From contig CAWBMO010000006.1 in assembly GCA_963789965.1 (NCBI GenBank), positions 402,136 through 466,135 of the forward strand: DNA of 64,000 nucleotides. Direction: 5' to 3'. Below, piece after piece: positions 1 to 64,000 of the stretch; position 1 is the stretch's first letter, and each line of letters opens with the position of its first letter. Made by a program: the position numbers and the translations under genes. Under the pieces are notes generated by a model. That model saw nothing but the letters and a program-made list of their open reading frames with translations. It searched no databases and was not told where the DNA came from. Origin of the DNA: an uncultured Acidobacteriota bacterium (GTDB lineage: Bacteria > Acidobacteriota > Vicinamibacteria > Vicinamibacterales > CAVVIG01).

Positions 1-2
1 TG

Positions 3-2141
3 ACCAGCGCCGGGGAGGCGCCGATTGGTCCTGATGAATACGCTCAGCTGATCGACGCGGCTTTCCGCCGAACGATGTGTTCGACCAACGTGGGTGTCCG
101 CGCAAACGCTCGGCTGTACCGGTTGCAGCCGGAGTTCGCGGTAGCGGAAGCGGTCGGGAACGCAGATGCCTGGCTCGAACGTGTTTTTGCCGCGTTTCGC
201 CCGTTCCTGAACACGCCGAACCGCGAGCCGCGGCCGCTCACGGCTCGCCTGCTCGTTCGGCCCGGCGAACCCTTCGACGGTGTCAACGACCTCGTCGCGA
301 AGCTGGAGGCTGGCCGCCTGCTGGGCCGCATGGGCCCCGCGGCTCTCCATCGGCTGTCGTTGCTGATGGTCTTCGAGCGGGAGATACGTCAGGGGTCCGA
401 CGTCGAGGACATCACGCGTCTGATGGGCCTGGCCTCGGACTGCCGACTATCGGAGGTCGCCGTGGACGGTGAGGTCATCGCCGACGCCAGACAGCACCTG
501 AGCGCTCAGTCGCTTCTCAACGTCCTAGAAGTCGATGTCCTCGACCGCCTCTTTCGGGAGGCGCGACAGCACGGTGTTCGGCTGGCCTATCGATATCAGA
601 TCGACACAGAATCGGCCGCACGCACGATATGGACCGGTCTGCATTGTGCGCGCACCTTCGGCCTCACCGCGGGCAAGTACGGCCTAGTGCCGTTGACCTT
701 CGCCGAACAGCAGCGAGTCATCGAGCTGATCACCGCGTGGACGAAAGGCTGGACCGCCATTCCGGCGTTCTACGTCGATACGCCGCTCGTGACCCACGAC
801 GAGGTCTTCGGCGAGTCGCGATGTGTCGAGGCTGCAGAGAAATGGATGACCATGGTTCGGTCGGCCGGCGCCCGGATCGTGCTGATGGACAGCCCTGATC
901 GTGTTCGGCCGCGGCGCCTCTTGCGCGAGTCGCAAGCCAAAGACGACAGAGGCGTGCTGACCCTGGCCCAAGTCCTCACAATAGAGGGCGCCGCCAATCA
1001 GCTCGGGTTGAAAGTGTTGTGGTCTGGTGGCATCACCCCCAAACAAGCGTACGACCTAGCCGCCGCAGCGGTATTCGGCATTTTCAGTACGAGCTCCACT
1101 GCCACTCAGGTCTCCGTGCAAGCCGGGCTGACTGGCGATCCACAGCTGGCCACCGAGGGCGAGCCGACCGGGCTGGGGGTTCGTCGCGTCCACGCGGCGG
1201 TCCAAGCGGGCTTTCTCGGCGCTCGGCTGTCAGCGACAGCCGCCGACGTGAGCCAGGAGACGAAGGCTGGCGGCAAACGCCTGCTAGACGCCATCTCGTC
1301 GCAGGCCGGCGTCGAAGAGGCCCTTGCATCACTCGACGAAGTCCTACTCCGTGGATGGCGTCGTCACTGGGCGCGCGGTCACGCCGATTCGCGAGCCTCG
1401 ACTCCGGGATCCGCCGCCACGCTCGTTCCCGTTCCGGCGAACGCGGTGCGCGTCTGGCGAGGCCGCCGACGGAAGGACCTCGCCCGGGACCGGTTCTTCG
1501 ACAAGCTGGGTGCGGTCTTCATCCCCTTGACCGTCCAGATGCAGCGTCTCTACGGATTGACGGCGTATCTGCCGGCGGTGCTCCCGGCCGACAAACCGGA
1601 CGCCGCACCGGACGAAATCGCATTGGTCTTTTATAGATCGCAACAAGCGTACGAGGACGCGAAGCAATACCCGGGTGGGGCAGCCTACAGCGACCTTCAT
1701 GGGCTCGTTTTCGACCTTCCGGCGAGCGGGAGCGGGTTTCCAGAGCTCTTCAAAGACCGGTTCGTCTTGAACCGACCGTACCATCTTTTTTCCCTTCCGA
1801 TCGACTGGAAGGCAGGGTTCGCCAGCGCGTACGTAGGGACTCGCAAGCCTGCAGTGACCCCCGACAATTACCGGAAAGCGATTGAAGATGCCGCGCGCCC
1901 GGTTCAAGCGGCCGGCCACGTCGACGGCGCGGTCTTGTTTGCATCCGAGGATTTCGTCGTTTTTTGGCAGCACGCGCAGCAATCCACCGAGCTGTTGACG
2001 CGCTTTTCCGACGTGACCGACCAAGTGTTCGCCAAAGATGCACGGCCGACGGTGCTAGCACCCGATCTAACTGCGCCGGGGGTCCGGCTGACGATTACGG
2101 GCGGCGAATGCTTCAACATGCAGTTCCCGGTCGTCACCTGA
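3..2141 (+). CDS. Large hypothetical protein, possibly 5'-partial (first ATG at 75; frame open back to the window edge)
   Basis: 688-aa ORF from ATG 75. The same frame has no stop back to nt 3. It ends 14 nt before the next co-directional ORF. I cannot name any motif with confidence. Confidence 0.55.
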   Translation, partial: TSAGEAPIGPDEYAQLIDAAFRRTMCSTNVGVRANARLYRLQPEFAVAEAVGNADAWLERVFAAFRPFLNTPNREPRPLTARLLVRPGEPFDGVNDLVAKLEAGRLLGRMGPAALHRLSLLMVFEREIRQGSDVEDITRLMGLASDCRLSEVAVDGEVIADARQHLSAQSLLNVLEVDVLDRLFREARQHGVRLAYRYQIDTESAARTIWTGLHCARTFGLTAGKYGLVPLTFAEQQRVIELITAWTKGWTAIPAFYVDTPLVTHDEVFGESRCVEAAEKWMTMVRSAGARIVLMDSPDRVRPRRLLRESQAKDDRGVLTLAQVLTIEGAANQLGLKVLWSGGITPKQAYDLAAAAVFGIFSTSSTATQVSVQAGLTGDPQLATEGEPTGLGVRRVHAAVQAGFLGARLSATAADVSQETKAGGKRLLDAISSQAGVEEALASLDEVLLRGWRRHWARGHADSRASTPGSAATLVPVPANAVRVWRGRRRKDLARDRFFDKLGAVFIPLTVQMQRLYGLTAYLPAVLPADKPDAAPDEIALVFYRSQQAYEDAKQYPGGAAYSDLHGLVFDLPASGSGFPELFKDRFVLNRPYHLFSLPIDWKAGFASAYVGTRKPAVTPDNYRKAIEDAARPVQAAGHVDGAVLFASEDFVVFWQHAQQSTELLTRFSDVTDQVFAKDARPTVLAPDLTAPGVRLTITGGECFNMQFPVVT

Positions 2142-2226
2142 ATGGCGGGGGCCGGTGAGCCGGCCCCCATCCGCCGAAATCCATGGCCTCGAGGTTCGGC
2201 CTCGAGGCGCCGTCACGGGACACACT

Positions 2227-3657
2227 ATGGACGCAAAACAGTTTCTGCTCACTCAGTTGACGTCAGGTGAGTTTCTCCTGACCAAGAGCTCCGAGGCGTT
2301 GACGGACCAGGAATTCTACGTACGGCTGCCGAACGCGGGCGAGAGCGCCGACTGGCTGATTGGACACCTAGCGGTCAACGAGGACTGGTTTTTGTCGATC
2401 CTGACGAACTCGCCGATCCAGGCGGACCAGCAGTTGCGTGACACTTACCAAGCCGACTTCCCGCCAACGTCGATCGTACAGGGCATGCGTCCACGCGCGG
2501 CGTTGATGGAGTTCTTCAGGAATCAGCGGCGTCGGGTCGTCGAGGCCCTCGCGACAGAGGATCCATCGGCGTGGGATCGACCGGCGCCCCAGGGCCTGCC
2601 ATCCGTGTTCCCCACGGCCGGCGCCGCCTGGGGCATCATCGGCACACACCAGTATTGGCATATCGGGCAAATGATGACGATCCGGACCATGCTGGGCAAG
2701 CCGGCCTTCCAGTTCGATCCGGGCGCGCCATCAACCGTCGCCGTGCCAGAGAACATCCGGCTGACGATGCCGGCTGACGGTCCGCGCGTCGCACCACGAC
2801 TGCCCGAACAGGTGAGCCCCTACGTCCGCGCTGAGTTCGACAAGGCGATGGAGACCTGGGGGATACACAACCATCTCGTCCGTACCATGGGTGCGCACCC
2901 GCTGCTCGCCCTTACCGAGGTCGACTACGCGAATTCATTCATCTTCCAGACCGACACGTACGCTCAGATTCCAAAGCCGGGTGCGGAGACATCCGGCGCA
3001 AGCGTCCTCTTTCCGCAGGCCGGATTCATCGATCGGGTGACGAAGGAACTGGCGATTACGCTCGTCAGCCTCATCAACCGGAGCCGTTACTCGATAACGC
3101 ATCACGGCGTCATCGCCTTTGGCACGCTCGGCGCGCTCGTGGCGGGGACATCACCGGGCGACAAGCGTAGTCGCGCGGAGGCCATGCTGCTGCGACTCGT
3201 GGATGGGACCGGGCAGACGACGTACCGCAACCAGCAGTACCAGGACCAACCGCTCTACTCGGAACTGCAGGTAGCCGTGCTCGAGTTTACGGAGACAATG
3301 AATTTCGACCCGCACTTGGTCAAGGACGCAGACGTGGCCCACCTCCGCGCGCTGATGCGGCTGGATGCACGGGCTCAGATCGCGTCCGGTCCGTTAGCCG
3401 CGCAATTCGACACGGCCGGTCCCGACGAGCCGTACGTCGAAGCGTTCGTCGACGCAATGCTCGTGGAGCTGACGTGGTGCATCGCGCACTTCTCGGGCTT
3501 GTTGAACCGCTGGTTCACGGTGCTGAAGATGCGGGACGAGGACTTCGCCGTCAACCCGGCAGGCCAGAACTTTCCGGAGGTGTACAACCAGGTAGTTCCC
3601 GTCTCCATCAAAGCCCGCAACAATGCGCTGCTCGGGACGTCCGGGTGGGGATATTAG
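2227..3657 (+). CDS. DinB-like N-terminal domain fused to an AhpD/carboxymuconolactone-decarboxylase-like domain
   Basis: The N-terminus has DWLIGHLAVNEDWF and HQYWHIGQMMTIR (DinB-type His motifs). The C-terminus has ELAITLVSLINRSRYSITHH, which resembles the AhpD-core E..l..vS..N.C.YC...H motif with both Cys replaced. Start chosen at ATG 2227 (MDAKQFLL); the ORF is open from 2155. Confidence 0.6.
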   Translation: MDAKQFLLTQLTSGEFLLTKSSEALTDQEFYVRLPNAGESADWLIGHLAVNEDWFLSILTNSPIQADQQLRDTYQADFPPTSIVQGMRPRAALMEFFRNQRRRVVEALATEDPSAWDRPAPQGLPSVFPTAGAAWGIIGTHQYWHIGQMMTIRTMLGKPAFQFDPGAPSTVAVPENIRLTMPADGPRVAPRLPEQVSPYVRAEFDKAMETWGIHNHLVRTMGAHPLLALTEVDYANSFIFQTDTYAQIPKPGAETSGASVLFPQAGFIDRVTKELAITLVSLINRSRYSITHHGVIAFGTLGALVAGTSPGDKRSRAEAMLLRLVDGTGQTTYRNQQYQDQPLYSELQVAVLEFTETMNFDPHLVKDADVAHLRALMRLDARAQIASGPLAAQFDTAGPDEPYVEAFVDAMLVELTWCIAHFSGLLNRWFTVLKMRDEDFAVNPAGQNFPEVYNQVVPVSIKARNNALLGTSGWGY

Positions 3658-3677
3658 CGGCGCAGGAGCCAACGCGC

Positions 3678-5060
3678 ATGAATCTTAGGCCAGGAATCGA
3701 CACGCACGACCCGGACTTCCACCTCATCGCCAAGGTCAACGTCCCTTTCGACGACCGTGACCGGCTCATCGACTGCCTGAAAGCGATTGCGCGCGTCAGC
3801 GCGCAGAAGCTGGACCCGGAGCGTCACTTCGCTGTGATTCGGGACCACGATGGCTCGTTGGTCGATCAAAAACTGGTCGTTCGCGACCTGGCGTTGAACC
3901 TCCTCGTCGGCTTTGGCGTGCGCTTCTTCCTCGGGCCGCTTGAAAGCCGTACGGACGACACCTTCCCAAATTTTCCTCCCGGAGGCACGTTCAAGCCTCG
4001 CACTCCCACCCGTTTCGGGATGCGGGGTCGGCAGGTGCCGCTTTATTTGCGAACCATGAACGCGACCGGTGACCGGGACTTCGTGGCGAAACGACTGGCG
4101 GCCAGCCTCGGTCGCCAGCCACAGCCGGGTGAGGTCGACGAGGCTTATAGCTCCTGGCTCTCAGGCACCGAGTCGGACCTGCTTCTCTGGTTCGAGTCCG
4201 ACAATCTGTACCTCGTCACCGACTTCTGGGACGCGATTCAACGAGACGTGGTCGTGCCGTTTCTGCTCGACCTCGTCAGTTTTCAGCAAGGGTTTCAGCG
4301 TGGCGACGGGCGCGACCACACGGGATACAACGACGGGGTCGGTAATCTGCAGGCCCGGATGCTCGCCGACCCACAGTACTACCGAAGCAAGATCTATCTG
4401 CCGCACCCGGCCCCTGCATATCCCGGCGAGCCGGACTGGAGCCGCGATAGCCCGGACTACGACGGCGGCACGTACCTTGTCCATCGCAAATACATCGAGC
4501 ATCTGGATCGGTGGAATTCAGATGACTTCGAGGTCAGTGATTCGCGCGGGAGGGTCTTCAGCGGTCACGAGGCACGCCAGCATGCGATTGGCCGAGACCT
4601 GGAGACCGGACGCGTCATGTGCAGAATGAGCGGCAGGACGCTGGAGCCGGAGCCAGACGGAACGGAGGTCAACCTGGCCTACAACGAATCGCACGCGCTG
4701 AAAGCCCGCGGCGGCGCGACGGCGCCGTTCAGTGCCCCGTTTCCGCCGCTCAAGGGCCAGGAACACAACGTCTTCAATACCCAGGACATTCGGATCCGGC
4801 GTCGAGGCGTGAACTTCTGCGAGATCGACCCGAAAACCGGGGAAGTCGCCTACGGCCTGCACTTCGTTTGTTTTCAGAACAACATCCAGCAGACCGGCTT
4901 CGAGTTCATCAACAACATCTGGCTGTTGAATCCGGACTTCCGACTGAGCAAGGACGGACTCTTCAATCCCGACGCCGGCATCATCGAACCTGTCGAGGGG
5001 TGCTATTACTTCGTTCCTCCCGAGCATCGGCACTATCCGGGGGAGGTCTTTTTTGACTGA
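3678..5060 (+). CDS. DyP-type (dye-decolorizing) peroxidase family protein
   Basis: GYNDGVGNL (GxxDG-type motif), YLVHRKYIEHL, ESHALKARG (proximal-His region), IRRRGVNF and GLHFVCFQNNIQQTGFEFI all resemble DyP conserved blocks. ATG at 3678 lies 21 nt after the upstream stop. Confidence 0.65.
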   Translation: MNLRPGIDTHDPDFHLIAKVNVPFDDRDRLIDCLKAIARVSAQKLDPERHFAVIRDHDGSLVDQKLVVRDLALNLLVGFGVRFFLGPLESRTDDTFPNFPPGGTFKPRTPTRFGMRGRQVPLYLRTMNATGDRDFVAKRLAASLGRQPQPGEVDEAYSSWLSGTESDLLLWFESDNLYLVTDFWDAIQRDVVVPFLLDLVSFQQGFQRGDGRDHTGYNDGVGNLQARMLADPQYYRSKIYLPHPAPAYPGEPDWSRDSPDYDGGTYLVHRKYIEHLDRWNSDDFEVSDSRGRVFSGHEARQHAIGRDLETGRVMCRMSGRTLEPEPDGTEVNLAYNESHALKARGGATAPFSAPFPPLKGQEHNVFNTQDIRIRRRGVNFCEIDPKTGEVAYGLHFVCFQNNIQQTGFEFINNIWLLNPDFRLSKDGLFNPDAGIIEPVEGCYYFVPPEHRHYPGEVFFD

Positions 5061-5388
5061 CTCGCCAATCGCCCATTTCGGCTCGGTGCGCTTCGTGGAC
5101 GGCACCTACGTCCGCGCGGCCGGTTCAGGGGATTGGACCGTTCAGCCCATCGAAGGTTTCGGGCTGGCGGTCGGGCCGCCGCTGGGGCAGATCCGGATTG
5201 CTTTCCCGACCCCAATCGCCGAGACCTTCACCGTCGTCGTGACGGCGCTTCGCCTCCCCACGACGCCGACGCTGAGCGTGAATTGCGGTGACATCGCGGC
5301 AGAGGGGTTCGTTGTTCACCTGTTCGATCCGATTGGCTCCCGAACATTGCAGAACGGCGGTTTTTCGTTTCTCGTCCTGCGCTCGTAG
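5053..5388 (+). CDS. Small hypothetical protein (111 aa), start overlaps the DyP stop
   Basis: TTG start at 5053 overlaps the DyP stop (5058-5060). Beta-rich sequence with no recognised motif; only a weak resemblance to H-type-lectin-like domains. Confidence 0.4.
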   Translation: MTDSPIAHFGSVRFVDGTYVRAAGSGDWTVQPIEGFGLAVGPPLGQIRIAFPTPIAETFTVVVTALRLPTTPTLSVNCGDIAAEGFVVHLFDPIGSRTLQNGGFSFLVLRS

Positions 5389-5430
5389 CAACACGGGGCG
5401 CATCGCCGAGAGCGTCGAAGGAGGGGACCG

Positions 5431-7419
5431 ATGCCGAAGATCACGACAGGCCGCGCCTATGCCAACAACGAAGTCGCGTACGTCGCCTGGGACACCGACG
5501 GCCAGATTGCGGGTTGCCTTGGCTTCGAGGTGACGCGCGTCTATCTCAACGCCGACGGCACTGTCGCGCGGCGGCCGGATGGCAGCGAAGACCGGGTGAG
5601 CTGTGCATCGTGGGTGGCGTTCAAGGGCCAGAAGAATCCGAACTGGCTGGCGCAGGACACCGGCGTGTGGCCGGTGCAAAAGATGTCATGGCGCGATCTC
5701 ACTCTGCGGAAGAAGCGCGACGGCGCGACTCGCCGGCCTGACGAGGTGCGGGTGCGGTTCGAGATCCGGCCCGTCGGCGACCTCAGGCCGGGGCTCGCGC
5801 CTGTGCCCTCGAACGGCCGCGAGTTCGCCGACGTCGTCAAGCGGGACAAAAAGAACAGGCCGGTGAAGGATGTGAACGGGAAGCCGGTGATGCAACGCGT
5901 TCGCGCGTACGAGGGCAAGCCGCGGCCGCTGGGCTACCTTGCACCCGCCGTCGCCACCAACGACGTCATGGTCACCTCCAGACGCAAGCCCTTCCGGTCA
6001 ACGTTCACCAATGGCATCCTGGCGGCTCAATGGCTCAGAAACGTGCTGCTCGAGGACGGAGTCATCACCCCGAACGAGCTACTCAACAAGATCTCGAATC
6101 CCAACGATCCGCACCGCAAGTACCTGGCGGGCGACGTGCTCCCGCTGATTCACGAGCTCTTCAGCCGGAAGGGCGAGTTCTATTTGGGCCTGTACGAGTT
6201 GGAAGACAAGGAGCTGGAGGACGTCCTCGTTGTCAACGCCGGGCGGGTCCACGTGATTCTGTCGAACTCGGGCGTCGACAGTGCCGGGGTCTGGGACCGT
6301 AGGAACGAGCCCGCGCGCAAGCGGCTGATGAAGGCCAAGGTGGACCTCCAGCACCGGATGTTCAACAACAGTACGCACATCGGGCACAACAAGTTCGTTG
6401 TGCATGTACCGCCGGCCGGCGGCCCTCGCGCCGTGTTGACCGGGAGTACGAACTGGACGCAGACCGGAGTCGCAGGGCAGACCAACAACGCAATCCTGGT
6501 CGAGGACGACGCGATCGCGGGGATGTTTCTCGAGTACTGGAAACGCATGAAGGCCGACAAGCTGAAGATGCCAAAGCCTCGCGGCGCAGCCATGATCGCG
6601 AATCAGCAGGGGGCCAAGTTCCGCACGTCCAACGTGGTGCCGTGCAAGTTCCAGCTGACGGGTGGAGTCGCGATCGAGCTCTGGTGCTCACCGAACACCC
6701 AGCAACAGAGGAAGCCGACCTCGACAACCAAGCCGACACCCGTCCCACCCGACCTGACCGAAGTCTATCGCCGAATGCGACTCGCGGAGGAAGCCATTCT
6801 GTTCCTAGCGTTCTACCCCGGCCAGGCTGGCAACGACTGCATCATCGGCGAAGCCATCGAGATCGGCCGCAAGGACAAGACGCTCCTAGTGAGCGGCGCC
6901 GTGTCGAGCCCGCAGGCCATGCCGGAGTACAAGGCGAGTAAGAAAGATCCAAGGACCAAAAAGGTCATCGAGAAGGGGAATTCACCCGTTACGTACGAAA
7001 GAGACAACGTAATGGTCGTACGTGCCGCGGCGATTGACGATCGCAACATCCTGGGGGACTTTGGCCTCGAGCAGCTCGCCGCCAAGAAAACCGGCGCGAT
7101 CATCCATGACAAACTGGTGGTCATCGATCCTCGCTCGGAGAACTGCTCGGTGATTCTCGGGAGCCACAATCTCGGTTTCAAGGCCTCGTACTCAAACGAC
7201 GAGAATTTCCTGATAATTTCCGGCCATCAGGAATTGGCCGCCGCGTACGCCGTCCACATTCTCGACGTCTACGAACACTACCGCTTTCGTGCGATCCAGA
7301 CCGAGCGGGCGCGACAGGGAAAGAAGAAATGGTCCGGGTACTTGGACGCCGACGATCGGTGGCAGAATGGGTACGTCGATCACTCCAAGGGGGCGATCGC
7401 CCGGTATTTCGCGCGCTAG
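5431..7419 (+). CDS. Phospholipase D-family protein with two HKD motifs and a ~300-aa unknown N-terminal region
   Basis: HKD motif 1 is HNKFVVH...GSTNWT and motif 2 is HDKLVVID...GSHNLG. GGAGG-like sequence (gaaggagggg) lies upstream of ATG 5431. Confidence 0.85.
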   Translation: MPKITTGRAYANNEVAYVAWDTDGQIAGCLGFEVTRVYLNADGTVARRPDGSEDRVSCASWVAFKGQKNPNWLAQDTGVWPVQKMSWRDLTLRKKRDGATRRPDEVRVRFEIRPVGDLRPGLAPVPSNGREFADVVKRDKKNRPVKDVNGKPVMQRVRAYEGKPRPLGYLAPAVATNDVMVTSRRKPFRSTFTNGILAAQWLRNVLLEDGVITPNELLNKISNPNDPHRKYLAGDVLPLIHELFSRKGEFYLGLYELEDKELEDVLVVNAGRVHVILSNSGVDSAGVWDRRNEPARKRLMKAKVDLQHRMFNNSTHIGHNKFVVHVPPAGGPRAVLTGSTNWTQTGVAGQTNNAILVEDDAIAGMFLEYWKRMKADKLKMPKPRGAAMIANQQGAKFRTSNVVPCKFQLTGGVAIELWCSPNTQQQRKPTSTTKPTPVPPDLTEVYRRMRLAEEAILFLAFYPGQAGNDCIIGEAIEIGRKDKTLLVSGAVSSPQAMPEYKASKKDPRTKKVIEKGNSPVTYERDNVMVVRAAAIDDRNILGDFGLEQLAAKKTGAIIHDKLVVIDPRSENCSVILGSHNLGFKASYSNDENFLIISGHQELAAAYAVHILDVYEHYRFRAIQTERARQGKKKWSGYLDADDRWQNGYVDHSKGAIARYFAR

Positions 7420-7536
7420 AGGCATGACCGCGAACTCGCGCTGGCCGTATCGGTACCACGACTCGTTGGGGTAAAAGCAGGCGGCTCGGTCCGCGAGTGC
7501 AGATCGGCCAAGTTATCAGCCTAAAGGGGGTCGGTC

Positions 7537-8223
7537 ATGGCTCTCGAGCATTGCACAGATTGCGGACACGAGGTCTCTTCGGAAGCGACGGGTTGTCCGA
7601 ATTGCGCTCGGCCGTGGAAGAAGATCCCAGTCGGTTGGAGGGCGGCATTTGGCCCCTTAGGGGCTTTCCTGGCGGTCGCGCTACCAATAGCGGCCACGAT
7701 TATTTCCCTGATTGTCGGTGTTATCGAGTATCGCAAAGCCCAGAGATGGAGGCGTACTGAGTTTGTAATAGCGCAGATGAAAGAATTCGAACAGCGACGC
7801 GACGTTCAGCTTGCCATGGCCATGCTGGACTGGAACGATAGGTCATACAAACTAGAAGGCGAGAGCGAGCCTGAAGTGAAAGTTACTGATGACACTCTTC
7901 TCGGCGCCTTGGTTCCTCATCCGAGTAAGCCTGACGGCAGGTTTAGCTCGACCGAGGCGCGAATCCGCGACATCTTCGATGCCTACTTCAGTGGTGTCGA
8001 CTACTTCGCTGCGATGGTAGAGGTAGGAGTGATAACAGTAGAAGATCTTAAGCCGTACGGGATCAAGTACTACCTTGACATAATCGGCAGACCCGGCAGG
8101 AAGCAACGGGCAGTCGTGGAAGAGATGTGGAAGTATCTGGAGTGTTATGAATTCACAGGCGTCCAGAGACTATTAAGGACCTATGGACATAATGTTGCCG
8201 TAAGTCCAATTCCGGGCTGCTGA
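7537..8223 (+). CDS. Zinc-ribbon / single-TM protein of unknown function
   Basis: N-terminal CTDCGH...CPNC four-Cys ribbon, then a hydrophobic helix (FLAVALPIAATIISLIVGVI). AAGGGGG lies upstream of the ATG. Visibly lower GC than its neighbours. Confidence 0.6.
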   Translation: MALEHCTDCGHEVSSEATGCPNCARPWKKIPVGWRAAFGPLGAFLAVALPIAATIISLIVGVIEYRKAQRWRRTEFVIAQMKEFEQRRDVQLAMAMLDWNDRSYKLEGESEPEVKVTDDTLLGALVPHPSKPDGRFSSTEARIRDIFDAYFSGVDYFAAMVEVGVITVEDLKPYGIKYYLDIIGRPGRKQRAVVEEMWKYLECYEFTGVQRLLRTYGHNVAVSPIPGC

Positions 8224-8356
8224 CACGGACTTTTCGTTTCTTCGTTCCGAGCCTGTTGCGCAAGAAGGTGCAGGCTGGCCGATGACACTTGACTTACAAA
8301 ATGTCAGCTCGATAATGATTCGGTGACATCGGAATATTCCACGCCTTTCTTGTCTC

Positions 8357-8458
8357 CTGTTAAAGATTGTTAAGGTCCACAAAAGTCAGTCGTTATTTAG
8401 TCAATACTATTTACTAAATGCCAGAACCATTTCCGAACCTTAACAATCCTCAACAGGT
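8357..8458. repeat. MITE-like nested inverted-repeat element, copy B1
   Basis: Outer IR is CCTGTTAAAGATTGTTAAGGT / ACCTTAACAATCCTCAACAGG. Inner palindrome is ATTTAGT-N11-ACTAAAT (8395-8419). About 80% identical by eye to 11644-11752. Confidence 0.7.
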
Positions 8459-8595
8459 TCGAAGTGAGTTTCTGCCGCCGCCGGTCATTACGCTCGTCGC
8501 GATTGCGATGCGAGAGGACTCGGCGAGCGGAGGCAAAAAGAGATAAGGATAACCCGGTCGTCGAGGAACAGACGAAGTGGGATGAAATCGGCAGT

Positions 8596-8699
8596 GCGCC
8601 TTTTGTCGGCTTTCGTGGATGAACCCCATGCACCGCGAAGGATTCACTTCTTTGGGACGGCGGCGCCCGCGTCGCGCGCTCGTGTGCATGGGTTCATCC
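8596..8699. repeat. Dispersed repeat family D (GGATGAACCCCATGCACCGCGA core), inverted pair
   Basis: GGATGAACCCCATGCACC at 8617-8634 and GTGCATGGGTTCATCC at 8684-8699. Related copies at 16994-17038 (reverse) and 23412-23481. Confidence 0.6.
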
Positions 8700-8779
8700 G
8701 TGACAACGCCCACAAACCCGTCGCGCGAGCTGAATACCGACTCGCAGAAAAACGGTAGAACCGCATATGATTTCGCCCG

Positions 8780-9121
8780 ATGGAAGACATCAATGTGTGT
8801 CCGATTTGCGGGCGGCATGCTGACGTGGCATCGGACGACACTCGTGCCTCTGCTTACAACGTCGAATGCAAGGTGTGTGGGCGGTATCTCGTCGGGGTTA
8901 CGTTCGTATTGGGCGTCAACCAGCGGACAGAACGGCCAGCGGATGCCCTGCTGGTGCGCTATCTCTCTGGCTATACACGAACGGCCAACGGCTCTGCGCA
9001 GATAGGCGGCGACAACTGGCGTGAACTGGCGCAAAAGCACAAAGACACGCCACCGGAAGAGAAGACGCGGAAGCTGTTGAAATATCTTCAAGGGAAGTCG
9101 TGTTCGCGACGCGGCCCCTGA
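8780..9121 (+). CDS. Small zinc-ribbon protein (113 aa), possibly truncated
   Basis: CPICG...CKVCG four-Cys ribbon at the N-terminus. Lower-GC region. A long Arg-rich antisense ORF (8450-9253) was judged spurious. Confidence 0.45.
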   Translation: MEDINVCPICGRHADVASDDTRASAYNVECKVCGRYLVGVTFVLGVNQRTERPADALLVRYLSGYTRTANGSAQIGGDNWRELAQKHKDTPPEEKTRKLLKYLQGKSCSRRGP

Positions 9122-9246
9122 AACCTTTGATGCAGCCATTTCAGATTGGCGACCACGTGCCGCCGGCCGCTGAGTATCAGCCAACGGCCGGCTGGACCTG
9201 CACGGTGTGCCGCCACTTCGAGCAGCTGCAGTAAGTTCAGAGCGTA

Positions 9247-10152
9247 ATGTCACAAGCCGTCTACGCCACTATTCGAGCGTTTCCTGCTATCGCTCAGGCT
9301 ACGGTTGTAGGTGCGCTGAGGACTCTCCTTCAAAGCAAGCACCTCTACCAGAGCGTCATGGCTGACATCGAGAAGATTCCTTACATAGGTGACGATAGGC
9401 CTGATGTCAACGGGCTCGTCACGAGAACCCGCCAAATCATTTCGGGACCGTGGATCGCTGTAGATCCCCAGGACAAACAACTCAAGGCGGCGGCCCAGGT
9501 GCAAGCGCACGCCTTTTTCTATCTGACGCCGCCGGACGTGAAGCTGTTCTGCACGACGTGCAACCGTGTCGAGGCGTTCAATGCGGTGTCGGCCGAGGAC
9601 TTCAGCGGCCGGGGATTGAGCGACGACAATAAAGGCCATTTGGTTGCCAGGCAAGTCGTTCAGATCTTCGCGTTCTCTTATTTATGCCAGTCGTGCAAAG
9701 AAGTGCCCGAGGTGTTTCTAGTTCGTCGGCAGGGTTCAAAACTCACGAACGTTGGTCGTTCGCCCATTGAGCATGTCGATGTGCCGCCGGACATCCCGAA
9801 ACATGTGATGCGATTCTTCGGCGGCGCTATAGTCGCCCACCAGTCGGGCCAGACGCTCGCAGGATTATTTCTGCTGAGAACATTGCTCGAACAGTTCGCC
9901 CGCGCGACGACGGACTCGAAGGCGACGAACGCCGATGAAGTCATGGAAGCGTATATGGCCACGCTGCCACCTGACTTCAGGAGTCGTTTTCCGTCGATGA
10001 GAGATCTCTATGGGGAATTGAGTGTGGATCTACACACCGCAACCGGATCGGCGGAATTGTTCGATAGTACGAGGGATAGAATTGCTCAACACTTCGAGGT
10101 CAGACGCATATATCGGCTGCCGGATCGCGCCGAGCCCGTGACGCAGGACTGA
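9247..10152 (+). CDS. Cys-rich hypothetical protein (301 aa)
   Basis: CTTCN...CQSCK four-Cys arrangement followed by a helical C-terminal region (FFGGAIVAHQSGQTLAGLFLLRTLLEQFAR) that resembles DUF4145-type domains. This is memory-based and weak. Confidence 0.5.
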   Translation: MSQAVYATIRAFPAIAQATVVGALRTLLQSKHLYQSVMADIEKIPYIGDDRPDVNGLVTRTRQIISGPWIAVDPQDKQLKAAAQVQAHAFFYLTPPDVKLFCTTCNRVEAFNAVSAEDFSGRGLSDDNKGHLVARQVVQIFAFSYLCQSCKEVPEVFLVRRQGSKLTNVGRSPIEHVDVPPDIPKHVMRFFGGAIVAHQSGQTLAGLFLLRTLLEQFARATTDSKATNADEVMEAYMATLPPDFRSRFPSMRDLYGELSVDLHTATGSAELFDSTRDRIAQHFEVRRIYRLPDRAEPVTQD

Positions 10153-10228
10153 GCCTTGCCCAGCAGGTAGCCGTCTGAGCAGTGTATAGAATCATTTGTT
10201 CCAGTCCCCGACCATCGAAGGAACCACC

Positions 10229-11563
10229 ATGAGGCGCTCAATACTTGGCGTTCTGCTCCTTGTCAGCATATTCGCCGGGATCCCCATCGTCGGATGGCCC
10301 GTCGAATACGTCGCACAGCCGCCGATGCACCCGTGCACAATCGAAGGCGAAGCCGCTCGGTGCGGCGACATCACGGTTCCTGAGAATTACGGCGAGCCGG
10401 ACGGGCGGCGCATCGTGCTCCACGCGGTTGTCCTTGGCGGGGGAAACCGTGGCGAGGGACGTGAGCCGATCTTCGTGCTCGCCGGTGGTCCAGGGCAGGC
10501 CGCCACGACGCTCACGCAGGGTGCGAGTGGCATTTTTAGCAGCGTCCGCCGCACGCGAGATGTCGTGCTGATCGATCAGCGCGGAACGGGCGGTGCCAAT
10601 CGACTCGACTGCGCGAGTGCTCCTCGAAGCCCTCTGGTCCCGGCTGATGTCGGCGGCTGTGTGGCTCGTCTATCGCAGGACGCGACGCTGCGATACTACG
10701 GGACTGACAGCTTCCTCGAAGATCTGGAGGGCACGCGGAAGGCGCTCGGCTACGATCGGATCGTGCTGTTCGGGCTGTCCTACGGCACGCGAGCCGCGTA
10801 CGCGTACGCGCGCCGGTATCCGGAGAGCGTGCGCGCCGTCGTGCTCGTCGGGCCGGCGCCGGTATCGATGCGGCTGGTCGACAGCTTCGGAGAAGGTGGT
10901 CGTCGATCGCTGGACGCGATCGTGGCGGACTGCCTGGGCGATCAGCGCTGCTCGCAGGCATTTCCCAACGTCGTCAAGGACGCCGAGCACTTCCGCACGA
11001 GCGTGAGCGATCCGTTCAGACTGCTGGGACTGCAGACATTGCAGTATTCAGCCAACACCGCCGTGCTGATCCCCACGTTGCTCAAGAGCGCCGCAGCCGG
11101 CGACTTCTCGCCGCTCGACTCGGCGGTAGCGGGATTGCGTGAGGAATATCTGCACCGGCCCGCGGCACAGCTGGCGCTGGGCCTGCACTTGACGATCGTC
11201 TGCGGAGAAGATCTGCCATTCGGAGAACCCGATACTCCTTCAGCGCTGCGCGCCGAGTATGCGCGAGCATGCCGCGGTTGGCCGGCGGCGCCCGTGGCCA
11301 CCAACTTCCACGAACCTATGCGACTTTCCACGCCGGCGCTCCTGCTCGTCGGCGAGTGGGATCCGGTGACGTCGCCGCGACTGGCGCGCGCCGCGGCGGC
11401 CCAGTTCTCACCGAGTCACCTCGTCGTATTTCCCAAGGCGGGTCACGTGTTTAATGCTTTCGACGGGTGCGCAGGCGCGCTGGTCGCCGGCTTCCTTGAA
11501 GGACGAGCGATTGACGACTCGTGCACGGCAACGCTCGAGAGACCGCCATATGTGGTGCGTTAG
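10229..11563 (+). CDS. Secreted alpha/beta hydrolase (tripeptidyl-aminopeptidase-like)
   Basis: Signal-like N-terminus MRRSILGVLLLVSIF, nucleophile elbow GLSYGT, and HG-type region LAGGPGQA. GAAGGA lies upstream of ATG 10229. Confidence 0.8.
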   Translation: MRRSILGVLLLVSIFAGIPIVGWPVEYVAQPPMHPCTIEGEAARCGDITVPENYGEPDGRRIVLHAVVLGGGNRGEGREPIFVLAGGPGQAATTLTQGASGIFSSVRRTRDVVLIDQRGTGGANRLDCASAPRSPLVPADVGGCVARLSQDATLRYYGTDSFLEDLEGTRKALGYDRIVLFGLSYGTRAAYAYARRYPESVRAVVLVGPAPVSMRLVDSFGEGGRRSLDAIVADCLGDQRCSQAFPNVVKDAEHFRTSVSDPFRLLGLQTLQYSANTAVLIPTLLKSAAAGDFSPLDSAVAGLREEYLHRPAAQLALGLHLTIVCGEDLPFGEPDTPSALRAEYARACRGWPAAPVATNFHEPMRLSTPALLLVGEWDPVTSPRLARAAAAQFSPSHLVVFPKAGHVFNAFDGCAGALVAGFLEGRAIDDSCTATLERPPYVVR

Positions 11564-11643
11564 ATTGACGTCCCTGCACGGCTACGGCCTGTCGCAGCGA
11601 TTGACCGCGCTCAGTCACGACCATTTCCGGGTCAATACCAGCT

Positions 11644-11752
11644 ATGTTAAGAATTGTTAAGGTCCACGAAATGTCAGATCGCCATTTAGTCAATGCGATT
11701 TACTAAATTGAAAAGGGGACCATTTTTCTAAACCTTAACAATCCTTAACAGG
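11644..11752. repeat. MITE-like nested inverted-repeat element, copy B2
   Basis: Outer IR is ATGTTAAGAATTGTTAAGGT / ACCTTAACAATCCTTAACAGG. Inner palindrome is ATTTAGT-N11-ACTAAAT (11684-11708). Same orientation as B1. Confidence 0.7.
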
Positions 11753-12831
11753 AAGAGTCGTCGCGTCTCGCGAATCCGCAGACCAATCTCAGTTACGAGC
11801 GAGTGTCGCTGATCAGCATCGATCCGAAGGCGCGAGCCGCGGTCGCGACACGCCTTGCGTCCGAGGCTGCGGTCGAGCAGGTCGCGGTGACGTGGAAGCC
11901 TCCGCTAATGGGGGGTCCGCTGCCCACAACCCGGGTGACGGCATCTTCCACGAGCATCGGCCAGAATACCGGCTACACGGGCGTGTCGCCCGAGTACTTC
12001 ACGCTGTTTGATATTCAGATCGTGCGCGGGCGCACGTTTACGCCCGCTGAAGCCGCCGCGGGAGCAGCGGTGGCACTGGTCAGCGAAGCGACGGCGGCGG
12101 CATTGTGGCCGGGCCTCGACCCACTCGGGCAGACGCTCGACTTTGCCGCGGTTCCCGAGGGACGTTCCGACCGACGACTGCCGCGTGGTCGCGTGCAGGT
12201 CATCGGCGTGACGGAGGACGTGGTCAACGGCAATGTCTTCGACGAGGTCGATGCCGGCTGTGTCTATTTCCCGACAGACGTGCAGCCGCTCACGGCAATG
12301 TCGTTGCTCGTCCGGACCCGTACCGATGACGTCGAGGCACTGCGGTCGGCGGTGACAACCGCCGTGAAGGCGGTCGCCCCAGAGATGCCATTTCAGGTGC
12401 TCCCGTTGCGAACGCTTGTGGGCTTAGCCCTATGGATCTTTCAGGCTTTCTCGGTGGCCGCGTCGTTACTCGGCGTCGTCGGCCTGCTCTTCGCGTACTC
12501 GGGGACGCATGCCGTCGTCTCGTTCCTGGTGGCCCAGCGGACACGCGAGTTCGGCGTCCGGATGGCGCTCGGTGCGAGCGCGTGGCAAATCGTCTGGGGG
12601 ATGCTGGTCGAGACGTCTCGCACCGCCGCGATCGGCCTTGCCTCGGGGTTAGCGGTCGCGGCCGGCCTGATACGCCTATTCAGGAGCTCTAACGCGATCC
12701 TGCCGGCTTTCGGTGCCCGTCCTTTCGTGGTGGGCGCGGCGATCGTCGTCGTCGCGACGGCCGCGGCCGCGCTGGCGCCACTGCGCGCCGCCGCGCGCAT
12801 CGATCCTGCGCAAGCGCTTCGAATGGAGTGA
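11753..12831 (+). pseudogene. 5'-truncated ADOP/MacB-type permease fragment (periplasmic domain tail plus one FtsX domain)
   Basis: Ends ...RIDPAQALRME like the full-length permeases in this window. It contains only one C-terminal 4-TM FtsX-like block. The reading frame is open right up to a stop inside the right arm of repeat B2. Confidence 0.7.
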
Positions 12832-12855
12832 CGCTCCGTGGCACGATGTGCGGGA

Positions 12856-12931
12856 ACGGGGCTATTTAGTCAATCATGTTTACTAAATCGCCCCGTCTGA
12901 CAAGCTGTTCTCAACGTTAGCTTCTGTTAGC
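12856..12931. repeat. Hairpin ACGGGGC-ATTTAGT-N11-ACTAAAT-GCCCCGT followed by an ACGTTAGCTTCTGTTAGC iteron (A1)
   Basis: Third copy of the ATTTAGT/ACTAAAT palindrome (12864-12888). The GTTAGC iteron at 12914-12931 matches copies at 18139, 18241 and 32752. Confidence 0.6.
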
Positions 12932-13211
12932 TTGGTCGTTGTGTTCTTCTTTAACTCGTCGAATGTTGGGAGATGTCCCAGTAGCTGTCGCCGGTGCAAG
13001 TGCCACTCGCACATGCAGTTGGCGCTCTGTTCGCGCAATAGGGCACTCCTGATAGGCCGAACTGCATAGCAGGAACGTGCTCACGCTCGGTTGCGGCATA
13101 ACAGTCACCGGATCCGACGGGGGGATGACTACGGCGCGGTGCTGCTACTCGGAACCTGTTCGGCCAACACATATCGCGCCGTTTAGCCCCGACCGGGCCT
13201 TAATCCGGCCC

Positions 13212-15839
13212 TTACTCGGCTCGCAGGACGGTCGCAGGGTCGACGCTACTCGCCCAAAGGGCAGGCAGGAACGAGGCGGTCAGCACAATTCCAGTAAGGA
13301 GCGCAGTCACCCCGACCAGGATCGTTGGCTCGCGGGGGCTGGTCTCAAACATGAGCGAGGCAAGGACCCTAGTCACCGTGAGCGATGCGACCAACCCGAT
13401 CGCACACCCCCAAGCCGCAAGACGGACACTCCGTCCAACCACCAACGCGAGCACGGCGTTGCGTGTCGCCCCAAGAGCGATCCGTATGCCCAATTCGCGT
13501 CGCCGACGCGCCACCCAGTAAGCAGCAGTCCCATAGACGCCAACGCCGGCCAGCAGGAGCGCCATTCCTGCAAAGGCCGACCCGAGCCGAAGGAAGAACC
13601 GAGGCCTCGCGACCGATTCGACAATTCGTTGCTCCATGGTCGTCGCTTCGATGATGGGGAGGCGAGCGTCAAGGGTCCACAGTCGCTCCTTGACTTGCCG
13701 CACAACGGCTGCTTCGTTTCCGCTGACTCGGACGATGAACGTGAAGAATCGGGCGCCCGTTCCTCGCTGGTACGGGAAGTACAGCTCCATGCCGTCGCCC
13801 ATCGGATCGTTCAGCCCCATCTGCTTCACATCCCTGGCGACGCCGACCACGGTGTGCCATGGCTGCTTTGCGTCCAGCCGGAATCGGCGCCCGACCGGCG
13901 ATTCGGTGCCCCAAAATCGGCGCGCGAGAAGATCATTCACGATCACCACGTCCTCGGAATCATCTCTCGCAAATGCGCGTCCCTCCACCAGAGGAATGCC
14001 CATCGTCGCAAAGTAGTCCGGCGCCACTCTCGAGTGCGGCAACTCGAGGCCCTGTGCATCGACGCTGGGCCGACCCTCGGCCTCAGGCCGGATGTCAAAC
14101 GAGAAGCTCCCTCCGGTTGGCGGAGCACCCTCGGAGAACGTGGCGCGACTCACACCAGGTCCTCCTTCGACAAGCCCATCCAGGTCCTCGAGCAACATAA
14201 GGGAGGAGCCAGGCGCCTGGTAGCGCGTATCGGGTAGCTGAATGGTAAAGACCAGCAGATTCGTTGGGTCGAAGCCAGGCTCGACATTGACAAGGCGAAT
14301 GAAGCTGCGGAGCAGCAGCCCCGCACCCGTCAGGAGCACCAACACCAAGGCCAGCTGCGCAATCACGAGAGTGGATTGCCACCGCTCGCTGCCTCGGTCA
14401 AGCGCACCAGGCTCTACGCCTCTGAGGCCCTGAATGGGATCGGTCCCCGCCATACGCAGAGCCGGAAGGATGCCGACCACCAGACATGTGATGATGGACA
14501 AGCACACGGCAAACGCCAACGCACGCCCGTCCAGCGTCGCGGCAGCCGAGAGCATGGTCATCTGCGGTGGAAGCAGATCCAGGATCGTCGCGAGGAGCAG
14601 GTGAGCGATCAGCACACCGCCCACACCGCCCAAGGCGGCAAGGCCGAGGCTCTCAGTCAGTGCTTGGGTGACAAGCTGGGCGCGGCTGGCGCCCAACGCT
14701 CCCATGAGCGCGAATTCACCTCGCCGGGCGGTTGCCCGAGCCAGAAGGAGATTGGTCACGTTCACGCAGGCGATGAGAAGTACGAAGCCGACGGCGCCCA
14801 GCATCACGTATAGCGCTGTGCGGTATTGACGGCCGTACCGGCGTTGAAGAAGGTCCTCGAAGACCAATTCACTATCACGGGTAAGGATCGCGTCATCCTG
14901 CAAGCGCGTCGAGATGGTTTTGAGCAGTGCGTTCGCAGCCTCTCGCCTCGTTTCGGGTCGAAGCATGACGACTGTTTGTACACGCCCGGAGGGACCCTGC
15001 ACCGCATTGAGAACGAGAGGACGCCACACTTCAACGCGTTGCTCGGGAAAAGCGAAGCGGGCTGGCAGGACGCCGACGATCACATGCGGCTCGTCGTCAA
15101 TCGAGAGCCGGCGGCCAATAATGTCGTCGGCCCGGCCAAATCGCCTCGTCCACAGGCCTTCACTGATGAGCGCCGCGTGTGCTCCTGAAGCCGCGTCGCC
15201 TTCATCAAACACGCGCCCGAGCCGAGGCACGACGCCCAATACTCGGAGGAGACCAGGAGACACTCGCGGAGCACTGACAAGGGCGGGCTCGCCGTCGCCC
15301 GTGAGCGTTGCGGCGCCGAACTGATAGGCCTCGACTTCCGAGAAGACTTGCGTCTCAGTGCGAAGCGCCTGGAAGGCTTGTCCGCTGAGGCGCGGAATCC
15401 TTTGCCGAGAAGGCGTTTGCTCTGTCCCCACCTCAAGGAGTCGATCCGAATCCGGGTACGGCAGCGGCCGAATCAGCAGGACGTCGACCACTCCGAACAC
15501 TGCCGTGGTCCCGCCAATACCGAGCGCAAGGGACAGGACGGCAACGGCGGTGAACACCGGCGATCGGCGCAGCTGCCGGAACGCGTAGAGGAGATTGCCG
15601 GTCACCTCGTCGAGCAGACGCAAGCCGAGCGCCTCACGCATCTCCTCTTTGCGCGCCTCGATGCCACCGAATTCGACGTGCGCGCGGCGTCTTGCTGCCG
15701 CGACCGGCAGTCCCTGACGTACGAGGTCGTCGGTATACCGCTCGACATGAAAGCGAAGCTCGTCGTCGATCTCCCGCTCCAACCGCGAGCGATGCAGCGC
15801 TGATCGGGCCCAGGAGCGCAGGCGCGCGACGAATTTCAT
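13212..15839 (-). CDS. ADOP-family (duplicated orphan permease) MacB-like ABC permease, copy A
   Basis: 875 aa. N-terminal 'permease prefix' MKFVARLRSWARSALHRSRLEREIDDELRFH, two MacB-periplasmic/FtsX modules, C-terminus DPATVLRAE. ATG overlaps the padR stop (ATGA). Confidence 0.9.
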   Translation of the reverse strand: MKFVARLRSWARSALHRSRLEREIDDELRFHVERYTDDLVRQGLPVAAARRRAHVEFGGIEARKEEMREALGLRLLDEVTGNLLYAFRQLRRSPVFTAVAVLSLALGIGGTTAVFGVVDVLLIRPLPYPDSDRLLEVGTEQTPSRQRIPRLSGQAFQALRTETQVFSEVEAYQFGAATLTGDGEPALVSAPRVSPGLLRVLGVVPRLGRVFDEGDAASGAHAALISEGLWTRRFGRADDIIGRRLSIDDEPHVIVGVLPARFAFPEQRVEVWRPLVLNAVQGPSGRVQTVVMLRPETRREAANALLKTISTRLQDDAILTRDSELVFEDLLQRRYGRQYRTALYVMLGAVGFVLLIACVNVTNLLLARATARRGEFALMGALGASRAQLVTQALTESLGLAALGGVGGVLIAHLLLATILDLLPPQMTMLSAAATLDGRALAFAVCLSIITCLVVGILPALRMAGTDPIQGLRGVEPGALDRGSERWQSTLVIAQLALVLVLLTGAGLLLRSFIRLVNVEPGFDPTNLLVFTIQLPDTRYQAPGSSLMLLEDLDGLVEGGPGVSRATFSEGAPPTGGSFSFDIRPEAEGRPSVDAQGLELPHSRVAPDYFATMGIPLVEGRAFARDDSEDVVIVNDLLARRFWGTESPVGRRFRLDAKQPWHTVVGVARDVKQMGLNDPMGDGMELYFPYQRGTGARFFTFIVRVSGNEAAVVRQVKERLWTLDARLPIIEATTMEQRIVESVARPRFFLRLGSAFAGMALLLAGVGVYGTAAYWVARRRRELGIRIALGATRNAVLALVVGRSVRLAAWGCAIGLVASLTVTRVLASLMFETSPREPTILVGVTALLTGIVLTASFLPALWASSVDPATVLRAE

Positions 15840-16177
15840 ACTTCCTCTGGTTGAGTACCGAGGATGCCGCCGATGATGTCGGTCATCTCATTCCAGGTCC
15901 GCGCCGCCTCTTGCAGCTGACGTCGTCCCGCAGGCGTGAGACGGTAAAACTTCGCTTTGCGCTTGTTGTCCGATTCGCCCCATTCACTCGCGATGAGGCC
16001 CTGATGCTCGAGCCGGTACAGTGCGGGATAGAGGGAGCCCTGCTGAATCTCCAGGCGATCGTTCGAAATCTGCTGAATCCTCAAGAGAATGCCGTAGCCG
16101 TGCAGCGCGCCGAGCGACACGGCTTTGAGAATCAGCATGTCGAGAGTGCCTTGAAAGAGATCGGCTGGCTTGCCCAC
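15836..16177 (-). CDS. padR: PadR-family transcriptional regulator, copy A
   Basis: LDMLILKAVSLGALHGYGI...GSLYPALYRLEHQGLI winged-helix PadR signature. GTG start at 16177 preceded by AGGAGGG. Confidence 0.9.
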   Translation of the reverse strand: MGKPADLFQGTLDMLILKAVSLGALHGYGILLRIQQISNDRLEIQQGSLYPALYRLEHQGLIASEWGESDNKRKAKFYRLTPAGRRQLQEAARTWNEMTDIIGGILGTQPEEV

Positions 16178-16186
16178 GCGCACCCT

Positions 16187-16238
16187 CCTAGATCGTCTAG
16201 GCGAACGGTAGCCCACCTCTCCTAGACAGTCAAGGAGA
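16187..16238 (-). promoter_or_regulatory. Putative PadR operator palindromes upstream of padR copy A
   Basis: CCTAGATCGTCTAGG (16187-16201) and TCTCCTAGACAGTCAAGGAGA (16218-16238). Both are conserved upstream of padR copy B. Confidence 0.4.
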
Positions 16239-16370
16239 ATGTCGAAAGCAGATAGATAGCGGTTGCCTCCTAACCTATACGAAATACAGTTATTTAGATT
16301 ATCGACTCAATTATTAACAACTATCTTCGTGAATTAGGCGGGCCTACAATCGTCGCTAGGAGTGACCGCC

Positions 16371-16769
16371 GTGAAGACCCAGCGACTCGCTATTGCGCTC
16401 ACGATGATGAACCTCGTGCTCCTGGTATTCCTGCTGGCACAAATCCGCCCTGCGACGGCGCAAGGTGTCGCACCGGTGCTCCGAGGCAACGCGCTTGAAA
16501 TTGTGGATAACGCTGGGCGCGTCCGGGCTAGCATCAGCGTGCATCCACCGGAGATCGTGAACTCGCGCCAGTATTCAGAGGCAGTGGTGCTTCATTTGTT
16601 CGATCCGAGGGGCGGCCCCGGCATCAAGATCGACGTTAATAAGGAGCGTGCCGCGTTAGGTCTTGCGGACGGTTCCGAGACCGGCAGGGTCGAGGTCCAG
16701 GCCAATCCTAGGGGCAGCTTCGTGAAGGTAACAAACGCGGATGGGCGGACACAGGTAGTTCAGCCCTAG
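16371..16769 (+). CDS. Small signal-anchored hypothetical protein
   Basis: GTG 16371 lies 8 nt after AGGAG. Hydrophobic N-terminus LAIALTMMNLVLLVFLLAQI...ATAQG. Confidence 0.5.
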   Translation: MKTQRLAIALTMMNLVLLVFLLAQIRPATAQGVAPVLRGNALEIVDNAGRVRASISVHPPEIVNSRQYSEAVVLHLFDPRGGPGIKIDVNKERAALGLADGSETGRVEVQANPRGSFVKVTNADGRTQVVQP

Positions 16770-16993
16770 GCAGAGAAAGCCGTAGCCGCGGTCTCGATCG
16801 GCAGCACGGCCGCGATTGCCACCCGTTAACCAGCGTGAGGGGCTTCCTCTCCGTTAGCTCCTGCCAGGTAGTCGTCCCGCACGTTCAGGTAGCGCGCCGT
16901 GGTCGTAACTGCCAGCTCAGCCTGTGAAGTGACGAACGACACGCAGGATCTGGTCGGCGCGTCACATCTTTCGCGAAGGACTTACTGCACTGC

Positions 16994-17038
16994 TCGCGGT
17001 GCATGGGGTTCATCCAGGAAACCGGCCGAAAAGCGGGC
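16994..17038. repeat. Dispersed repeat family D copy (reverse orientation)
   Basis: TCGCGGTGCATGGGGTTCATCCAGGAAACCGGCCGAAAAGCGGGC is the reverse complement of the 8596-8641 sequence, with a few mismatches. Confidence 0.6.
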
Positions 17039-17227
17039 CGCGACGGTGCCTTGAATGCAGTTCACTAGAGCTGGGACAATTCTGTAGAAATGTTGGTCTG
17101 AGCGAAAAACTCTCAGCTCGCGCGTCTGCGGCCGAAGAAAGCCTGAGCGACGTCACTTAGTCGCTGAAAAGGCATGGAATGACCGATGTAGGTAGCAATG
17201 ACAGGTGGTTAGCCAGGCCACGCAGCA

Positions 17228-17878
17228 TCAAACGCCCCGACGGCCATGACCGTTCAAATCAGCATCACGAAGTCCGCTGCGCCAGTCGGCGATCTCACGG
17301 CCGCGGTAATACCTTCTGTGAGCCAGATCGAGCATCTCTCGATCGTCGCTCGAATCGCCGTAGGCGTAGATCGTTGAGTAGTGCTCAGTCCGATACCGCC
17401 TCACGATCCGTGCAGCCTTTTCGGCGCCAGAGCAGTCACCCTCAACATACTGTCCTGTGAATACCCCGTTACGTTCCTCCAACTCGGAACAAATCAGATC
17501 CACGCCCTGCGCCTTGCACCACGGGCGCAAGTACACGTCGAGGGACGCGGACACAATGACGATGGCGTCGCCTTGTTGCTTGTGCCACGCGATTCGGTCC
17601 ATCGCACGTGGCCGCAACATGCCAGGAACAACGTCAATCGCGTACATCCGCCCGAGGGCGCGGACGGCCTCCGCGGACCGTCCCTGAAAAGCGACTCTCG
17701 CGTACAGGGGCCTCGCCTTAGTGCCAGGAATTCGACCGAGCGTGTAACCGATTCCAACTGGACTGAGCAACACACTGCCGAAAATGACCCTGCTCGGAGG
17801 AACGGCAAAACGAAGGAATTTTAGGAACGTGTCTGTGACCGTCACCGTTCCGTCGAAGTCGAACAGCGCGAGATTCAT
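17228..17878 (-). CDS. HAD-superfamily hydrolase (subfamily IB-like)
   Basis: Motif I is FDFDGTVT; motif IV is YGDSSDDREML. Confidence 0.85.
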   Translation of the reverse strand: MNLALFDFDGTVTVTDTFLKFLRFAVPPSRVIFGSVLLSPVGIGYTLGRIPGTKARPLYARVAFQGRSAEAVRALGRMYAIDVVPGMLRPRAMDRIAWHKQQGDAIVIVSASLDVYLRPWCKAQGVDLICSELEERNGVFTGQYVEGDCSGAEKAARIVRRYRTEHYSTIYAYGDSSDDREMLDLAHRRYYRGREIADWRSGLRDADLNGHGRRGV

Positions 17879-18138
17879 GCTCCGACCTGCCTGGCTAACG
17901 AATAGGGTTTCATCCGCACTGCCGCGCTGATCGGCATGCGCACTCGCGCCGGTTCAGTGCGGATAAACACGGTTGGGCGATACCGCGTGGCTGCGCTGCC
18001 GCAACCCTATGGGGATTGTAAGGCGGCTCGGGCGTGGCGCGGTGCGACTTTCGACCGCGGTGCGTACGCTGAAACGCGTTCAAGGGCGCTCTGCCGCTCG
18101 ACCCTCGTCGAATTGTGCCGCGCCATGAGGATAACAAA

Positions 18139-18259
18139 GGCTAAACAGAAGCTAACGTCAACGATTAAGGTTAGGCGTTACGAGTTCAGTAATGAACGCT
18201 CTTACATTGTGTAAGTCACTTGCGCGAACCAGCTCCGTCCACGTTAGCTTTTGTTAGCC
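18139..18259. repeat. 121-bp MITE-like element: GTTAGC-iteron terminal inverted repeats around a CTTACATTGTGTAAG palindrome
   Basis: Left end GGCTAAACAGAAGCTAACGT (18139-18158); right end ACGTTAGCTTTTGTTAGCC (18241-18259); central palindrome at 18201-18215. Confidence 0.65.
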
Positions 18260-18377
18260 ACGCGCTGAAGGGCGCGACGGACGCCGCTCGGCAGTTCGAC
18301 AAACGCCATGGCCACTGCGTACGACGTTCGGCGCTCGGCACCATCCGGCGACGCAGCGTGTGCCTGTTTGGTGGCCT

Positions 18378-18833
18378 CTAGTCCGGTGTCGGTTGCTCCA
18401 CGCGATCGATCACAAGGACTTCCACCGGACCTCGCTGCGATTGCAACCGAAGGCCGAGGTTTTCTTGCAGGACGGTGAAGATTGAAGGGCCATCTGGATC
18501 AATTGGTTGGCTGTCCGACGGGATTAGACGAGGTGGGGGTATCTGATCCGGCGTGTATCTCAGATCGACGTCAAAGTTACCAGCAAGACCAGTCTGATTG
18601 ATGACCGGGCGTCCCACTGTCTGGGATAGGGCCCTCGCCAATTGATCCATGCTGGCCCCGAGCGCAAACATTCGGCCTGGTAGGTTTCTGACGCTACACG
18701 TTATCAGCGGCGCATTAGGTGGGGGCGGAGGTCCGCCGATCGGAGCCTTTGCGCTTAGTGCGGCACAATCTGCGGCGGATTTGGCAAGGCCCCGACCAAT
18801 CTGAGTTCCTTCCGCTGAAAAGGAAGGCGACAA
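18378..18833 (-). pseudogene. TIGR03435-like (soil-associated) protein, C-terminal portion only
   Basis: VINQTGLAGNFDVDL...GPSIFTVLQENLGLRLQSQRGPVEVLVIDRVEQP matches my memory of the TIGR03435 C-terminus. The ORF is short (151 aa), with a non-homologous-looking N-terminus only 38 nt from the divergent padR. Confidence 0.5.
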
Positions 18834-18871
18834 TCTTGCGTTCGCGATGTTTCTTCTATATCATGGAGTAA

Positions 18872-19207
18872 ATGGGAAGCCGATTCTTCCTGGGCACTTT
18901 CGACCTGATGATTCTCTTGGCGCTCATGAGGCTGGGCGACTCCGCCTATGGCGTGCCGATCTCGAGAGAGATCGAAGAGACCAGCGGCCGGGTGGTGGCG
19001 CTAGCCACGTTATATGCCACGCTGACACGGCTGGAACAGAAGGGACTCGTCTCCTCCCAACTGGGTGAACCGACCGCTGAGCGCGGCGGCCGGGCGAAGC
19101 GGTATTTTCGCGTCACGGCCAAGGGCCTTCGCGAGGTCCGCGACGCGCAACGCGTGTTCACGTCGCTGTGGAGCGGTATCCCGAGGCTCAAAGGAGGTGT
19201 AGCGTGA
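18872..19207 (+). CDS. padR: PadR-family transcriptional regulator (third PadR in the window)
   Basis: FDLMILLALMRLGDSAYGVPI...LYATLTRLEQKGLV PadR signature. Confidence 0.85.
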   Translation: MGSRFFLGTFDLMILLALMRLGDSAYGVPISREIEETSGRVVALATLYATLTRLEQKGLVSSQLGEPTAERGGRAKRYFRVTAKGLREVRDAQRVFTSLWSGIPRLKGGVA

Positions 19208-20043
19208 CCGACGTTCGGCCCCCTGCGCTCGCGACCTGGCTTCTGAAGCACGCAGCCCGCGGGAACGACGCCCTCGTCGGCGACCTCCTCGAGGAACATC
19301 GTCGGGGACGATCCGTGGCCTGGTATTGGAGACAGGTGCTGATGGCCGTTGTCGTCACTCTTTCGAGAGAGGCCTTTCTGGTTCTTGGCGTCGTGGCCCT
19401 GTTTCTCATTGGCAGTCGGTTCTCCGTCCCGGGTGCACACGCCGACACACTGACACTCCTCGCGAGCCGGGCCGCAGGCACGCCGTTCGGTCTGCTCAGC
19501 ATTCTCACGGGAGGTCAACTCTCAGGGGTCACAGTCTTTGCGCTCGGCATCATGCCCTATGTCAGCGCGGCGCTCATCGTGCAGGCGTTTGCTCTCGCCT
19601 GGCGGTTGCTGAACCGCAACGCGAGGAAGCGGCGGGACGTGCCTGTCGTCGCCGTGACATGGTGCGTGGCGATTCTGCTGTGCGCGCTCCAGGCCATCGG
19701 ACTCGCACTGTTTCTGGAGCGCACGTCGGCGATCAATCAAGGACTGAGCATCGTCGCCAACCCGGGGGGAATGTTCCGGATGACGACACTCGTCACGCTC
19801 ATGGCCGGCACAACGAGCCTTATGCTCATCAGCGATCAGATCTCCAAGCGTCGCCTTGGCAACGGCATGTTGCTCGTGTTCGTTGCTGGAGTCGTCGCGG
19901 GTTTGTTTGGCACGCTCGTGCCGCTCCTAACGGGACAGATGGATCCGTGGGCCGTGCTGACATACGCAGCCCTGCACATCGCGATTGTCGGCATCGTGTC
20001 GCACGGTTATCGCCGCGAGATCGCGCCGGTCGAACCTGCGTAG
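19204..20043 (+). CDS. PadR-coupled membrane protein whose body is homologous to the N-terminal half (TM1-TM6) of SecY
   Basis: GTG 19204 overlaps the padR stop (GTGA). [17 protein letters not shown] resembles the SecY [16 protein letters not shown] block. [27 protein letters not shown] resembles [27 protein letters not shown]. The ORF stops just after the TM6 RREI position. Confidence 0.7.
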   Translation: [279 protein letters not shown]

Positions 20044-20479
20044 GGGCGAGCACTGTACGCAGGTGCCGTGAAGGCGGCCATGAGAGCCGCGGTGGACGCA
20101 CGTAACGCCCTGGAAAACGGCTGTCGCCGCGGTCAGGTGAAGACGCCTTACTCAAGAAGGCCTCTCGGTAAATCCGCAGCGGGATCGGACGCCCTCAAGG
20201 CCTGACTGATGCCAGCGGTGGCCGCGTGAGACCAAGCAGAACCAAGAAGCGCGGGACGCGGGCACCGACAGACCCGCCCTCCGCCTGCAGGTGGCCCTGT
20301 CACTGACCTTCTCTTCTCCCGCCCGTGTCCGCCCCACACAGCGTCCCTCATCCTCAACGCCTCTTGGCGAGCGCCGTTACAAGGCGTTCGCGGGGGCCGT
20401 CCATGCCGGTCCATGCGTGGTTGTGGTCCTGTCGGACATAGCGGACGAACCCTCCGATAGATAGAATCGCACTCCCAGT

Positions 20480-21637
20480 ATGGCGGTCCACTTCTTCAAT
20501 AGGATTTATCTGGACTCTGAGCCTCTTACAGCGTCAGGCTGGCCGCGAGTGTCAGTCACACTCAAAAGTCTGCTATCGGTGGCCACCGGCCCGCTGCCCT
20601 TCAGTCTCTATCTTCCTGACGCTGTGCAAATGGAGCAGGAGGCGCAATTCCTGCGAGATTACTCGAAGGTGATAGCTGCGCTATCCAAGGCACCCAGAGC
20701 ACTGAACGCATTCCGCGCCCGAATCGGAGAGGCGGATTTCGAGATCGCGTTGCCGCCATCCATAGATGTTGTCCTGGGGCAATATCGAGCGCGCATTCAG
20801 GCAGCCAGGGAGCAGTGGCAGCTCCAGCCGGTGCCTCTGACCGGCCGCCCCACTACCGAGGTGTTCCAGCTATTGCTGGAACGACAGAAACCCTTCGAGG
20901 AAGACGGGAGCGGATTGGGCGACGCATTGATCTACCTCTCGGTAGTCGATCATCTGCATCAGTCCCCCGAGGCCGCAGGTGTGCTCGTCACCGCCGACGG
21001 ACATTTCAAAGGCGCGCAAGCTCTAGCCGATGCGTCAGGGGTTCGGCTCGCTGCGCTGTCGCTGGATGAAACTATCGCAGCGATTCGGGAGAGATTCACG
21101 GCGGCAGTCCGAGCCTTTGTGCAAAGCATTGAGGCTCAGGCGAAGGAGGCAGTCGAGAACAATCGCGAAATGCTGACCGCATACCTGACGGCGAATGTGG
21201 AGATTCCTCCATTCGCGTTCACGTCTCTTGGCGAAACACTAGTGAGCCCGACCGGGATTGAAATTCTTGCAATTGAACGTGTCCAGGTCACCCCAGTCCT
21301 GCCCGCTACCGATCAACAAGCGTCTCTGAGCATGCGATTAAGGGCGCTGCTGCGCCTGAAGGTCGAAGTGGCGATTCATCCACCGATGCCGCCACTGAAG
21401 ATCGGTCAAACAAGTGCTGACCAGCAAGAGGAACTGGTGCGGGCCTATCTGCTTGAAGCACTAGGCGATCAGCCCGTCGTCAAGCGTGAAATTCGAGACA
21501 AAGAAGTGAAGGTAAGCGTAGAGGTAGAAGCGACAGCACAGCGCGAGGCCGCCGGATTTGCCAATTTGACTTGGACAGCAGCGCGTCTCGTGGATTCCAG
21601 CGGGGCCCTTACGGGACTTCGCAGCCTGCTTCCTTAG
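20480..21637 (+). CDS. PIN-like domain protein (DUF4935-like) with a long unknown C-terminal region
   Basis: IYLDSEPL near the N-terminus, then GDALIYLSVVDH and VLVTADGHF, which is a PIN-type acidic-residue pattern. Confidence 0.55.
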   Translation: MAVHFFNRIYLDSEPLTASGWPRVSVTLKSLLSVATGPLPFSLYLPDAVQMEQEAQFLRDYSKVIAALSKAPRALNAFRARIGEADFEIALPPSIDVVLGQYRARIQAAREQWQLQPVPLTGRPTTEVFQLLLERQKPFEEDGSGLGDALIYLSVVDHLHQSPEAAGVLVTADGHFKGAQALADASGVRLAALSLDETIAAIRERFTAAVRAFVQSIEAQAKEAVENNREMLTAYLTANVEIPPFAFTSLGETLVSPTGIEILAIERVQVTPVLPATDQQASLSMRLRALLRLKVEVAIHPPMPPLKIGQTSADQQEELVRAYLLEALGDQPVVKREIRDKEVKVSVEVEATAQREAAGFANLTWTAARLVDSSGALTGLRSLLP

Positions 21638-21725
21638 TCGCTACAGCTTTCATCGTCAACGGTTGACAACAAGTGGTGCGACAGAAGGCCACAATTCAGA
21701 GGAACAAAACTCAGTGACTATCGGT

Positions 21726-21743
21726 CTTACATTATGTAAGTCA
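21726..21743. repeat. CTTACATTATGTAAGTCA palindrome (second copy of the core of the 18139 element)
   Basis: Matches 18201-18218 at 17 of 18 positions, and the flanks (~15 nt each side) are also similar. It abuts the stop of the truncated transposase ORF. Confidence 0.6.
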
Positions 21744-22187
21744 AGTGCTGGGAAACCCACCAATCCAGGTGTCATCGATTTCGACATCTCCATACAGCGG
21801 CTCTCGCGCGGCATTGACCATTGCCCGGCGCAGCTTGTGGAGCATCATCCACGCGGTTTCGTAGCGGCGCAGGCCGAGCTGGCGTTGGAGCAAGAGCGCG
21901 GACACGCCGCGCTTGTCGGTCGTCATCAGATAGGCGGCCCAAAACCAGTGCGTCAGCGGGGTCTTCGTGTTGTGCAGCACCGTTCCGGCCGTCAGCGAGA
22001 CCTGATGCCGGCACCCGGCGCACTGCCACCGTCGATTCGCCACGGGGTACGCACGGCGGTGTGCGCAGCGCGGGCAACTGAAGCCCTCGGGCCAACGACA
22101 GGCGGCCAGGTACTGCTGGCAGGCCTCCTCGCTGGCAAATTGGCGTTGAAATTCGCGCACGTTCCTCGGAAACGGCGGGCGCGGCAC
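21741..22187 (-). mobile_element. IS1595-family transposase, N-terminal fragment (zinc-ribbon/HTH part only; DDE domain missing)
   Basis: FASEEACQQYLAACRWPEGFSCPRCAH...WQCAGCRHQVSLTAGTVLHNTKTPLTHWFWAAYL...VEIDDTWIGG is typical of the IS1595 N-terminus. The ORF ends 4 codons after WIGG. Confidence 0.8.
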
Positions 22188-22284
22188 GCGCCTACACTAC
22201 AAATAGTGGCGTGCTGAAACAACCGGATAAGCAGGAGCATGCCTAACCAGCTTGTTCTCTAAATGCTCTGTCAGGCTGGGCCAT

Positions 22285-22623
22285 TTAGCCAACACGTTCC
22301 GACCGGAAGTGGTTGGCCCACGCTTCTACGCCTTCCATTCGACGAGTGATTTCGTACACGGTCCCGACCAATTCCCGTTGCACGCGCTGACCATCCCGAC
22401 CGGAGTCAATGCGCGTTTCGATGGCATCGATCGCCTCCTGGACGAGCTGGCGAAGGCGGACCATGTTCCCCGACGTCAAGCGTTCAGGAGGCGAGTCCTG
22501 CACAGCGCCCATGAGACTCACCAAGTGCGCGAGTCTGCTCGTGAAATGGACGTGAACCTGTTCTGCGCGCAGCTGTCTCACAGCCTCTTCAATCTCGCCG
22601 ATCAGTAACGAGTCTCGCACCAT
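22285..22623 (-). CDS. Hypothetical helical protein (112 aa)
   Basis: ATG 22623 is preceded by AAGGGGG. Composition is more protein-like than the overlapping plus-strand ORF 22252-22608. Confidence 0.4.
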   Translation of the reverse strand: MVRDSLLIGEIEEAVRQLRAEQVHVHFTSRLAHLVSLMGAVQDSPPERLTSGNMVRLRQLVQEAIDAIETRIDSGRDGQRVQRELVGTVYEITRRMEGVEAWANHFRSERVG

Positions 22624-22702
22624 CCGCCCCCTTTCCAAGGACGCCGCACGTCAATACGTGGCTGACGTGGTTGTGCTGCCTGTCATCGTGAGCTCGTGTC
22701 GG

Positions 22703-23212
22703 TCACGGCATGTTCCCGACCCGTCCGATCACCCGGCTGTTGTGCCAGACGAGCCACCCGTTCGCGAGATTGATCCCGATCATCGTCCACACCGCACGCT
22801 TCGGATGATCACTCCAGACCTGTTCCGTCAACAGCACCGTCGTCGCGGTCGTGGCCGCTTTGAGGCCGACCAACGCGTACGGATTGTGAGCGGCTGATCG
22901 CATCATCGGATTCTTTTCCACGGCCCCGTGTCGGACTCCCCAGAGTGTCATGTACGCGTCGGCCGTCGCGAGCCCGGCGAGGCTGGCATACAACGGGACG
23001 AGCGGTCTGGGACGTCGTGGCAGGTCGCCGACCACGACGACTCGGACGATGGGAACCGTCGCCGTGTCCGCGCTCTGGTGCTCGGAAGCGGTTTGACTCT
23101 CAACATCCTTCACGCTCTGGGCAAGCGAGGGCGAATACAGGACCGTACTCAACATGAGCAGCCCTGATACGCGACGACCTACCGACCCGACGTGTTCTGG
23201 CAGCGATTTCAT
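22703..23212 (-). CDS. DUF5658-like small membrane protein
   Basis: ATADAYMTLWGVRHGAVEKNPMM (D..T....G..E.NP pattern) plus hydrophobic helices. Start chosen at ATG 23212 (MKSLPEH). Confidence 0.45.
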   Translation of the reverse strand: MKSLPEHVGSVGRRVSGLLMLSTVLYSPSLAQSVKDVESQTASEHQSADTATVPIVRVVVVGDLPRRPRPLVPLYASLAGLATADAYMTLWGVRHGAVEKNPMMRSAAHNPYALVGLKAATTATTVLLTEQVWSDHPKRAVWTMIGINLANGWLVWHNSRVIGRVGNMP

Positions 23213-23411
23213 GGTTCGCGTGAAGGGCAAGCGCTGTACCGTCGGATACGAGCGGGTGCGAGAACACGGCTTCACAGGGTTGCATGGACTGTCAACGTTG
23301 CCGCGGAGTGGTGCGCGAGTTATTTCCGTGCCTCGCAGAAAATTTCGCGTGCGGAAACCGTAACCGGGAACGGGCGCCTCTCTCTTTGGACAGGTCCTAA
23401 GCGATTTTGAC

Positions 23412-23481
23412 GGATGAACCCCCCTGGTCCTGCTTCTTATGGTCGAGGCTTCTGGGCGTTTCCGCAGATGAACCCCATGCA
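23412..23481. repeat. Dispersed repeat family D copies (direct pair)
   Basis: GGATGAACCCCC at 23412-23423 and GATGAACCCCATGCA at 23467-23481. Confidence 0.5.
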
Positions 23482-23545
23482 TGCATACCGAACACTCATC
23501 GCGCTGAACCCAAGTCCGGGCGCTGGCCGTGTTCTCGGGATTCCA

Positions 23546-25264
23546 TCAACGTTTGTCCGGCGTCACGACTTTCAGCGGCAGTTCCTGCGCAGTGGTATCG
23601 CGAAGCTCGAGTTTCTGTGCGTCGCGGCGAAGGGACTCCAGAAAGTCTGGGTCGTTCCAGAGCCCGTCTTCGACATAATCCAACGCGATCGCCAGGTAGT
23701 CCCCCGCCGGCAATCCTTTGACCTGATAGCGCCCTTGTTGATCCGGGCGCACGGCCCGCACCGCCCGCGACGCGAACGCCCATTTCTCCGCGTCATCGGC
23801 AAAAATAACGATAGTCGCATCGCTGACCGGGCGACCTTTTTCATCGGTGGTCTGCCCCGAGACTGTCGTCACCTGGTCCGTGATGGTCACCTCGACGTCA
23901 GACATGACGTCGCCATTGTTCAAATCAAGCGGCGTATCAGTGATATCGAGTCCATGGTGAACGATCGACTTCACCATCCAGTCATCTGGCAAGGTCACCC
24001 TGACGGGTGAGCGGCCGAATATGCCCTTGATCGAAAATGCTCCATCGGCGTCGACTGGGCTGAAACCCGGATTGCGGTAGACGCCGAGCAGCGCGGGATC
24101 GGGCTGGCCAATAACCGGGTCACCCAGGTTGACCAGGAGCCGAGGAATCTCCGGCACCACTCCGGTGTCTGTGATGACTCGTCCCGTGATGGAACCTCCT
24201 TCGGAACCTGTCAATGTCACATCAGTCAGATCGACACTATCGACCGTAATCGGGACGATCGCGACTTCCGGATGTTCCGGGTCTTTACTGGAAGCAACCA
24301 GCTTGTACTCGCCGGGTGTCACCTCGTGAATATTGAACGACCCATCCGCGGCAACCGGTGCCGTCTTGGCGCCTCCGAATCTGGCGAACCCATCGCCGCG
24401 AATCTCCTCTCGTAACGCAACGGTCGGAAAGGGGCGACCGCGCGAATCGAGCGCCGTTCCGGAAATGGTGGCCGCGCGGCCGGTGACGAGCGAAAAGTCG
24501 GCAGCGCCTTCTGCGCCGAGTCCCAGGGTGACGCGTGCCGCTTCCGCGATGGTCGTCGTCCCAGGGTAGTAGGTGGGTGCGTAGCCCATGACGCGCGCGG
24601 CGCCGTCCGGATTCTCCGTCCACGTCTCACGAGTCGAGGCCATCATGTAGTACGTCCCTGGCGCGAGACCCAGGATTCGATAGAGACCCGTATCGTCTGT
24701 TTGAACAATCCCATTCCCGCTGGGAACGAGCTGACGCTTGCCGTTCAAATATCTCGACCGCATCGCCAGCACGGTCACGCCTGCGATGGGTTCGCCGACT
24801 TCGTCGGTCACACGACCGGCAATGACGCTCATCCGAGGAAGGGCGAAATCCACATCGTCGACCGTTTGGCCCGCCGCTACTTGCAGCACGGCACCCTGTT
24901 CCAGCGGACGTCGCTGGCCGTACTGCAGCGTCAAGTAGCCGCTTCGGTTCACGGTGATGCGGAAGCGGCCAGCCGGCAACTCGCCAATTTCGTAGCGGCC
25001 ATTGGAATCCGTACTGATCGTTCTGGGCGCGCCGGACAATTCCGGCCCTGACAGCGTGACTCGCGCGCGACGTAACGGCCGATGAGTATCGGCGGCCGTA
25101 ATGCGGCCGCGAACCTTCGCGGTGCCCGTTTGAGATGTTGGACGTGAATCACGCGGCGGTGCGCTGACACGAGGTTGCTGAGCCGTCTGGCTCTGAGCAG
25201 CTTGAGGCGCCACCGCGAGCAGTGCGGCAGCAAAGGCGAGCGGCACTGACAAACGTGCTCCCAT
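23546..25264 (-). CDS. Secreted protein with multiple carboxypeptidase-regulatory-like (CarboxypepD_reg) domains
   Basis: Signal peptide MGARLSVPLAFAAALLAVAPQAAQS. Repeated G.V.D..G.P..GA.V...... GRY.I..L.PG.Y blocks. Confidence 0.8.
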   Translation of the reverse strand: MGARLSVPLAFAAALLAVAPQAAQSQTAQQPRVSAPPRDSRPTSQTGTAKVRGRITAADTHRPLRRARVTLSGPELSGAPRTISTDSNGRYEIGELPAGRFRITVNRSGYLTLQYGQRRPLEQGAVLQVAAGQTVDDVDFALPRMSVIAGRVTDEVGEPIAGVTVLAMRSRYLNGKRQLVPSGNGIVQTDDTGLYRILGLAPGTYYMMASTRETWTENPDGAARVMGYAPTYYPGTTTIAEAARVTLGLGAEGAADFSLVTGRAATISGTALDSRGRPFPTVALREEIRGDGFARFGGAKTAPVAADGSFNIHEVTPGEYKLVASSKDPEHPEVAIVPITVDSVDLTDVTLTGSEGGSITGRVITDTGVVPEIPRLLVNLGDPVIGQPDPALLGVYRNPGFSPVDADGAFSIKGIFGRSPVRVTLPDDWMVKSIVHHGLDITDTPLDLNNGDVMSDVEVTITDQVTTVSGQTTDEKGRPVSDATIVIFADDAEKWAFASRAVRAVRPDQQGRYQVKGLPAGDYLAIALDYVEDGLWNDPDFLESLRRDAQKLELRDTTAQELPLKVVTPDKR

Positions 25265-25312
25265 AAATCCACCTTATTGCAAACCACGAGGCGCTGGCCT
25301 TCCAGGCCTCCT

Positions 25313-27750
25313 CTATTCGTATCGCAACGCGGTGACCGGGTCGAGCCGCGTCGCCTGCCACGCGGGCCAGAGACACGCCGTGACCGCAACCATCACCAGG
25401 AGCATTGTGATGGACACCAGCGTCACCGGATCGGCCGGTCCCGTCTGGAACAACATGCTTCGGAGCAGCCTGCCGACGCCGAATGCGCCCGCGAGCCCCA
25501 GCGTCAGGCCAATCGCGAGGTGCATGAGCCCGCGCCGGAGAATCAGCCACGACACCTGTTTCGCTTGTGCCCCGAGCGCCATCCGCACCCCGATTTCCTG
25601 CGTCCGCTGTGTCACTGAATAGGCAGTCACCGCAAACAACCCCACGGCCGCCAGCACGATGGCGATGCCGGCAAAGACCGCGAACATCGTCCCGAACACG
25701 CGAGCGAACCAGCGCTGCTGTGCGAGGTTCTCGTCCATCGTGCGGACGTTGTTGAGCGGCAGGTCTGGATCGAGCGCGAACATTTCCTTCCGAAGCAACG
25801 GGGCGAGCTGTCCGGGATCCGAGCGTCCGCGCACGAGGATCACCGCCTGGACCATCCCGGGATTTTGAAGGTGTGGGAGGTACACGACCGGATCCGGCTC
25901 CGGGTCGTCCTGTGCGCCGCGTTGGCGGACGTTTGGCGCCAGGCCCACAATCGTGACCCAGTCGGATTTGGGCGCAACGGGCGATTCGTCAGTCAGACGA
26001 ATGCGCTGACCGATCGGGTCTGCGTTCGCGAAGTACATCGATGCCAGCCGCTGGTTGACGATGGCGACCTCACGGCCCGGCGTCCCGTCGTTGTCGTCGA
26101 GCGGGCGGCCGCGGACCAGGCGTACGCCGAGCGCATCGAAGTATCGCGGGCCGACGCTGAGCATCGTGACGGTCTGCGGTTTGTCTCCAGGCACCGTCGG
26201 ATTGCCGTCGATCGCCAGTTGCCGCGTGGCGCCGCCGGACAGCGGGATGGTGGATGTCGAACTTGCGCCGGCGACCACGCCGACCGCATTCAGCCGCTCT
26301 TCCACGCGACGGATGAATTCGAGCCGCATCTGCTGGTTGCTGTATTTGCGCGTCGGCATCGTAAATGACATCGTCAACAGGCGCGCCGTCTCGATGCCGG
26401 CTTCCATGCGGTACATATTGAGGAAACTGCGCATCATGAATCCCGCACCCGCGAGCAGCACCAGCGTGAGCGTCAGCTCGGCGACGATGAGCCCGGCCGT
26501 CCACCGACGGGCGCGCAGGCCGCCCGATCCCGAACGTCCCCCTTCCTTGAGCACCTCGTTGACGTTCGTCTTTGAGATGTGCAGTGCCGGCGCGAGGCCG
26601 AACATGATCCCTGTTAGCAGGCACGCGACCGCGAAGAACGCGAAGACGCTTGCATCCAGGTCGAACGTCATCCAATACGGCTTGCCGACATTCTGGGTTT
26701 CGCTGTCGAACCATCGGATCCCCGCGTAGGCGAGTCCGAGACCCACGACGCCGCTGACGACGGCCAGCAGGATGCTCTCGACAAGCAGCTGACGTACGAC
26801 CCGCCACCGGGTCGCACCGAGCGAGATACGAACGGCGATCTCGCGCGTCCGGTGGGCCGCGCGGGCAAGCAGCAGGTTCGCCACGTTCGAGCAGGCGATG
26901 AGCAGCACGAAGAAGACCGCGCCCATCAACGCCCAGAAGATCGTTTTGATCTGCGTTCCCGCAATGCGATCCTGGAACGGTGTCACCTGCGCCGAGATAT
27001 CCTTGTTGGAATCCTGATATTGCGCTGCCAGCTGATCGGAGATGTTTTTCAACTCACTGCGAGCCTGCTCCAGCGTCACGCCGTCGGCGAGGCGGCCGTA
27101 TGCCACGAAGCCCCGATTCTGCCGTGGACCCCGAAACACCGGCGGCCGCTGGGACATCGGCACCCAGACCTGCTGCCCGAACGGCCAGGTCAGGCCATCT
27201 GGCATGACGCCGACCAGAGTCACTGGCAACGCATTGATTCGCACCGCTTTACCGATCACATTGCGATCGCCCGCGTAGCGCGATTTCCAGATAGCGCCAC
27301 TGATCACGGCGACGGCCGGCGCGCCGGGCAAATCGTCCTCCGGCACGAGTCCCCGTCCGAGCTGGGCTTGACGCCGACGACGTCGAACGCGTTGGCCGAG
27401 ATATATCCACCTTGATAGCTTTCGGGCACCAGGTCGTCTGCGCTGATCGCCAGGAATCCGGTTTGGACGAGTGTCATCCCGGTAAAGGTGCGGCTGGCGC
27501 GTCGCCAGTCTTCGAAGTCGTCCACGGACACCCCGAACTGGCGACCGCGCGCGTCCTTCGTGTCTATCCACATGATGCGATCGGGCTGGTCGAAGGGGAG
27601 GCCCCTCAGCAGAACGGCATTCACCAGCGTGAAGACCGCGCTGTTGGCGCCGATGCCGAGCGCCAGCGCGACGATGGCCGCCAACGTGAACCAGCGATCT
27701 TTGACGAGGCGACGAACCGCGAACCGCAGGTCTTGAAAGAGGCTTTGCAT
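25313..27750 (-). pseudogene. MacB/ADOP-type ABC permease (paralog 1) interrupted by one frameshift
   Basis: The N-terminal 148-aa ORF (27304-27750) is good through ANAFDVVGVKP. The 752-aa ORF (25313-27571) is good from QLGRGLVPEDD. The junction lies at a C-run (GGG on plus, 27364-27366). Confidence 0.8.
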
Positions 27751-27764
27751 ATCAGCACGCTTTC

Positions 27765-27870
27765 CGGCTCACGGCTCACGGCTCAAGGCTTAACTGCCTT
27801 AAGTCCTGAGCCCGCCTGAGCCTTGAGTCTTGAGCCCTGAGCCCTGAGCCCTGAGCCCTGAGCCGGAGCC
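27765..27870. repeat. Heptanucleotide tandem repeat (CTGAGCC)n with an inverted (GGCTCAC)3 arm
   Basis: GGCTCAC/GGCTCAA units at 27765-27789. About nine 7-bp units at 27806-27870, including four perfect consecutive CTGAGCC. It lies between the stop of permease paralog 2 and the start of paralog 1. Confidence 0.85.
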
Positions 27871-30323
27871 TATTCGTATCGCAGCGCCGTCACCGGATCG
27901 AGTCTGCTGGCCTGCCACGCCGGCCACAAAGACGCGCTAATCGCCACGGCGATCAACAGCAGCGTGACGGAGACCAGCGTCACTGGATCCGCGGGCCCGG
28001 TCTGAAAGAGCATGCTCCGGAGGAGCCTTCCGACCGCGAATGCACCGGCGAGTCCGAGCGTCAGCCCGATCCCCAGGTGAACGAGTCCGCGGCGCAGAAT
28101 CAACCAGGACACCTGCTTCGCTTCGGCGCCGAGTGCCATCCGCACGCCGATTTCCTGCGTTCGCTGGGTGACCGAATACGCCGTCACGGCAAACAACCCG
28201 ACCGCCGCCAGCACGATCGCGATGCCCGCGAAGGCTGAAAACATCGTCCCGAACACCCGCGCGAACCAGCGCTGCTGCGCCAGGTTTTCGTCCATCGTCT
28301 GCACGTTGTTCACGGCCAGGTCGGGGTCGAGCGCGAACATCTCCTTTCGAACGAGCGCCGCCAGTTCGCCCGGATTCGATCGCCCTCGCACGAGGATCAT
28401 GCCGCCACCCGGCCACGACAGATTCTGCACTTGCGGGATGTAGACGATTGCGGGGCGTTGAGGATCGTCTTGCCCGCCAGCCTGTCGCATGTTCGGCGCC
28501 ACGCCAACAATGGTCGCCCACTCGTATTTGAAGGCCCCTGACTCGTCCTTGAGGACGAATGCGCTGCCCGATTGGATCGGCATTCCCGAAGTACATGGAC
28601 GCGACGCGCTGATTGATGATGGCCACTTCTCGGCCAGACGTTCCGTCGTTCGGATCAAGGGTCGGCCGCGGAGCAGGCGCACGCCGAGCGCCTCGAAGTA
28701 CCGCGGGCCGACGCTCACCATCGCCGACGGTCTGCGGCATCTCGCCGGCCGGCGCGGGCTTGCCGTCGATCTCCAGCCTGCCGTGGAATGCCGCCGAACA
28801 TCGGCGGAATGGAGGTCGTACTGGCGGCGACAATCGAGCCGTTGGCGTTCAGGCGCTCCTCGCATGCGTCGCACGAAACCAACGCGCACGTCCCGGCCGA
28901 CGTACTTCCGGCTCGGCAGGATGAACGACATCGTGAGCAGGCGCGAGGTGTCGAAGCCGACGTCCTGCCGGTACATGTTCACGAAGCTGCGCATCATGAA
29001 CCCGGCGCCCGGCGAGCAGCACTAACGTGAGCGCGAGCTGCGTCACGATGAGGGCCGTCGTCCAGCGGCGGGCGCGCAGGCCGCCCGTGCCCGACCGTCC
29101 TCCTTCCTTCAGCACCTCGTTGACGTTGGTCTTCGAGATGTGCAGCGCCGGCGCCAGGCCGAACAACATCGCCGGTCAGCAGGCAGACACCGGCGATGAA
29201 CGCGAACACGCTGCGGGTCCATCGTGAAGGTCATCCAGTACGGCTTGCCGATATTCTGCGTTTCGCCGTCGAACCACCGGATGAGCAGCATCGCGAAGCC
29301 CGAGACCGACGACGCCGCTGATGAACGCCAGGAGGACGCTCTCCACGAGGAGCTGTCGAACAATGCGCCATCTCGTCGCGCCGAGGGAGACGCGGACCGC
29401 GATCTCGCGCGTTCGGTGCGCCGCCCGCGCCAGCAGCAGGTTGGCGACGTTCGAGCAGGCGATGAGCAGGACGAACGCGACCGCGCCCATCAGCGACCAG
29501 AAGATCGTCTTGATCTGCGACCCGATCATGCGGTCGAGAAACGGGGTCACCACCGCCGTGATGTCCTTGTTGGTGTCAGGATACTGCTGCGCGAGCTGTG
29601 CGGCGATATTGGACATCTCACTGCGCGCCTGCTCGAGGGTGACACCGTCGGCGAGGCGACCGTACGACGACGTACGCCTCGAACCTGACGTCCGCGGCCC
29701 GAAGCGCGGCGGGAAGTGCGTGATCGGCACCCAGACTTCGTGCTGGAACGGCCACTTGAAGCCGTCGGGCATGACACCGACGATCGTGGCGGGCAGGGCG
29801 TTAATGCTGACGGCCTTCCCGATGACGCCGGGATCCGACGCGTAGCGCGATCGCCAGACGCCGCCGCTGATCAACACCACGGGCGGCGCGTCACTGGCGC
29901 ATCGTCTTGCGGGACGAAGCCGCGGCCGAGTACGGGTTTGACGCCAATGACGTCGAACGCGTTGGCGGAGATGAACCCACCTGGATACGACTCCGGCAGC
30001 CGGTCGTCGGCGCTGATGATCATGGTGCCCGTTCTGCACGAGCGTCATGCCGGCAGAATGTGCGACTGGCGCGGACGCCAGTCCTCGAAATCCTGTGGCG
30101 ACACGCCAGACCTCCGGCCGCGCGTGTCCTGCGTGTCGATCCACATGATTCGCTCGGGTGCGTCGAATGGAAGCCCGCGCAGCAGGACCGCATTGACCAG
30201 CGTGAACACGGCGCTGTTGGCGCCGATGCCGAGCGCCAGGGCGACGATCGCCGCGAGTGTGAACCACCGATCCTTGACCAGCCGACGAACGGCGAACCGC
30301 AGGTCCTGTAGGAGGCTTTGCAT
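27870..30323 (-). pseudogene. MacB/ADOP-type ABC permease (paralog 2), heavily frameshifted
   Basis: Recognisable permease segments are spread over at least six overlapping ORFs in different frames: 30045-30404, 29176-30267, 29109-29363, 28994-29209, 28849-29169, and 27937-28833 / 27870-28997. Confidence 0.85.
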
Positions 30324-30324
30324 A

Positions 30325-31035
<711 letters not shown>

Positions 31036-31055
31036 GGTGACCTCTCGTGCGGTGG

Positions 31056-32306
31056 TTACTGCAGTCGAACGCGATCGTACGCATCCCAGGCGGACATATC
31101 CGACAACACGACCTGATCACCGGCGTTCAGGCCGGACATGAGCTCCACTTTGTCGACCGACATGCGGCCGATCTTGGCTTGGGTACGCGAGGCGGTCCCG
31201 TCAGGATCGAGCTTGAACACACCGACCGTGCTCTGCTCCTGCCCCAGGGCGGGGCGCCCCACAAACAGCACATTGGTCAACCGCTCCAGCTCGATCGTGC
31301 CGTCGACGGTCAGGTCGGGACGCGCGCCTTTCGGCAACGCGCCGTCGAGCGTGACATCGACCGTCACCGTGCCGTTCTGCACCGAGGGGTCGATGCGCAC
31401 GACCTTGCCGTCCACGAGACCATTGCGTGTATCGATCGAGACAGGCTGGCCGATCTGGATGTCCTTGGCCTGCGTTTCCGCAATCTTCAGCTCGGCCTTG
31501 AGTCTCGAGGGATCCGCGACGCGGGCGAGGTTCGTGCCGGGTCCGACCTGCTGCCCGACTTCGACCGGCACGAGCTGCAGCACGCCGGCGAGGCCCGCGC
31601 GCACGCGCAGCTCGTCGACCTGCCGTTGCTTCAACGCCATCACGGCGCGAATCTGGTCGAGATCGGATTGCTGCACCGCCAGCCGCGACTCCATCGATTC
31701 GCTGTCCTTGGCGAGCTGCTGCTGCGCGATGGCCAGACGTGACGCCAGCAGGTCTTTGTCCAGCCGCGACTGCTGCAGCGTGAGCGTCGAGACGAGCTGC
31801 TTGTCGGCGAGCTGCGTGTTGATTTCCGCCTGGAGCGACGCCTTCTTGAAGTCCGCCTCGATGATCGCCGTCGAGGCCTGCTGCTGGAGGTGGCTGTTCT
31901 CGAGCTGCACGCGCAGGTTGACCAGGCTGGCGTCCGCCGACTTCACCTTCAATTGCGCGTCGTTCAATTCCTGTTCGAGGGCGGGGTTGCTGAGCTCGAG
32001 GATGATGGTGCCCGGGGCGACTTCCGAGCCCGGTTTCACGATGATCCGCTCGACCCGTCCACTGGTCGTCGCGGGAATCCACCGGAGGTCCTCCGGCACC
32101 AGCGTGCCGGTCCCGCGCACTTGCCGGATCATGGACCCGCGCTGGACGGTATCAATCCACAACGTCGCCCGGTCGACACCCGGGGCGGCCGGCTTCAGCC
32201 GGGAAACCCCGACGCCCATGACCAGCACGACCACCACCGCGCTGGCCGCATACCGGAGCTGGCGGGTGCGTTTACGTTTCAGGCTGTCCGGTCGGACGAT
32301 ATCCAT
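31056..32306 (-). CDS. HlyD/MacA-family periplasmic adaptor (efflux membrane-fusion protein)
   Basis: N-terminal TM segment, GRVERIIVKPGSEV lipoyl-like motif, long coiled-coil, beta-barrel C-terminus. It heads the operon with the ATPase and permeases. Confidence 0.9.
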   Translation of the reverse strand: MDIVRPDSLKRKRTRQLRYAASAVVVVLVMGVGVSRLKPAAPGVDRATLWIDTVQRGSMIRQVRGTGTLVPEDLRWIPATTSGRVERIIVKPGSEVAPGTIILELSNPALEQELNDAQLKVKSADASLVNLRVQLENSHLQQQASTAIIEADFKKASLQAEINTQLADKQLVSTLTLQQSRLDKDLLASRLAIAQQQLAKDSESMESRLAVQQSDLDQIRAVMALKQRQVDELRVRAGLAGVLQLVPVEVGQQVGPGTNLARVADPSRLKAELKIAETQAKDIQIGQPVSIDTRNGLVDGKVVRIDPSVQNGTVTVDVTLDGALPKGARPDLTVDGTIELERLTNVLFVGRPALGQEQSTVGVFKLDPDGTASRTQAKIGRMSVDKVELMSGLNAGDQVVLSDMSAWDAYDRVRLQ

Positions 32307-32553
32307 AACGCGAAGCCCGGGCGCCGACGTATCCTGTGTTTGTTAGATACCCGCCATCCTACAGTAGCCAGCGTCAGGCGGGCGGAATTCTTGTCACCAC
32401 GTCAGCCGTCCGCGGGTTTCATCAGCTTCGCAGATGACGCCGCCGCGTTCTGGGCGGCGGACGTGTCGGTTAACCCTTGTGCCACGCCTTGCGACGTTGC
32501 GCGCACTGCAACCGGCGGCGGCGTACGCTGCCAACAAGAGAACCTGCAGGAGG

Positions 32554-32760
32554 CTACCGAACCACAAAATTCGCGGTCACGCGAATACTCATGTCTACCG
32601 GGATGCCATCAAGTTGTATTGGCGTGAACTGCCAATAGCGCAGGGCGTCAACGGTTGCATGGCCGAAATCGGGATCTGCAGGCTCGAGGACTCGGAGATC
32701 CCTGACGAGTCCATCCGTTCCAACGCGACCTTCTGACTCGCTCCGCGTCCCGGCTAACAA
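32554..32760 (-). pseudogene. TonB C-terminal domain fragment
   Basis: FGHATVDALRYWQFTPIQLDGIPVDMSIRVTANFVV resembles TonB_C. There is no proline-rich or TM part, and the ORF's first codons lie inside the GTTAGC iteron repeat. Confidence 0.45.
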
Positions 32761-32770
32761 AAGCTAACGT
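32752..32770. repeat. GTTAGC iteron copy A4 (GGCTAACAAAAGCTAACGT)
   Basis: Reverse complement of ACGTTAGCTTTTGTTAGCC, which is identical to 18241-18259. Confidence 0.65.
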
Positions 32771-32798
32771 CAATGTGAAACGATCTTGACTTCGACAT

Positions 32799-32850
32799 TC
32801 TCCTTGACTGTCTAGGAGAGGTGCGATACCGTTCGCCTAGACGATCTAGG
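32799..32850 (+). promoter_or_regulatory. Putative PadR operator palindromes upstream of padR copy B
   Basis: TCTCCTTGACTGTCTAGGAGA (32799-32819) and CCTAGACGATCTAGG (32836-32850), just upstream of GGAGGG and GTG 32861. Confidence 0.4.
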
Positions 32851-32860
32851 AGGGCCGCAG

Positions 32861-33202
32861 GTGGGCAAGCCAGCCGACCTCTTTCAAGGCACGCTCGACA
32901 TGCTGATTCTCAAAGCCGTGTCGCTCGGCGCGTTGCACGGCTACGGCATTCTCTTAAGGATTCAGCAGATTTCGAACGATCGCCTGGAGATCCAGCAGGG
33001 CTCCCTCTATCCCGCACTGTACCGGCTCGAGCATCAGGGGCTCATCGCGAGTGAATGGGGCGAATCGGACAACAAGCGCAAAGCGAAGTTTTACCGTCTC
33101 ACGCCTGCGGGACGACGTCAGCTGCAAGAGTCGGCGCGGACCTGGAACGAGATGACCGACATCATCGGCGGCATCCTCGGTACTCAACCAGAGGAAGTGT
33201 GA
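32861..33202 (+). CDS. padR: PadR-family transcriptional regulator, copy B
   Basis: 113 aa, differing from copy A at one visible residue (QESARTW vs QEAARTW). Confidence 0.9.
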   Translation: MGKPADLFQGTLDMLILKAVSLGALHGYGILLRIQQISNDRLEIQQGSLYPALYRLEHQGLIASEWGESDNKRKAKFYRLTPAGRRQLQESARTWNEMTDIIGGILGTQPEEV

Positions 33203-35826
33203 GATTCCTCGCCCGGCTGCGCTCCTGGGCCCGATCAGCTCTGCATCGCTCGCGGTTGGAGCGGGAGATCGACGACGAGCTTCGCTTTCATGTCGAGCGA
33301 TATACCGACGATCTCGTTCGTCAGGGACTGACGGTCGCGGCAGCAAGACGCCGCGCGCACGTCGAATTCGGTGGCATCGAGGCGCGCAAAGAGGAGATGC
33401 GTGAGGCGCTCGGCTTGCGTCTGCTCGACGAGGTGACCGGCCATCTCCGCTACGCGTTCCGGCAGCTGCGCCGATCGCCGGCGTTCACCGCCGTTGCCGT
33501 CCTGTCCCTTGCGCTCGGTATTGGCGGGACCACAGCAGTCTTCGGAGTGGTCGACGTCCTGCTGATTCGGCCGCTGCCGTACCCGGATTCGGATCGACTC
33601 CTTGAGGTGGGGACAGAGCAAACGCCTTCTCGGCAGAGGGTTCCGCGCCTCAGCGGAGAAGCCTTCCAGGCGCTTCGCCATGAGACGCAGGTCTTCTCGG
33701 CAGTCGAGGCCTATCAGTTCGGCGCCGCAACGCTAACGGGCGACGGCGAGCCCGCCCTTGTCAGCGCTCCGCGAGTGTCTCCTGGTCTCCTCCGAGTGTT
33801 GGGCGTCGCGCCTCGGCTCGGACGCGTGTTTGATGAAGGCGACGCGGCTTCAGGAGCACACGCGGCGCTCATCAGTGAAGGCCTGTGGACGAGACGATTT
33901 GGCCGGGCCGACGACATTATTGGCCGCCGCCTCTCGATTGACGATGAGCCGCACGTGATCGTCGGCGTCCTGCCAGCCCGCTTCGCATTTCCGGAGCAAC
34001 GCGTTGAAGTATGGCGGCCTCTCATTCTCAATGCGGTGCAGGGTCTCCCCGGGCGTGTACAAACAGTCGTCATGCTTCGACCCGAGACGAGCCGAGAGGC
34101 TACGAACGCGCAGCTCAAAGCCATCTCGACGCGCTTGCAGGATGACGCGATCCTGTCCCGTAATACTGACCTGGTCTTCGAGGACCTTCTTCAGCGCCGG
34201 TACGGCCGTCAATACGGCACAGCGCTATACGTGATGCTGGGCGCCGTTGGCTTCGTACTTCTCGTCGCCTGTGTGAACGTAACCAATCTCCTCCTGGCTC
34301 GGGGGACTGCCCGTCGTGGTGAGTTCGCGCTCATGGGAGCGTTGGGTGCCAGCCGCGCCCAGCTTGTCGCCCAAGCACTGACTGAGAGCCTCGGCCTTGC
34401 CGCCTTGGCCGGTGTGGGCGGTGTGCTGATCGCTCACCTGCTCCTCGCGACGATCCTGGATCTGCTTCCACCGCAGATGACTATGCTCTCGGCCGCCGCG
34501 ATGCTGGACTGGCGTGCGTTGGCGTTTGCCGTGTGCGTGTCCACCATCACATGTCTGGCTGTCGGCATCCTTCCGGCTCTGCGCATGGCCGGGACGGATC
34601 CTATCGAGGGCCTCAGGGGGCAAGCGCCGGGCACTCTTGACCGAGGCGGCGAGCGGTGGCAATCCGCTCTCGTGGTGGCGCAGCTGGCCTTGGTGGTGGT
34701 GCTCCTGACGGGTGCGGGGCTGCTGCTGCGCAGCTTCATCCGCCTCGTCAACGTCGAGCCTGGCTTCGACGCGACGAATCTGCTGGTCTTTACGATTCAG
34801 CTACCCGATGCCCGCTACCAGGCGCCTGGCTCATCCCTCATGCTGTTCGAGGACCTGGATGGGCTCGTCGAAGGAGGACCTGGTGTGAGTCGCGCCACGT
34901 TCTCGGAGGGTGCTCCGCCAACCGGAGGGAGCTTCTCGTTTGACATCCGACCTGAGGCCGAGGGTCGGCCCCGCGTCGATGCACAGGGCCTCGAGTTGCC
35001 GCACTCGAGAGTGGCGCCGGACTACTTTGCGACGATGGGCATTCCTCTGGTGGAGGGACGCTCATTTGCGAGAGATGATTCCGAGGACGTGGTGATCGTG
35101 AATGATCTTCTCGCGCGCCGATTTTGGGGCACCGAATCCCCGGTCGGGCGCCGATTCCGCCTCGACGCAACGCAGCCATGGCACACCGTGGTTGGCGTGG
35201 CCAGAGATGTGAAGCAGATGGGGCTGAACGATCCGATGGGCGACGGCATGGAGCTGTACTTCCCGTACCAGCGACGAACGGGCGCCCGATTTTTTACGTT
35301 CATCGTCCGAGTCAGCGGAAACGAAGCAGCCGTCGTGCGGCAAGTCAAGGAGCGTCTGTGGACGCTTGACGCTCGCCTCCCCATCATCGAAGCGACGACC
35401 ATGGAGCAACGTATTGTCGAATCGGTCGCGAGGCCTCGGTTCTTCCTTCGGCTCGGGTCGGCCTTTGCAGGAATGGCGCTCCTGCTGGCCGGCGTTGGCG
35501 TCTATGGGACTGCTGCTTACTGGGTCGCGCGTCGGCGACGCGAACTCGGTATACGGATCGCTCTTGGGGCGACCCGCAAGGCCGTGCTCGCGTTGGTGGT
35601 TGGACGGAGTGTCCGTCTCGCGGTTTGGGGGTGTGCGATCGGGTTGGTCGCATCGCTCACGGTGACGAGGGTTCTTACTTCGCTCATGTTTGAGACCAGC
35701 CCTCGCGAGCCGACCATCCTGGTCGGGGTGACGGTGCTCCTCACAGGAATTGTGCTGACCGCCTCGTTCCTGCCTGCCCTTTGGGCGAGCAGCGTCGACC
35801 CTGCGACCGTATTGCGAGCCGAATAA
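33199..35826 (+). CDS. ADOP-family MacB-like ABC permease, copy B
   Basis: GTG 33199 overlaps the padR stop (GTGTGA). 875 aa with no indels and about 50 substitutions relative to copy A by eye. The track's longer ORF from 33055 overlaps padR and is rejected. Confidence 0.9.
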   Translation: MRFLARLRSWARSALHRSRLEREIDDELRFHVERYTDDLVRQGLTVAAARRRAHVEFGGIEARKEEMREALGLRLLDEVTGHLRYAFRQLRRSPAFTAVAVLSLALGIGGTTAVFGVVDVLLIRPLPYPDSDRLLEVGTEQTPSRQRVPRLSGEAFQALRHETQVFSAVEAYQFGAATLTGDGEPALVSAPRVSPGLLRVLGVAPRLGRVFDEGDAASGAHAALISEGLWTRRFGRADDIIGRRLSIDDEPHVIVGVLPARFAFPEQRVEVWRPLILNAVQGLPGRVQTVVMLRPETSREATNAQLKAISTRLQDDAILSRNTDLVFEDLLQRRYGRQYGTALYVMLGAVGFVLLVACVNVTNLLLARGTARRGEFALMGALGASRAQLVAQALTESLGLAALAGVGGVLIAHLLLATILDLLPPQMTMLSAAAMLDWRALAFAVCVSTITCLAVGILPALRMAGTDPIEGLRGQAPGTLDRGGERWQSALVVAQLALVVVLLTGAGLLLRSFIRLVNVEPGFDATNLLVFTIQLPDARYQAPGSSLMLFEDLDGLVEGGPGVSRATFSEGAPPTGGSFSFDIRPEAEGRPRVDAQGLELPHSRVAPDYFATMGIPLVEGRSFARDDSEDVVIVNDLLARRFWGTESPVGRRFRLDATQPWHTVVGVARDVKQMGLNDPMGDGMELYFPYQRRTGARFFTFIVRVSGNEAAVVRQVKERLWTLDARLPIIEATTMEQRIVESVARPRFFLRLGSAFAGMALLLAGVGVYGTAAYWVARRRRELGIRIALGATRKAVLALVVGRSVRLAVWGCAIGLVASLTVTRVLTSLMFETSPREPTILVGVTVLLTGIVLTASFLPALWASSVDPATVLRAE

Positions 35827-35939
35827 GGACCGCATAAACATCCGGCTTGAAACAGTCGGACGATCAACCCCAGGTGCCCACAATGCTGGGCCATCCGGGG
35901 AGCTGAATAGAGTTCTGTACCGCTGGTAAAATACGACCT

Positions 35940-36692
35940 ATGGCCTCGAAGCTTGTTCGCGAGATGTCTGCAGACGACCTGTACGATCGCTGGTCGCATC
36001 ACATTGCGGTAATCGCCGATGACGTCCTGGCCTTGCTCACCTCCAGGGCGCGGTTTCAGGCGCTATTCCGGAAGTTGCCCAAACACTTGATGGACGATGA
36101 AGAATCGGCCGATGCTCTCCGCTGGCTGCTTTCTCTGTGGGGTACTGAGGCGTTCATGGCTGTCAGGCGCGAGCTGGACGACCAAGCTGGCGTCATCAAT
36201 CTACGCCACCTGCTCTATGAGATCGAGCAGCGTCCCGACGTGATGACCCGACAGCGTTTTATGGACCGGGCCTGTTCTCTGGCCTGCTGGTGCCACCATC
36301 CAAAAGAAAAGGAGACTACCACAGGACACTTCGAGTCGTTTGAGCTGATGCGCTTCATTGGTGTCTATGGCGACGAGGCCCACGACTATATCCACCCTGG
36401 TTTCGTTGGCCAGGACCGCGCCCTGTTGGAGCACGAATCAGCTGCCGTATTCAGGTACGCTCAACTCCTCGTAGCGCATCGGACACCGAAACAGGATCTC
36501 AACATTCAGGTATCGACCTTGAACGAAGCAATCGACGCGATTGAGTATCTCGTTCGAAAGTACTACCTGCTTTTGAATTCTGAAGTACTGACTCCTAAGC
36601 GCGTCCGCGCTCCGCGCGGCTGGCAAAGGACTTTCGTCAAAGTCTGGAACAGGCCACCCGAGACCGCAGGCGTCGTCGTGGGCTCAACGTGA
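35940..36692 (+). CDS. Hypothetical protein (250 aa), lower GC
   Basis: Clean ORF convergent with terL; no motif recognised. Confidence 0.5.
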   Translation: MASKLVREMSADDLYDRWSHHIAVIADDVLALLTSRARFQALFRKLPKHLMDDEESADALRWLLSLWGTEAFMAVRRELDDQAGVINLRHLLYEIEQRPDVMTRQRFMDRACSLACWCHHPKEKETTTGHFESFELMRFIGVYGDEAHDYIHPGFVGQDRALLEHESAAVFRYAQLLVAHRTPKQDLNIQVSTLNEAIDAIEYLVRKYYLLLNSEVLTPKRVRAPRGWQRTFVKVWNRPPETAGVVVGST

Positions 36693-36786
36693 CGAGTGCA
36701 TCAAACCGCCCGGCCGAGAACCGACAGCCGGGGAACTCGCCATGCTGCGTATCGATCGAAGGCGGAGGCCGCCGGTTCCTCAGCCA

Positions 36787-38460
36787 CTATCCCATCCATC
36801 CCAGGCCTGAGTCATCCCGAACCCCGCGGCATCCCTCGAATCGCCTGCGGCGCCCTTCCTTGTGCTTCACCCGGAGCTGGCTCACCACCGGCGCGGCGAA
36901 CGTCATGCACAGGGCGTCGGCATCGTCCGGGCTGGCCAGGTTTCGTGCCTTCATGTGGTCCTTCGACTCCAGGATCAGCCGGTCCTTCTTGTCATGGTCG
37001 TAGCCCGGCCCGGTCAGGTCTTGCTCCAGGATCGGGTCGGCGTCAATCGCCCCGCGCGCCAGCCACTCCCGGCATTTCCCCCACATGTAGGCCCGCATGT
37101 TCGCGTACTTCGGATTGGGCGACTCCCCACCGAACTGCACCTCGAACACCCGGCTCTCATACCCGAGCTGCACCAACCGGTCGTAGAGCGGTCCTCCGAT
37201 GCCCGTCGCGTCGATGAACAGCATCGCCACCTGACGCCCCTCGTACCGGCTGTCCAGGATATCCGCGGCCTTGGTAATCAGCCGCATCGAGTCCCGGCAC
37301 TCCTCACCCGGTATTTTCACGGCCTTGATCGACCGCGCGTCAGGCCCGCGCCGGAACCGGAAGACGCTGGTGTCGGCCCCGCCCCTGGCGACGTCGAGCG
37401 CACACACCAGCGGGTCGTCTGCGAAGGGCTCGACCTGTCGCTGCTGGGCCGCGTGCACGAGGTCTGTCGCCATGAACTGCAGGTCCGACGCCCTGGGCGG
37501 CACCCCTCGGACGCGCACGCGGAAGAAGTCACTGTCCTCGCCCTTGTCTTCCTCCCACTCCTTGATGAGCGCCTGGTTGGCAAAGCGTGAGGTCCGGCTG
37601 TCGACCACCACCGTATCCCACCGCCCACGGAGCGCTCCGAAGCACACGTGGTGAAAGCGGCCGGTACTCCTGGTGGGGTTCCCGAACAGGAAGATCATCG
37701 GCTCTCCGTCCGTCAGGCCACCCTCCTCGACGTCATGGATGATGTCCGGGACGCTGCTGTCTTCGTCGTTGATGTAGAACGAGGTGCTATCGGCCGCGTG
37801 CTGGCCGGCGAACGCCTCCGAGTTCTGCTCGTTGCAGGTCTGGGGCGTGCAGAACCAGCTGTCCTTGTGGCCGATGTAGTACATCCGGTCCATGTTGATG
37901 GCGAACCACTGCGCGGTGATACACAGCTTCGTCCACCGCTGCACGGCCGCCCAGGTCTTCGTTTGGAGCTGGGTCGAGGTATTCGCCGTCACGGTGCCCT
38001 GCGCGTGCGGACGGGTCGACATGATCCAGTCAACCAGCCAGGCCGCCATGACGCTCCCCCCGACGCCGTGGCCCTTACTGACCGCCATGCGAATCGGCGG
38101 GCAGGGCGTCAGACCATTGAACCGGTGCGCCCGCACCCGGTCTCGGAGCCGCTCCAGGAACGCGAGCTGCCAGACGTCCGGCCCGTCGTGGTGTTCGAGC
38201 GGCCCGCCTTTCTTCTTCCAGGGGTACGCCCCGTAGACGAACGCGACCGGGTCGTTGTGCCACTCGCCGATCATCCGAGCGAGAGCCCGATGGCGGTCGA
38301 CGGCCGCCGCGGCTTTAATGTCCGGTGGCACCTGGCCACGGCTCATGGTTTCAGGCTCGCGGCCGCGGCGACCGCCATCCTCGTGAACTCGGGCCGTCCA
38401 CGCGCCCATAGCCGAGAGGTCTGGAGCGGCGCCGCCGGTGTTCTCTCGCTTCGGTGACAC
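36787..38460 (-). CDS. terL: Phage terminase large subunit
   Basis: P-loop-like AVSKGHGVGGS, acidic Walker-B-like FYINDEDS, and a C-terminal RNaseH-like nuclease with FIDATGIGGPLYDRL and DDADALCM. It lies 4 nt downstream of terS. Confidence 0.75.
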   Translation of the reverse strand: MSPKRENTGGAAPDLSAMGAWTARVHEDGGRRGREPETMSRGQVPPDIKAAAAVDRHRALARMIGEWHNDPVAFVYGAYPWKKKGGPLEHHDGPDVWQLAFLERLRDRVRAHRFNGLTPCPPIRMAVSKGHGVGGSVMAAWLVDWIMSTRPHAQGTVTANTSTQLQTKTWAAVQRWTKLCITAQWFAINMDRMYYIGHKDSWFCTPQTCNEQNSEAFAGQHAADSTSFYINDEDSSVPDIIHDVEEGGLTDGEPMIFLFGNPTRSTGRFHHVCFGALRGRWDTVVVDSRTSRFANQALIKEWEEDKGEDSDFFRVRVRGVPPRASDLQFMATDLVHAAQQRQVEPFADDPLVCALDVARGGADTSVFRFRRGPDARSIKAVKIPGEECRDSMRLITKAADILDSRYEGRQVAMLFIDATGIGGPLYDRLVQLGYESRVFEVQFGGESPNPKYANMRAYMWGKCREWLARGAIDADPILEQDLTGPGYDHDKKDRLILESKDHMKARNLASPDDADALCMTFAAPVVSQLRVKHKEGRRRRFEGCRGVRDDSGLGWMG

Positions 38461-38464
38461 GTCT

Positions 38465-39091
38465 TCATTCTTTCTGGCCTTTCTTCACATCGACCATCGG
38501 GAGGGCCTTCGTGGCTCTCTTCGCCTCGCTCACCCGGAGCCGTGCCGCTTTCAGAATCTCGATGATGTCCTCCGAGGCGTTGACCTCGACGCGATCCACG
38601 AGCAACCCGAAGTATTTGGCGGCCATTTCCACATACTGCGCCCGTGGCTCGAGCTTCACCTTCAACACTTCGTCGGTCACGCCGTCGCCCGCCTTCGCGT
38701 TCTTGAGGATGACCTCGAAGCTCGTGATGAGGTACGCCTGCCGTGCCGTCAGCGTGTCAAGGGGCCTCACGTGGCCGTGCCAATCGAATAGGTCTCGCAC
38801 GTCCGCATCCAACGCGCGGTCAATCGCCAGCAGTACTTTCTCGGCCCTCAGGTCGAGTTGCTCGAGCTTGTCCTTCGCGCGGGCCGCGAGTCTTTGGCGA
38901 ACTTTCGGGTTGGCCATCAGCTTGGCGGCGGCGACCTTGGCGCCCTCCGCCTGGTCCGAGTAGCCGGCCTTCCGGGCCGAGGCGGCCCCGTTGAGCGTCA
39001 CCAGATACTCAGCGATGAAGCGGAGCTGTCTCTCAGTGAGGGGGCGTTCCTTCCGGCGCGGCGTGGGGGTGGGTTTCGGCGTCCCAGCCAT
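38465..39091 (-). CDS. terS: Phage terminase small subunit (Terminase_2/P27-like)
   Basis: LTERQLRFIAEYLVTLNGAASARKAGYSDQAEGAKVAAAKLMANPKV matches the classic terS N-terminal HTH block. Confidence 0.75.
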   Translation of the reverse strand: MAGTPKPTPTPRRKERPLTERQLRFIAEYLVTLNGAASARKAGYSDQAEGAKVAAAKLMANPKVRQRLAARAKDKLEQLDLRAEKVLLAIDRALDADVRDLFDWHGHVRPLDTLTARQAYLITSFEVILKNAKAGDGVTDEVLKVKLEPRAQYVEMAAKYFGLLVDRVEVNASEDIIEILKAARLRVSEAKRATKALPMVDVKKGQKE

Positions 39092-39265
39092 TACCGGTCA
39101 CTCCCACGACGCTCGTGTCGTCGTGCTGGCCGTCCGCTGATCCCACCCCCGCGATGTTCATCAAGGTTCGCGGGCCGCAGGCCCAGGCTTAACCAGTTGC
39201 GAAACTCGTCCCATACACCCCGCCAATCTTCGCTCAGGCTTGCCACGTTGTTGAGCCACACGCGT

Positions 39266-41086
39266 GTGCTGCCCGCCGACGTCATCGTCGCGCGCGACCC
39301 GGACGGCACGATCCGGGCGCGATCGCCCCACGCGCTCGGGCCGTATCCCGAGCGAATCACCGATAGGCTGAACCACTGGGCGGCCGTTGCACCAGACCGC
39401 CCATTTCTCGCCGCGCGCGGCGCCGACGGCGCCTGGCGCTATCTGACCTACGGCCAGGCGCACCGCCGCGTGCGCAGCCTCGCGCAGGCGCTGCTGACCC
39501 GTCGCCTCTCCCACGATCGCACCATTGTCATTCTGTCTGGCAACAGCATCGAGCACGCAGCCGTCGCCCTCGCAGCGATGTACTGTGGCGTGCCGTACGC
39601 GCCGGTGGCTCCCGCCTACTCGCTGCACGTGCGCGACCACGACGCGCTGTGCCGCCTGTTGGCCCTCATGCGTCCCGGGCTTGTCTTTGCAGACGATGGA
39701 CCGGCGTTCGAACCAGCACTGCGCGACGTGGTTCGGGGCGACGTGGAGATCGTCACGAGCGTGCCCCCCCGCGAGATGACCGCAACGCCGCTGGCGGAGC
39801 TGGAGGCGACGACGCCCACATCCGCCGTTGATGATGCGCACGCCCGCGTGACAGCCGACACGATCGCCAAGGTGCTCTTCACGTCGGGATCTACGGGACG
39901 GCCGAAGGGCGTCATCAACACGCAGCGCATGCTGTGCGCCAACCAGGAGCAGCTCAGGACGGTGCTGGGCTTTCTCGCTGACCCGCCGCCGGTGCTTTGC
40001 GACTGGCTGCCGTGGAACCACACGTTCGGCGGCAACCACAACTTCGGCATCGTGCTCTACAACGGCGGCACGCTGTACCTCGACGAGGGCCGGCCGGTAC
40101 CGGGACAGATGGAATGCACCCTCGCCAACCTGCGCGAGATTGCCACGACGGCCTACTTCAACGTGCCGCGCGGGTTCGAGATGCTGCTACCGGTGCTCCG
40201 CCAGGACGCGGCCTTCGGGCGCCACTTCTTCAGCCGGCTCCAGGCGCTTTTCTTTGCCGCCGCTGGTCTGCGGTCGGAGGTTGCCGATGGCATGCAGGAA
40301 CTGGCCATCGCGACGCTGGGCCAGCCCGTCCCCTGGATTACGGGCCTGGGGGCGACGGAAAGCGCACCGTTCGCGCTCTGCACCGGCGCGCTGTTGTCGA
40401 CCACGACGCACATTGGCGTACCGGTGCCGGGCCTCGAGCTGAAAGCTGCGCCAACGGGCGATCTGCTCGAAGCGAGGCTCCGCGGCCCGAACATCACGCC
40501 TGGTTACTGGGGCGACGAGGAACTGACGCGAGCCTCGTTCGACGATGAGGGGTTTTATCGGATGCAAGATGCGATCGCGCCAGCCGACCCCAACGATCTG
40601 TCGCGGGGGTTCATGTTTCGCGGCCGCATCAACGAGGATTTCAAGCTCTCGACGGGCACCTGGGTTCGGGTCGGCACCCTGCGCACGCGGCTGCTGGCGG
40701 CGCTCGGCGAGATTGCACAGGATGTGGTCATCACCGGCCATGAACGCGACCGTGTCGGCGCGCTGATCTTTCCGAACGCGATCGCCTGCCGCGCCATGGC
40801 GTCGGCAGACGCAGCCACGCCTTACGTCGACGTTCTCGGGCATCCGGCCGTACGGCAGACGTTCATCGATCGGCTGACCGCCTACAATGAGACGAGCGTG
40901 GGCAGCTCCACGATCATTCATCGCGCACTGCTGCTCGACACGCCGCCGTCGTTTGAGGCCGCGGAGATCACCGACAAAGGTTCGATCAATCAGCGCGTCG
41001 TACTGGTCCGTCGCGCCGCGCTGGTCGATGCGCTTTATGACACGCCTGGCGACGATCTGTTGATTCGACTTGGAGGCTTCCGATGA
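39266..41086 (+). CDS. AMP-dependent acyl-CoA synthetase (feruloyl-CoA-synthase-like long form)
   Basis: AMP-binding motif LFTSGSTGRPKGV. The N-terminal block DRPFLAARGADGAWRYLTYGQA and the C-terminal TDKGSINQR block are typical of this subfamily. Start is uncertain (TTG 39248/39251 or GTG 39266). The track ORF from 38858 is antisense to terS and rejected. Confidence 0.8.
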   Translation: MLPADVIVARDPDGTIRARSPHALGPYPERITDRLNHWAAVAPDRPFLAARGADGAWRYLTYGQAHRRVRSLAQALLTRRLSHDRTIVILSGNSIEHAAVALAAMYCGVPYAPVAPAYSLHVRDHDALCRLLALMRPGLVFADDGPAFEPALRDVVRGDVEIVTSVPPREMTATPLAELEATTPTSAVDDAHARVTADTIAKVLFTSGSTGRPKGVINTQRMLCANQEQLRTVLGFLADPPPVLCDWLPWNHTFGGNHNFGIVLYNGGTLYLDEGRPVPGQMECTLANLREIATTAYFNVPRGFEMLLPVLRQDAAFGRHFFSRLQALFFAAAGLRSEVADGMQELAIATLGQPVPWITGLGATESAPFALCTGALLSTTTHIGVPVPGLELKAAPTGDLLEARLRGPNITPGYWGDEELTRASFDDEGFYRMQDAIAPADPNDLSRGFMFRGRINEDFKLSTGTWVRVGTLRTRLLAALGEIAQDVVITGHERDRVGALIFPNAIACRAMASADAATPYVDVLGHPAVRQTFIDRLTAYNETSVGSSTIIHRALLLDTPPSFEAAEITDKGSINQRVVLVRRAALVDALYDTPGDDLLIRLGGFR

Positions 41087-41953
41087 CCGCGAGCCGCACG
41101 ATCGATCCCACGGGCCTGACCGCGATTGACGTGCACGTGCACCTCGAGGCGCCGAAGAGCGACAATCCAGCGGACGCCGCAGCCGTGAAGTACTTCGGCG
41201 ACAGCGGCATGCCGCGCGACGGCGCGGCGTTGGCCGACCACTACCGATCGCGGCACATGGCCTGCGTGCTCTTCACGGTCGACGAACGGCTCACGGGCCG
41301 CGCGCAGGTATCGAACGAGGCGGTCATCGAGCTGGCGCGGCGCCAATCCGGACGTGATCATTCCGTTTGCGAGCCTCGATCCGACTCGTGGGCCTGAAGC
41401 CGTGCGCGAAGCCAGACGCCTGATAGCCGATGGGCACATCCGCGGACTGAAGCTGCACCCGCCGCTGCAGCAGTTCGCGCCAAACGATCGGATCGCCTAC
41501 CCGCTTTACGAAGTGTTCGCCGCAGCCAGGCTGCCCGTGCTCTTTCACACGGGACACAGCGGCATCGGCACCGGCATGCCGGGCGGCGGCGGTGTTCGGC
41601 TGAAGTACGGCCATCCGATGCTGATTGACGATGTCGCGGTGGATTTTCCGGAGCTGCCCATCATCCTGGCGCACCCGTCGTTTCCGTGGCAGGACGAAGC
41701 CATCTCGGTGTGCCTGCACAAACCGACGGTCTACATCGATCTGTCGGGCTGGTTGCCGAAGTACTTCTCGCCCACGCTCGTGCAGTACGCGAACACGCTG
41801 CTCAAGTCGAAGGTGCTCTTCGGCACAGACTATCCGTTCATCACGCCGGACCGGTGGCTGGCGGATTTCGAAACAATCCCCATCCGCGATGAAGTGCGGC
41901 CGCTGATTCTGAAAGAGAACGCGGTCAAACTGTTCCGATTGAGCACCGGCTAG
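41083..41953 (+). pseudogene. Amidohydrolase-2 family (PF04909-like) hydrolase split by one frameshift
   Basis: IDVHVHL metal motif in frame 1 (41083-41397). The rest (NPDVIIPFASLDP...LKLHP...FHTGH...FGTDYPF) is in frame 2 from ~41345. One extra C at ~41341-41344. ATG overlaps the ligase stop (ATGA). Confidence 0.75.
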
Positions 41954-41954
41954 C

Positions 41955-42050
41955 GCGCTTTTCACCATGCTGTAGTGTCCGCCTTCAGGCGGACCGCCCA
42001 CAGGTCCGGCTAAAGCCGGACACTACGTACTACGGCGTGGTGAAAAGCGC
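41955..42050. repeat. REP-like composite palindrome
   Basis: Outer IR GCGCTTTTCACCA / TGGTGAAAAGCGC encloses hairpins GTCCGCCttcaGGCGGAC (41977-41994) and GTCCGGCtaaaGCCGGAC (42004-42021). Confidence 0.7.
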
Positions 42051-42074
42051 TGTAGCCGCGAAGGTGGAAGTCGC

Positions 42075-42098
42075 GAAGGGGGGACGAATCCCCCCTTC
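42075..42098. terminator. GC-rich hairpin between convergent genes
   Basis: GAAGGGGGGAcgaaTCCCCCCTTC is a perfect 10-bp stem lying 5 nt from the stop of the minus-strand receptor gene. Confidence 0.55.
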
Positions 42099-42102
42099 CC
42101 TG

Positions 42103-45100
42103 TTAGAAGTCGACCGTCACGTTCCAGCGGACGAACCGCGGCGTGTAGATCGCCGTCGGGTTGTTCCATGTGCCGCCCTGCGCCGTATTGCCGACACTGT
42201 ACTGATATGTGTCCTCAAACGTCGTCGCGTAATTGGTGTTCAGCAGGTTGCCCAGGTCGACGCCCACATTCGCGCGCCTCGACCCGAATCGGAAGATCTT
42301 CGCGAATCCGCATGTCGATCTGCGTGCGCCGATCGTCGGCATACAGCCGATGGTCGTTGTCGATGATCGCGATGTTCGTGTTGCCAGTTGCGTTACCTCC
42401 CGGCGGCAGCCGTCCGGTGATGTCCCTGGATCACCGTATTTGGCACCTGCCAGGTGGCGACGCGCTCGACCCCCGGCTGCGAGCGCAGTGTGGCGCTGAC
42501 GAGCACATCGACCTTTGGAATCGTGTACGACGCCAGCCCCCGGAGGGTGGTCTGGAACGGATCGACGTCGCGGCAATTGCGGAGGTCTTTTATCGTGGTC
42601 TGGGTGGTCCCGTCCATCACCGCGGCGGCCGCGCAGCTGTCCGTAGTCGATCGGCCGGTCGATGTCCCGAACTGGAACGTCAGTCCCTGGCGGAGACGCG
42701 CGTTCAGCGTGAAATCGACGCCGTGCCAGTAATTTGTGCGCTCCGGGCCGAAGTCCGTTTCGAACGTGACGTAGGTTCTGCGCGCCCTTAGCGGCTGCCG
42801 CCGCCGTCACCATCTGCAACGCGATCGGGTATCCGCCGCCGCCGGGCAGCCGCGGATCCGACGGGGCCAGGATGGTGAACGCCTGGTAGTCGGCGGGCCC
42901 GCGAAGGCTATTGTCCGTAACTTTCTCTCCGTGGAACCACCGGCGGTTGTAGCCGACCTCCACCGACACGCGTGGCATCACCTCCTGCTGAACGTTGATC
43001 CCCCACTGCCAGTCGTTTTGACGGACGCCCCAGCCCGTGAGCGTGGCCGGGTTCACCGTTGTCGTCGGATTGGCCTTCCCGAAGTTCAGGTCGTTGCCGG
43101 TCAGCGCGGAGCACTCGCCGTTCTGGGCGAAAGTTCATGATGTTGCAGTCGATGATCTTGTTGTTGTTCGCGTCGCCCCAGTTCCGGTTGACAGTCCGAA
43201 CGATGCGAGCCTGCGGGCTGTTGCTGGTGTACTCGCTGTCGTTCGTCGCGGCATCGAGGTAGTGGCCGAGGTTGAACTTCAGCGCCGTCTTGCCGTTGCC
43301 GAACAGATCGTAGGCGACGCCCATGCGCGGCGTGATGTCGTTGAACGCGTCGACGCCGGGCGTCCGCTCGAAGGTAAACGGCGCCGCATTGAACTTCGAT
43401 GTCAGCGTCGTCCCGTTGTCCGCCGCCGGGCTGAAGCTCGAGGCGCGGTCGTAGCGCAGCGCGCCCTGCAGCGTCAACCGGCCGCGCGTCCACCTGTCCT
43501 GGATATACAACGCCGACGTCGACGTGCGGTCCGCCGTCCCCCACGTCGGCAGCCGGAACGTGAACTGATTCGGCACGCCCGCATTGAACCGGTAGGACAC
43601 CTGCGACTCGGGAATGCCGTTGTAAAAATTCACTCGGATGTAGCCGCCCTGGTAGCCGACCTTCAGGTCGTGAGACCCCGTGACGTACGACGCCGAGGCG
43701 CGCCACATGTTCGGGTTGGCGTAGTTGGTGTTGGTCATCGGGACCCCCCGATAGACGTAGTTCGCCCGCGGAGCGTACCGCTGCCCCGTCGCCGGATTGA
43801 TCGCCGTGGACTGCTCGGTCACCGAGATCAGATCGAAGATCCCCTCCGGCGGGACGCTGCCCGTCGTGCCGCCGCGGAACATGAATCGGCTGAAGCCGGC
43901 CTCGAGGAGCAGCTTGTTCGTCATCGGCGCGCTCCAGACCGCCTGCGTCAGGTGATACGGGGTGTTGAAATAGTTTGGATTCGCCTCGGGCGACACGGTC
44001 GCCGTTCCTGCCGCGACCCAATCGGCGCCTCGCGTGTTGCAGCCGTCGACGCCGGCCTTCAGCGGTGACCCCTCGCAGCGGTTCTGGTACTCGTGGCCGA
44101 AAGAGACACGATTCTTGTCGGAAACCTGCGCCGTGAACCGCCCGATGTACATCGTGCGCCCCTGGATCTGGCGCGCCGTGACGCTGTTGTCGGCCACCCA
44201 GTCCCAGCGTGCGGCGTTGAAGGCGTTCGCATTGGCGACGACCCCCTGGACCGGCGTCACCGTGTCGAGCTTGCGGTAGCTCCCAAAGAACCACAGTCGA
44301 TCGCGCTTGATCGGGCCGCCGTACGAGACGCTCGCGTCGTAGGCGTTGATGATGCCGGGCGCCTCGGTGAGGCCGACGGCGCGCAGCTCGTCGGTGAGGT
44401 TGTTGCCCCGTGACCAATCGCCCGCGTTGTTGAAAAACGCCTGGCCGCGAAAGTCGTTGCCGCCCGTGCGCGGTACGAGGTTCATCACGGGCCCGCCGAT
44501 GTCCGACTCGCCCATGCCGCCGGAGACGGACACCGAGACCTCGTCGACGTTGACCGAGTCGAGGGTGTACGTCGACACGCCGCCGCCGTTGAACGGCGCC
44601 GCCACCGTCATGCCGTTGACCGCCATGCGGCCTTCATTGGTCGGGCCGCCGCGCGACGAGAAGAAAGTCATGGTGGGCGACGCGTTGAGTCCGGTGTCGC
44701 CGACCACGAGGCCGGGCGTGGCATTCAGCAGGGAGCCGACGGCGCGTGTGGCCGGGATGCTCGCGATGACGTCCGCGCTGAGCACAGCCTGACGCTGGAC
44801 TGCTCTGGACGTCGACCACCGGCGTCTCGCCGGTGACCGTGATCGTCTCCGCCAGGGCGCCTACACGCATCTCGGCCGGAATCGTCAGCGTCGCGGTGCC
44901 GCCGAGCTCGACGCCCTCCCGCCTGACGACGTTGAAGCCGGGCAGCGTGAACGTCAGCGAGTACGTGCCGGGATTCAGACCGGTGATGCGGTACTGCCCC
45001 GCGCCGTCGGTGACTCCCGTGCGCACCTTTTCGATGAGGGCCGGGCTGGACGCCTCGACGGTCACGCCAGGCAGTATGCCGCCGGATTGGTCCTTGACGG

Positions 45101-45188
45101 TTCCTGTCAGAGTGCCTTGTGCAAACGCCAGGGACGGCAGCAGGACAGCCGCCGTCAGAATCAAGATCGCCTTCGACGCTCCACGCAT
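42103..45188 (-). pseudogene. TonB-dependent-receptor-like outer-membrane protein with N-terminal CarboxypepD_reg domain, multiply frameshifted
   Basis: Signal peptide plus GTLTGTVKDQSGGILPGVTVEA... (44634-45188), barrel body (42908-44785), and further good segments in other frames (43056-~42800, 42620-~42400, ~42330-42103, ending ...RFVRWNVTVDF). Confidence 0.8.
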
Positions 45189-45390
45189 GGTGGGACCTCC
45201 TCAACTAGATTGCGTTTCGACGACAGATCCGCCCTGTCTCGGCGAAGATCTGATGGGCATTCAACGACTTCTGGACATATTTGTCAATGGAGTGGGCCGG
45301 GCTCCTCGCGCAGCCCCGCGTGTGAGTGGACCGAGCTGAGGGGCTTGTGACCGGTCGGTGAAGTGATCGGTCCGACGGGCAGCCGCGTGT

Positions 45391-46413
45391 CTAGGTCGTC
45401 GAACCCCCGGCCAGCATGTTCAGATAATTGGAGCGGGTAATGCGCGCCGTCACGACCTGCCCTCTCGTGCCGAGGGATTTTCCTGGCTTGTTGTTGATCA
45501 GCAATGACAGGGCCGAGGCGTCGCCAATTCGGAGCACGACTTCGTCGTTCGCTCGCAACAGGATTGTTTCGTCGGCCTTCATCAACCGTTCGAGAGGACT
45601 GCCACCGTCTATATAAGTCCTGATCCAGCATTCTCGCGTGGCGGTGAGCGTCAGGACCAGACCTTCAGGCTCGTCGGCGATCATCGCCATCGGAGTCTTC
45701 GGTTCGACCCGGTCCAACGGCTTCGCGGGAGTCGTAGAAGGTGGCACGTTCAGCGGTGCCTCCCGACGCGTCGAGAATGCCGCCGAAGCTGGCGCGCCCA
45801 GCGGCGCCTCGCGTGAGATTGATCGGTAGAAGAATGAGGCCGGAACCAAAGCCAACACGGCCACAGACGCAACCAAGGCCTTCGTATGAGCCAGCGACAG
45901 CCATAGCAATCCCATTCGGCCATTCTTCACCAGAGCTGCTGGTGGCTCAGCTTCCGGCGGTCCGACGATCTCCAATGCCTGGTTCGGTTGTGCCGAACGA
46001 ATTTGGTTTTTTGACAACACCTCCGTGGCCCTGCGCAGCGCGCCCATGCTGGACTCGAGGCAACTCGCTACCTCGATCTGGAGGAGTGTCAGTCGGTCGT
46101 CAACTCGGTCGCTTCCGACCATCGTGGCCTGTGGCTCCGGTGAACACACCTCTGTGGCCGTGCGCAGCGCGCCGATGCTGACCTCGAGACAACCCGCTAC
46201 TTCGATTTGGAGGAGTGTGAGCCGATCGTCATCGCGGCGGCGGTACTCTTCGGCCCGCGCGGCGATGAACGTCTCCAGCTGCGCGAGGTCTTCTTCAAGG
46301 CGTCGTCGGTCGGCGGCCGTCCGACTTAAGAACTCGTCCACCTGCCCAGGGTCGTAACCTCGCCAGCGCAGCCGGAACGGGCCCGAGGGCTTAGCAGTCA
46401 GTGGTGTGATCAT
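45391..46413 (-). CDS. DivIVA-domain / RodZ-C-terminal (DUF4115)-like protein
   Basis: RWRGYDPGQVDEFL DivIVA-type N-terminus, a central TM segment, and a C-terminal WIRTYIDGG...LRIGDASALSLLINNKP DUF4115-like block. Confidence 0.7.
   Translation of the reverse strand: MITPLTAKPSGPFRLRWRGYDPGQVDEFLSRTAADRRRLEEDLAQLETFIAARAEEYRRRDDDRLTLLQIEVAGCLEVSIGALRTATEVCSPEPQATMVGSDRVDDRLTLLQIEVASCLESSMGALRRATEVLSKNQIRSAQPNQALEIVGPPEAEPPAALVKNGRMGLLWLSLAHTKALVASVAVLALVPASFFYRSISREAPLGAPASAAFSTRREAPLNVPPSTTPAKPLDRVEPKTPMAMIADEPEGLVLTLTATRECWIRTYIDGGSPLERLMKADETILLRANDEVVLRIGDASALSLLINNKPGKSLGTRGQVVTARITRSNYLNMLAGGSTT
46019..46231. repeat. Intragenic 129-bp (43-aa) tandem duplication
   Basis: DDRLTLLQIEVAGCLEVSIGALRTATEV and DDRLTLLQIEVASCLESSMGALRRATEV lie 43 aa apart. 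The DNA copies are clearly similar. Confidence 0.8.
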
Positions 46414-46516
46414 GGCAGCACCGTCGATACCTTATCGGCTCGACATGCAGCCGGCACTAGGCTGGAGGCCCTGTGACGGGCCGGCGATCAGGGCTGGGGC
46501 GACGGCGAGGTCGGGT

Positions 46517-47581
46517 TCACCGGCGCCGCAAGGTGCTTCGAGAAGAACGGCAGCACGTTCCTCTCGATCCGGTCGAGAACCTTGTTCGTGTGGTCGCCGT
46601 CGTACTCCTCGTAGCTGTGGGGATCCGCAGCCGCGTCATCGCGTCGTGCAATTGCCTGTTCGACGCGAGCAATGTGTCATCTGTGCCGACGTCGACCGCG
46701 ATGCGATAGTACTTGTTCAGGTTCGACGCGTATTGATCGATCATCTCGACTGGCGCGTTGGCCACCCACTTCGCGACGATGTCGGGGCGCACCTTGCCGT
46801 TCATCATCGGGAGATCGAGATAGAGGGGCGGGTTCTTGGGATTCGGCGACCACGCCGCGGCGGACGCGAGGTTGACGGAGGGCCCGAAACCGGGGACGCG
46901 TGACGCTTCCTCGGCCTGCGCGCGCGTCTTGATGGCTTCCGATGCCGCCATCGCCTCCGCCCGCGGAGTGCGGTTTGCCGTCAGGCAGCACGCGCTCATG
47001 ATGTACAAGCTCGAGAACACGTCGGGCCGCTTCATTCCGATACGAACCGCGCCGTATCCCCCCATCGAGTGGCCGCCCAGGCCGCGACTCATGCGGTTGG
47101 CGATCGTGCGGTAATGGCCATCGATGTAGGCGACGAGATCCTCTGCGACGAAGCGCTCCCAATCGCCGGTCGTGGGCGAATTCGAATACATGCTGCCCTT
47201 GTGCAGGGAGAACGCGTTGGGTGTCACAACGATCGCCGCGCTGAACCCTTGGGCGACGGCAAGCCTGTCCGCGCTTTCCTGAAGATTGGCGAGGCGGGCA
47301 GTGAAGGTATCGTCGCGTCCACCGTAGCCATGCAGCAGGTAAACCACGGGATAGCGGCGCATCTCGTCGCTGGCATAGCTCGGGGGCAGGTAGACCGTGA
47401 CCTCGCGATCGGGGGAGTCGCCCTCGAGATTGCCTTCGAGCGCCCTGCCGTGCACGGTGATGTGGGCGACCGTCCCGGTGCCTGCCGGCCGGCCTCCGCG
47501 CCCCTGCGCATCCAGCACCGCCGCGGCGCCGACAGCGAGCGCCACCGCACACGCGACTGAACTCGTCACCTTCACGATCAT
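46517..47581 (-). CDS. Secreted esterase (putative-esterase / esterase-D family)
   Basis: GLGGHSMGGYGA nucleophile motif and YPVVYLLHGYGG. Start chosen at ATG 47581 (MIVKVTSSVACAVALAVGAAA signal peptide) with GGAGG upstream. Confidence 0.8.
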   Translation of the reverse strand: MIVKVTSSVACAVALAVGAAAVLDAQGRGGRPAGTGTVAHITVHGRALEGNLEGDSPDREVTVYLPPSYASDEMRRYPVVYLLHGYGGRDDTFTARLANLQESADRLAVAQGFSAAIVVTPNAFSLHKGSMYSNSPTTGDWERFVAEDLVAYIDGHYRTIANRMSRGLGGHSMGGYGAVRIGMKRPDVFSSLYIMSACCLTANRTPRAEAMAASEAIKTRAQAEEASRVPGFGPSVNLASAAAWSPNPKNPPLYLDLPMMNGKVRPDIVAKWVANAPVEMIDQYASNLNKYYRIAVDVGTDDTLLASNRQLHDAMTRLRIPTATRSTTATTRTRFSTGSRGTCCRSSRSTLRRR

Positions 47582-47723
47582 TTCAACCTCCGGGCGACGG
47601 CTGATTCTAACCCGACGAGGGTCGAAGTGCCGCGCCAGTCTGGTCCAGACTCCTAAGCGTCCCTGAAACGTGATTAGAATACGTCCGCTCCGGGCCTCAT
47701 CCCGGAAACAGGAGGGAACGCTC

Positions 47724-49250
47724 ATGCAGTCCCGATTGACGGTACTGGCGACGGTGGTGATGGCGGCCCTCGGGGTGGCGTCGTGTTCGTCGACGCCGAC
47801 CGCGAGGAGCCTGGTACAGGACGCCCTGTCGGCCATGGGCGGCGCGGACAAGGTAAGGGGCATTCAAGTCATAACGATGAGGGACGGTACAGGCACGCGC
47901 GAACAGCTCCAGGAATCGCGGCATGTAGGTGAACCCGAGCCTCCGGGCACCCTCCGCATGGTCACCGAAATCGTCGACCTGGCCGGCGGCCGCGCGTCGA
48001 TGCACTACCTGATCGACATGGGCGGCTTCATGCAGGACCGGCACGAAGTGCTCACCAAGCGGGGCGACAAGCCCGTGGGCCTCGACTATGTCGGCATGCG
48101 GCCCGTGGTGGCGACGTCGGTCGGCGGCCTCTTCAGCTGGGGCACGCAGAACACGCCCGCGATGGCGCTCAGCCGAAACCCGGTGGCCATCCTGCTCGCC
48201 GCCGCCGACTCGGCGGCGGACACCGGGGCTGTCACGGACAAGGAATTCGCCGGCAAGATGGCCAAGGCCGTCGCCGCCAGGACCAAGTCGGGCGAGGACG
48301 TGACGCTCTACTTCGACCCGCAGTCGAAGCTCCTCGCCGGGTTCGAGACGACCGACAGCGAGGCGCTGACGGGCGACGTGCCGGCGCAGTACGTCCTGGA
48401 CGACTACAAGGCCGTGGACGGCGTCATGCTGCCCCACAAGATCGCGATCACGAAAGGGGGAAAGCCCTACTCGTCGGTCGGATACACGTCGGCGGCCATT
48501 AATGACCAAGCGGCGCTCAAAGATTTCGACATTCCGGAGGCCGCCTCGAAGGAAGCCGACGAAGCTATTGCCGCCGGGGGTGAATATTCGCCTGTGGCGC
48601 TCACCAAGACTGCCGACGGCGTGTACTTCGCGCGCGCGTACTCGCACAACAGCCTGGTCGTCGAGTTCCCGCAGTGGCTGGCCGTCGTCGAGGCGCCTTA
48701 CACCGATGCGCAGAGCGCGACGCTCGTGCGCGTGCTCGCGGCGCAGTTCCCCGGCAAACCCATCAAGTACGCCGCCATCACGCACCATCATTCCGATCAC
48801 ATCGGCGGCGTGCGCGGCATCGTCGCCGCCGGGGCGACGCTGCTCGTCGAGAAGGGCCATGAGGCGCCGCTGCGCTCGATGCTGGACGCCCATTTCACGC
48901 ACCCGGTCGACGGCCTCGAGGCGAAGCGGCAGGCGCAGCAGCCGGTCGGCTCGATCGAGGTCTACGAGGGCAAGAAGGTAATCAGCGACGGCCGGCAGAG
49001 CCTCGAGCTGTACCCATTCATGGGATCGCCGCATGCCGAGCCGATGGTGATGGCGTACGTGCCGAGCGCCAAGGCGCTGTTCCAGAGCGATCTCTGGTTC
49101 CCAGGCACGGGCGGCGCCGGCAATCCCGCCGCGAAGCAACTGCTCGAGTCGATTCGCGCGCTGAAGCTCCAGGTCACCACCAACATCGGCGGCCACGGCG
49201 GTGTCGCGCCGTTCGCGGAGCTGGAAAAGGCCGTCGCGGCGATGAAGTAG
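47724..49250 (+). CDS. Metallo-beta-lactamase-fold hydrolase, lipoprotein-like
   Basis: ITHHHSDHIGG (HxHxDH). N-terminal MQSRLTVLATVVMAALGVASCSS lipobox-like sequence. GGAGGG lies upstream of ATG 47724. Confidence 0.8.
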   Translation: MQSRLTVLATVVMAALGVASCSSTPTARSLVQDALSAMGGADKVRGIQVITMRDGTGTREQLQESRHVGEPEPPGTLRMVTEIVDLAGGRASMHYLIDMGGFMQDRHEVLTKRGDKPVGLDYVGMRPVVATSVGGLFSWGTQNTPAMALSRNPVAILLAAADSAADTGAVTDKEFAGKMAKAVAARTKSGEDVTLYFDPQSKLLAGFETTDSEALTGDVPAQYVLDDYKAVDGVMLPHKIAITKGGKPYSSVGYTSAAINDQAALKDFDIPEAASKEADEAIAAGGEYSPVALTKTADGVYFARAYSHNSLVVEFPQWLAVVEAPYTDAQSATLVRVLAAQFPGKPIKYAAITHHHSDHIGGVRGIVAAGATLLVEKGHEAPLRSMLDAHFTHPVDGLEAKRQAQQPVGSIEVYEGKKVISDGRQSLELYPFMGSPHAEPMVMAYVPSAKALFQSDLWFPGTGGAGNPAAKQLLESIRALKLQVTTNIGGHGGVAPFAELEKAVAAMK

Positions 49251-49342
49251 GGCCGCTGAGACTTGGCTCATCTGCCGAGAAAACCATCAAAGGAGGCCGT
49301 AGGGATCCGCGATCCTCGAAGGGACAAGCGACGTTCGGCGTG

Positions 49343-50581
49343 TCAGGCGTGCGCGAATTGTCCAAAACGGGCGCGGAACGCATCTTCGCCAAGGCCGGCG
49401 GCCTTGGAGAGCGCGGCGACCCACGCCGCGTCCGTGAAGTCGCGAGGGCCGAGCCGCACCATGTACTCGCGCGCCACCTGATAGCTCTCGGTCGTGACGT
49501 CCACGGCACGCCGCCGGCCATTGCCGCTCGGGTCGAGGACGTCCGCAAAAGGGATCGGCGTGAACTCGCCTCCCTGGATGGTCACGAGCGCGCCCGATCC
49601 GCCGTTGAGGAGGTAGTTCACGGCGGCGTAACCGAGATCGCGAGCGTACTCGGCGTCGAACGGGATGGGCGGGGCGCACCGCAGCTCGTAGCCAATCGTC
49701 TTGTCCACGATCGTCACCTTGATGCCGCGTTGCTCGAGCCGCATCTGGACTTCGCTCTTGACCTTCCGTCCGAGGTCGATTTCCGTGACCCGGATGTTGC
49801 CCTGTGCGTCGCGGTCCACGTCCTGCAGTTCCGCCACTTCGCGGGGGCTGAAGCGCTCGACGAGGGCTTCGGAAAGGAGGGCGACGCCGTACGACTTGCC
49901 CATCGCTCGCCGCTTGATGATGCTCCCCTCGACGATGTCGGCAATGTCGGAAAGCGAAATCAGTCCTTCTGGAAACTCTTCGGGAATGATCGTGCATGTC
50001 GCGCTCACCGCTTTGCCGATCCCCAGCGTCAAATGCCCGGTGGGCCGGCCCATTGTCACGCCAAGGTACCAGCGGCCGGTCGTTTTCGCGTCCTCCATGA
50101 GGCTCTTCACGATACCGACGCCAGTGTGACGGGCCGTTTCGTAGCCGAGCGTCGCGAGCGGCAGCGGGAGCCACAGATCGTTGTCGATGCTCTTGGGCAC
50201 CTGCACGACCTTCACGACGCCGCGCTGCTCGATCGCGACGGCGCTGCGCACCATGTCGTCGCCGCCAATGCAGACGAGCGCATCGATCTTGAGCTTGGCG
50301 AGCGCCGCGACTGTGTTCTCGAGGCTCTCGGGGTCGCGCGTGACGTCGCGCCGCGAGGTGCCGAGGAGCACGCCCCCATCGAGGTGGATGCGCGAGACTT
50401 CCTCGATCGTCAACTCGTGCTGTTCGTCGGTGTAGCGCTGGGCGAGCCAGTCGAAGCCGTCGTTGAAGCCGATCGGCACCCGTCCGACTTTGATCGCTTC
50501 GATGGCGACCGCGCTGATGACGCCGTTCGTCCCGGGTGCGGGGCCCCCGCCGACGATGATACCGATGCGTTTGATGGGCAT
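49343..50581 (-). CDS. pfk: 6-phosphofructokinase (ATP- or PPi-dependent)
   Basis: MPIKRIGIIVGGGPAPGTNGVI, IGGDD and PKSIDNDL motifs. Confidence 0.85.
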   Translation of the reverse strand: MPIKRIGIIVGGGPAPGTNGVISAVAIEAIKVGRVPIGFNDGFDWLAQRYTDEQHELTIEEVSRIHLDGGVLLGTSRRDVTRDPESLENTVAALAKLKIDALVCIGGDDMVRSAVAIEQRGVVKVVQVPKSIDNDLWLPLPLATLGYETARHTGVGIVKSLMEDAKTTGRWYLGVTMGRPTGHLTLGIGKAVSATCTIIPEEFPEGLISLSDIADIVEGSIIKRRAMGKSYGVALLSEALVERFSPREVAELQDVDRDAQGNIRVTEIDLGRKVKSEVQMRLEQRGIKVTIVDKTIGYELRCAPPIPFDAEYARDLGYAAVNYLLNGGSGALVTIQGGEFTPIPFADVLDPSGNGRRRAVDVTTESYQVAREYMVRLGPRDFTDAAWVAALSKAAGLGEDAFRARFGQFAHA

Positions 50582-50604
50582 GGTTGCTCGCTGCCGGTGG
50601 CTCC

Positions 50605-51897
50605 TTACGGCTTCATCGAACCGAGGTACTCGAAGCGCTGGCGGAACGCACCTGGCGTCAGATGGGCCGCGTCGGCAAGCCGGTCCACCCAGGCAGCGTG
50701 AGCGAAATCCTCGCCTTCGAGTCGGATCATGTAGGCGCGGGCGACTCGGAACCCCTCGCTATTGGTGTCCACGAGGCGCAGCTTCGTCTTGCCGGTGGCC
50801 GGCTCCTTGAGGTCGTCGAGGGGAATGGGCACGAGACGCCCCCCCTGGATGCTGACCATGGCCCCGCTGCCGCCGCCGAGCAGAAATTTCACCGCACTGT
50901 AGCCAAGGTCGCGGCAGTACTCGGCATCGAAAGGGATAGGGTCGGCGCATCGGAGCTCGTAACCGAGGTTCTTGTGTGTGATCGTGACGCGGAGACCGCG
51001 CTCGCTGAGCCGCCCCTGTATCTCGGCTTTGACCTTTCGCGCGAGATCGACTTCGGCGAACCGTACGTGTCCGTGCTCGTCGCGCTCGACATCCTCCAGC
51101 TCGGCGAGTTCGGCCGGATCGAGCTTGTCGATGAGACCCTCGCCCAGCACGGCGACGCCGAAGTGGCGCCCCATCGCCCGTCGCTTGATAATCGCGCCTT
51201 CGACAATGTCGCAGATCGTGGCAAACGGCACAAACGGCGAGTTGTATTCCTCGGCGATCAGGGTGAGCGTGGCTCCGGCCGCCTTGCCGATGCCGAGCGC
51301 AAGGTGGCCCGCCTTGCGCCCCATCGCGACAACGACGTACCAACGGCGAGTGGACCTCGCGTCTTCCATCAGGTTTCTGACCAGCTCGACTCCTACATGC
51401 CGGGCGGTCTGAAAGCCGAACGTGGGCACGTGCGGAGGCAGCGGTAGATCGTTGTCGATCGTCTTCGGCACGTGCACATTGTGGATGGCGCCCGTCGAGT
51501 GTTCGCTGACATAGCGCGACGAGAGCGCCGTATCATCGCCGCCAATTGTCACGAGGTGTGTGATGCCCGCCTGCTGCAGCGTCTCAATCACAGCCCGCGT
51601 CGCCTCGGGAGAGGCGGTCGGATTCTCGCGCGAGGTCCCGAGCATGGACCCCCCGAGCAAGTGAATCCGCGACACATCGTCGATGGCGAGCGGCCGCAGC
51701 CCGGACGGGTCCCTGCGGACCAGGTGCTTGAACCCATCGCGAATGCCGATGACCTCGAAGCCCTGGTTGAGCGCCTCGATGGTCGCGGCCGAGATGACGG
51801 CATTGATGCCTGGGGCCGGTCCGCCGCCGACGAGAATGCCGAGGCGCTTCGATGATCCCATGTGTCGGATTCTCATGGGGCCGTTCGCCGCTGTCAA
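50605..51897 (-). CDS. pfk: 6-phosphofructokinase paralog (start uncertain: 51897 TTG, 51876 or 51861 ATG)
   Basis: KRLGILVGGGPAPGINAVI, IGGDD and PKTIDNDL motifs. Lies in tandem with 49343-50581. Confidence 0.85.
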   Translation of the reverse strand: MTAANGPMRIRHMGSSKRLGILVGGGPAPGINAVISAATIEALNQGFEVIGIRDGFKHLVRRDPSGLRPLAIDDVSRIHLLGGSMLGTSRENPTASPEATRAVIETLQQAGITHLVTIGGDDTALSSRYVSEHSTGAIHNVHVPKTIDNDLPLPPHVPTFGFQTARHVGVELVRNLMEDARSTRRWYVVVAMGRKAGHLALGIGKAAGATLTLIAEEYNSPFVPFATICDIVEGAIIKRRAMGRHFGVAVLGEGLIDKLDPAELAELEDVERDEHGHVRFAEVDLARKVKAEIQGRLSERGLRVTITHKNLGYELRCADPIPFDAEYCRDLGYSAVKFLLGGGSGAMVSIQGGRLVPIPLDDLKEPATGKTKLRLVDTNSEGFRVARAYMIRLEGEDFAHAAWVDRLADAAHLTPGAFRQRFEYLGSMKP

Positions 51898-52036
51898 ACT
51901 CCGCGAGAGAGCGTGAAGTCGTCATCGAAGCGGTAACGGGCGACGAGTCTTTCGGTCTGCTATATTCCCAGGGTCGCGATACCTATGAAACGCCTTCTTG
52001 CTCTCGCCGTCGCCGTTGCCTCTCTCTGCTCTCTGC

Positions 52037-53395
52037 ATGCGCAAGCGCCGACCGCTAGGTCAGAACGTCGACTGGGAAAAACTCAGGCCCGAAATCCTCG
52101 GACACTATCGTGCCTTGGTGCAGATCGACACCACGGCGGGCCACGAAACGCTGGCAGTCGACTACTTGAAGAAGATTCTGGAGAGCGAAGGAATCCCTGC
52201 CAAGGTCTTCGCGTTGGATCCCGCCCGCGCCAACCTCGTCGCACGGCTCAAGGGCAACGGGTCCAAGCGGCCTCTGCTCATTCTGGCCCATACGGACGTG
52301 GTCGGCGTACAGCGCGACAAGTGGCCCGTGGATCCTTATGGCGCGGTCATGAAGGATGGCTACATCTGGGGACGCGGCAGCAAAGACGACAAGCCGGTGC
52401 TGGCCGCGAATCTCATCACCATGCTGATGCTGAATCGCCTGAGGGTCCAACTGGATCGCGACGTGATCTTTCTTGCCGAATCAGGTGAAGAGGCCGATGT
52501 CACCGGCGTCGGAATCAACTATATGGTCCGCGAGCACTTCGCTGAGATCGACGCTGAATTTGCCATGACGGAAGGCGGCGGCGCGACCCTCGAAGGCGCG
52601 CGCGTGACCCGGGTCAATATCGGCACGGCGGAAAAACTGCCGGCGCGTGTGCGACTGGTGGCTACTGGCACTGCCGGACACGGCTCTGTTCCACGTCTGG
52701 ACAACGCGCTGGTTCATCTGAGCGCCGCGGTCGACAAAGTGGGCCGATGGGAGACGCCGATGCGGCTGAATGACACGACGCGCGCATACTTTGAAAAACT
52801 GGCCGCCATCAGTGCGCCGGAGCGGGCGGCGATCTACAAGGCTCTGCTCGATTCCAAAACCGCGGCTGGTGCTCAGAAGTTCCTGCGTGAACATGCGCCT
52901 GGAGAATATTCCATGTTGCGCACCTCGGTGGTCCCCACCTTGCTGAAGGCTGGAGTGGGAGCAAACGTGATCCCGTCGGAAGCAGAAGCCACTTTGGATA
53001 TTCGAGCGCTACCGGGCGAAGATATCAACAGGTTCTACGCGGAAATGGCGAAAGTGATCAACGATCCGGCGGTTAAAATTGTGCCGCTGCCACAGGCCCG
53101 TCCCCCATCACCGGCATCCAAGCTCGAGACGGAGATGTACGCTGTGATGGAACGGGTAGCCAAGACCATGTATCCCGGCGCCGCGGTGTTACCATCCATG
53201 TCCACTGGCGCCAGCGACCAGGCCCAACTCCGCGCCAAGGGCATCCAGTCCTACGGCATCGGTCCTGCCTCAACGGAATCGGACTCGCTCAACTATCCCG
53301 CTCACGGTGATGTCGAGCGACTGGCTGAGTCGTCGCTGTATCCCTTCGTCCAGTACGTATGGAACGTGGTGACGGAGATCGCTGCCCATAAATAG
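52037..53395 (+). CDS. M20-family metallopeptidase (ArgE/DapE/CPG2-like)
   Basis: LILAHTDVVGV, GRGSKDDK and SGEE motifs. Start could be 51998 or 52037. A signal peptide-like ORF begins at 51985 in another frame. Confidence 0.8.
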   Translation: MRKRRPLGQNVDWEKLRPEILGHYRALVQIDTTAGHETLAVDYLKKILESEGIPAKVFALDPARANLVARLKGNGSKRPLLILAHTDVVGVQRDKWPVDPYGAVMKDGYIWGRGSKDDKPVLAANLITMLMLNRLRVQLDRDVIFLAESGEEADVTGVGINYMVREHFAEIDAEFAMTEGGGATLEGARVTRVNIGTAEKLPARVRLVATGTAGHGSVPRLDNALVHLSAAVDKVGRWETPMRLNDTTRAYFEKLAAISAPERAAIYKALLDSKTAAGAQKFLREHAPGEYSMLRTSVVPTLLKAGVGANVIPSEAEATLDIRALPGEDINRFYAEMAKVINDPAVKIVPLPQARPPSPASKLETEMYAVMERVAKTMYPGAAVLPSMSTGASDQAQLRAKGIQSYGIGPASTESDSLNYPAHGDVERLAESSLYPFVQYVWNVVTEIAAHK

Positions 53396-53462
53396 CGCCA
53401 GCCAGGCGCACGTGGTGGAAGTTATGTGGGGTTTTGACCTGCCTGTCCGGCTGGCTTACTGA

Positions 53463-53600
53463 GTTTGGAAGGTGCTTCGCAACATGACGGCCGTCGATGC
53501 CACCGGACTCCGCGCGCTTGAGGGCATTGCGCTCCGGCTGCGCGATTCCGGGCGCGCCGCGATCTTCCGCGGCGCGCGGGAGCAACCGCGGGCGGTCATG
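53463..53600 (+). pseudogene. STAS-domain fragment (C-terminal piece of a SulP-type transporter or anti-sigma antagonist)
   Basis: VDATGLRALEGIALRLRDSGRAAIFRGAREQPRAVM resembles the STAS core. Only ~45 codons, bounded by a stop upstream and by loss of similarity at ~53600. Confidence 0.4.
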
Positions 53601-53813
53601 GTCGTAGTGTTCGCTTGGGTAGCAGTAAACGGCTTTGTGCTCGCCGCCATGGACGCTGAGGTCAGCCTGACGGTCACCGTGCAAATTGAGCCTGCCCAAC
53701 GCGACGCGGCCTTCGACCGGCTGCTTGAAAATGGCCGTCGCCACGTTCTTGCCGTGCCAGGTGACGTCCTGGGGGAGCCCAGTGTTCACTGAGACCAGGT
53801 TCATCGCCTGCAA
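53597..53813 (-). pseudogene. MOSC-domain (YiiM-like) protein, N-terminal ~72 aa only
   Basis: VSVNTGLPQDVTWHGKNVATAIFKQPVEGRVALGRLNLHGDRQADLSVHGGEHKAVYCYPSEHYD is a strong YiiM-type N-terminus. The rest of the 174-aa ORF is unrelated Arg-rich sequence. Confidence 0.6.
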
Positions 53814-53910
53814 ATCCTTCCGACTGCGTCGGCCTGCTGCCCGCTATCCATGTCGGTCGCGCCGAATTCTTGACGAAGTATGACACGCGGCCAAAGAATA
53901 CAAACAACGT

Positions 53911-55776
53911 GTGCGGTTGAGGTCGTGCCCAACCGTGTCAGAATGTGGAGCGGACAACGCCATCTTGACAGCCCCACGCATCGTCGTTCCGGTCATCCTC
54001 CTTCTGCTCGCGCCGCCGGCCGCGAACGGGCAGACCGACGCCGCACGCGCGCGCGGGGCGGCGGTTCGCGCGCTGCCAATGTTGCAACGGTCGGTTCAGG
54101 CCTTTGTCAAGAACCGGAGTTGTGTGTCGTGCCATCACAACTCCATCGCCGTAATGGCGTTGCGAATGGCGCAGAGGCAGCATCTGGCGGTGGACGTGGC
54201 GGTGCTCGACGGCGTGGAGACGAAGACGTTCCGCCAGCTGCGCTCCGCGACCGCGGTTGACGATGCGGTTCAGGCGGTGGGGATGTCGGATCCGACGCCG
54301 AGCGCAAGCTACCTGCTGATGGCGGCGCACGACGCGCGGCTGCCGGCCGATCTGGCGACGGCGACCTGGGCGGCGCGCATCGCTCGATGGCAGCTCGAGG
54401 ACGGGCATTGGACGACGTCGGACTTCCGGCCCCCCCACTCAGGCAGCCTGTTTACGGCGACGGCGACGGCCGTGCGGGCGATTCAGGCATACATGCCGGC
54501 GGAGCTCGCCTCCGAGCGGGACGGTGCCCTGCAACGGGCGGCAACGTGGCTGCGTTCAAACCATCCGCGTTCGACCGAAGACGCGGCGTTCAGGATCATG
54601 GGCCTGGCATCCGCCGGGGCATCTGCAGACGACTTGCGGCTGGCGAGCGCGGACCTCGTGGCTCTGCAACAGCCCGATGGCGGCTGGCCTCAGCTTGCCG
54701 GATACCAGTCGGACGCGTACTCGACGGGCGAAGCGCTCGTCGCGCTGCACGAGGCGGGTGTCCCGGCCGCGGACCGCGCAACCTCGCGTGGCGTGGCGTT
54801 CCTGGTGTCCTCGCAGGCCCGCGACGGCACGTGGCGCGTGCGGACTCGAATGATCTCGCCCGCCGAAGTGAGCCCGATGTATTTCGCCACCGGGTTTCCG
54901 TACGGCAAAGACGAGTTCCTGTCCTTCACCGGGTCGTGCTGGGCCGTCATGGGTCTGCTCTCGACGTTGCCGGATGCGCCTGCGGAAAACGTCGCGACCA
55001 CGCCGGCCGAACCCGCGGCGATGCCCGCGTGGGTCCGCACGGCGCTCTTCGAGCCGCCAGCCGCGTTGGCCGCCTTGCTGAATGCCGGTCTGAATCCGAA
55101 CGCGCAGACCGCCGGCGGCACGACGCTGCTGATGGCATCGGCCTGGGACGCGGCCAAGGTGCGTCTGTTGATCGAGAAGGGCGCGAACGTCACCGTCAGG
55201 TCGCCTGCCGGCGCCGACGCGATCACCGCGGCGAGCGGCATTCCAAGGTCGACGGCGTCGCTGCGCGCGCTGCTCGATGCTGGCGGTCCCGCCGAACCGC
55301 CTGACGGCGTACGCGTCCGCCGTTCGCCCATCGTCCTGGCGTCGATGGCCGGCGACATGGAGAACGTGCGGCTCCTGCTCTCGCGCGGCGCGAAGGCGTC
55401 GGCCGAAGCGGCTGCCGAAGCCGTGACCTTCGGCCATGCGGACGTGCTCGCCGCGCTCGTCGCCGGCGGCGCCGACGTGTCGGGCGCCGAATCGACCGGT
55501 GTCAACCTGCTGCACTGGGCGACGATCACGAACCGCACCGCCGTCATCCCGGTTCTCCTTGCCGCCGGCGTCCCGCTCGACGCCGTGGATGGATTCGGCT
55601 TCACTCCGCTGATGTATGCCGCCACGCTCGATCAGGGAGAGACCGGGGCGTTGGAGGCGCTGCTGAGGGCTGGGGCCGACCGCAGCGTCAAGAATGAAGA
55701 GGGACGCACGGCACTCCAGCAGGCGCAGCGACTCGGCCACACACAGCATGCGAACGTGCTGAAGCGGGCCCGCTGA
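53911..55776 (+). CDS. Prenyltransferase/squalene-oxidase-repeat (alpha-alpha toroid) protein fused to C-terminal ankyrin repeats, with an N-terminal CxxCH motif
   Basis: CVSCHH at the N-terminus. QLEDGHWT, QQPDGGWPQ and SQARDGTWR resemble terpene-cyclase-type repeats. Ankyrin repeats include GGTTLLMASAW..LLIEKGANV and GFTPLMYAA...LLRAGADRSVKNEEGRTALQ. Confidence 0.7.
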   Translation: MRLRSCPTVSECGADNAILTAPRIVVPVILLLLAPPAANGQTDAARARGAAVRALPMLQRSVQAFVKNRSCVSCHHNSIAVMALRMAQRQHLAVDVAVLDGVETKTFRQLRSATAVDDAVQAVGMSDPTPSASYLLMAAHDARLPADLATATWAARIARWQLEDGHWTTSDFRPPHSGSLFTATATAVRAIQAYMPAELASERDGALQRAATWLRSNHPRSTEDAAFRIMGLASAGASADDLRLASADLVALQQPDGGWPQLAGYQSDAYSTGEALVALHEAGVPAADRATSRGVAFLVSSQARDGTWRVRTRMISPAEVSPMYFATGFPYGKDEFLSFTGSCWAVMGLLSTLPDAPAENVATTPAEPAAMPAWVRTALFEPPAALAALLNAGLNPNAQTAGGTTLLMASAWDAAKVRLLIEKGANVTVRSPAGADAITAASGIPRSTASLRALLDAGGPAEPPDGVRVRRSPIVLASMAGDMENVRLLLSRGAKASAEAAAEAVTFGHADVLAALVAGGADVSGAESTGVNLLHWATITNRTAVIPVLLAAGVPLDAVDGFGFTPLMYAATLDQGETGALEALLRAGADRSVKNEEGRTALQQAQRLGHTQHANVLKRAR

Positions 55777-55787
55777 CGAAGCGTCGT

Positions 55788-56519
55788 CTATCCCGTCAGG
55801 TCAATGTCCGCAACGATGAGATCCTCCGTCAGTTGCTGCGCTGACTGAAGTACATTCCCACGCGAATCGATGATGGCGGACGATCCGTACGAAACCATGC
55901 TATCGGTGCGACCGGCGACATCGGCACGGATGACGGAAACGCTGTTTTGGGTCGCCAGAGCGATGTCGACATTCCTCGCCTGTGCAGCGACATCCGCCCT
56001 CTCCGGAGGAAGGCCGTTGTTCGTCGGTATGAACAGCGCTGTCGCGCCTTTTGAGGCCATCATCCTCGTCAGCGCGGGATAGTTGGAATCGTTGCAGATC
56101 AGGATCCCGAATGTCAGTCCGCCCACCTGGAACACTGGTGTCCCGTCACCAGCGTCATAAATCGACTGGTTAATCGCGGGGTACAGCTTGCGGTACAGAC
56201 CGATGATCGACGCCTTGTGAAAGACCGCGGCACTGTTGTGCAGCCGCCCTGTCCCTGTCAGCTCGGTAAAGCCCACGATGGTCGTGACCGTGTCGCTTGC
56301 GAGAGGGGCAAGCGCGCGGGCGAGCTCTTCGCCGCGCGCGTCAATTGCGAATTCGTGGGGATCCTCGGCATGGTCCGCCAAGCCTCCCAGAATCGCTTCT
56401 GGGCAACAGAGGATGGCCACGCCGTGAGACTCACACCACTCCACTCGCGTGCGTATCAGATTGATGGCGTCCCGAGAGCCGGAGTTGAGCAGGGGAGCCT
56501 GGTAGGCGGCAACTCTCAC
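55788..56519 (-). CDS. Carbon-nitrogen hydrolase (nitrilase superfamily)
   Basis: Glu in CCPEA, Lys in YRKLYP and Cys in ILICNDSNYP form an E-K-C triad pattern. Confidence 0.8.
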   Translation of the reverse strand: MRVAAYQAPLLNSGSRDAINLIRTRVEWCESHGVAILCCPEAILGGLADHAEDPHEFAIDARGEELARALAPLASDTVTTIVGFTELTGTGRLHNSAAVFHKASIIGLYRKLYPAINQSIYDAGDGTPVFQVGGLTFGILICNDSNYPALTRMMASKGATALFIPTNNGLPPERADVAAQARNVDIALATQNSVSVIRADVAGRTDSMVSYGSSAIIDSRGNVLQSAQQLTEDLIVADIDLTG

Positions 56520-56598
56520 ACGTTTGCATCCGGAGCGCGGAGTTGAGGCTCGATGTTCAAGTTTGGCTCATCCCTTGTTTGTCGTCGCGGTCATCGTC

Positions 56599-57939
56599 CT
56601 ACAGGTACATCGCGTACTGTTCGCCCTCTTCAAAGATACGACTTACCACGAGAATACCGACGTTGCCGGTCTTTCCGCCGAAGAGTTGGCGCCACAGTCT
56701 CGTCATGAGCGGAAGGCTCGTCACGGAACGTTCGGCGCGGTGCCGTCGCACCCACAGTACGCCGTTCTGCGACACGGCCCGCCGGCCCCCTTCGGCAATC
56801 GTCTCAATCAGGTGATCGGGGACTATCCACTCTTGGAGTGTTTGCACTGTCCCGTCGAACGTTCGGCTGATCTGGTCATGCCACCGGAGCTCGATGAGCG
56901 AGACGAGCACCCCGGTTGCGAGAATGACGATGACCGCTGCCAACATGTACAGATTGAAATCTGGACCCAACACTCGTTCGAGCCATGAGTGCGCGAGCAT
57001 CTTGACGCCGACCGTCAGAAGCACGACCGCCAGCGCCGGCTTCAAATAGCGGAAGACGTGCAGCGCGCCGGCGAGAGCGAAATAGAGCGAGCGGAGGCCG
57101 AGGATGGCGAACACGTTGCTCGTGAAGACCAGGAAAGGGTCCGCGGTGATGGCGAAGATCGCGGGAATCGAGTCCACCGCAAATATCAGATCTGTCGTCT
57201 CGACCATCACCAGGGCCAACGCGAGAGGTGTCAGCATCCACCCGCCTCGGCGAACCCCACTCACGGTGGCGTCTGTGCCAGACGCTTGAGGCCCGAGCGA
57301 ATCACGCGCGGGCGCTCTCACGAGGAAGTGTTCTCCCTCTAACTGTTCCGTCACAGGCAGGAATCTCCGCATCAGGCGGACCACGACGATCTTCCCCGGA
57401 TCGCCGGACTCAGCATTTATGAACAGCATCTTCACCGCGGTCAGCACGAGCACTGCGCCGAAGACAGGCAGAATCCAGGAGAACTCCGCGACGAGCCGGG
57501 CGCCGATCGCGATCATGGCCCCGCGCATCGCCAATGCCCCGAGAATTCCCCAAAACAGCACGCGATGTTGGTGCTCCCTGGGGATGGCGAAGTAGCCCAA
57601 CAGGGTGGCTATGACGAACACGTTGTCGGCGCTGAGAGAGAGCTCGATGACGTATCCGGTGAGAAACTTCAGCAGGGCCGACCGCGCGTCGTTCACTCGC
57701 CCGTCCGGGTAGACCGCGCTGCGATCCACTGGGTCCGGCTCGAGACCCAACCCCAGCCAGTGATGTTCGTAGCCCAGGTAGACGAAACAGGCAAAGGCCA
57801 GGGCCGTCGAGATCCAGACGACGGTCCACGTCAGAGCCTCGCGGACAGACACGACGTGCGCGCGTCGATGGAACACGCCAAGATCGATGGCCAGCAGAGC
57901 GATGATAAAGATGAGGAAAACAATCCAGACGAGCACCAC
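56599..57939 (-). CDS. terC: TerC-family integral membrane protein with a C-terminal extension
   Basis: DLGVFHRRAHVVSVREALTWTVVWI and LSADNVFVI are TerC signatures. GTG 57939 is preceded by AAGGAGG. Confidence 0.85.
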   Translation of the reverse strand: MVLVWIVFLIFIIALLAIDLGVFHRRAHVVSVREALTWTVVWISTALAFACFVYLGYEHHWLGLGLEPDPVDRSAVYPDGRVNDARSALLKFLTGYVIELSLSADNVFVIATLLGYFAIPREHQHRVLFWGILGALAMRGAMIAIGARLVAEFSWILPVFGAVLVLTAVKMLFINAESGDPGKIVVVRLMRRFLPVTEQLEGEHFLVRAPARDSLGPQASGTDATVSGVRRGGWMLTPLALALVMVETTDLIFAVDSIPAIFAITADPFLVFTSNVFAILGLRSLYFALAGALHVFRYLKPALAVVLLTVGVKMLAHSWLERVLGPDFNLYMLAAVIVILATGVLVSLIELRWHDQISRTFDGTVQTLQEWIVPDHLIETIAEGGRRAVSQNGVLWVRRHRAERSVTSLPLMTRLWRQLFGGKTGNVGILVVSRIFEEGEQYAMYL

Positions 57940-57957
57940 GGGCCTCCTTGGACGCGT

Positions 57958-58050
57958 GGTAGTCTCGCTGGCTTCGCTGGTTCCAACCGGGAGCGAATGC
58001 TCCGTGTTGACGACTGGACCGCCCGTTAGCGCGGGTCGCTACTCCCTACC
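57958..58050 (-). promoter_or_regulatory. yybP-ykoY (manganese) riboswitch-like leader upstream of terC
   Basis: The minus-strand RNA is GGUAGGGAGUAGC...CCCGcgcuaaCGGG...CAGUCGUCAACAC-GGAGCauucGCUCC...AGCGAGACUACC. It has P1 GGUAG/CUACC plus the conserved GGGAGUAG, GUCGUCAA and AGC(G/A)AGAC blocks, in the known genetic context (TerC/Alx). Confidence 0.75.
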
Positions 58051-58138
58051 AAATTCAGCTTACCGCTGGCGCGAACAACTGTCAAAGGCGAGCTGCGCAT
58101 TTCCGCTGGTCTACAGGAGTTAGATCCCAAACTCCCAC

Positions 58139-58903
58139 TTATTTCGTATTCTTAGCGCCCTTTGGGCCCTTTGTGCCCGTAACCGTCATGTCCTTTGCGT
58201 TTTGACGAATGCGTCTCGTATCCGGCGCCCTCTCCGGGAACCACCGCCGGAATTTCAGCGCAACCGTCCCCATCTTGATATCAGCCCCATCGTTCAACGC
58301 GACCGGCTGACTGACTCGAGACCGTCCGAGAAACGTCCCGTTCGTGCTGCCCAAGTCGCACAGGACAACGGTGTCTTGCGCGAGATTGATGGCAATGCTC
58401 GCATGCCGTCGCGACACTCGCGGCGCATCCAGCCAGATGCTGCATCGCGGGTCGCGGCCAATCACGTTCTCGCCATCCGACAACGGGAGCGTGCGATTTC
58501 CCCAGACCAGCCAGCAGGACGACGTCGTTGCCTGGGCCGGGGCCGGCGTCTGCTGGATGTGAGCCGCCTCCCCACAGAATGCGTATCCCACTCCATGCAC
58601 TGTTCGTATGAACTGCGGCCGCCTCGCATCGTCTCCAAGGGCGCGTCGGACGTCACCCACGAGGACGTTGAGGCCTGCGGCGTCCACATGGCTGTCGGGC
58701 CAAAGCGCAGCGTGGAGCTCGTCCTTGTCCATCACCTTCGGTCTGTGAGCCAGCAGGGTGGAGAGCAGGTCGAACGCCTTCCGAGACAGGTGAATCTCGG
58801 CGTCGCCGCGGAGCAGCTGACGCGTCTCGGGGTCGAGCGTAAACGGGCCGAATCGAGTCCTCACCCCATCGTCGTTGTCGATGGCCGTGCGCATGGCGAA
58901 CAA
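58139..58903 (-). CDS. OmpR/PhoB-type winged-helix DNA-binding domain fused to an FHA domain
   Basis: FGPFTLDPETRQLLRGDAEIHLSRKAFDLL...IRTVHGVGYAF (Trans_reg_C) followed by VIGRDPRCSIWLDAPRVSRRHASI...GSTNGTFL (FHA). Confidence 0.8.
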   Translation of the reverse strand: MFAMRTAIDNDDGVRTRFGPFTLDPETRQLLRGDAEIHLSRKAFDLLSTLLAHRPKVMDKDELHAALWPDSHVDAAGLNVLVGDVRRALGDDARRPQFIRTVHGVGYAFCGEAAHIQQTPAPAQATTSSCWLVWGNRTLPLSDGENVIGRDPRCSIWLDAPRVSRRHASIAINLAQDTVVLCDLGSTNGTFLGRSRVSQPVALNDGADIKMGTVALKFRRWFPERAPDTRRIRQNAKDMTVTGTKGPKGAKNTK

Positions 58904-59130
58904 GTATCCCGCCGGTCTGTTCCGATCGTCAATTTCATGACGCGTTCGCGTCTCGGAAAAGAGCTGCGAACCATCTCCCTACTGAACGCGTATTTCACTC
59001 CAGGCCCCGTTCGCATGCAGTCGAGGCGCATCAGGGCCATGGGTGAGTGGACGCGGGCTATGAAATTCTTGGATTTTCTTTAAGACTTTCGGTCCGCCGC
59101 CAGGGTCATAGTTCACGACGACGTTCAAGC

Positions 59131-60009
59131 ATGAGCCATCGGCCATTGACTATTGATGTCCCGCGACTCCCGGCCCGCGACATCGTCGACGCCGTCGTCC
59201 GTAACATGCGCGAGAACCTCGAGGAGCTGCCGTACTCCAGGCTCGCGCCGAGCAGCTACACCGTCTACCTCAATCCGAACGAATTCGCCAGGCTGGAAGG
59301 CATCGTCTCGATCCTTCAGGAGCAGACCCTCCGCGCACTCTCTGATGAGGTTGACAAGTTGAGTCGCCGCTCCCTCTGGCGGCGCTCCGCCGATCGCGTG
59401 ACCAGGAACCCTCCGCGCGACCTTCAAAAGGCCGGCGACTGGAAGGTCACTTTTCTTCCCGATCCCGACGATGAGCTGGAAGAAGGCGGGGTCCTCATCT
59501 ACTCGGAGCTGAAGCTGCCGGCCAGGCCCGAGCTTGGCGGCGGCGAGCGCACGCGTCGCATCACGACAATCCATGTCGGTCAACACACGACGGTGCGAGA
59601 GCAGAATATCAACGTGCCTGCGGGGGCCTCGGGGAAACGGATCATCGCACGCATTGAGTACACAGACGATTCAGGCCCGCACGCTCATGACATCGTGACC
59701 GACTCGCTGATGATCGGTCGCGGCGGCATCGCCTATCCCGTCGACATCCGAATCGCTTCCTCACCCGACGTCTCGCGGGAGCACGCGCGCATCCGGAGAG
59801 ATCCGAAAACCGGCATGTTTTTCCTGATCGACCTCAGTTCGTTCGGCACGACGCTGAACGGGCGCCACGTGCCCAGGGGCTACGAGAAGGTCGACGCCTC
59901 GACAAAGCGTGAGAACGGATCGGAAACAGCGCTGCCGGATGTCGCCCGGATCGGCCTTGCCGACATGGTGTTCCTCGAGTTCAGGAAAGTGTTCGGAAAA
60001 GCTCTGTGA
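59131..60009 (+). CDS. FhaA-like protein (DUF3662-type N-terminal domain plus C-terminal FHA domain)
   Basis: C-terminal IGRGG...VSREHARIRRDPKTGMFFLIDLSSFGTTLNGRHV (FHA). The N-terminal ...SSYTVYLNPNEFARLEG block is typical of FhaA. Confidence 0.75.
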   Translation: MSHRPLTIDVPRLPARDIVDAVVRNMRENLEELPYSRLAPSSYTVYLNPNEFARLEGIVSILQEQTLRALSDEVDKLSRRSLWRRSADRVTRNPPRDLQKAGDWKVTFLPDPDDELEEGGVLIYSELKLPARPELGGGERTRRITTIHVGQHTTVREQNINVPAGASGKRIIARIEYTDDSGPHAHDIVTDSLMIGRGGIAYPVDIRIASSPDVSREHARIRRDPKTGMFFLIDLSSFGTTLNGRHVPRGYEKVDASTKRENGSETALPDVARIGLADMVFLEFRKVFGKAL

Positions 60010-60110
60010 TGGCCGTACTCCAGTGGGCCCATCTGGTCTATCTCGCGCTCCTTTCGGGCCTCGTCGCCTGGTGCGTGTGGATCGCGCGGCGGGCGGATAC
60101 GGACGGCTGA
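60009..60110 (+). CDS. Possible 33-aa single-TM micro-protein
   Basis: ATG overlaps the fhaA-like stop (TGATG). Sequence is MAVLQWAHLVYLALLSGLVAWCVWIARRADTDG. It ends 7 nt before the PP2C start. Too short for the ORF track. Confidence 0.3.
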   Translation: MAVLQWAHLVYLALLSGLVAWCVWIARRADTDG

Positions 60111-60117
60111 CGTCCTG

Positions 60118-61767
60118 ATGCGATCAGTCACCACGCTCAAGGCGGCTGGCAAGACGGACCCGGGACTGCAGCGTGCAGTCAACGAGGACCGGTTGTATGT
60201 CGACGCCTCGCGCGGGCTGTTCATCGTCATCGACGGCGTGGGCGGTCACGCTGCGGGTGGAAAAGCCGCCGACGTCGCATTGAGCACGCTCCGAACGCGG
60301 CTTGAACGGGAGACGGGGCCGATCGCGACCAGGGTTCGCGAGGCCATCACGATCGCCAACAACGAAATCCATCGCCTGGCCGACACGCGGCCCGAATGGA
60401 GCGGCATGGCGTGCGTCGTCACCGTCGTGGTCGTTGACGACGTGCGGGCAATCGTGGGCCACGTGGGTGACACGCGGCTCTACAAGCTGTCGGCGGACCG
60501 CATCGAAAAAGTGACGCGTGACCACTCGCCCGTCGGCGAGCGGGAGGATGCCGGCGAGGTCTCCGAACGAGAGGCGATGGGTCATCCCCGGCGCAACGAA
60601 GTGTATCGCGATGTTGGCTCTGACATGCACGAGCCTGGCGATCCGGAGTTCATCGACGTCAGTGAGATTCAGTTCGAGCCCGACTCGGCGCTTCTGCTCT
60701 GCAGCGACGGTCTGACCGACCTGATCGAGTCGTCGACCATCGCTCACCTGGCGAAGCAGTTCGCCGGGGATCCGGATCGGGTCGTGAGCGCCTTGATCGA
60801 GGCGGCCAACCGCGCCGGTGGAAAAGACAACGTGACAGTCGTGTATGTCGAGGGAGCCGAATTCAACGCGACCGCCCGCAACAGTTTGGCCGCCGAGACG
60901 ACGCGCCGCCTGGGAGATGGCGTCGAGGATGACGCAATCGAGCGCAAGTCGAGCCGGGAACGCTATGTTCGTGTGGCGCTGCTCGTTCTGGTGACGATGC
61001 TGATCACCCTCTCGGTCGCGAGGCTCCCCGGCCCACTGCCCGCCGGACAGAACGCCTTCGCGCCATCCACTTCGAGCTCCGGTCGACTCATCGTTCGACC
61101 CGGAGAGTCGATCACAGCAGCGCTGAAGCAGGCCTCACCTGGCAGCGAGATCATCGTCGAGCCGGGCGAGTATCGCGAAGCCGTTTCCCTGACAAGCGAC
61201 GTGCGCCTCGTCAGCCGTGTTCCAGGGGGCGCCGTCCTCCGCCTCCCCGCGAACGCGCGCGAAACTGACGCCGCCGCCATCGCTTCTGGCATCGCGGGTG
61301 CCGCGCTCGTCGGCTTCCGGATCGTCGGCGACGCGACCACACCGCTCGGCACCGGATTGCTCATCCAGAATTCAGAGCTCTCAGTTATCGCCGCCGAAAT
61401 CTCGGGTGCCGCGAACGTGGCGATTGATATCACCGGCTTCTCGCGGGTCAGCGTCATGGCCAGCGACGTTCACGATAACCCTGGCGCGGCTTTCGCGGTC
61501 CGGTCCGGAGCCTCCGCGCGACTCACGCATAACGTGTTTCAGCGAAACGGCGCGTCCCCATACACGCCCACGCCGGTTATTCTCGAGGAGAACGCTGATC
61601 CGAGCTTCAGGGCCAACGTGTTTTACGGCATCGCACCGGCGGCATTTCGCTCGCTCGGCGAACCTGTTCGGGCCGCCCTCATCCGCGACAACTGGTTCCT
61701 CGATCCACACGCGCCTCGATCGACGGCGCCCACGGGATCGCGAGGCCAGCGAGACGGGCAGCCATGA
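60118..61767 (+). CDS. PP2C-family Ser/Thr phosphatase with TM segment and C-terminal right-handed beta-helix domain
   Basis: NEDRLYV, VIDGVGGHAAG, GHVGDTRLY and LLCSDGLTD are PP2C motifs. A TM helix VALLVLVTMLITL follows, then parallel beta-helix-like repeats (GFRIVGD..., NVAIDITG..., HDNPGAAFAV...). Confidence 0.85.
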   Translation: MRSVTTLKAAGKTDPGLQRAVNEDRLYVDASRGLFIVIDGVGGHAAGGKAADVALSTLRTRLERETGPIATRVREAITIANNEIHRLADTRPEWSGMACVVTVVVVDDVRAIVGHVGDTRLYKLSADRIEKVTRDHSPVGEREDAGEVSEREAMGHPRRNEVYRDVGSDMHEPGDPEFIDVSEIQFEPDSALLLCSDGLTDLIESSTIAHLAKQFAGDPDRVVSALIEAANRAGGKDNVTVVYVEGAEFNATARNSLAAETTRRLGDGVEDDAIERKSSRERYVRVALLVLVTMLITLSVARLPGPLPAGQNAFAPSTSSSGRLIVRPGESITAALKQASPGSEIIVEPGEYREAVSLTSDVRLVSRVPGGAVLRLPANARETDAAAIASGIAGAALVGFRIVGDATTPLGTGLLIQNSELSVIAAEISGAANVAIDITGFSRVSVMASDVHDNPGAAFAVRSGASARLTHNVFQRNGASPYTPTPVILEENADPSFRANVFYGIAPAAFRSLGEPVRAALIRDNWFLDPHAPRSTAPTGSRGQRDGQP

Positions 61768-63833
61768 TCGCGCCGCCGGGCTTTCAGGTCGGGCCGTATG
61801 CAGTTCTTGGCCCCGCGGGCCGTGGTGGCATGGCGGACGTCTTCATCGCCAGCGACACGCGCACCGGCCGGCGCGTGGCGTTGAAGCTCGTTCCCATCGG
61901 CGAGGACCAGGAGGCACGGCAGATCGCCGAGGCGGAGCGCGAGGGAGCCGAGTATCAGAAGCAACTGTGGCAGGTCTATCGACAGGTGCCGGAGGTGTAC
62001 GAGTACGCGACCGACGGTCCGTACTTCTACATCGCCATGGAGTTCCTCGACGGCCAGAACCTGTCGGAAGTGATCGCCAGCCGCGCGCTGCCGGCTCCGC
62101 GCGCCGCTGGGATCGCGATTCAGATCTGCCGGTTCCTCGAAGCCGCGCACACCCTCGAGCCCACGATCGACGGGCGCAAGCGCCGCTCGCTGCTGCATGG
62201 CGACCTCAAGCCGCGGAACATCCGTGTCCTGAACAACGACGAGGTAAAGGTGTTCGACTTCGGAGCCGCGAAAGCGCTGTCGTTCAGCAGGCGCGTCACG
62301 CGGCACGACTTCGGCAGCATCGCGTACCTGTCGCCTGAGCGCATCGAATCGGGCGACATGGACGCGCACGCCGACTTCTGGGGTGTCGGCGTCATCCTGT
62401 ACGAGATGGTCAGCGGCACGCAGCCGTTTCAGGCGACGGATACGCGCCGACTGGAGTCCAAGATTCGATCGCGTCGTGCGCCGCCCGCCCTGGACAATGG
62501 CTGTCCAGTGGGCCTCCAGGCTGTTGTGGCGAAGCTTCTGGCCGGCGCCCAGCAGGACCGCTACGGCAGCGCTCAGGCGATTCGCGAGGATCTCGAATGT
62601 GTGCTTGCCGGCCAGCAGACGCTGGCGGAGCGCGAAGGCTGGCCCGCGCGCGAGGATGAGGCCCCGACCGAGCGGGTGCGGGCGGCCGCGGAGGACGATG
62701 AAGAGGCCACGCGTCGAACGCTTCGAAGCTCGCCGCTGCAAGCGACCGCGCATGCCCCGAGCGACGTCGCACTCGCTGTGACACCCCATGTGACACCCGA
62801 TGTAGAGGACGGTCTTAAGACCGTCCCCTACCGGAACGGCAGTTCCAAGGACGGCGGACAGACAAAGCGTACGCCGGTTCAGCGTGCGCTGAGGTCTGCC
62901 CTGCTACTGCTGGTGCTCGCGATCGTCGCGAACGAGCTACGAATCATGCTGGTCGCGGATCGGTTGGTTGACAAAGTGTCCACTCAGGAACTGAGCGATC
63001 TTGATGCGACGTGGCTGCGTTACGCGGAGTTGAGCACTCCCAGCCTGGGCATTGGGATCTTCTGGCTCGAGCGGGCGCTCGTGCGGCAGACGATCGCTGT
63101 GACGGATCGCGTGATCGCCAACTATCGCACGCCGTCGCCGTCGGTGAGAGAGGCTCAGTGGAGAGCCGCACGCGGTGTACTCGCCCGCGCGTTGGCGGCT
63201 CGCGGAGGCGATCTCCGACTGAGGGCGGCGCTGCGCTACTGCGAGGGCCACCTGCACAGGATCGACGGCGAAGCCCGCAAAGCCCGGAAACTCCCCGCAG
63301 AGGCGCAGCGTGAGTTTGCGGATGCCCTTGTCGCCTTCCGGGAAGCGGCGGACCTCCGGCAAGATTGGCCGGATCCCTATCTGGGCCTGATGAGAACGTT
63401 CATCTACGGCCTGGACGATGTGGAGAGGGGCGCTGATGCGTTGGAGCAGGCGAAGCGCCGAGGGTACACCTCGGGCGATCGCGAGACCGCGCAACTGGCA
63501 GAGGGGCATCGCGTGCGCGCCGAGACTCTCGTGCGTTCCGCGCGCGCGCTTTCCGGCATGGCGCAGGAGCTGCAGTATCTGAATCGCGCCGCAGACGAGT
63601 ACCGGCACGCGCTCGATTTGTATTCGCAAGTGCCGACGTTGGGCGACGCCTCACGGCAGTTGCGAACGGCCCAGCGTGGGCTTGCGTCGACCGAACAGCG
63701 CATCGTTCGGTTGAACGCTGCTGCAACGGCCGCCTCACGCCCCGACCCACCCCAAAGCGAAAATCTGTCGCAGCTGGTCTCACCAAACGCAACGTCTACG
63801 TCCCCACCGGAATCGTCGAACGACGGCCGATGA
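61764..63833 (+). CDS. Ser/Thr protein kinase with TM segment and helical-repeat C-terminal domain
   Basis: GRGGMADVF...VALK, HGDLKPRNI, DFGAAK and YLSPE are Hanks-type motifs. Start overlaps the PP2C stop (ATGA). Confidence 0.9.
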   Translation: MIAPPGFQVGPYAVLGPAGRGGMADVFIASDTRTGRRVALKLVPIGEDQEARQIAEAEREGAEYQKQLWQVYRQVPEVYEYATDGPYFYIAMEFLDGQNLSEVIASRALPAPRAAGIAIQICRFLEAAHTLEPTIDGRKRRSLLHGDLKPRNIRVLNNDEVKVFDFGAAKALSFSRRVTRHDFGSIAYLSPERIESGDMDAHADFWGVGVILYEMVSGTQPFQATDTRRLESKIRSRRAPPALDNGCPVGLQAVVAKLLAGAQQDRYGSAQAIREDLECVLAGQQTLAEREGWPAREDEAPTERVRAAAEDDEEATRRTLRSSPLQATAHAPSDVALAVTPHVTPDVEDGLKTVPYRNGSSKDGGQTKRTPVQRALRSALLLLVLAIVANELRIMLVADRLVDKVSTQELSDLDATWLRYAELSTPSLGIGIFWLERALVRQTIAVTDRVIANYRTPSPSVREAQWRAARGVLARALAARGGDLRLRAALRYCEGHLHRIDGEARKARKLPAEAQREFADALVAFREAADLRQDWPDPYLGLMRTFIYGLDDVERGADALEQAKRRGYTSGDRETAQLAEGHRVRAETLVRSARALSGMAQELQYLNRAADEYRHALDLYSQVPTLGDASRQLRTAQRGLASTEQRIVRLNAAATAASRPDPPQSENLSQLVSPNATSTSPPESSNDGR

Positions 63834-64000
63834 GCGTCACTTACACGTCGGCTGCCGATCGAGTCCTGCATCAAGTGCGGGCAAGCCGCTGGCGCCTGGA
63901 GATGCAGGATGCGATGCTGGTCGCCGCATCGATCCTCTCTCTTTTGGCAATCGCTCTTGCCGCCGCCGGCACGCTCCGCGCGCTCGATATGTCGGAGCGT
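63830..64000 (+). CDS. Hypothetical membrane protein, 3'-partial at the window edge
   Basis: ATG overlaps the kinase stop (ATGA). Hydrophobic stretch AMLVAASILSLLAIALAAAG. Open to the end of the window. Confidence 0.45.
   Translation, partial: MSVTYTSAADRVLHQVRASRWRLEMQDAMLVAASILSLLAIALAAAGTLRALDMSER

Follow-up and report, generated by a model that had tools for sequence, protein, structure and literature searches.

An accessory low-GC patch of an uncultured Acidobacteriota bacterium with a putative distant sister of the RNase RAZR, an apparent gene remnant and an orphan

RAZR (ring-activated zinc-finger RNase; PD-T7-4) of E. coli UMB1727 (PDB 9y9c, 219 aa) is a one-protein abortive infection system in which a Cys4 zinc ribbon is joined to a DUF4145-type HEPN RNase (PMC13017515). 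It is activated by ring-forming phage proteins and cleaves RNA non-specifically by a catalytic R-x7-H motif (R146/H154, RxxGNxxxH), and the ribbon domain is its most variable part (PMC13017515). DUF4145 is a branch of the HEPN superfamily for which fusion to a zinc ribbon is a listed architecture (Anantharaman et al. 2013, PMC3710099). In another branch, the PaREP1 type, the His is kept and the Arg is missing (PMC3710099).

In the present work, a stretch of 64,000 nucleotides from an uncultured Acidobacteriota bacterium (GCA_963789965.1 CAWBMO010000006.1:402136-466135), hereafter the window, was analyzed with emphasis on a low-GC patch encoding three Cys-rich proteins, A, B and C. Overall, the patch held one presumably live accessory gene (C), one probable remnant (B) and one orphan (A), and as a locus it was an ordinary, variable patch. 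C was the sole gene of the patch with a well-supported functional reading.

Composition and layout of the low-GC patch

The first-pass annotation had described three ORFs with CxxC pairs on the + strand, in DNA more AT-rich than its flanks, and both observations held. All three ORFs were present where it had placed them (Table 1), and the GC content of 7537-10152 was 0.549 compared with the window mean of 0.632. At a scale of 2.6 kb this was the GC minimum of the window; 3 of the 614 sliding 2.6-kb windows were equally low, and all of them overlapped it. The GC3 values of A (0.58), B (0.65) and C (0.65) were 0.06-0.25 under those of the neighbouring genes (0.71-0.83).

The other landmarks of the earlier description were also recovered. 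The PLD-family gene upstream was confirmed, and it lies outside the low-GC patch. The patch is indeed interrupted by a MITE-like palindrome, whose 28-nt arms (8356-8383 / 8430-8457) were 82% complementary and which had one further genome copy, at about 11645-11752 of the window (80% identical), and by a dispersed repeat with about 10 copies of 34-48 nt (84-100% identity), all on the same contig (C6) between 382 and 419 kb. No RNA family of Rfam was detected within the window, and the promoter and terminator scans stayed at chance level. No orthologue of the PLD gene or of the alpha/beta hydrolase was found in 5 genomes of the same genus or family, so the borders of the island could not be placed by synteny. 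Because the patch had the lowest GC of the window, its GC3 was under that of the neighbours and C did not turn up in any of 40 relatives, 7537-10152 is best regarded as accessory, horizontally acquired and compositionally foreign DNA.

Table 1. Features of the patch and of its upstream flank (positions in the window)
Feature	Position	Strand	Evidence and remarks
PLD-family gene, two HKD	5431..7419	+	PLDc_2 E 2.4e-15; GC3 0.83; upstream context
Gene A, 228 aa	7537..8223	+	ORF; zinc ribbon, membrane segment, C-terminal domain
Palindromic MITE-like element, ~100 nt, between A and B	8356..8457	.	Inverted repeat
Short dispersed intergenic repeat ("D-family")	8598..8645	.	Genome copy search
Gene B, 113 aa	8780..9121	+	ORF, ATG start; N-terminal module of a multidomain family
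44-codon open frame between B and C	9100..9234	+	ORF ending ...GWTCTVCRHFEQLQ
Gene C, 301 aa	9247..10152	+	ORF; helix, variable insert, zinc-ribbon beta domain, DUF4145/HEPN-like domain
C residues 1-36, long N-terminal helix with KHLYQ at its end	9247..9354	+	Homologue alignment, AF2
C residues 37-95, hypervariable alpha/beta insert	9355..9531	+	Column conservation
C residues 96-180, beta-sheet domain with 4-Cys ribbon	9532..9786	+	Alignment, AF2 strands
C residues 185-288, DUF4145/HEPN-like helical domain	9799..10110	+	AF2, Foldseek, hhalign

Gene C and its relation to RAZR

The deposited gene call of C (P0001, 264 aa) starts at Met38 and omits 37 codons. The homologues aligned from residue ~1-20 onward, H32, Y34 and Q35 were invariant, and the helix of residues 3-30 was modelled by AF2 with a pLDDT of 83-97. 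On this evidence, the true start of C lies 37 codons upstream of the deposited one. The pLDDT was 91.5 for the whole of C and 93.9 for the model of the helical domain. The four Cys of the ribbon (C102xxC105...C147xxC150) were invariant or nearly so and were located in beta hairpins of the AF2 model. The mean column conservation of the insert 37-95 was 0.27 (0.23 in the divergent set), compared with 0.65-0.74 for the flanking blocks and 0.65 for the ribbon block. In the helical domain, R211, E215, Y255, S259, H263 and H282 were invariant and R252 was present, and the spacing in the active-site helix was R252-DLYGELSVDL-H263 (Rx10H), where LS replaces GN. R252 was kept in 55 of the 59 close members of the family but in only 17 of 40 divergent ones, the majority of which have K, G, S or Q at this position; with this and the altered spacing, RNase activity is not assured.

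Single models did not reveal the affinity of C. When A, B and C were scanned against Pfam, NCBIfam, PADLOC and PHROGs, the scans gave no more than weak ribbon matches and, for C, phrog_1305, which was matched by 35 of 59 family members and was also the sole PHROG of two bona fide DUF4145 proteins. No model of Pfam, NCBIfam or PADLOC, PD-T7-4 included, reached C or any of the 59 relatives, and with PADLOC at E up to 0.1 these sequences yielded stray PDC-S05 matches only. PF13643 did not match C (E up to 0.1) or, with the limit set at E 1, any of the 59 relatives, and in a genome-wide search it had no match in the genome of origin, C included. Among PDB sequences, the C-family profiles found no relative, and 9y9c was not found at E up to 10.

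By profile-profile comparison, the DUF4145 resemblance proposed for the third protein was borne out, though no Pfam model detects it. The comparison set consisted of 17 zinc-ribbon + DUF4145 proteins of the RAZR type, matching 9y9c with E 2.4e-43. Aligned to this set by hhalign, the C family scored 95.1% (E 3.3e-8) over 227 columns, which include both CxxC pairs; the catalytic Arg and His were aligned with R252 and H263, respectively, with a 3-residue insertion between them. A second run gave 87%, and the reversed control gave 1.8%. Nothing was found with single DUF4145 sequences; the 17-protein alignment alone worked. In Foldseek, HEPN proteins (PaREP1 2q00, HepT, Csx1, AbiV, YutE) made up about half of the top 50 matches of the helical domain, all with E of at least 0.15, which is not significant. 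The best match was 2q00 (TM 0.60-0.62, rmsd 3.6 A over 118 columns, probability 0.99), likewise not significant with E 0.25. This PaREP1 protein (Sulfolobus P95883) belongs to the branch with His and without Arg, as seen in the divergent members of the C family, but it is archaeal, has no zinc ribbon and shows no detected sequence similarity to C.

According to these comparisons, RAZR/PD-T7-4 and the C family are distant sisters, at the level of remote homology. Like RAZR, C unites a Cys4 ribbon and a following DUF4145-type HEPN-like domain in one protein, the "A..A...R..lE" helix aligns along with the CxxC pairs and the catalytic positions, and C is likewise a solitary gene of patchy spread. 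There are also clear differences. With 301 aa compared to 219, C carries about 95 extra N-terminal residues, namely the KHLYQ helix and the hypervariable insert, before the ribbon; its helix has Rx10H instead of Rx7H and LSxD for GNxA, and the Arg varies within the family; the ribbon block of C is a conserved one, whereas in RAZR it is the most variable part; and the PADLOC model for PD-T7-4 does not see C. In addition, the small head-to-head partner reported for prophage RAZR-like genes is not conserved with C, being seen only among near-identical genomes.

The family comprised more than 555 homologous clusters (41-59% identity), none with a Pfam domain, from Acidobacteria, Bipolaricaulota, Nitrospirota, Chloroflexi, Verrucomicrobia, Proteobacteria and other phyla, many of them environmental, plus one cultured Variovorax. 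Searches of phage records, plasmids and IMG/VR viral contigs yielded no relative. The distribution was patchy, with a solitary gene in 1 of 400 genomes of the phylum. Transposases, integrase fragments or restriction genes occurred in three of the eight annotated contexts, and toxin-type genes in another two; no neighbour was conserved across phyla. In one verrucomicrobial lineage the gene was located between pheS and pheT, 3-4 nt from pheT; in another lineage it was near mnmA and pheT, and one context was purely metabolic. The pheS-pheT and metabolic contexts are unlike a defence island and speak against a defence reading of C.

The function of C in defence, its activity as an RNase and its trigger are inferred by analogy with RAZR. 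C would be idle as an oligomer, and a phage-made protein would be bound via its zinc-ribbon side, the hypervariable insert 37-95 being the likeliest specificity element. Binding would pair two HEPN domains, in which R252 and H263, with Y255, S259 and H282, would form the RNase site; cellular and phage RNA may then be cut and the infection stopped.

The gene contexts also bear on a different explanation, in which C is not a defence RNase but a zinc-ribbon/HEPN-fold protein with, for example, an RNA/tRNA-binding or regulatory function, or an enzyme using Y255, S259, H263, H282, R211 and E215 otherwise. The location between pheS and pheT was found in 5 or 6 Verrucomicrobia with apparent translational coupling to pheT, and together with the mnmA-pheT and metabolic contexts it fits such a protein, as do the variation of the catalytic Arg across the family, the best structural match to a HEPN branch with His and without Arg, and a ribbon block that is highly conserved rather than diversifying. 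We consider this explanation rather unlikely in view of the very patchy occurrence (1/400 genomes of the phylum, 0/40 relatives), the lack of a neighbour kept across phyla, the transposase, integrase, restriction or toxin genes that often adjoin, the hypervariable insert, which is typical of conflict proteins, and the homology to RAZR-type proteins.

Gene B and the open frame downstream

An exhaustive HMMER search collected 77 representatives of the B family, and in all of them the module shared with B was N-terminal. The module spans about 105 aa with the pattern CPxC...CxxCG...L.YLS..TR...NW..LA, and residues 1-108 of B correspond to it, consisting of a 4-Cys ribbon (C7xxC10...C30xxC33) and helices. 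It is without a Pfam family, and the B family had no relative among PDB sequences. The long members carry Nuc_deoxyrib_tr, TIR_2, TIR, CAP12-PCTIR_TIR or GGDEF domains, and the full-length ones match the PADLOC models of TIR effector, PDC-S66 and ThsB; B itself matched no PADLOC model. The TIR/deoxyribosyltransferase-like candidates (PDC-S66, ThsB-like, CBASS "Effector TIR") have the N-terminal module in common with B, but the middle and effector domains are theirs and are absent in B.

Compared with the family profile, B aligned with E 3e-41 at positions 8-117 of 318 only. When full-length family proteins were searched against 8601-9400 by tblastn, the N-terminal module alone was found, and the middle DYPLxDA...GW domain and the C-terminal effector were absent from B, from all downstream frames and from the whole 64-kb window. 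Close relatives of B were not found in JGI metagenomes. The relative P0201 was identical to B at 97 of 107 positions (91%) and diverged exactly after S107, where P0201 continues with "GKSAFMGAKVDV", resembling the family consensus, and B with "GKSCSRRGP*". B breaks off at about 9100, and its last 6 codons are unrelated and match nothing. These alignments mark B as a dead remnant, in which only the N-terminal module of a TIR/deoxyribosyltransferase-like defence-type protein is left. A winged-helix-like middle and a C-terminal TIR/deoxyribosyltransferase-like effector would have been lost at the breakpoint near 9100.

Many representatives of the family have no more than 100-140 aa, and B might therefore also work as a short form, an intact stand-alone ribbon module serving perhaps as a decoy, a regulator or a Lar-like anti-restriction factor. 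Its reading frame is uninterrupted and begins with ATG, a second protein of the genome (L016, 166 aa) ends soon after the same module, and the ribbon showed weak similarity to Lar (PF14354 / TIGR03655), with E 0.0011 in Pfam, 0.021 in NCBIfam and 0.0028 in PHROG. However, the Lar matches were far under threshold (19.6 bits against a cut-off of 28.6 for PF14354 and 15.1 against 39.6 for TIGR03655), and the alignment was confined to the ribbon, with a likeness generic to zinc ribbons. The short representatives may be contig-end fragments, and the departure of P0201 from B after S107, onto the family consensus, and the unmatched final six codons count against a functional short protein, which we hold to be doubtful. 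The reading of B as a remnant is preferred.

The second open frame ending ...GWTCTVCRHFEQLQ was found at 9100-9234, as the first-pass annotation had noted, and from it a frameshift of the middle gene had been suspected. The suspicion was right in that B is not intact, but no shift into this frame was found; B is cut at about 9100 and the sequence beyond is unrelated. The frame at 9100-9234 is the same as that of C, parted from it by the TAA at 9232-9234; its GC3 was 0.80, unlike B or C, and it was unique in the genome. It is probably not a gene, and profile comparison indicates that it is not the continuation of B. A frameshifted continuation, with a single indel (real or an assembly error) between the two frames, would agree with their overlap of 22 nt, and two strings in different frames, "FDAA.S" and "Y.PT.GW", look similar to family motifs on visual inspection. 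A repair of B on these strings was rejected, as their spacing is 20-25 codons too short and the profile gives no match. Past position 117 the family profile was blank downstream of B in every frame, at most 147 nt are at hand compared with about 200 codons in the relatives, and GC3 jumps to 0.80, which leaves the single-indel explanation very improbable.

Gene A and the question of a common system

The ribbon of A (C6xxC9...C20xxC23) occupies the N-terminal residues 6-23 and is followed by a single hydrophobic membrane segment of ~25 residues (about 38-64) and a C-terminal domain of ~160 residues with the conserved motifs YRKAQRW, MLDW and IRDxFD. Pfam gave sub-threshold zinc-ribbon matches only, no relative was found among PDB sequences, and no relation to DUF4145, C or B was detected by hhalign. 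The sole close relative, P0122 (41% identity), sits among membrane and PQQ-dehydrogenase genes. The membrane segment with the MLDW domain was found at 13 metagenome loci and 1 genome locus, in varying contexts, and the ribbon was missing in most. On this evidence A appears as a rare membrane-anchored orphan to which a role is not assignable, and its ribbon as a lineage-specific add-on to a "TM + MLDW" domain family.

The three genes had been proposed to form one locus of accessory or anti-phage type. The accessory nature of the DNA stood, and two of the families (B and C) have relatives of anti-phage type, but A had no detectable link to defence, and the single locus was not upheld: no family neighboured another in any locus examined. 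In 400 genomes of the phylum, C matched 1, the A domain 1 and the B module 3 (weakly), with no neighbouring pair in any of them. Within 6 kb of a C homologue, an A or B-module gene was found at 0 of 40 genome loci, and the 13 metagenome loci of A homologues likewise lacked C and B-module genes. In addition, the three families showed no mutual similarity by hhalign.

A three-component accessory/anti-phage system, with the ribbon proteins as sensors and the TM protein as effector, would account for the common strand, the adjacency, the shared low GC and the 4-Cys ribbon in each protein. It would also suit two isolated cases, one A homologue 15 nt upstream of a gene with a deoxyribosyltransferase-like effector of the B-family type and one C homologue with such an effector gene directly downstream. 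Such a system is hardly credible and appears largely refuted, given that the pairs never co-occur in the genomes and loci above, that A and B are 556 nt apart with two repeat elements in the gap, that B is truncated and that the families are unrelated. Because no pair co-occurs in the 400 genomes, the 40 C loci or the 13 A loci, the genes are taken as independent, and the patch is probably foreign DNA with three functionally separate genes, namely the RAZR-like C, the remnant B and the orphan A.

A bolder proposal is offered tentatively, and we would not expect it to hold in full. The C family may be a distinct, widespread and undescribed group of one-protein abortive-infection RNases that sense phage proteins via the insert rather than the ribbon and have their own mode of assembly, and the B-type module may be an undescribed sensor domain of TIR, deoxyribosyltransferase-like and GGDEF effectors.

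The value of the locus lies in two protein families, C and the B module, that are outside all public domain libraries. The B module marks TIR and deoxyribosyltransferase-like effectors that share an unnamed N-terminal domain, and a model of this domain could improve the annotation of defence genes. For C, the gene start is corrected, as 37 codons with an invariant motif were missing from the deposited call. Large and confidently foldable, the C family would widen RAZR-type single-protein immunity by a sister group whose active-site helix is rearranged and whose variability lies in another region. It thereby bears on the reach of the ring-activated HEPN principle and on whether the Arg-His spacing can change while activity is kept.

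The low-GC patch and its genes

The AT-richness of window positions 7537-10152 was confirmed by a GC content of 0.549 against a window mean of 0.632, and equally low values were found in 3 of 614 sliding 2.6-kb windows, each overlapping the patch. The three plus-strand ORFs that the first-pass annotation had read in it, here A, B and C, were all recovered with unchanged coordinates, and each contained two CxxC pairs. Their GC3 values (0.58 for A, 0.65 for B and 0.65 for C) were compared with those of the flanking genes, which ranged from 0.71 to 0.83. A gene for a PLDc_2 protein was located upstream of the patch, and A and B were separated by 556 nt in which two repeat elements lay. No RNA family was detected by the Rfam scan of the window, and the promoter and terminator consensus matches in it were at chance level only. 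The 147 nt between the end of the family-like part of B and gene C (9100-9246) showed a host-like composition with a GC of 0.64, unlike the genes on either side, and no second copy of this stretch was found in the genome.

Features of the low-GC patch and predicted structural elements of C
Feature	Position	Strand	Description
Gene A	7537-8223	+	228 aa; CxxC pairs C6/C9 and C20/C23
Palindrome	8356-8457		100 nt; one further copy at about 11645-11752 of the window
Short repeat	about 8598-8645		34-48 nt; some ten copies on the same contig
Gene B	8780-9121	+	113 aa; CxxC pairs C7/C10 and C30/C33
Gene C	9247-10152	+	301 aa; CxxC pairs C102/C105 and C147/C150
Long helix of C	residues 3-30		AlphaFold2 model
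Mixed alpha/beta stretch of C	between helix 3-30 and the beta-sheet domain		AlphaFold2 model
Beta-sheet domain of C	residues 98-172		AlphaFold2 model; four cysteines within
Six-helix domain of C	residues 185-288		AlphaFold2 model

Gene C and the RAZR-type proteins

With C as query, a word-indexed search gave 555 clusters at E up to 0.001. Among the best 120 of these 555, nearly all were 260-320 aa long with 41-59% identity, a few fragments reached 78%, and no Pfam domain was found. In species-representative genomes, the family was detected in Acidobacteria, Bipolaricaulota, Ignavibacteria, Thermodesulfobacteriota, Kuenenia, Nitrospirota, Chloroflexi, Latescibacterota, Verrucomicrobia, a Nanosynbacter, Bifidobacteriaceae, Betaproteobacteria and the cultured Variovorax sp. 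WS11, a very patchy distribution. In the deposited annotation, C (P0001, 264 aa) begins only at Met38, and 37 codons (window 9247-9357) are left out. Since the alignments of homologues begin at about residue 1-20 and the omitted part holds the invariant K31-H32-L33-Y34-Q35, the ATG at 9247 is preferable as the start codon. The AlphaFold2 model of C, built with 59 sequences, had a pLDDT of 91.5, and conservation fell into blocks, with 0.74 for residues 23-36, 0.27 for 37-95, 0.65 for 96-180 and 0.70 for 181-290.

Pfam DUF4145 was unmatched in C and its 59 relatives even at E = 1, C was not picked up in the genome-wide PF13643 search, and hhalign gave no match between the C family and single DUF4145 sequences. 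Foldseek was queried with two models, that of the whole C protein and one made for residues 178-301 alone (pLDDT 93.9). HEPN proteins recurred in both lists, every E being non-significant at 0.15 or above; they included PaREP1 (2q00; TM 0.60-0.62, probability 0.99, E non-significant) as well as HepT toxins, Csx1, YutE (1ylm), TM0613, AbiV and HEPN-MNT, again with non-significant E. The family phrog_1305 was matched by 35 of the 59 C-family members (best E 4.7e-7), and two proteins above the Pfam DUF4145 cut-off had it as their sole PHROG match, on the C-terminal half.

A comparison set was composed of 17 DUF4145 proteins from the phylum, all stand-alone and 200-265 aa long, with two N-terminal CxxC pairs in 13 and the RxxGNxxxH motif in all 17; their profile matched the RAZR cryo-EM structure 9y9c over its full length (E 2.4e-43). 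Against this set, the alignment of close C homologues reached 87% in hhalign (E 3.8e-6), and a more diverse alignment of 42 C sequences reached 95.1% (E 3.3e-8, 227 columns), compared with 1.8% for the reversed-template control. Both CxxC motifs were paired, together with the 'A..A...R..lE' helix (R211, E215); the catalytic Arg was aligned to R252 and the catalytic His to H263, and between these two residues C has a three-residue insertion relative to the DUF4145 set. From all these comparisons, C is a remote homologue of the RAZR-type zinc-ribbon + DUF4145 proteins, and the earlier remark that C was reminiscent of DUF4145 was right. Ordinary RAZR-type genes of this kind (200-265 aa, RxxGNxxxH; loci L114-L142) were common in the phylum. 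PF13643 was matched in 48 of 401 phylum genomes and in none of the 36 searched from the window's own genome, genus and family.

RAZR (PD-T7-4), of about 25 kDa, binds ring-shaped phage proteins through a variable zinc-finger domain; its DUF4145 HEPN domain (R146, H154) then acts as a non-specific RNase, the response being abortive infection (PMC13017515). Compared with RAZR, C has 95 additional N-terminal residues, and its ribbon block is conserved with the variable part in the insert 37-95, whereas in RAZR the zinc-finger domain is variable. The active-site helix of C has the form R252-x10-H263, with LSxD in place of the DUF4145 GNxA, and neither PD-T7-4 nor any other PADLOC model matched C. 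In the C family, H263, Y255, S259, H282, R211 and E215 were invariant. Position 252 was Arg in 55 of 59 close homologues and in 17 of 40 divergent ones, the replacements being K, G, S and Q. HEPN branches with the His but without the Arg, PaREP1 and c2405, were described by Anantharaman et al., who argue that other conserved polar residues are able to substitute for the missing Arg (PMC3710099). Because of the five differences and these HEPN branches, C was filed as RAZR-like but not as a member: it resembles RAZR in architecture and probably in chemistry, outside both the RAZR and the Pfam DUF4145 families.

Eight annotated contexts of C homologues were read. One homologue was flanked by IS91-type and IS1595-type transposases. 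Another followed a DUF5677 gene and preceded a gene for a 1482-aa Mrr_cat_2 + ResIII/helicase protein (locus L005, 4933-11625), likely a defence island. Elsewhere, an integrase fragment lay before the gene in a neighbourhood that also included PLD, MAD7 and a type IIG restriction gene, a BrnT-like pair adjoined it, an RHS toxin and endonuclease VII were nearby, a PIN toxin was nearby with mnmA and pheT downstream, or central-metabolism genes surrounded it. No neighbour was conserved across phyla, nor was any head-to-head small partner gene. Searches of phage records, plasmids and IMG/VR contigs gave no relative of C; in BFVD, two unnamed viral proteins had an overall build similar to C (E 8e-7 and 3e-4). 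These contexts are consistent with a solitary, mobile conflict gene. A role of C outside defence is unlikely, and the main reason for considering it is a verrucomicrobial lineage in which pheS, a C-family gene and pheT lie in this order on one strand. This arrangement was found in five or six related Verrucomicrobia (loci L076-L081; e.g. L079 3910-9519 and L081 3637-9152), with 3-4 nt between the C-family stop and the pheT start. A C-family gene inside the Phe-tRNA synthetase operon is an unusual insertion.

Gene B and its N-terminal module

Almost no relatives of B were returned by a word-indexed search, but when 1.84 billion representatives were searched exhaustively with HMMER, 77 proteins of about 100-510 aa were retrieved at E up to 0.001, and residues 5-107 of B aligned at or near the N-terminus in all 77. 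In the longer proteins, the module is followed by a conserved 'RS..G..V....DYPLxDA...GW' middle domain and then by a C-terminal domain, which was Nuc_deoxyrib_tr (nine), TIR_2 (five), TIR (two), CAP12-PCTIR_TIR (one), GGDEF (one) or an HTH domain. PADLOC matches of the family were to TIR effector models (n = 12), PDC-S66 (n = 3, best E 2.7e-58), ThsB and others. Representatives headed by the module are P0125-P0200, and two examples from the phylum are at L032 886-1782 (minus strand) and L033 1489-2421 (plus strand). The module of B is an unnamed N-terminal part of TIR-type effectors. The zinc-ribbon module and the DYPLxDA...GW domain have no Pfam model and form an unannotated sensor-like domain pair in at least 77 representatives.

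The B-family profile (318 positions) matched B at positions 8-117 (E 3e-41); the rest of the window, all frames of 8700-9300 included, gave no further match. P0201 (run SRR5438128), the closest relative and a metagenomic protein in the same 90%-identity cluster, was identical to B at 97 of 107 residues up to Ser107, after which it continued with 'AFMGAKVDV', in line with the family consensus, and B with 'CSRRGP' and a stop. The suspicion that B is broken was borne out by both comparisons, and B is most probably what is left of the 5' part of a gene of the TIR or deoxyribosyltransferase type that was cut near 9100. It is quite improbable that B is instead a functional short form, in spite of a 166-aa paralogue in the same genome (G000:C1:242148-242402; L016 1486-1986, minus strand) that also stops just past the module, which there is preceded by 80 N-terminal residues of unrelated sequence. 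The 44-codon frame at 9100-9234 was rejected as a continuation of B, no B-family profile match being found in any frame; its GC3 was 0.80, unlike those of B and C. In a further metagenomic relative (P0124, run SRR5437867), a stretch matching residues 1-31 of B at 90% identity was joined to a LuxR/sigma-70-r4-type C-terminus, which is either another rearrangement at the B gene or an assembly chimera.

Gene A and the independence of the three genes

The core of the A family, aligned from 16 sequences, consisted of one TM helix and a domain of about 160 residues, with invariant W71, E75, D98, R144, Y178 and Y204 and the recurrent motifs YRKAQRW, MLDW and IRDxFD. The zinc ribbon was common to A and P0122 only. 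No link was found by comparison with Pfam, PADLOC, PDB or other profiles, and the contexts varied by locus (UbiD + Ku, metallo-hydrolases, an amidohydrolase or an Hsp70-SBD effector). A can be called a membrane-anchored accessory protein, and no more than that.

Across 400 genomes sampled from the phylum, C was matched in one (39% identity), the globular domain of A in one (27% identity), the remaining A matches covering only ribbon and TM segment, and B weakly in three; no two of the genes were side by side in any of them. C was not found among 40 closer relatives. Neither an A homologue nor a B-type module lay within 6 kb of a C homologue at 40 species-representative genome loci, and neither C nor a B-type module was found at 13 metagenome loci with an A homologue. 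The only close relative of A, P0122 (41%), was accompanied by membrane proteins and a PQQ dehydrogenase, and profile comparison showed no relationship among the three families. These results indicated that A, B and C are not one unit, and the main point of the first-pass annotation, a single three-gene locus, was wrong. Its interpretation was partly right as regards the accessory nature of the DNA, the DUF4145 likeness, the break in B and defence-type kin, which two of the families have; the genes never co-occurred elsewhere in the genomes and loci searched, but their homologues were not confined to housekeeping contexts.

A link among the three retains a faint chance. At L104 (1184-3015), a gene lies 15 nt downstream of an A homologue; its 412-aa product combines an Hsp70 substrate-binding domain (PF00012, E 6e-30) with a deoxyribosyltransferase/TIR-like end domain, the same as that carried by B-family proteins, and these two genes could form a two-gene conflict module. 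A gene with such a domain also lay directly downstream of one C homologue. A single case each among 7-40 loci is expected from common residence in variable regions. The locus is not novel; the novelty lies in the protein families, namely the B module and C, a novel variant on the RAZR theme.

Follow-up and report, generated by a model that had tools for sequence, protein, structure and literature searches.

SecY is universal, essential and normally present as a single copy. The described systems closest to the locus reported here lie partly among its homologues and partly among membrane proteins associated with PadR-type repressors. In the HAAS-PadR-like wHTH dyads (Ravi et al., mSystems 2024; PMC11237479), an N-terminal HAAS domain is joined to FtsX/MacB, FtsW/RodA or 'uncharacterized 6TM, 4TM, 2TM' domains, and these dyads have been proposed as an alternative to two-component signalling at the membrane, with a proposed role in envelope stress. 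In Listeria monocytogenes, the PadR-type repressor LstR mainly controls its own operon, which encodes Lmo0421, a non-canonical and apparently non-functional RodA/FtsW homologue (PMC6624303). Acidobacteria also carry pairs of PadR and ADOP permease genes (TIGR03433/TIGR03434; perm_prefix_1, perm_prefix_2). On the SecY side, the accessory SecY2 (TIGR02920) is a full-length paralogue of 10 TM helices linked to SecA2, Asp and glycosyltransferase genes, while the two halves of SecY itself share the Oxa1/YidC fold, and a proto-SecY/YidC-like half has been hypothesized (Lewis & Hegde 2021; PMC8675477). In literature searches covering SecY with PadR, truncated or half SecY, permease prefix domains and ADOP with PadR, the architecture described below was not found, and to the extent that the literature is searchable no account of a free-standing, conserved N-terminal portion of SecY appears to exist.

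In the 64-kb window, that is, the whole stretch of DNA analysed, a short padR gene overlaps a gene whose product joins a small cytoplasmic prefix to a truncated SecY (here half-SecY; Table 1). With a probability of about one half, this locus is read as an autoregulated two-gene membrane signalling/response module of the PadR/prefix type, in which a neofunctionalised copy of SecY TM1-TM6 takes the place of the customary membrane domain. The open reading frames and the GTGA overlap bear out what a sequence-only reading of this DNA had claimed, namely that padR is translationally coupled to a chimeric protein carrying only the N-terminal part of SecY. The padR product matches Pfam PF03551 (E 1.5e-11, 44.6 bits, threshold 27), as expected of a PadR winged-helix domain in its short form of ~110 aa, and TIGR03433 padR_acidobact at E 1e-13, under the cutoff of that model. 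Orthologues of padR stand upstream of all intact half-SecY genes examined, with the 4-nt overlap preserved even in loci at 41-42% identity to the half-SecY; the junction reads ATGA in the other family loci and GTGA in the window, and a GGAGG-like sequence lies 6-7 nt 5' of the ATGA/GTGA junction in 11 loci of the family.

Table 1. Features of the padR–half-SecY locus, in window coordinates
Feature	Position	Strand	Remarks
-35-like hexamer TTGCGT, padR promoter	18836..18841	+	17 nt from -10 box
Putative PadR operator, inverted repeat GTTTCTTC-N9-GAGTAAAT	18849..18873	.	covers -10 box and first two bases of padR ATG
-10-like hexamer TATCAT	18859..18864	+	class consensus TATTaT; ends 7 nt 5' of padR ATG
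padR	18872..19207	+	111 aa, short PadR-type winged-helix repressor
Shine-Dalgarno GGAGG for second gene	19193..19197	+	within last padR codons
GTGA start/stop overlap, translational coupling	19204..19207	+	padR TGA 19205-19207, GTG start 19204-19206
Prefix–half-SecY gene	19204..20043	+	279 aa, identical to public protein P0001
N-terminal cytoplasmic prefix, aa 1-52 (PPxLATWLL...S-WYWRQVL)	19204..19359	+	PadR-partner module
SecY-derived membrane domain, aa 53-273	19360..20022	+	TM1, plug region, TM2b, TM3, TM4, TM5, TM6
Short cytoplasmic tail after conserved SHGYRR motif, then stop	20023..20043	+	truncation point = start of SecY C4 loop
Spacer, non-coding	20044..20479	.	no SecY C-half remnant; no Rfam family

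The membrane domain is clearly homologous to SecY/Sec61alpha over TM1-TM6 and has the same topology, sharing IGSxxxxPG, the plug region, FALGIxPYxSA in TM2b and the loop-TM5 motif (S/G)(D/E)QI(S/T)xRxIGNG. The similarity is highly significant: Pfam PF00344 is matched at E 1.5e-21 (77.5 bits, cutoff 32.2) over profile positions 1-147 of 306 only, and TIGR00967 at E 2.5e-26 (92.5 bits, cutoff 253.6) over positions 4-185 of 414. SecY chains in the PDB score between E 5e-30 and 1e-10, with Aquifex SecY (3dl8_G) at E 5e-30 (query residues 58-266 on SecY 19-234); E. coli SecY aligns at E 1.4e-25, and the three motif pairs quoted in the earlier reading are aligned there exactly as it had placed them. 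An AF2 model of the half-SecY protein (pLDDT 74.6, pTM 0.67) has ten helices, and Foldseek retrieved only SecY/Sec61 from the PDB at E<=0.001. TM2b, TM3, TM4 and the C3 loop are the best-conserved parts (mean column identity 0.75-0.81), and the charge distribution shows a strong positive-inside bias (17.9 versus 4.9 K+R).

Unlike SecY/Sec61alpha, the half-SecY has no TM7-TM10 and, because of the truncation, none of the loops C4-C6 that hold the ribosome and SecA docking sites; it also bears the N-terminal PadR-partner prefix, lies outside the ribosomal-protein operon and evolves much faster. The 279-aa reading frame stops 8 residues beyond the G-x-R-R that comes after TM6; the sequence-only reading had put its end just past the equivalent of the SecY RRIVV motif. 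That reading had also described an N-terminal half of SecY, which is right as to TM1-TM6 and wrong as to a strict half, since the portion comprises the N-half plus TM6, the first helix of the C-half. A profile HMM built from 75 canonical C-halves and run against six-frame ORFs found no C-half similarity at E<=10 in any frame of the window or in 12 related loci, in agreement with the earlier claim that no equivalent of TM7-10 follows in the ~430 nt downstream. Alone, the half-SecY cannot be a translocon.

The truncated form is far from unique to this genome. Its family comprises more than 100 (~105) sequence clusters of 270-290 aa, recovered from many samples and extending down to ~40% identity, which have length and stop position in common and are separated from full-length SecY by a sharp gap. 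In a neighbour-joining tree the family forms one clade (bootstrap 100/100) nearest to Vicinamibacterales SecY, and the nearest canonical SecYs among the matches listed (reference-genome contig scan, whole-family alignment) come from Vicinamibacterales and Acidobacteria. Both the prefix and the SecY part show dN/dS of 0.21-0.34, while the within-family distance reaches 0.81, compared with 0.57 among canonical SecYs of many phyla. Furthermore, several residues invariant in 76 canonical SecYs have near-invariant, family-specific replacements (R153W, T156A, G210S, E211D, I226F), the canonical C2-loop motif KEGExGRRKITQYTRY is replaced, and pore-lining positions are more hydrophobic (S223 to F/L, I226 to F), the latter position being, as we take it, the equivalent of pore-ring residue I191 of E. 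coli. The family is under purifying selection and has a single origin from acidobacterial secY.

The prefix is the defining element of the protein, and the sequence-only reading had not recognised its identity; the prefix itself had been seen, with its length put at ~45 aa where ~52 aa is found. It is a widespread module, present in 3,096 clusters (50% identity) and joined to membrane domains of many unrelated kinds. In the half-SecY family its residues P7, L24, G26, D27, E30, W40, W42 and Q44 are invariant, and AF2 predicts three helices in the prefix of the window protein. A padR gene stands directly upstream in 79 of 80 loci, and 60 of the 85 prefix genes examined in the wider class overlap it by 4 nt. 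Matches to the NCBIfam model NF038404 perm_prefix_2 stay below its cutoff of 35 bits both for the half-SecY family (36 of 50 members at E<=0.1, best 2.4e-4) and for other proteins of the prefix class (19.5-31.1 bits, E 9e-4 to 2e-7). The Pfam HAAS models DUF1700, DUF1129 and DUF1048 gave no match to the window protein at E<=1 or to ten class members at E<=0.1, the prefix alignment has no invariant GxP, and the prefix profile, searched against PDB sequences, returned no 2O3L match and only chance matches to designed coiled coils.

Compared with the HAAS-PadR dyads, the locus shows the same plan of a stand-alone PadR gene followed by a membrane protein with a small N-terminal alpha-helical cytoplasmic domain and a variable multi-TM domain. 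It differs in that the half-SecY prefix is undetected by the HAAS models and lacks the conserved GxP kink found in helix 3 of HAAS, and in that SecY is absent from the partners given in PMC11237479 and its supplement. The acidobacterial PadR and ADOP pairs, two of which lie in the window, represent the same genomic idiom in the same phylum, with a membrane domain of MacB/FtsX type in place of a SecY-derived one; hhalign found no similarity between the prefix profile and perm_prefix_1 of the window's ADOP (probability 0.8%), and a jackhmmer search for ADOP prefixes across the collected loci returned the two window copies only. Because the prefix is widespread, linked to padR and accompanied by a shared promoter, the locus is to be classed as a variant within the PadR/prefix membrane modules ("HAAS-PadR"-like) known from computational work. 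The chimeric architecture claimed for the half-SecY holds; the prefix sets it within an already described kind of system, the PadR/HAAS-like dyads (PMC11237479), and it is no one-off invention.

Further likenesses are more partial. LstR and Lmo0421 likewise pair a PadR repressor with a non-canonical homologue of an essential membrane machine in its own operon, in another phylum and with another machine, and Lmo0421 is full length where the half-SecY is truncated. Accessory SecY2 resembles the half-SecY as a second, diverged SecY paralogue; the match to TIGR02920 is nevertheless weak (E 9e-11, 41 bits, cutoff 249.6), SecY2 is full length, and the half-SecY neighbourhood contains no secA2 or asp genes. 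Like the hypothetical proto-SecY/YidC-like half (PMC8675477), the half-SecY stands free and is roughly as large as one half of SecY, but it is secondarily derived from a modern acidobacterial SecY and is not ancestral; it has six helices in a fixed topology and carries a regulatory prefix.

The promoter region offers a view of how the module may be controlled. A generic sigma-70 and terminator scan did not call the padR promoter, which was revealed by comparative alignment: across 73 related loci, with the padR ATG as the anchor of the alignment, TTGCAa is kept at the -35 register (column identity >=80%). Given that the -10 box ends 7 nt before the ATG, the padR mRNA is probably leaderless or nearly so, with the transcription start deduced from the box. 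Over the -10 box and the ATG lies an inverted repeat with the class consensus ATTTCTTC-N9-GAAGAAAT (ATTTcTTC-N9-GAAgAAAT), whose two arms agree in at least 6 of their 8 complementary positions at 63 of the 73 loci; a shifted control gave 4 of 73. The copy in the window is a degenerate one, with 5 of 8 arm positions complementary, and the motif occurs only once within the 64 kb. The conservation of this repeat is consistent with PadR binding a palindromic operator in its own promoter.

From these features we infer a course of events in which a PadR dimer would bind the inverted repeat, which covers the -10 box and the beginning of the leaderless padR mRNA, and so repress the bicistronic operon. 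The second gene would be translated by coupling, through GGAGG and the GTGA overlap, and its product would insert with the SecY-like N-in topology, leaving the conserved cytoplasmic prefix, which runs straight into TM1, to contact PadR. The SecY-derived bundle, which retains the plug, the TM2b/TM3 side of the lateral gate and the TM4-C3-TM5 core, would then be the input domain, responding either to a membrane cue, for example a hydrophobic peptide or compound, or to the condition of the Sec machinery, and its response would alter the hold of the prefix on PadR and with it operon expression. The half-SecY thus most likely acts as a membrane sensor or anti-repressor partner of PadR, and it may have a Sec modulator or decoy role. 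This reading has a counterpart in the HAAS-PadR dyads (PMC11237479) and experimental precedent in LstR (PMC6624303). Several observations weigh against it: the only visible regulated product is the sensor itself, so that an output is hard to see if PadR acts on nothing else, and the operator motif occurs just once in the 64 kb; an effector role would suit the membrane domain equally well; the prefix has neither HAAS matches nor a conserved GxP; its NF038404 matches stay below the cutoff; and the window operator is degenerate.

A tentative and rather unlikely extension, drawn by analogy, would make the SecY fragment a target-mimic receptor, a non-translocating copy of plug, TM2b and TM3 that shows the lateral-gate and plug surface to lipid and catches signal-peptide-like peptides or natural products that attack SecY, then either releasing PadR through the prefix as a sensor or absorbing the compound as a decoy. 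Sec61 inhibitors bind the lateral-gate/plug pocket, and BlaR1 offers an analogy in using a PBP-like domain to sense beta-lactams.

The effector reading, possible though on the unlikely side, treats the half-SecY as the PadR-controlled output, a stress-induced Sec modulator or decoy that would titrate SecE, SecG, YidC or signal peptides, or soak up toxins or inhibitors of the lateral-gate and plug side of SecY. It draws on the retention of plug, TM2b and TM3, the best-conserved helices, together with TM1, TM5 and TM6; in canonical SecY the last three contact SecE, and defective SecY variants of E. coli are dominant-negative through SecE sequestration. Control by LstR of a non-canonical paralogue of an essential membrane machine (PMC6624303) points the same way. 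However, the presence of the same padR-prefix cassette on many unrelated membrane domains argues for a generic rather than a Sec-specific role, TM1, the C2 loop and TM5 have other residues where canonical SecY is invariant, so that partner interfaces may be lost, and no Sec gene is linked. It is improbable that the protein works as a half-channel on its own, its hydrophilic N-half groove open to lipid in the manner of a YidC/Oxa1-type insertase or membrane-thinning device and echoing the proposed proto-SecY/YidC relationship. The Oxa1/YidC fold of SecY halves (PMC8675477) and the stable maintenance of the family without a linked partner agree with such a device, whereas the hydrophobic replacements at S223 and I226 suggest a groove that is buried rather than used, the fixed topology excludes an antiparallel homodimer that would rebuild a channel, and a ribosome-docking element is missing.

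Very improbable, too, is a split translocon in which a C-half (TM7-10) encoded elsewhere in the genome would pair with the half-SecY to give an alternative, PadR-regulated SecY channel. Its appeal lies in the truncation exactly at the start of C4, the loop in which SecY is divisible, judging from OmpT cleavage and split-SecY work; against it, neither the 64-kb window nor the 12 family loci contain C-half similarity, downstream genes differ among loci, and N-half residues facing the C-half have diverged. The suggestion in the sequence-only reading of a gene remnant captured by a PadR module, here taken to include both a truncated secY duplicate beside padR and a frameshifted or misassembled full-length gene, is scarcely credible, and for the family as a whole it is refuted by the identical length and stop position in more than 100 clusters from many samples, dN/dS of 0.2-0.34, monophyly, the family's own invariant residues and the conserved Shine-Dalgarno sequence and 4-nt junction. 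What favours a remnant is one relative (L001) in which little of padR is left and the prefix is frameshifted, and the gene fragments among the window's neighbours (the C-terminal piece of a DUF3738 gene and an IS1595 Zn-ribbon piece).

The locus shows that the SecY N-half plus TM6 can persist as an independent folding unit and that a piece of the translocon can serve bacteria as a building block of a membrane protein coupled to a transcription factor. More broadly, PadR-coupled membrane proteins emerge as a very large uncharacterised class of >3,000 clusters (50% identity), whose members share a leaderless promoter/operator and exchange membrane domains like cassettes. Should the SecY fragment indeed sense or buffer secretion stress or translocon-targeting compounds, it would connect protein export in soil Acidobacteriota to regulation in a new way, and would provide the SecY field with a handy minimal construct; a target-mimic receptor, if true, would be the first natural proof of a SecY half folding and being maintained alone.

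As to the genomic surroundings, no Sec genes are linked to the half-SecY in the window or in the neighbourhoods of related loci, PADLOC anti-phage models match neither PadR, the half-SecY nor the PIN_12 neighbour, a tRNA search found nothing relevant at the locus, and base composition gives no sign of a compositional island. The half-SecY neighbours are padR, a DUF3738 fragment, an HAD gene and a PIN_12 gene, and downstream genes vary from one half-SecY locus to another. Canonical secY, by comparison, sits in the ribosomal-protein (spc) operon between rplO and adk, as at locus L086. A candidate for the canonical SecY of the same genome, P0107, was rejected on its 55-58% identity to any SecY compared and its Nitrospirae-like best matches, and it serves solely as an example of a canonical secY operon.

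The sequence-only reading had proposed a padR gene coupled to a chimera carrying only the N-terminal half of SecY, and profile and PDB sequence comparisons bear this out. The padR stop codon TGA (19205-19207) overlaps the GTG start of half-SecY, with GGAGG 6 nt 5' of that start, and residues ~53-273 are unambiguously SecY: Pfam PF00344 matches at E 1.5e-21 (profile positions 1-147 of 306 only), TIGR00967 at E 2.5e-26 (positions 4-185 of 414, score far under the equivalog cutoff), Aquifex SecY (3dl8_G) at E 5e-30 (SecY residues 19-234 covered), and E. coli SecY at E 1.4e-25, where the motifs pair up as in the earlier by-eye alignment. As the ORF ends 8 residues past the G-x-R-R following TM6, the protein comprises TM1-TM6, that is, the SecY N-half plus the first C-half helix, behind a prefix. 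The claim that no TM7-10 equivalent lies downstream also held: a profile made from 75 canonical SecY C-halves found no match at E<=10 in all frames of the 64-kb window and 12 related loci.

Features of the padR-half-SecY module and its surroundings (window coordinates)
Feature	Position	Strand	Remarks
PadR + ADOP pair	13212-16216	-	
DUF3738 C-terminal fragment	18378-18833	-	profile positions 102-190/190 only
-35-like TTGCGT	18836-41	+	window copy of class promoter
Inverted repeat, putative PadR operator	18849-73		window copy, arms 5/8
-10-like TATCAT	18859-64	+	window copy of class promoter
padR	18872-19207	+	111 aa; Pfam PadR E 1.5e-11
half-SecY ORF	19204-20043	+	279 aa; GTG start at 19204-19206
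PIN_12-domain protein	20480-21637	+	385 aa
Truncated IS1595 transposase zinc-ribbon ORF	21741-22187	-	
PadR + ADOP pair	32816-35826	+	

Among 5.8 billion proteins clustered at 90% identity, ~105 half-SecY clusters of 264-323 aa were found, from 100% down to ~40% identity to the query, below which matches fall abruptly to full-length SecYs (428-468 aa, E 1e-30 and weaker). The pairing with padR recurs in related loci L002 and L004 (41-42% protein identity) and L003 (77%), where a 109-111-aa padR leads through a 4-nt ATGA overlap into half-SecY and the genes downstream are mutually unrelated; the GGAGG-plus-overlap junction is kept in 11 loci. By the Nei-Gojobori method, pairwise dN/dS comes to 0.21-0.34 for the whole gene, with 0.10-0.40 in the prefix and 0.21-0.38 in the SecY part.

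Neighbour joining of 50 family members with 76 canonical SecY N-parts recovers the family as monophyletic in 100 of 100 bootstraps and places it closest to canonical SecYs of Vicinamibacterales and other Acidobacteria; its internal divergence (0.81) exceeds the 0.57 seen between canonical SecYs from many phyla. Canonical invariants are exchanged for family near-invariants (R153W, T156A, G210S, E211D, I226F), the invariant S223 is replaced by F or L, and the canonical C2-loop motif is gone; position 226 we take to be the equivalent of E. coli pore-ring I191 (own numbering). Conservation is highest in the prefix, TM2b, TM3, TM4 and the C3 loop, and lowest in TM6 and the C-tail. Family K+R counts of 17.9 on the cytoplasmic and 4.9 on the periplasmic side indicate a fixed, SecY-like predicted orientation, which excludes an antiparallel homodimer. 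Together, conservation, dN/dS, tree, residue swaps and topology indicate that an acidobacterial secY was duplicated, cut in the C4 loop, joined to the prefix and neofunctionalised.

The prefix, formed by the first 52 residues, has the consensus MTxxxPPxLATWLLxHxxxxNxALxGDLLEEYxRGRSxxWYWRQVL, with P7, L24, G26, D27, E30, W40, W42 and Q44 invariant. A prefix-only profile searched against 1.84 billion representatives found it in 3,096 clusters at E<=1e-3 (1,590 at E<=1e-10), the majority being multi-TM proteins of ~200-225 aa without SecY similarity or Pfam family; one has 701 aa and another is a tandem fusion. P0124 (410 aa) consists of two prefix-4TM units joined head-to-tail. Among 80 metagenome loci gathered by prefix alone, a PadR homologue lies immediately 5' in 79 (E 1e-30 to 1e-63 for nearly all), the sole exception beginning at a contig end, and a SecY fragment is present in just 7; the prefix gene starts 4 nt within the padR stop in 60 of 85 cases. 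In some loci (L100, L113, L124, L152, L164) one padR is followed by two tandem prefix-TM genes. L004, whose half-SecY is 42% identical, additionally has another PadR gene at 9458-10626, which overlaps a gene of 290 aa without Pfam family, and three DUF3738 genes (7175-12615), a family that adjoins the window module too.

Alignment of 73 loci on the padR ATG, covering 45 nt upstream, gave the consensus TTGCAa - 17 nt - TATTaT - 7 nt - ATG and an inverted repeat, ATTTcTTC-N9-GAAgAAAT, that is centred on the -10 box and whose right arm ends within the padR start codon. In 63 of the 73 loci at least 6 of 8 arm positions can pair, a level that a shifted control reaches in 4 of 73; the window copy is recognisable yet weaker, and no other such motif occurs in the window. 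The repeat is a putative PadR operator on a presumably autoregulated promoter, and the class-wide placement of the -10 box within it, 7 nt before the ATG, implies leaderless padR mRNAs. Near-identical operators implied across thousands of paralogous modules would make cross-regulation possible. A short hairpin-capable repeat, TTCCTTCC-GCTGAAAA-GGAAGG, lies at 18806-18827, just 5' of the padR -35 box, where the divergently oriented ORF of the DUF3738 fragment has its 5' end.

At a probability of roughly 50%, half-SecY belongs to a PadR-repressed operon with a SecY-derived input domain: PadR would repress the operon at the inverted repeat, the cytoplasmic prefix would contact PadR, and the state of the SecY-derived bundle would modulate that contact. 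The AlphaFold2 model built from the 50-sequence family alignment (pLDDT 74.6, pTM 0.67) predicts a pair of short helices at the N-terminus, then one long helix spanning prefix and TM1, a plug region of low confidence and another five long helices; Foldseek against PDB at E<=0.001 returns SecY/Sec61 chains only (TM-score 0.53 on query). A PadR-controlled Sec modulator or decoy is an unlikely reading, set beside a prefix class that mostly does without SecY. Sec61 inhibitors bind the lateral-gate/plug pocket (bioRxiv 10.1101/2022.08.11.503542), and a target-mimic sensor or decoy for such compounds is conceivable but doubtful.

Lacking TM7-10 and the C4-C6 loops and having an altered C2 loop, half-SecY alone cannot be a translocon; a split translocon completed by a C-half encoded far away is very improbable alongside the C-half search, which was empty in the window and 12 related loci, and a YidC-like half-channel (cf. 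PMC8675477) is improbable. The gene remnant once considered is refuted by the cluster count, dN/dS, monophyly and near-invariant residues; a remnant or artefact is scarcely credible. Single copies can nevertheless decay: in L001 (ENA ERZ25039504 contig_27387, 963 kb; 5800-6800) padR is reduced to its final ~70 nt, the promoter is supplanted by an unrelated Ank-like gene, and the prefix is split by a 1-nt frameshift, which could be a long-read assembly error, as the padR deletion cannot; L087/P0123 is the intact orthologue.

The locus is most likely a variant of the large class of PadR-coupled membrane proteins exemplified by HAAS-PadR dyads, described computationally with HAAS, an N-terminal helical domain, fused to FtsX/MacB, FtsW/RodA or uncharacterised TM domains (PMC11237479); the supplement of that work makes no mention of SecY. 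In function the module goes with the known PadR/prefix membrane modules. The comparisons made here lend no support to placing it in the HAAS family proper: the prefix is matched by none of the Pfam models taken to define HAAS and has no GxP motif. Nor does the prefix resemble NF038403 perm_prefix_1 of the window ADOP (acidobacterial duplicated permease). NF038404 'permease prefix domain 2' (NCBIfam) recurs sub-threshold in 36 of 50 half-SecY members and reaches 31 bits in other prefix proteins (cutoff 35); PDB relatives of the prefix were not found. Experimental precedent is offered by Listeria LstR, a PadR repressor whose main target is the operon it sits in, where an apparently non-functional homologue of RodA/FtsW is encoded. 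The use of a conserved, free-standing piece of SecY as membrane domain appears undescribed in the literature.

The window has 63% G+C without compositional anomaly at the module, no tRNA or Rfam family was found in it, and acidobacterial hallmark families occur (ADOP TIGR03434, 782 bits; DUF3738; TIGR03433 sub-threshold). Taken with the Vicinamibacterales origin of the closest canonical SecYs, these families suggest that the DNA comes from an Acidobacteriota genome. The neighbours, a HAD hydrolase among them, are unrelated to the module, and the DUF3738 fragment, PIN_12 protein and cut-down IS1595 ORF are signs of rearranged, remnant-rich surroundings. The two classical PadR-ADOP pairs of the window lie in inverted orientation and share 94.6% DNA identity across 3,043 nt (94% for the proteins); this points to a recent segmental duplication of ~3 kb with copies ~17 kb apart.
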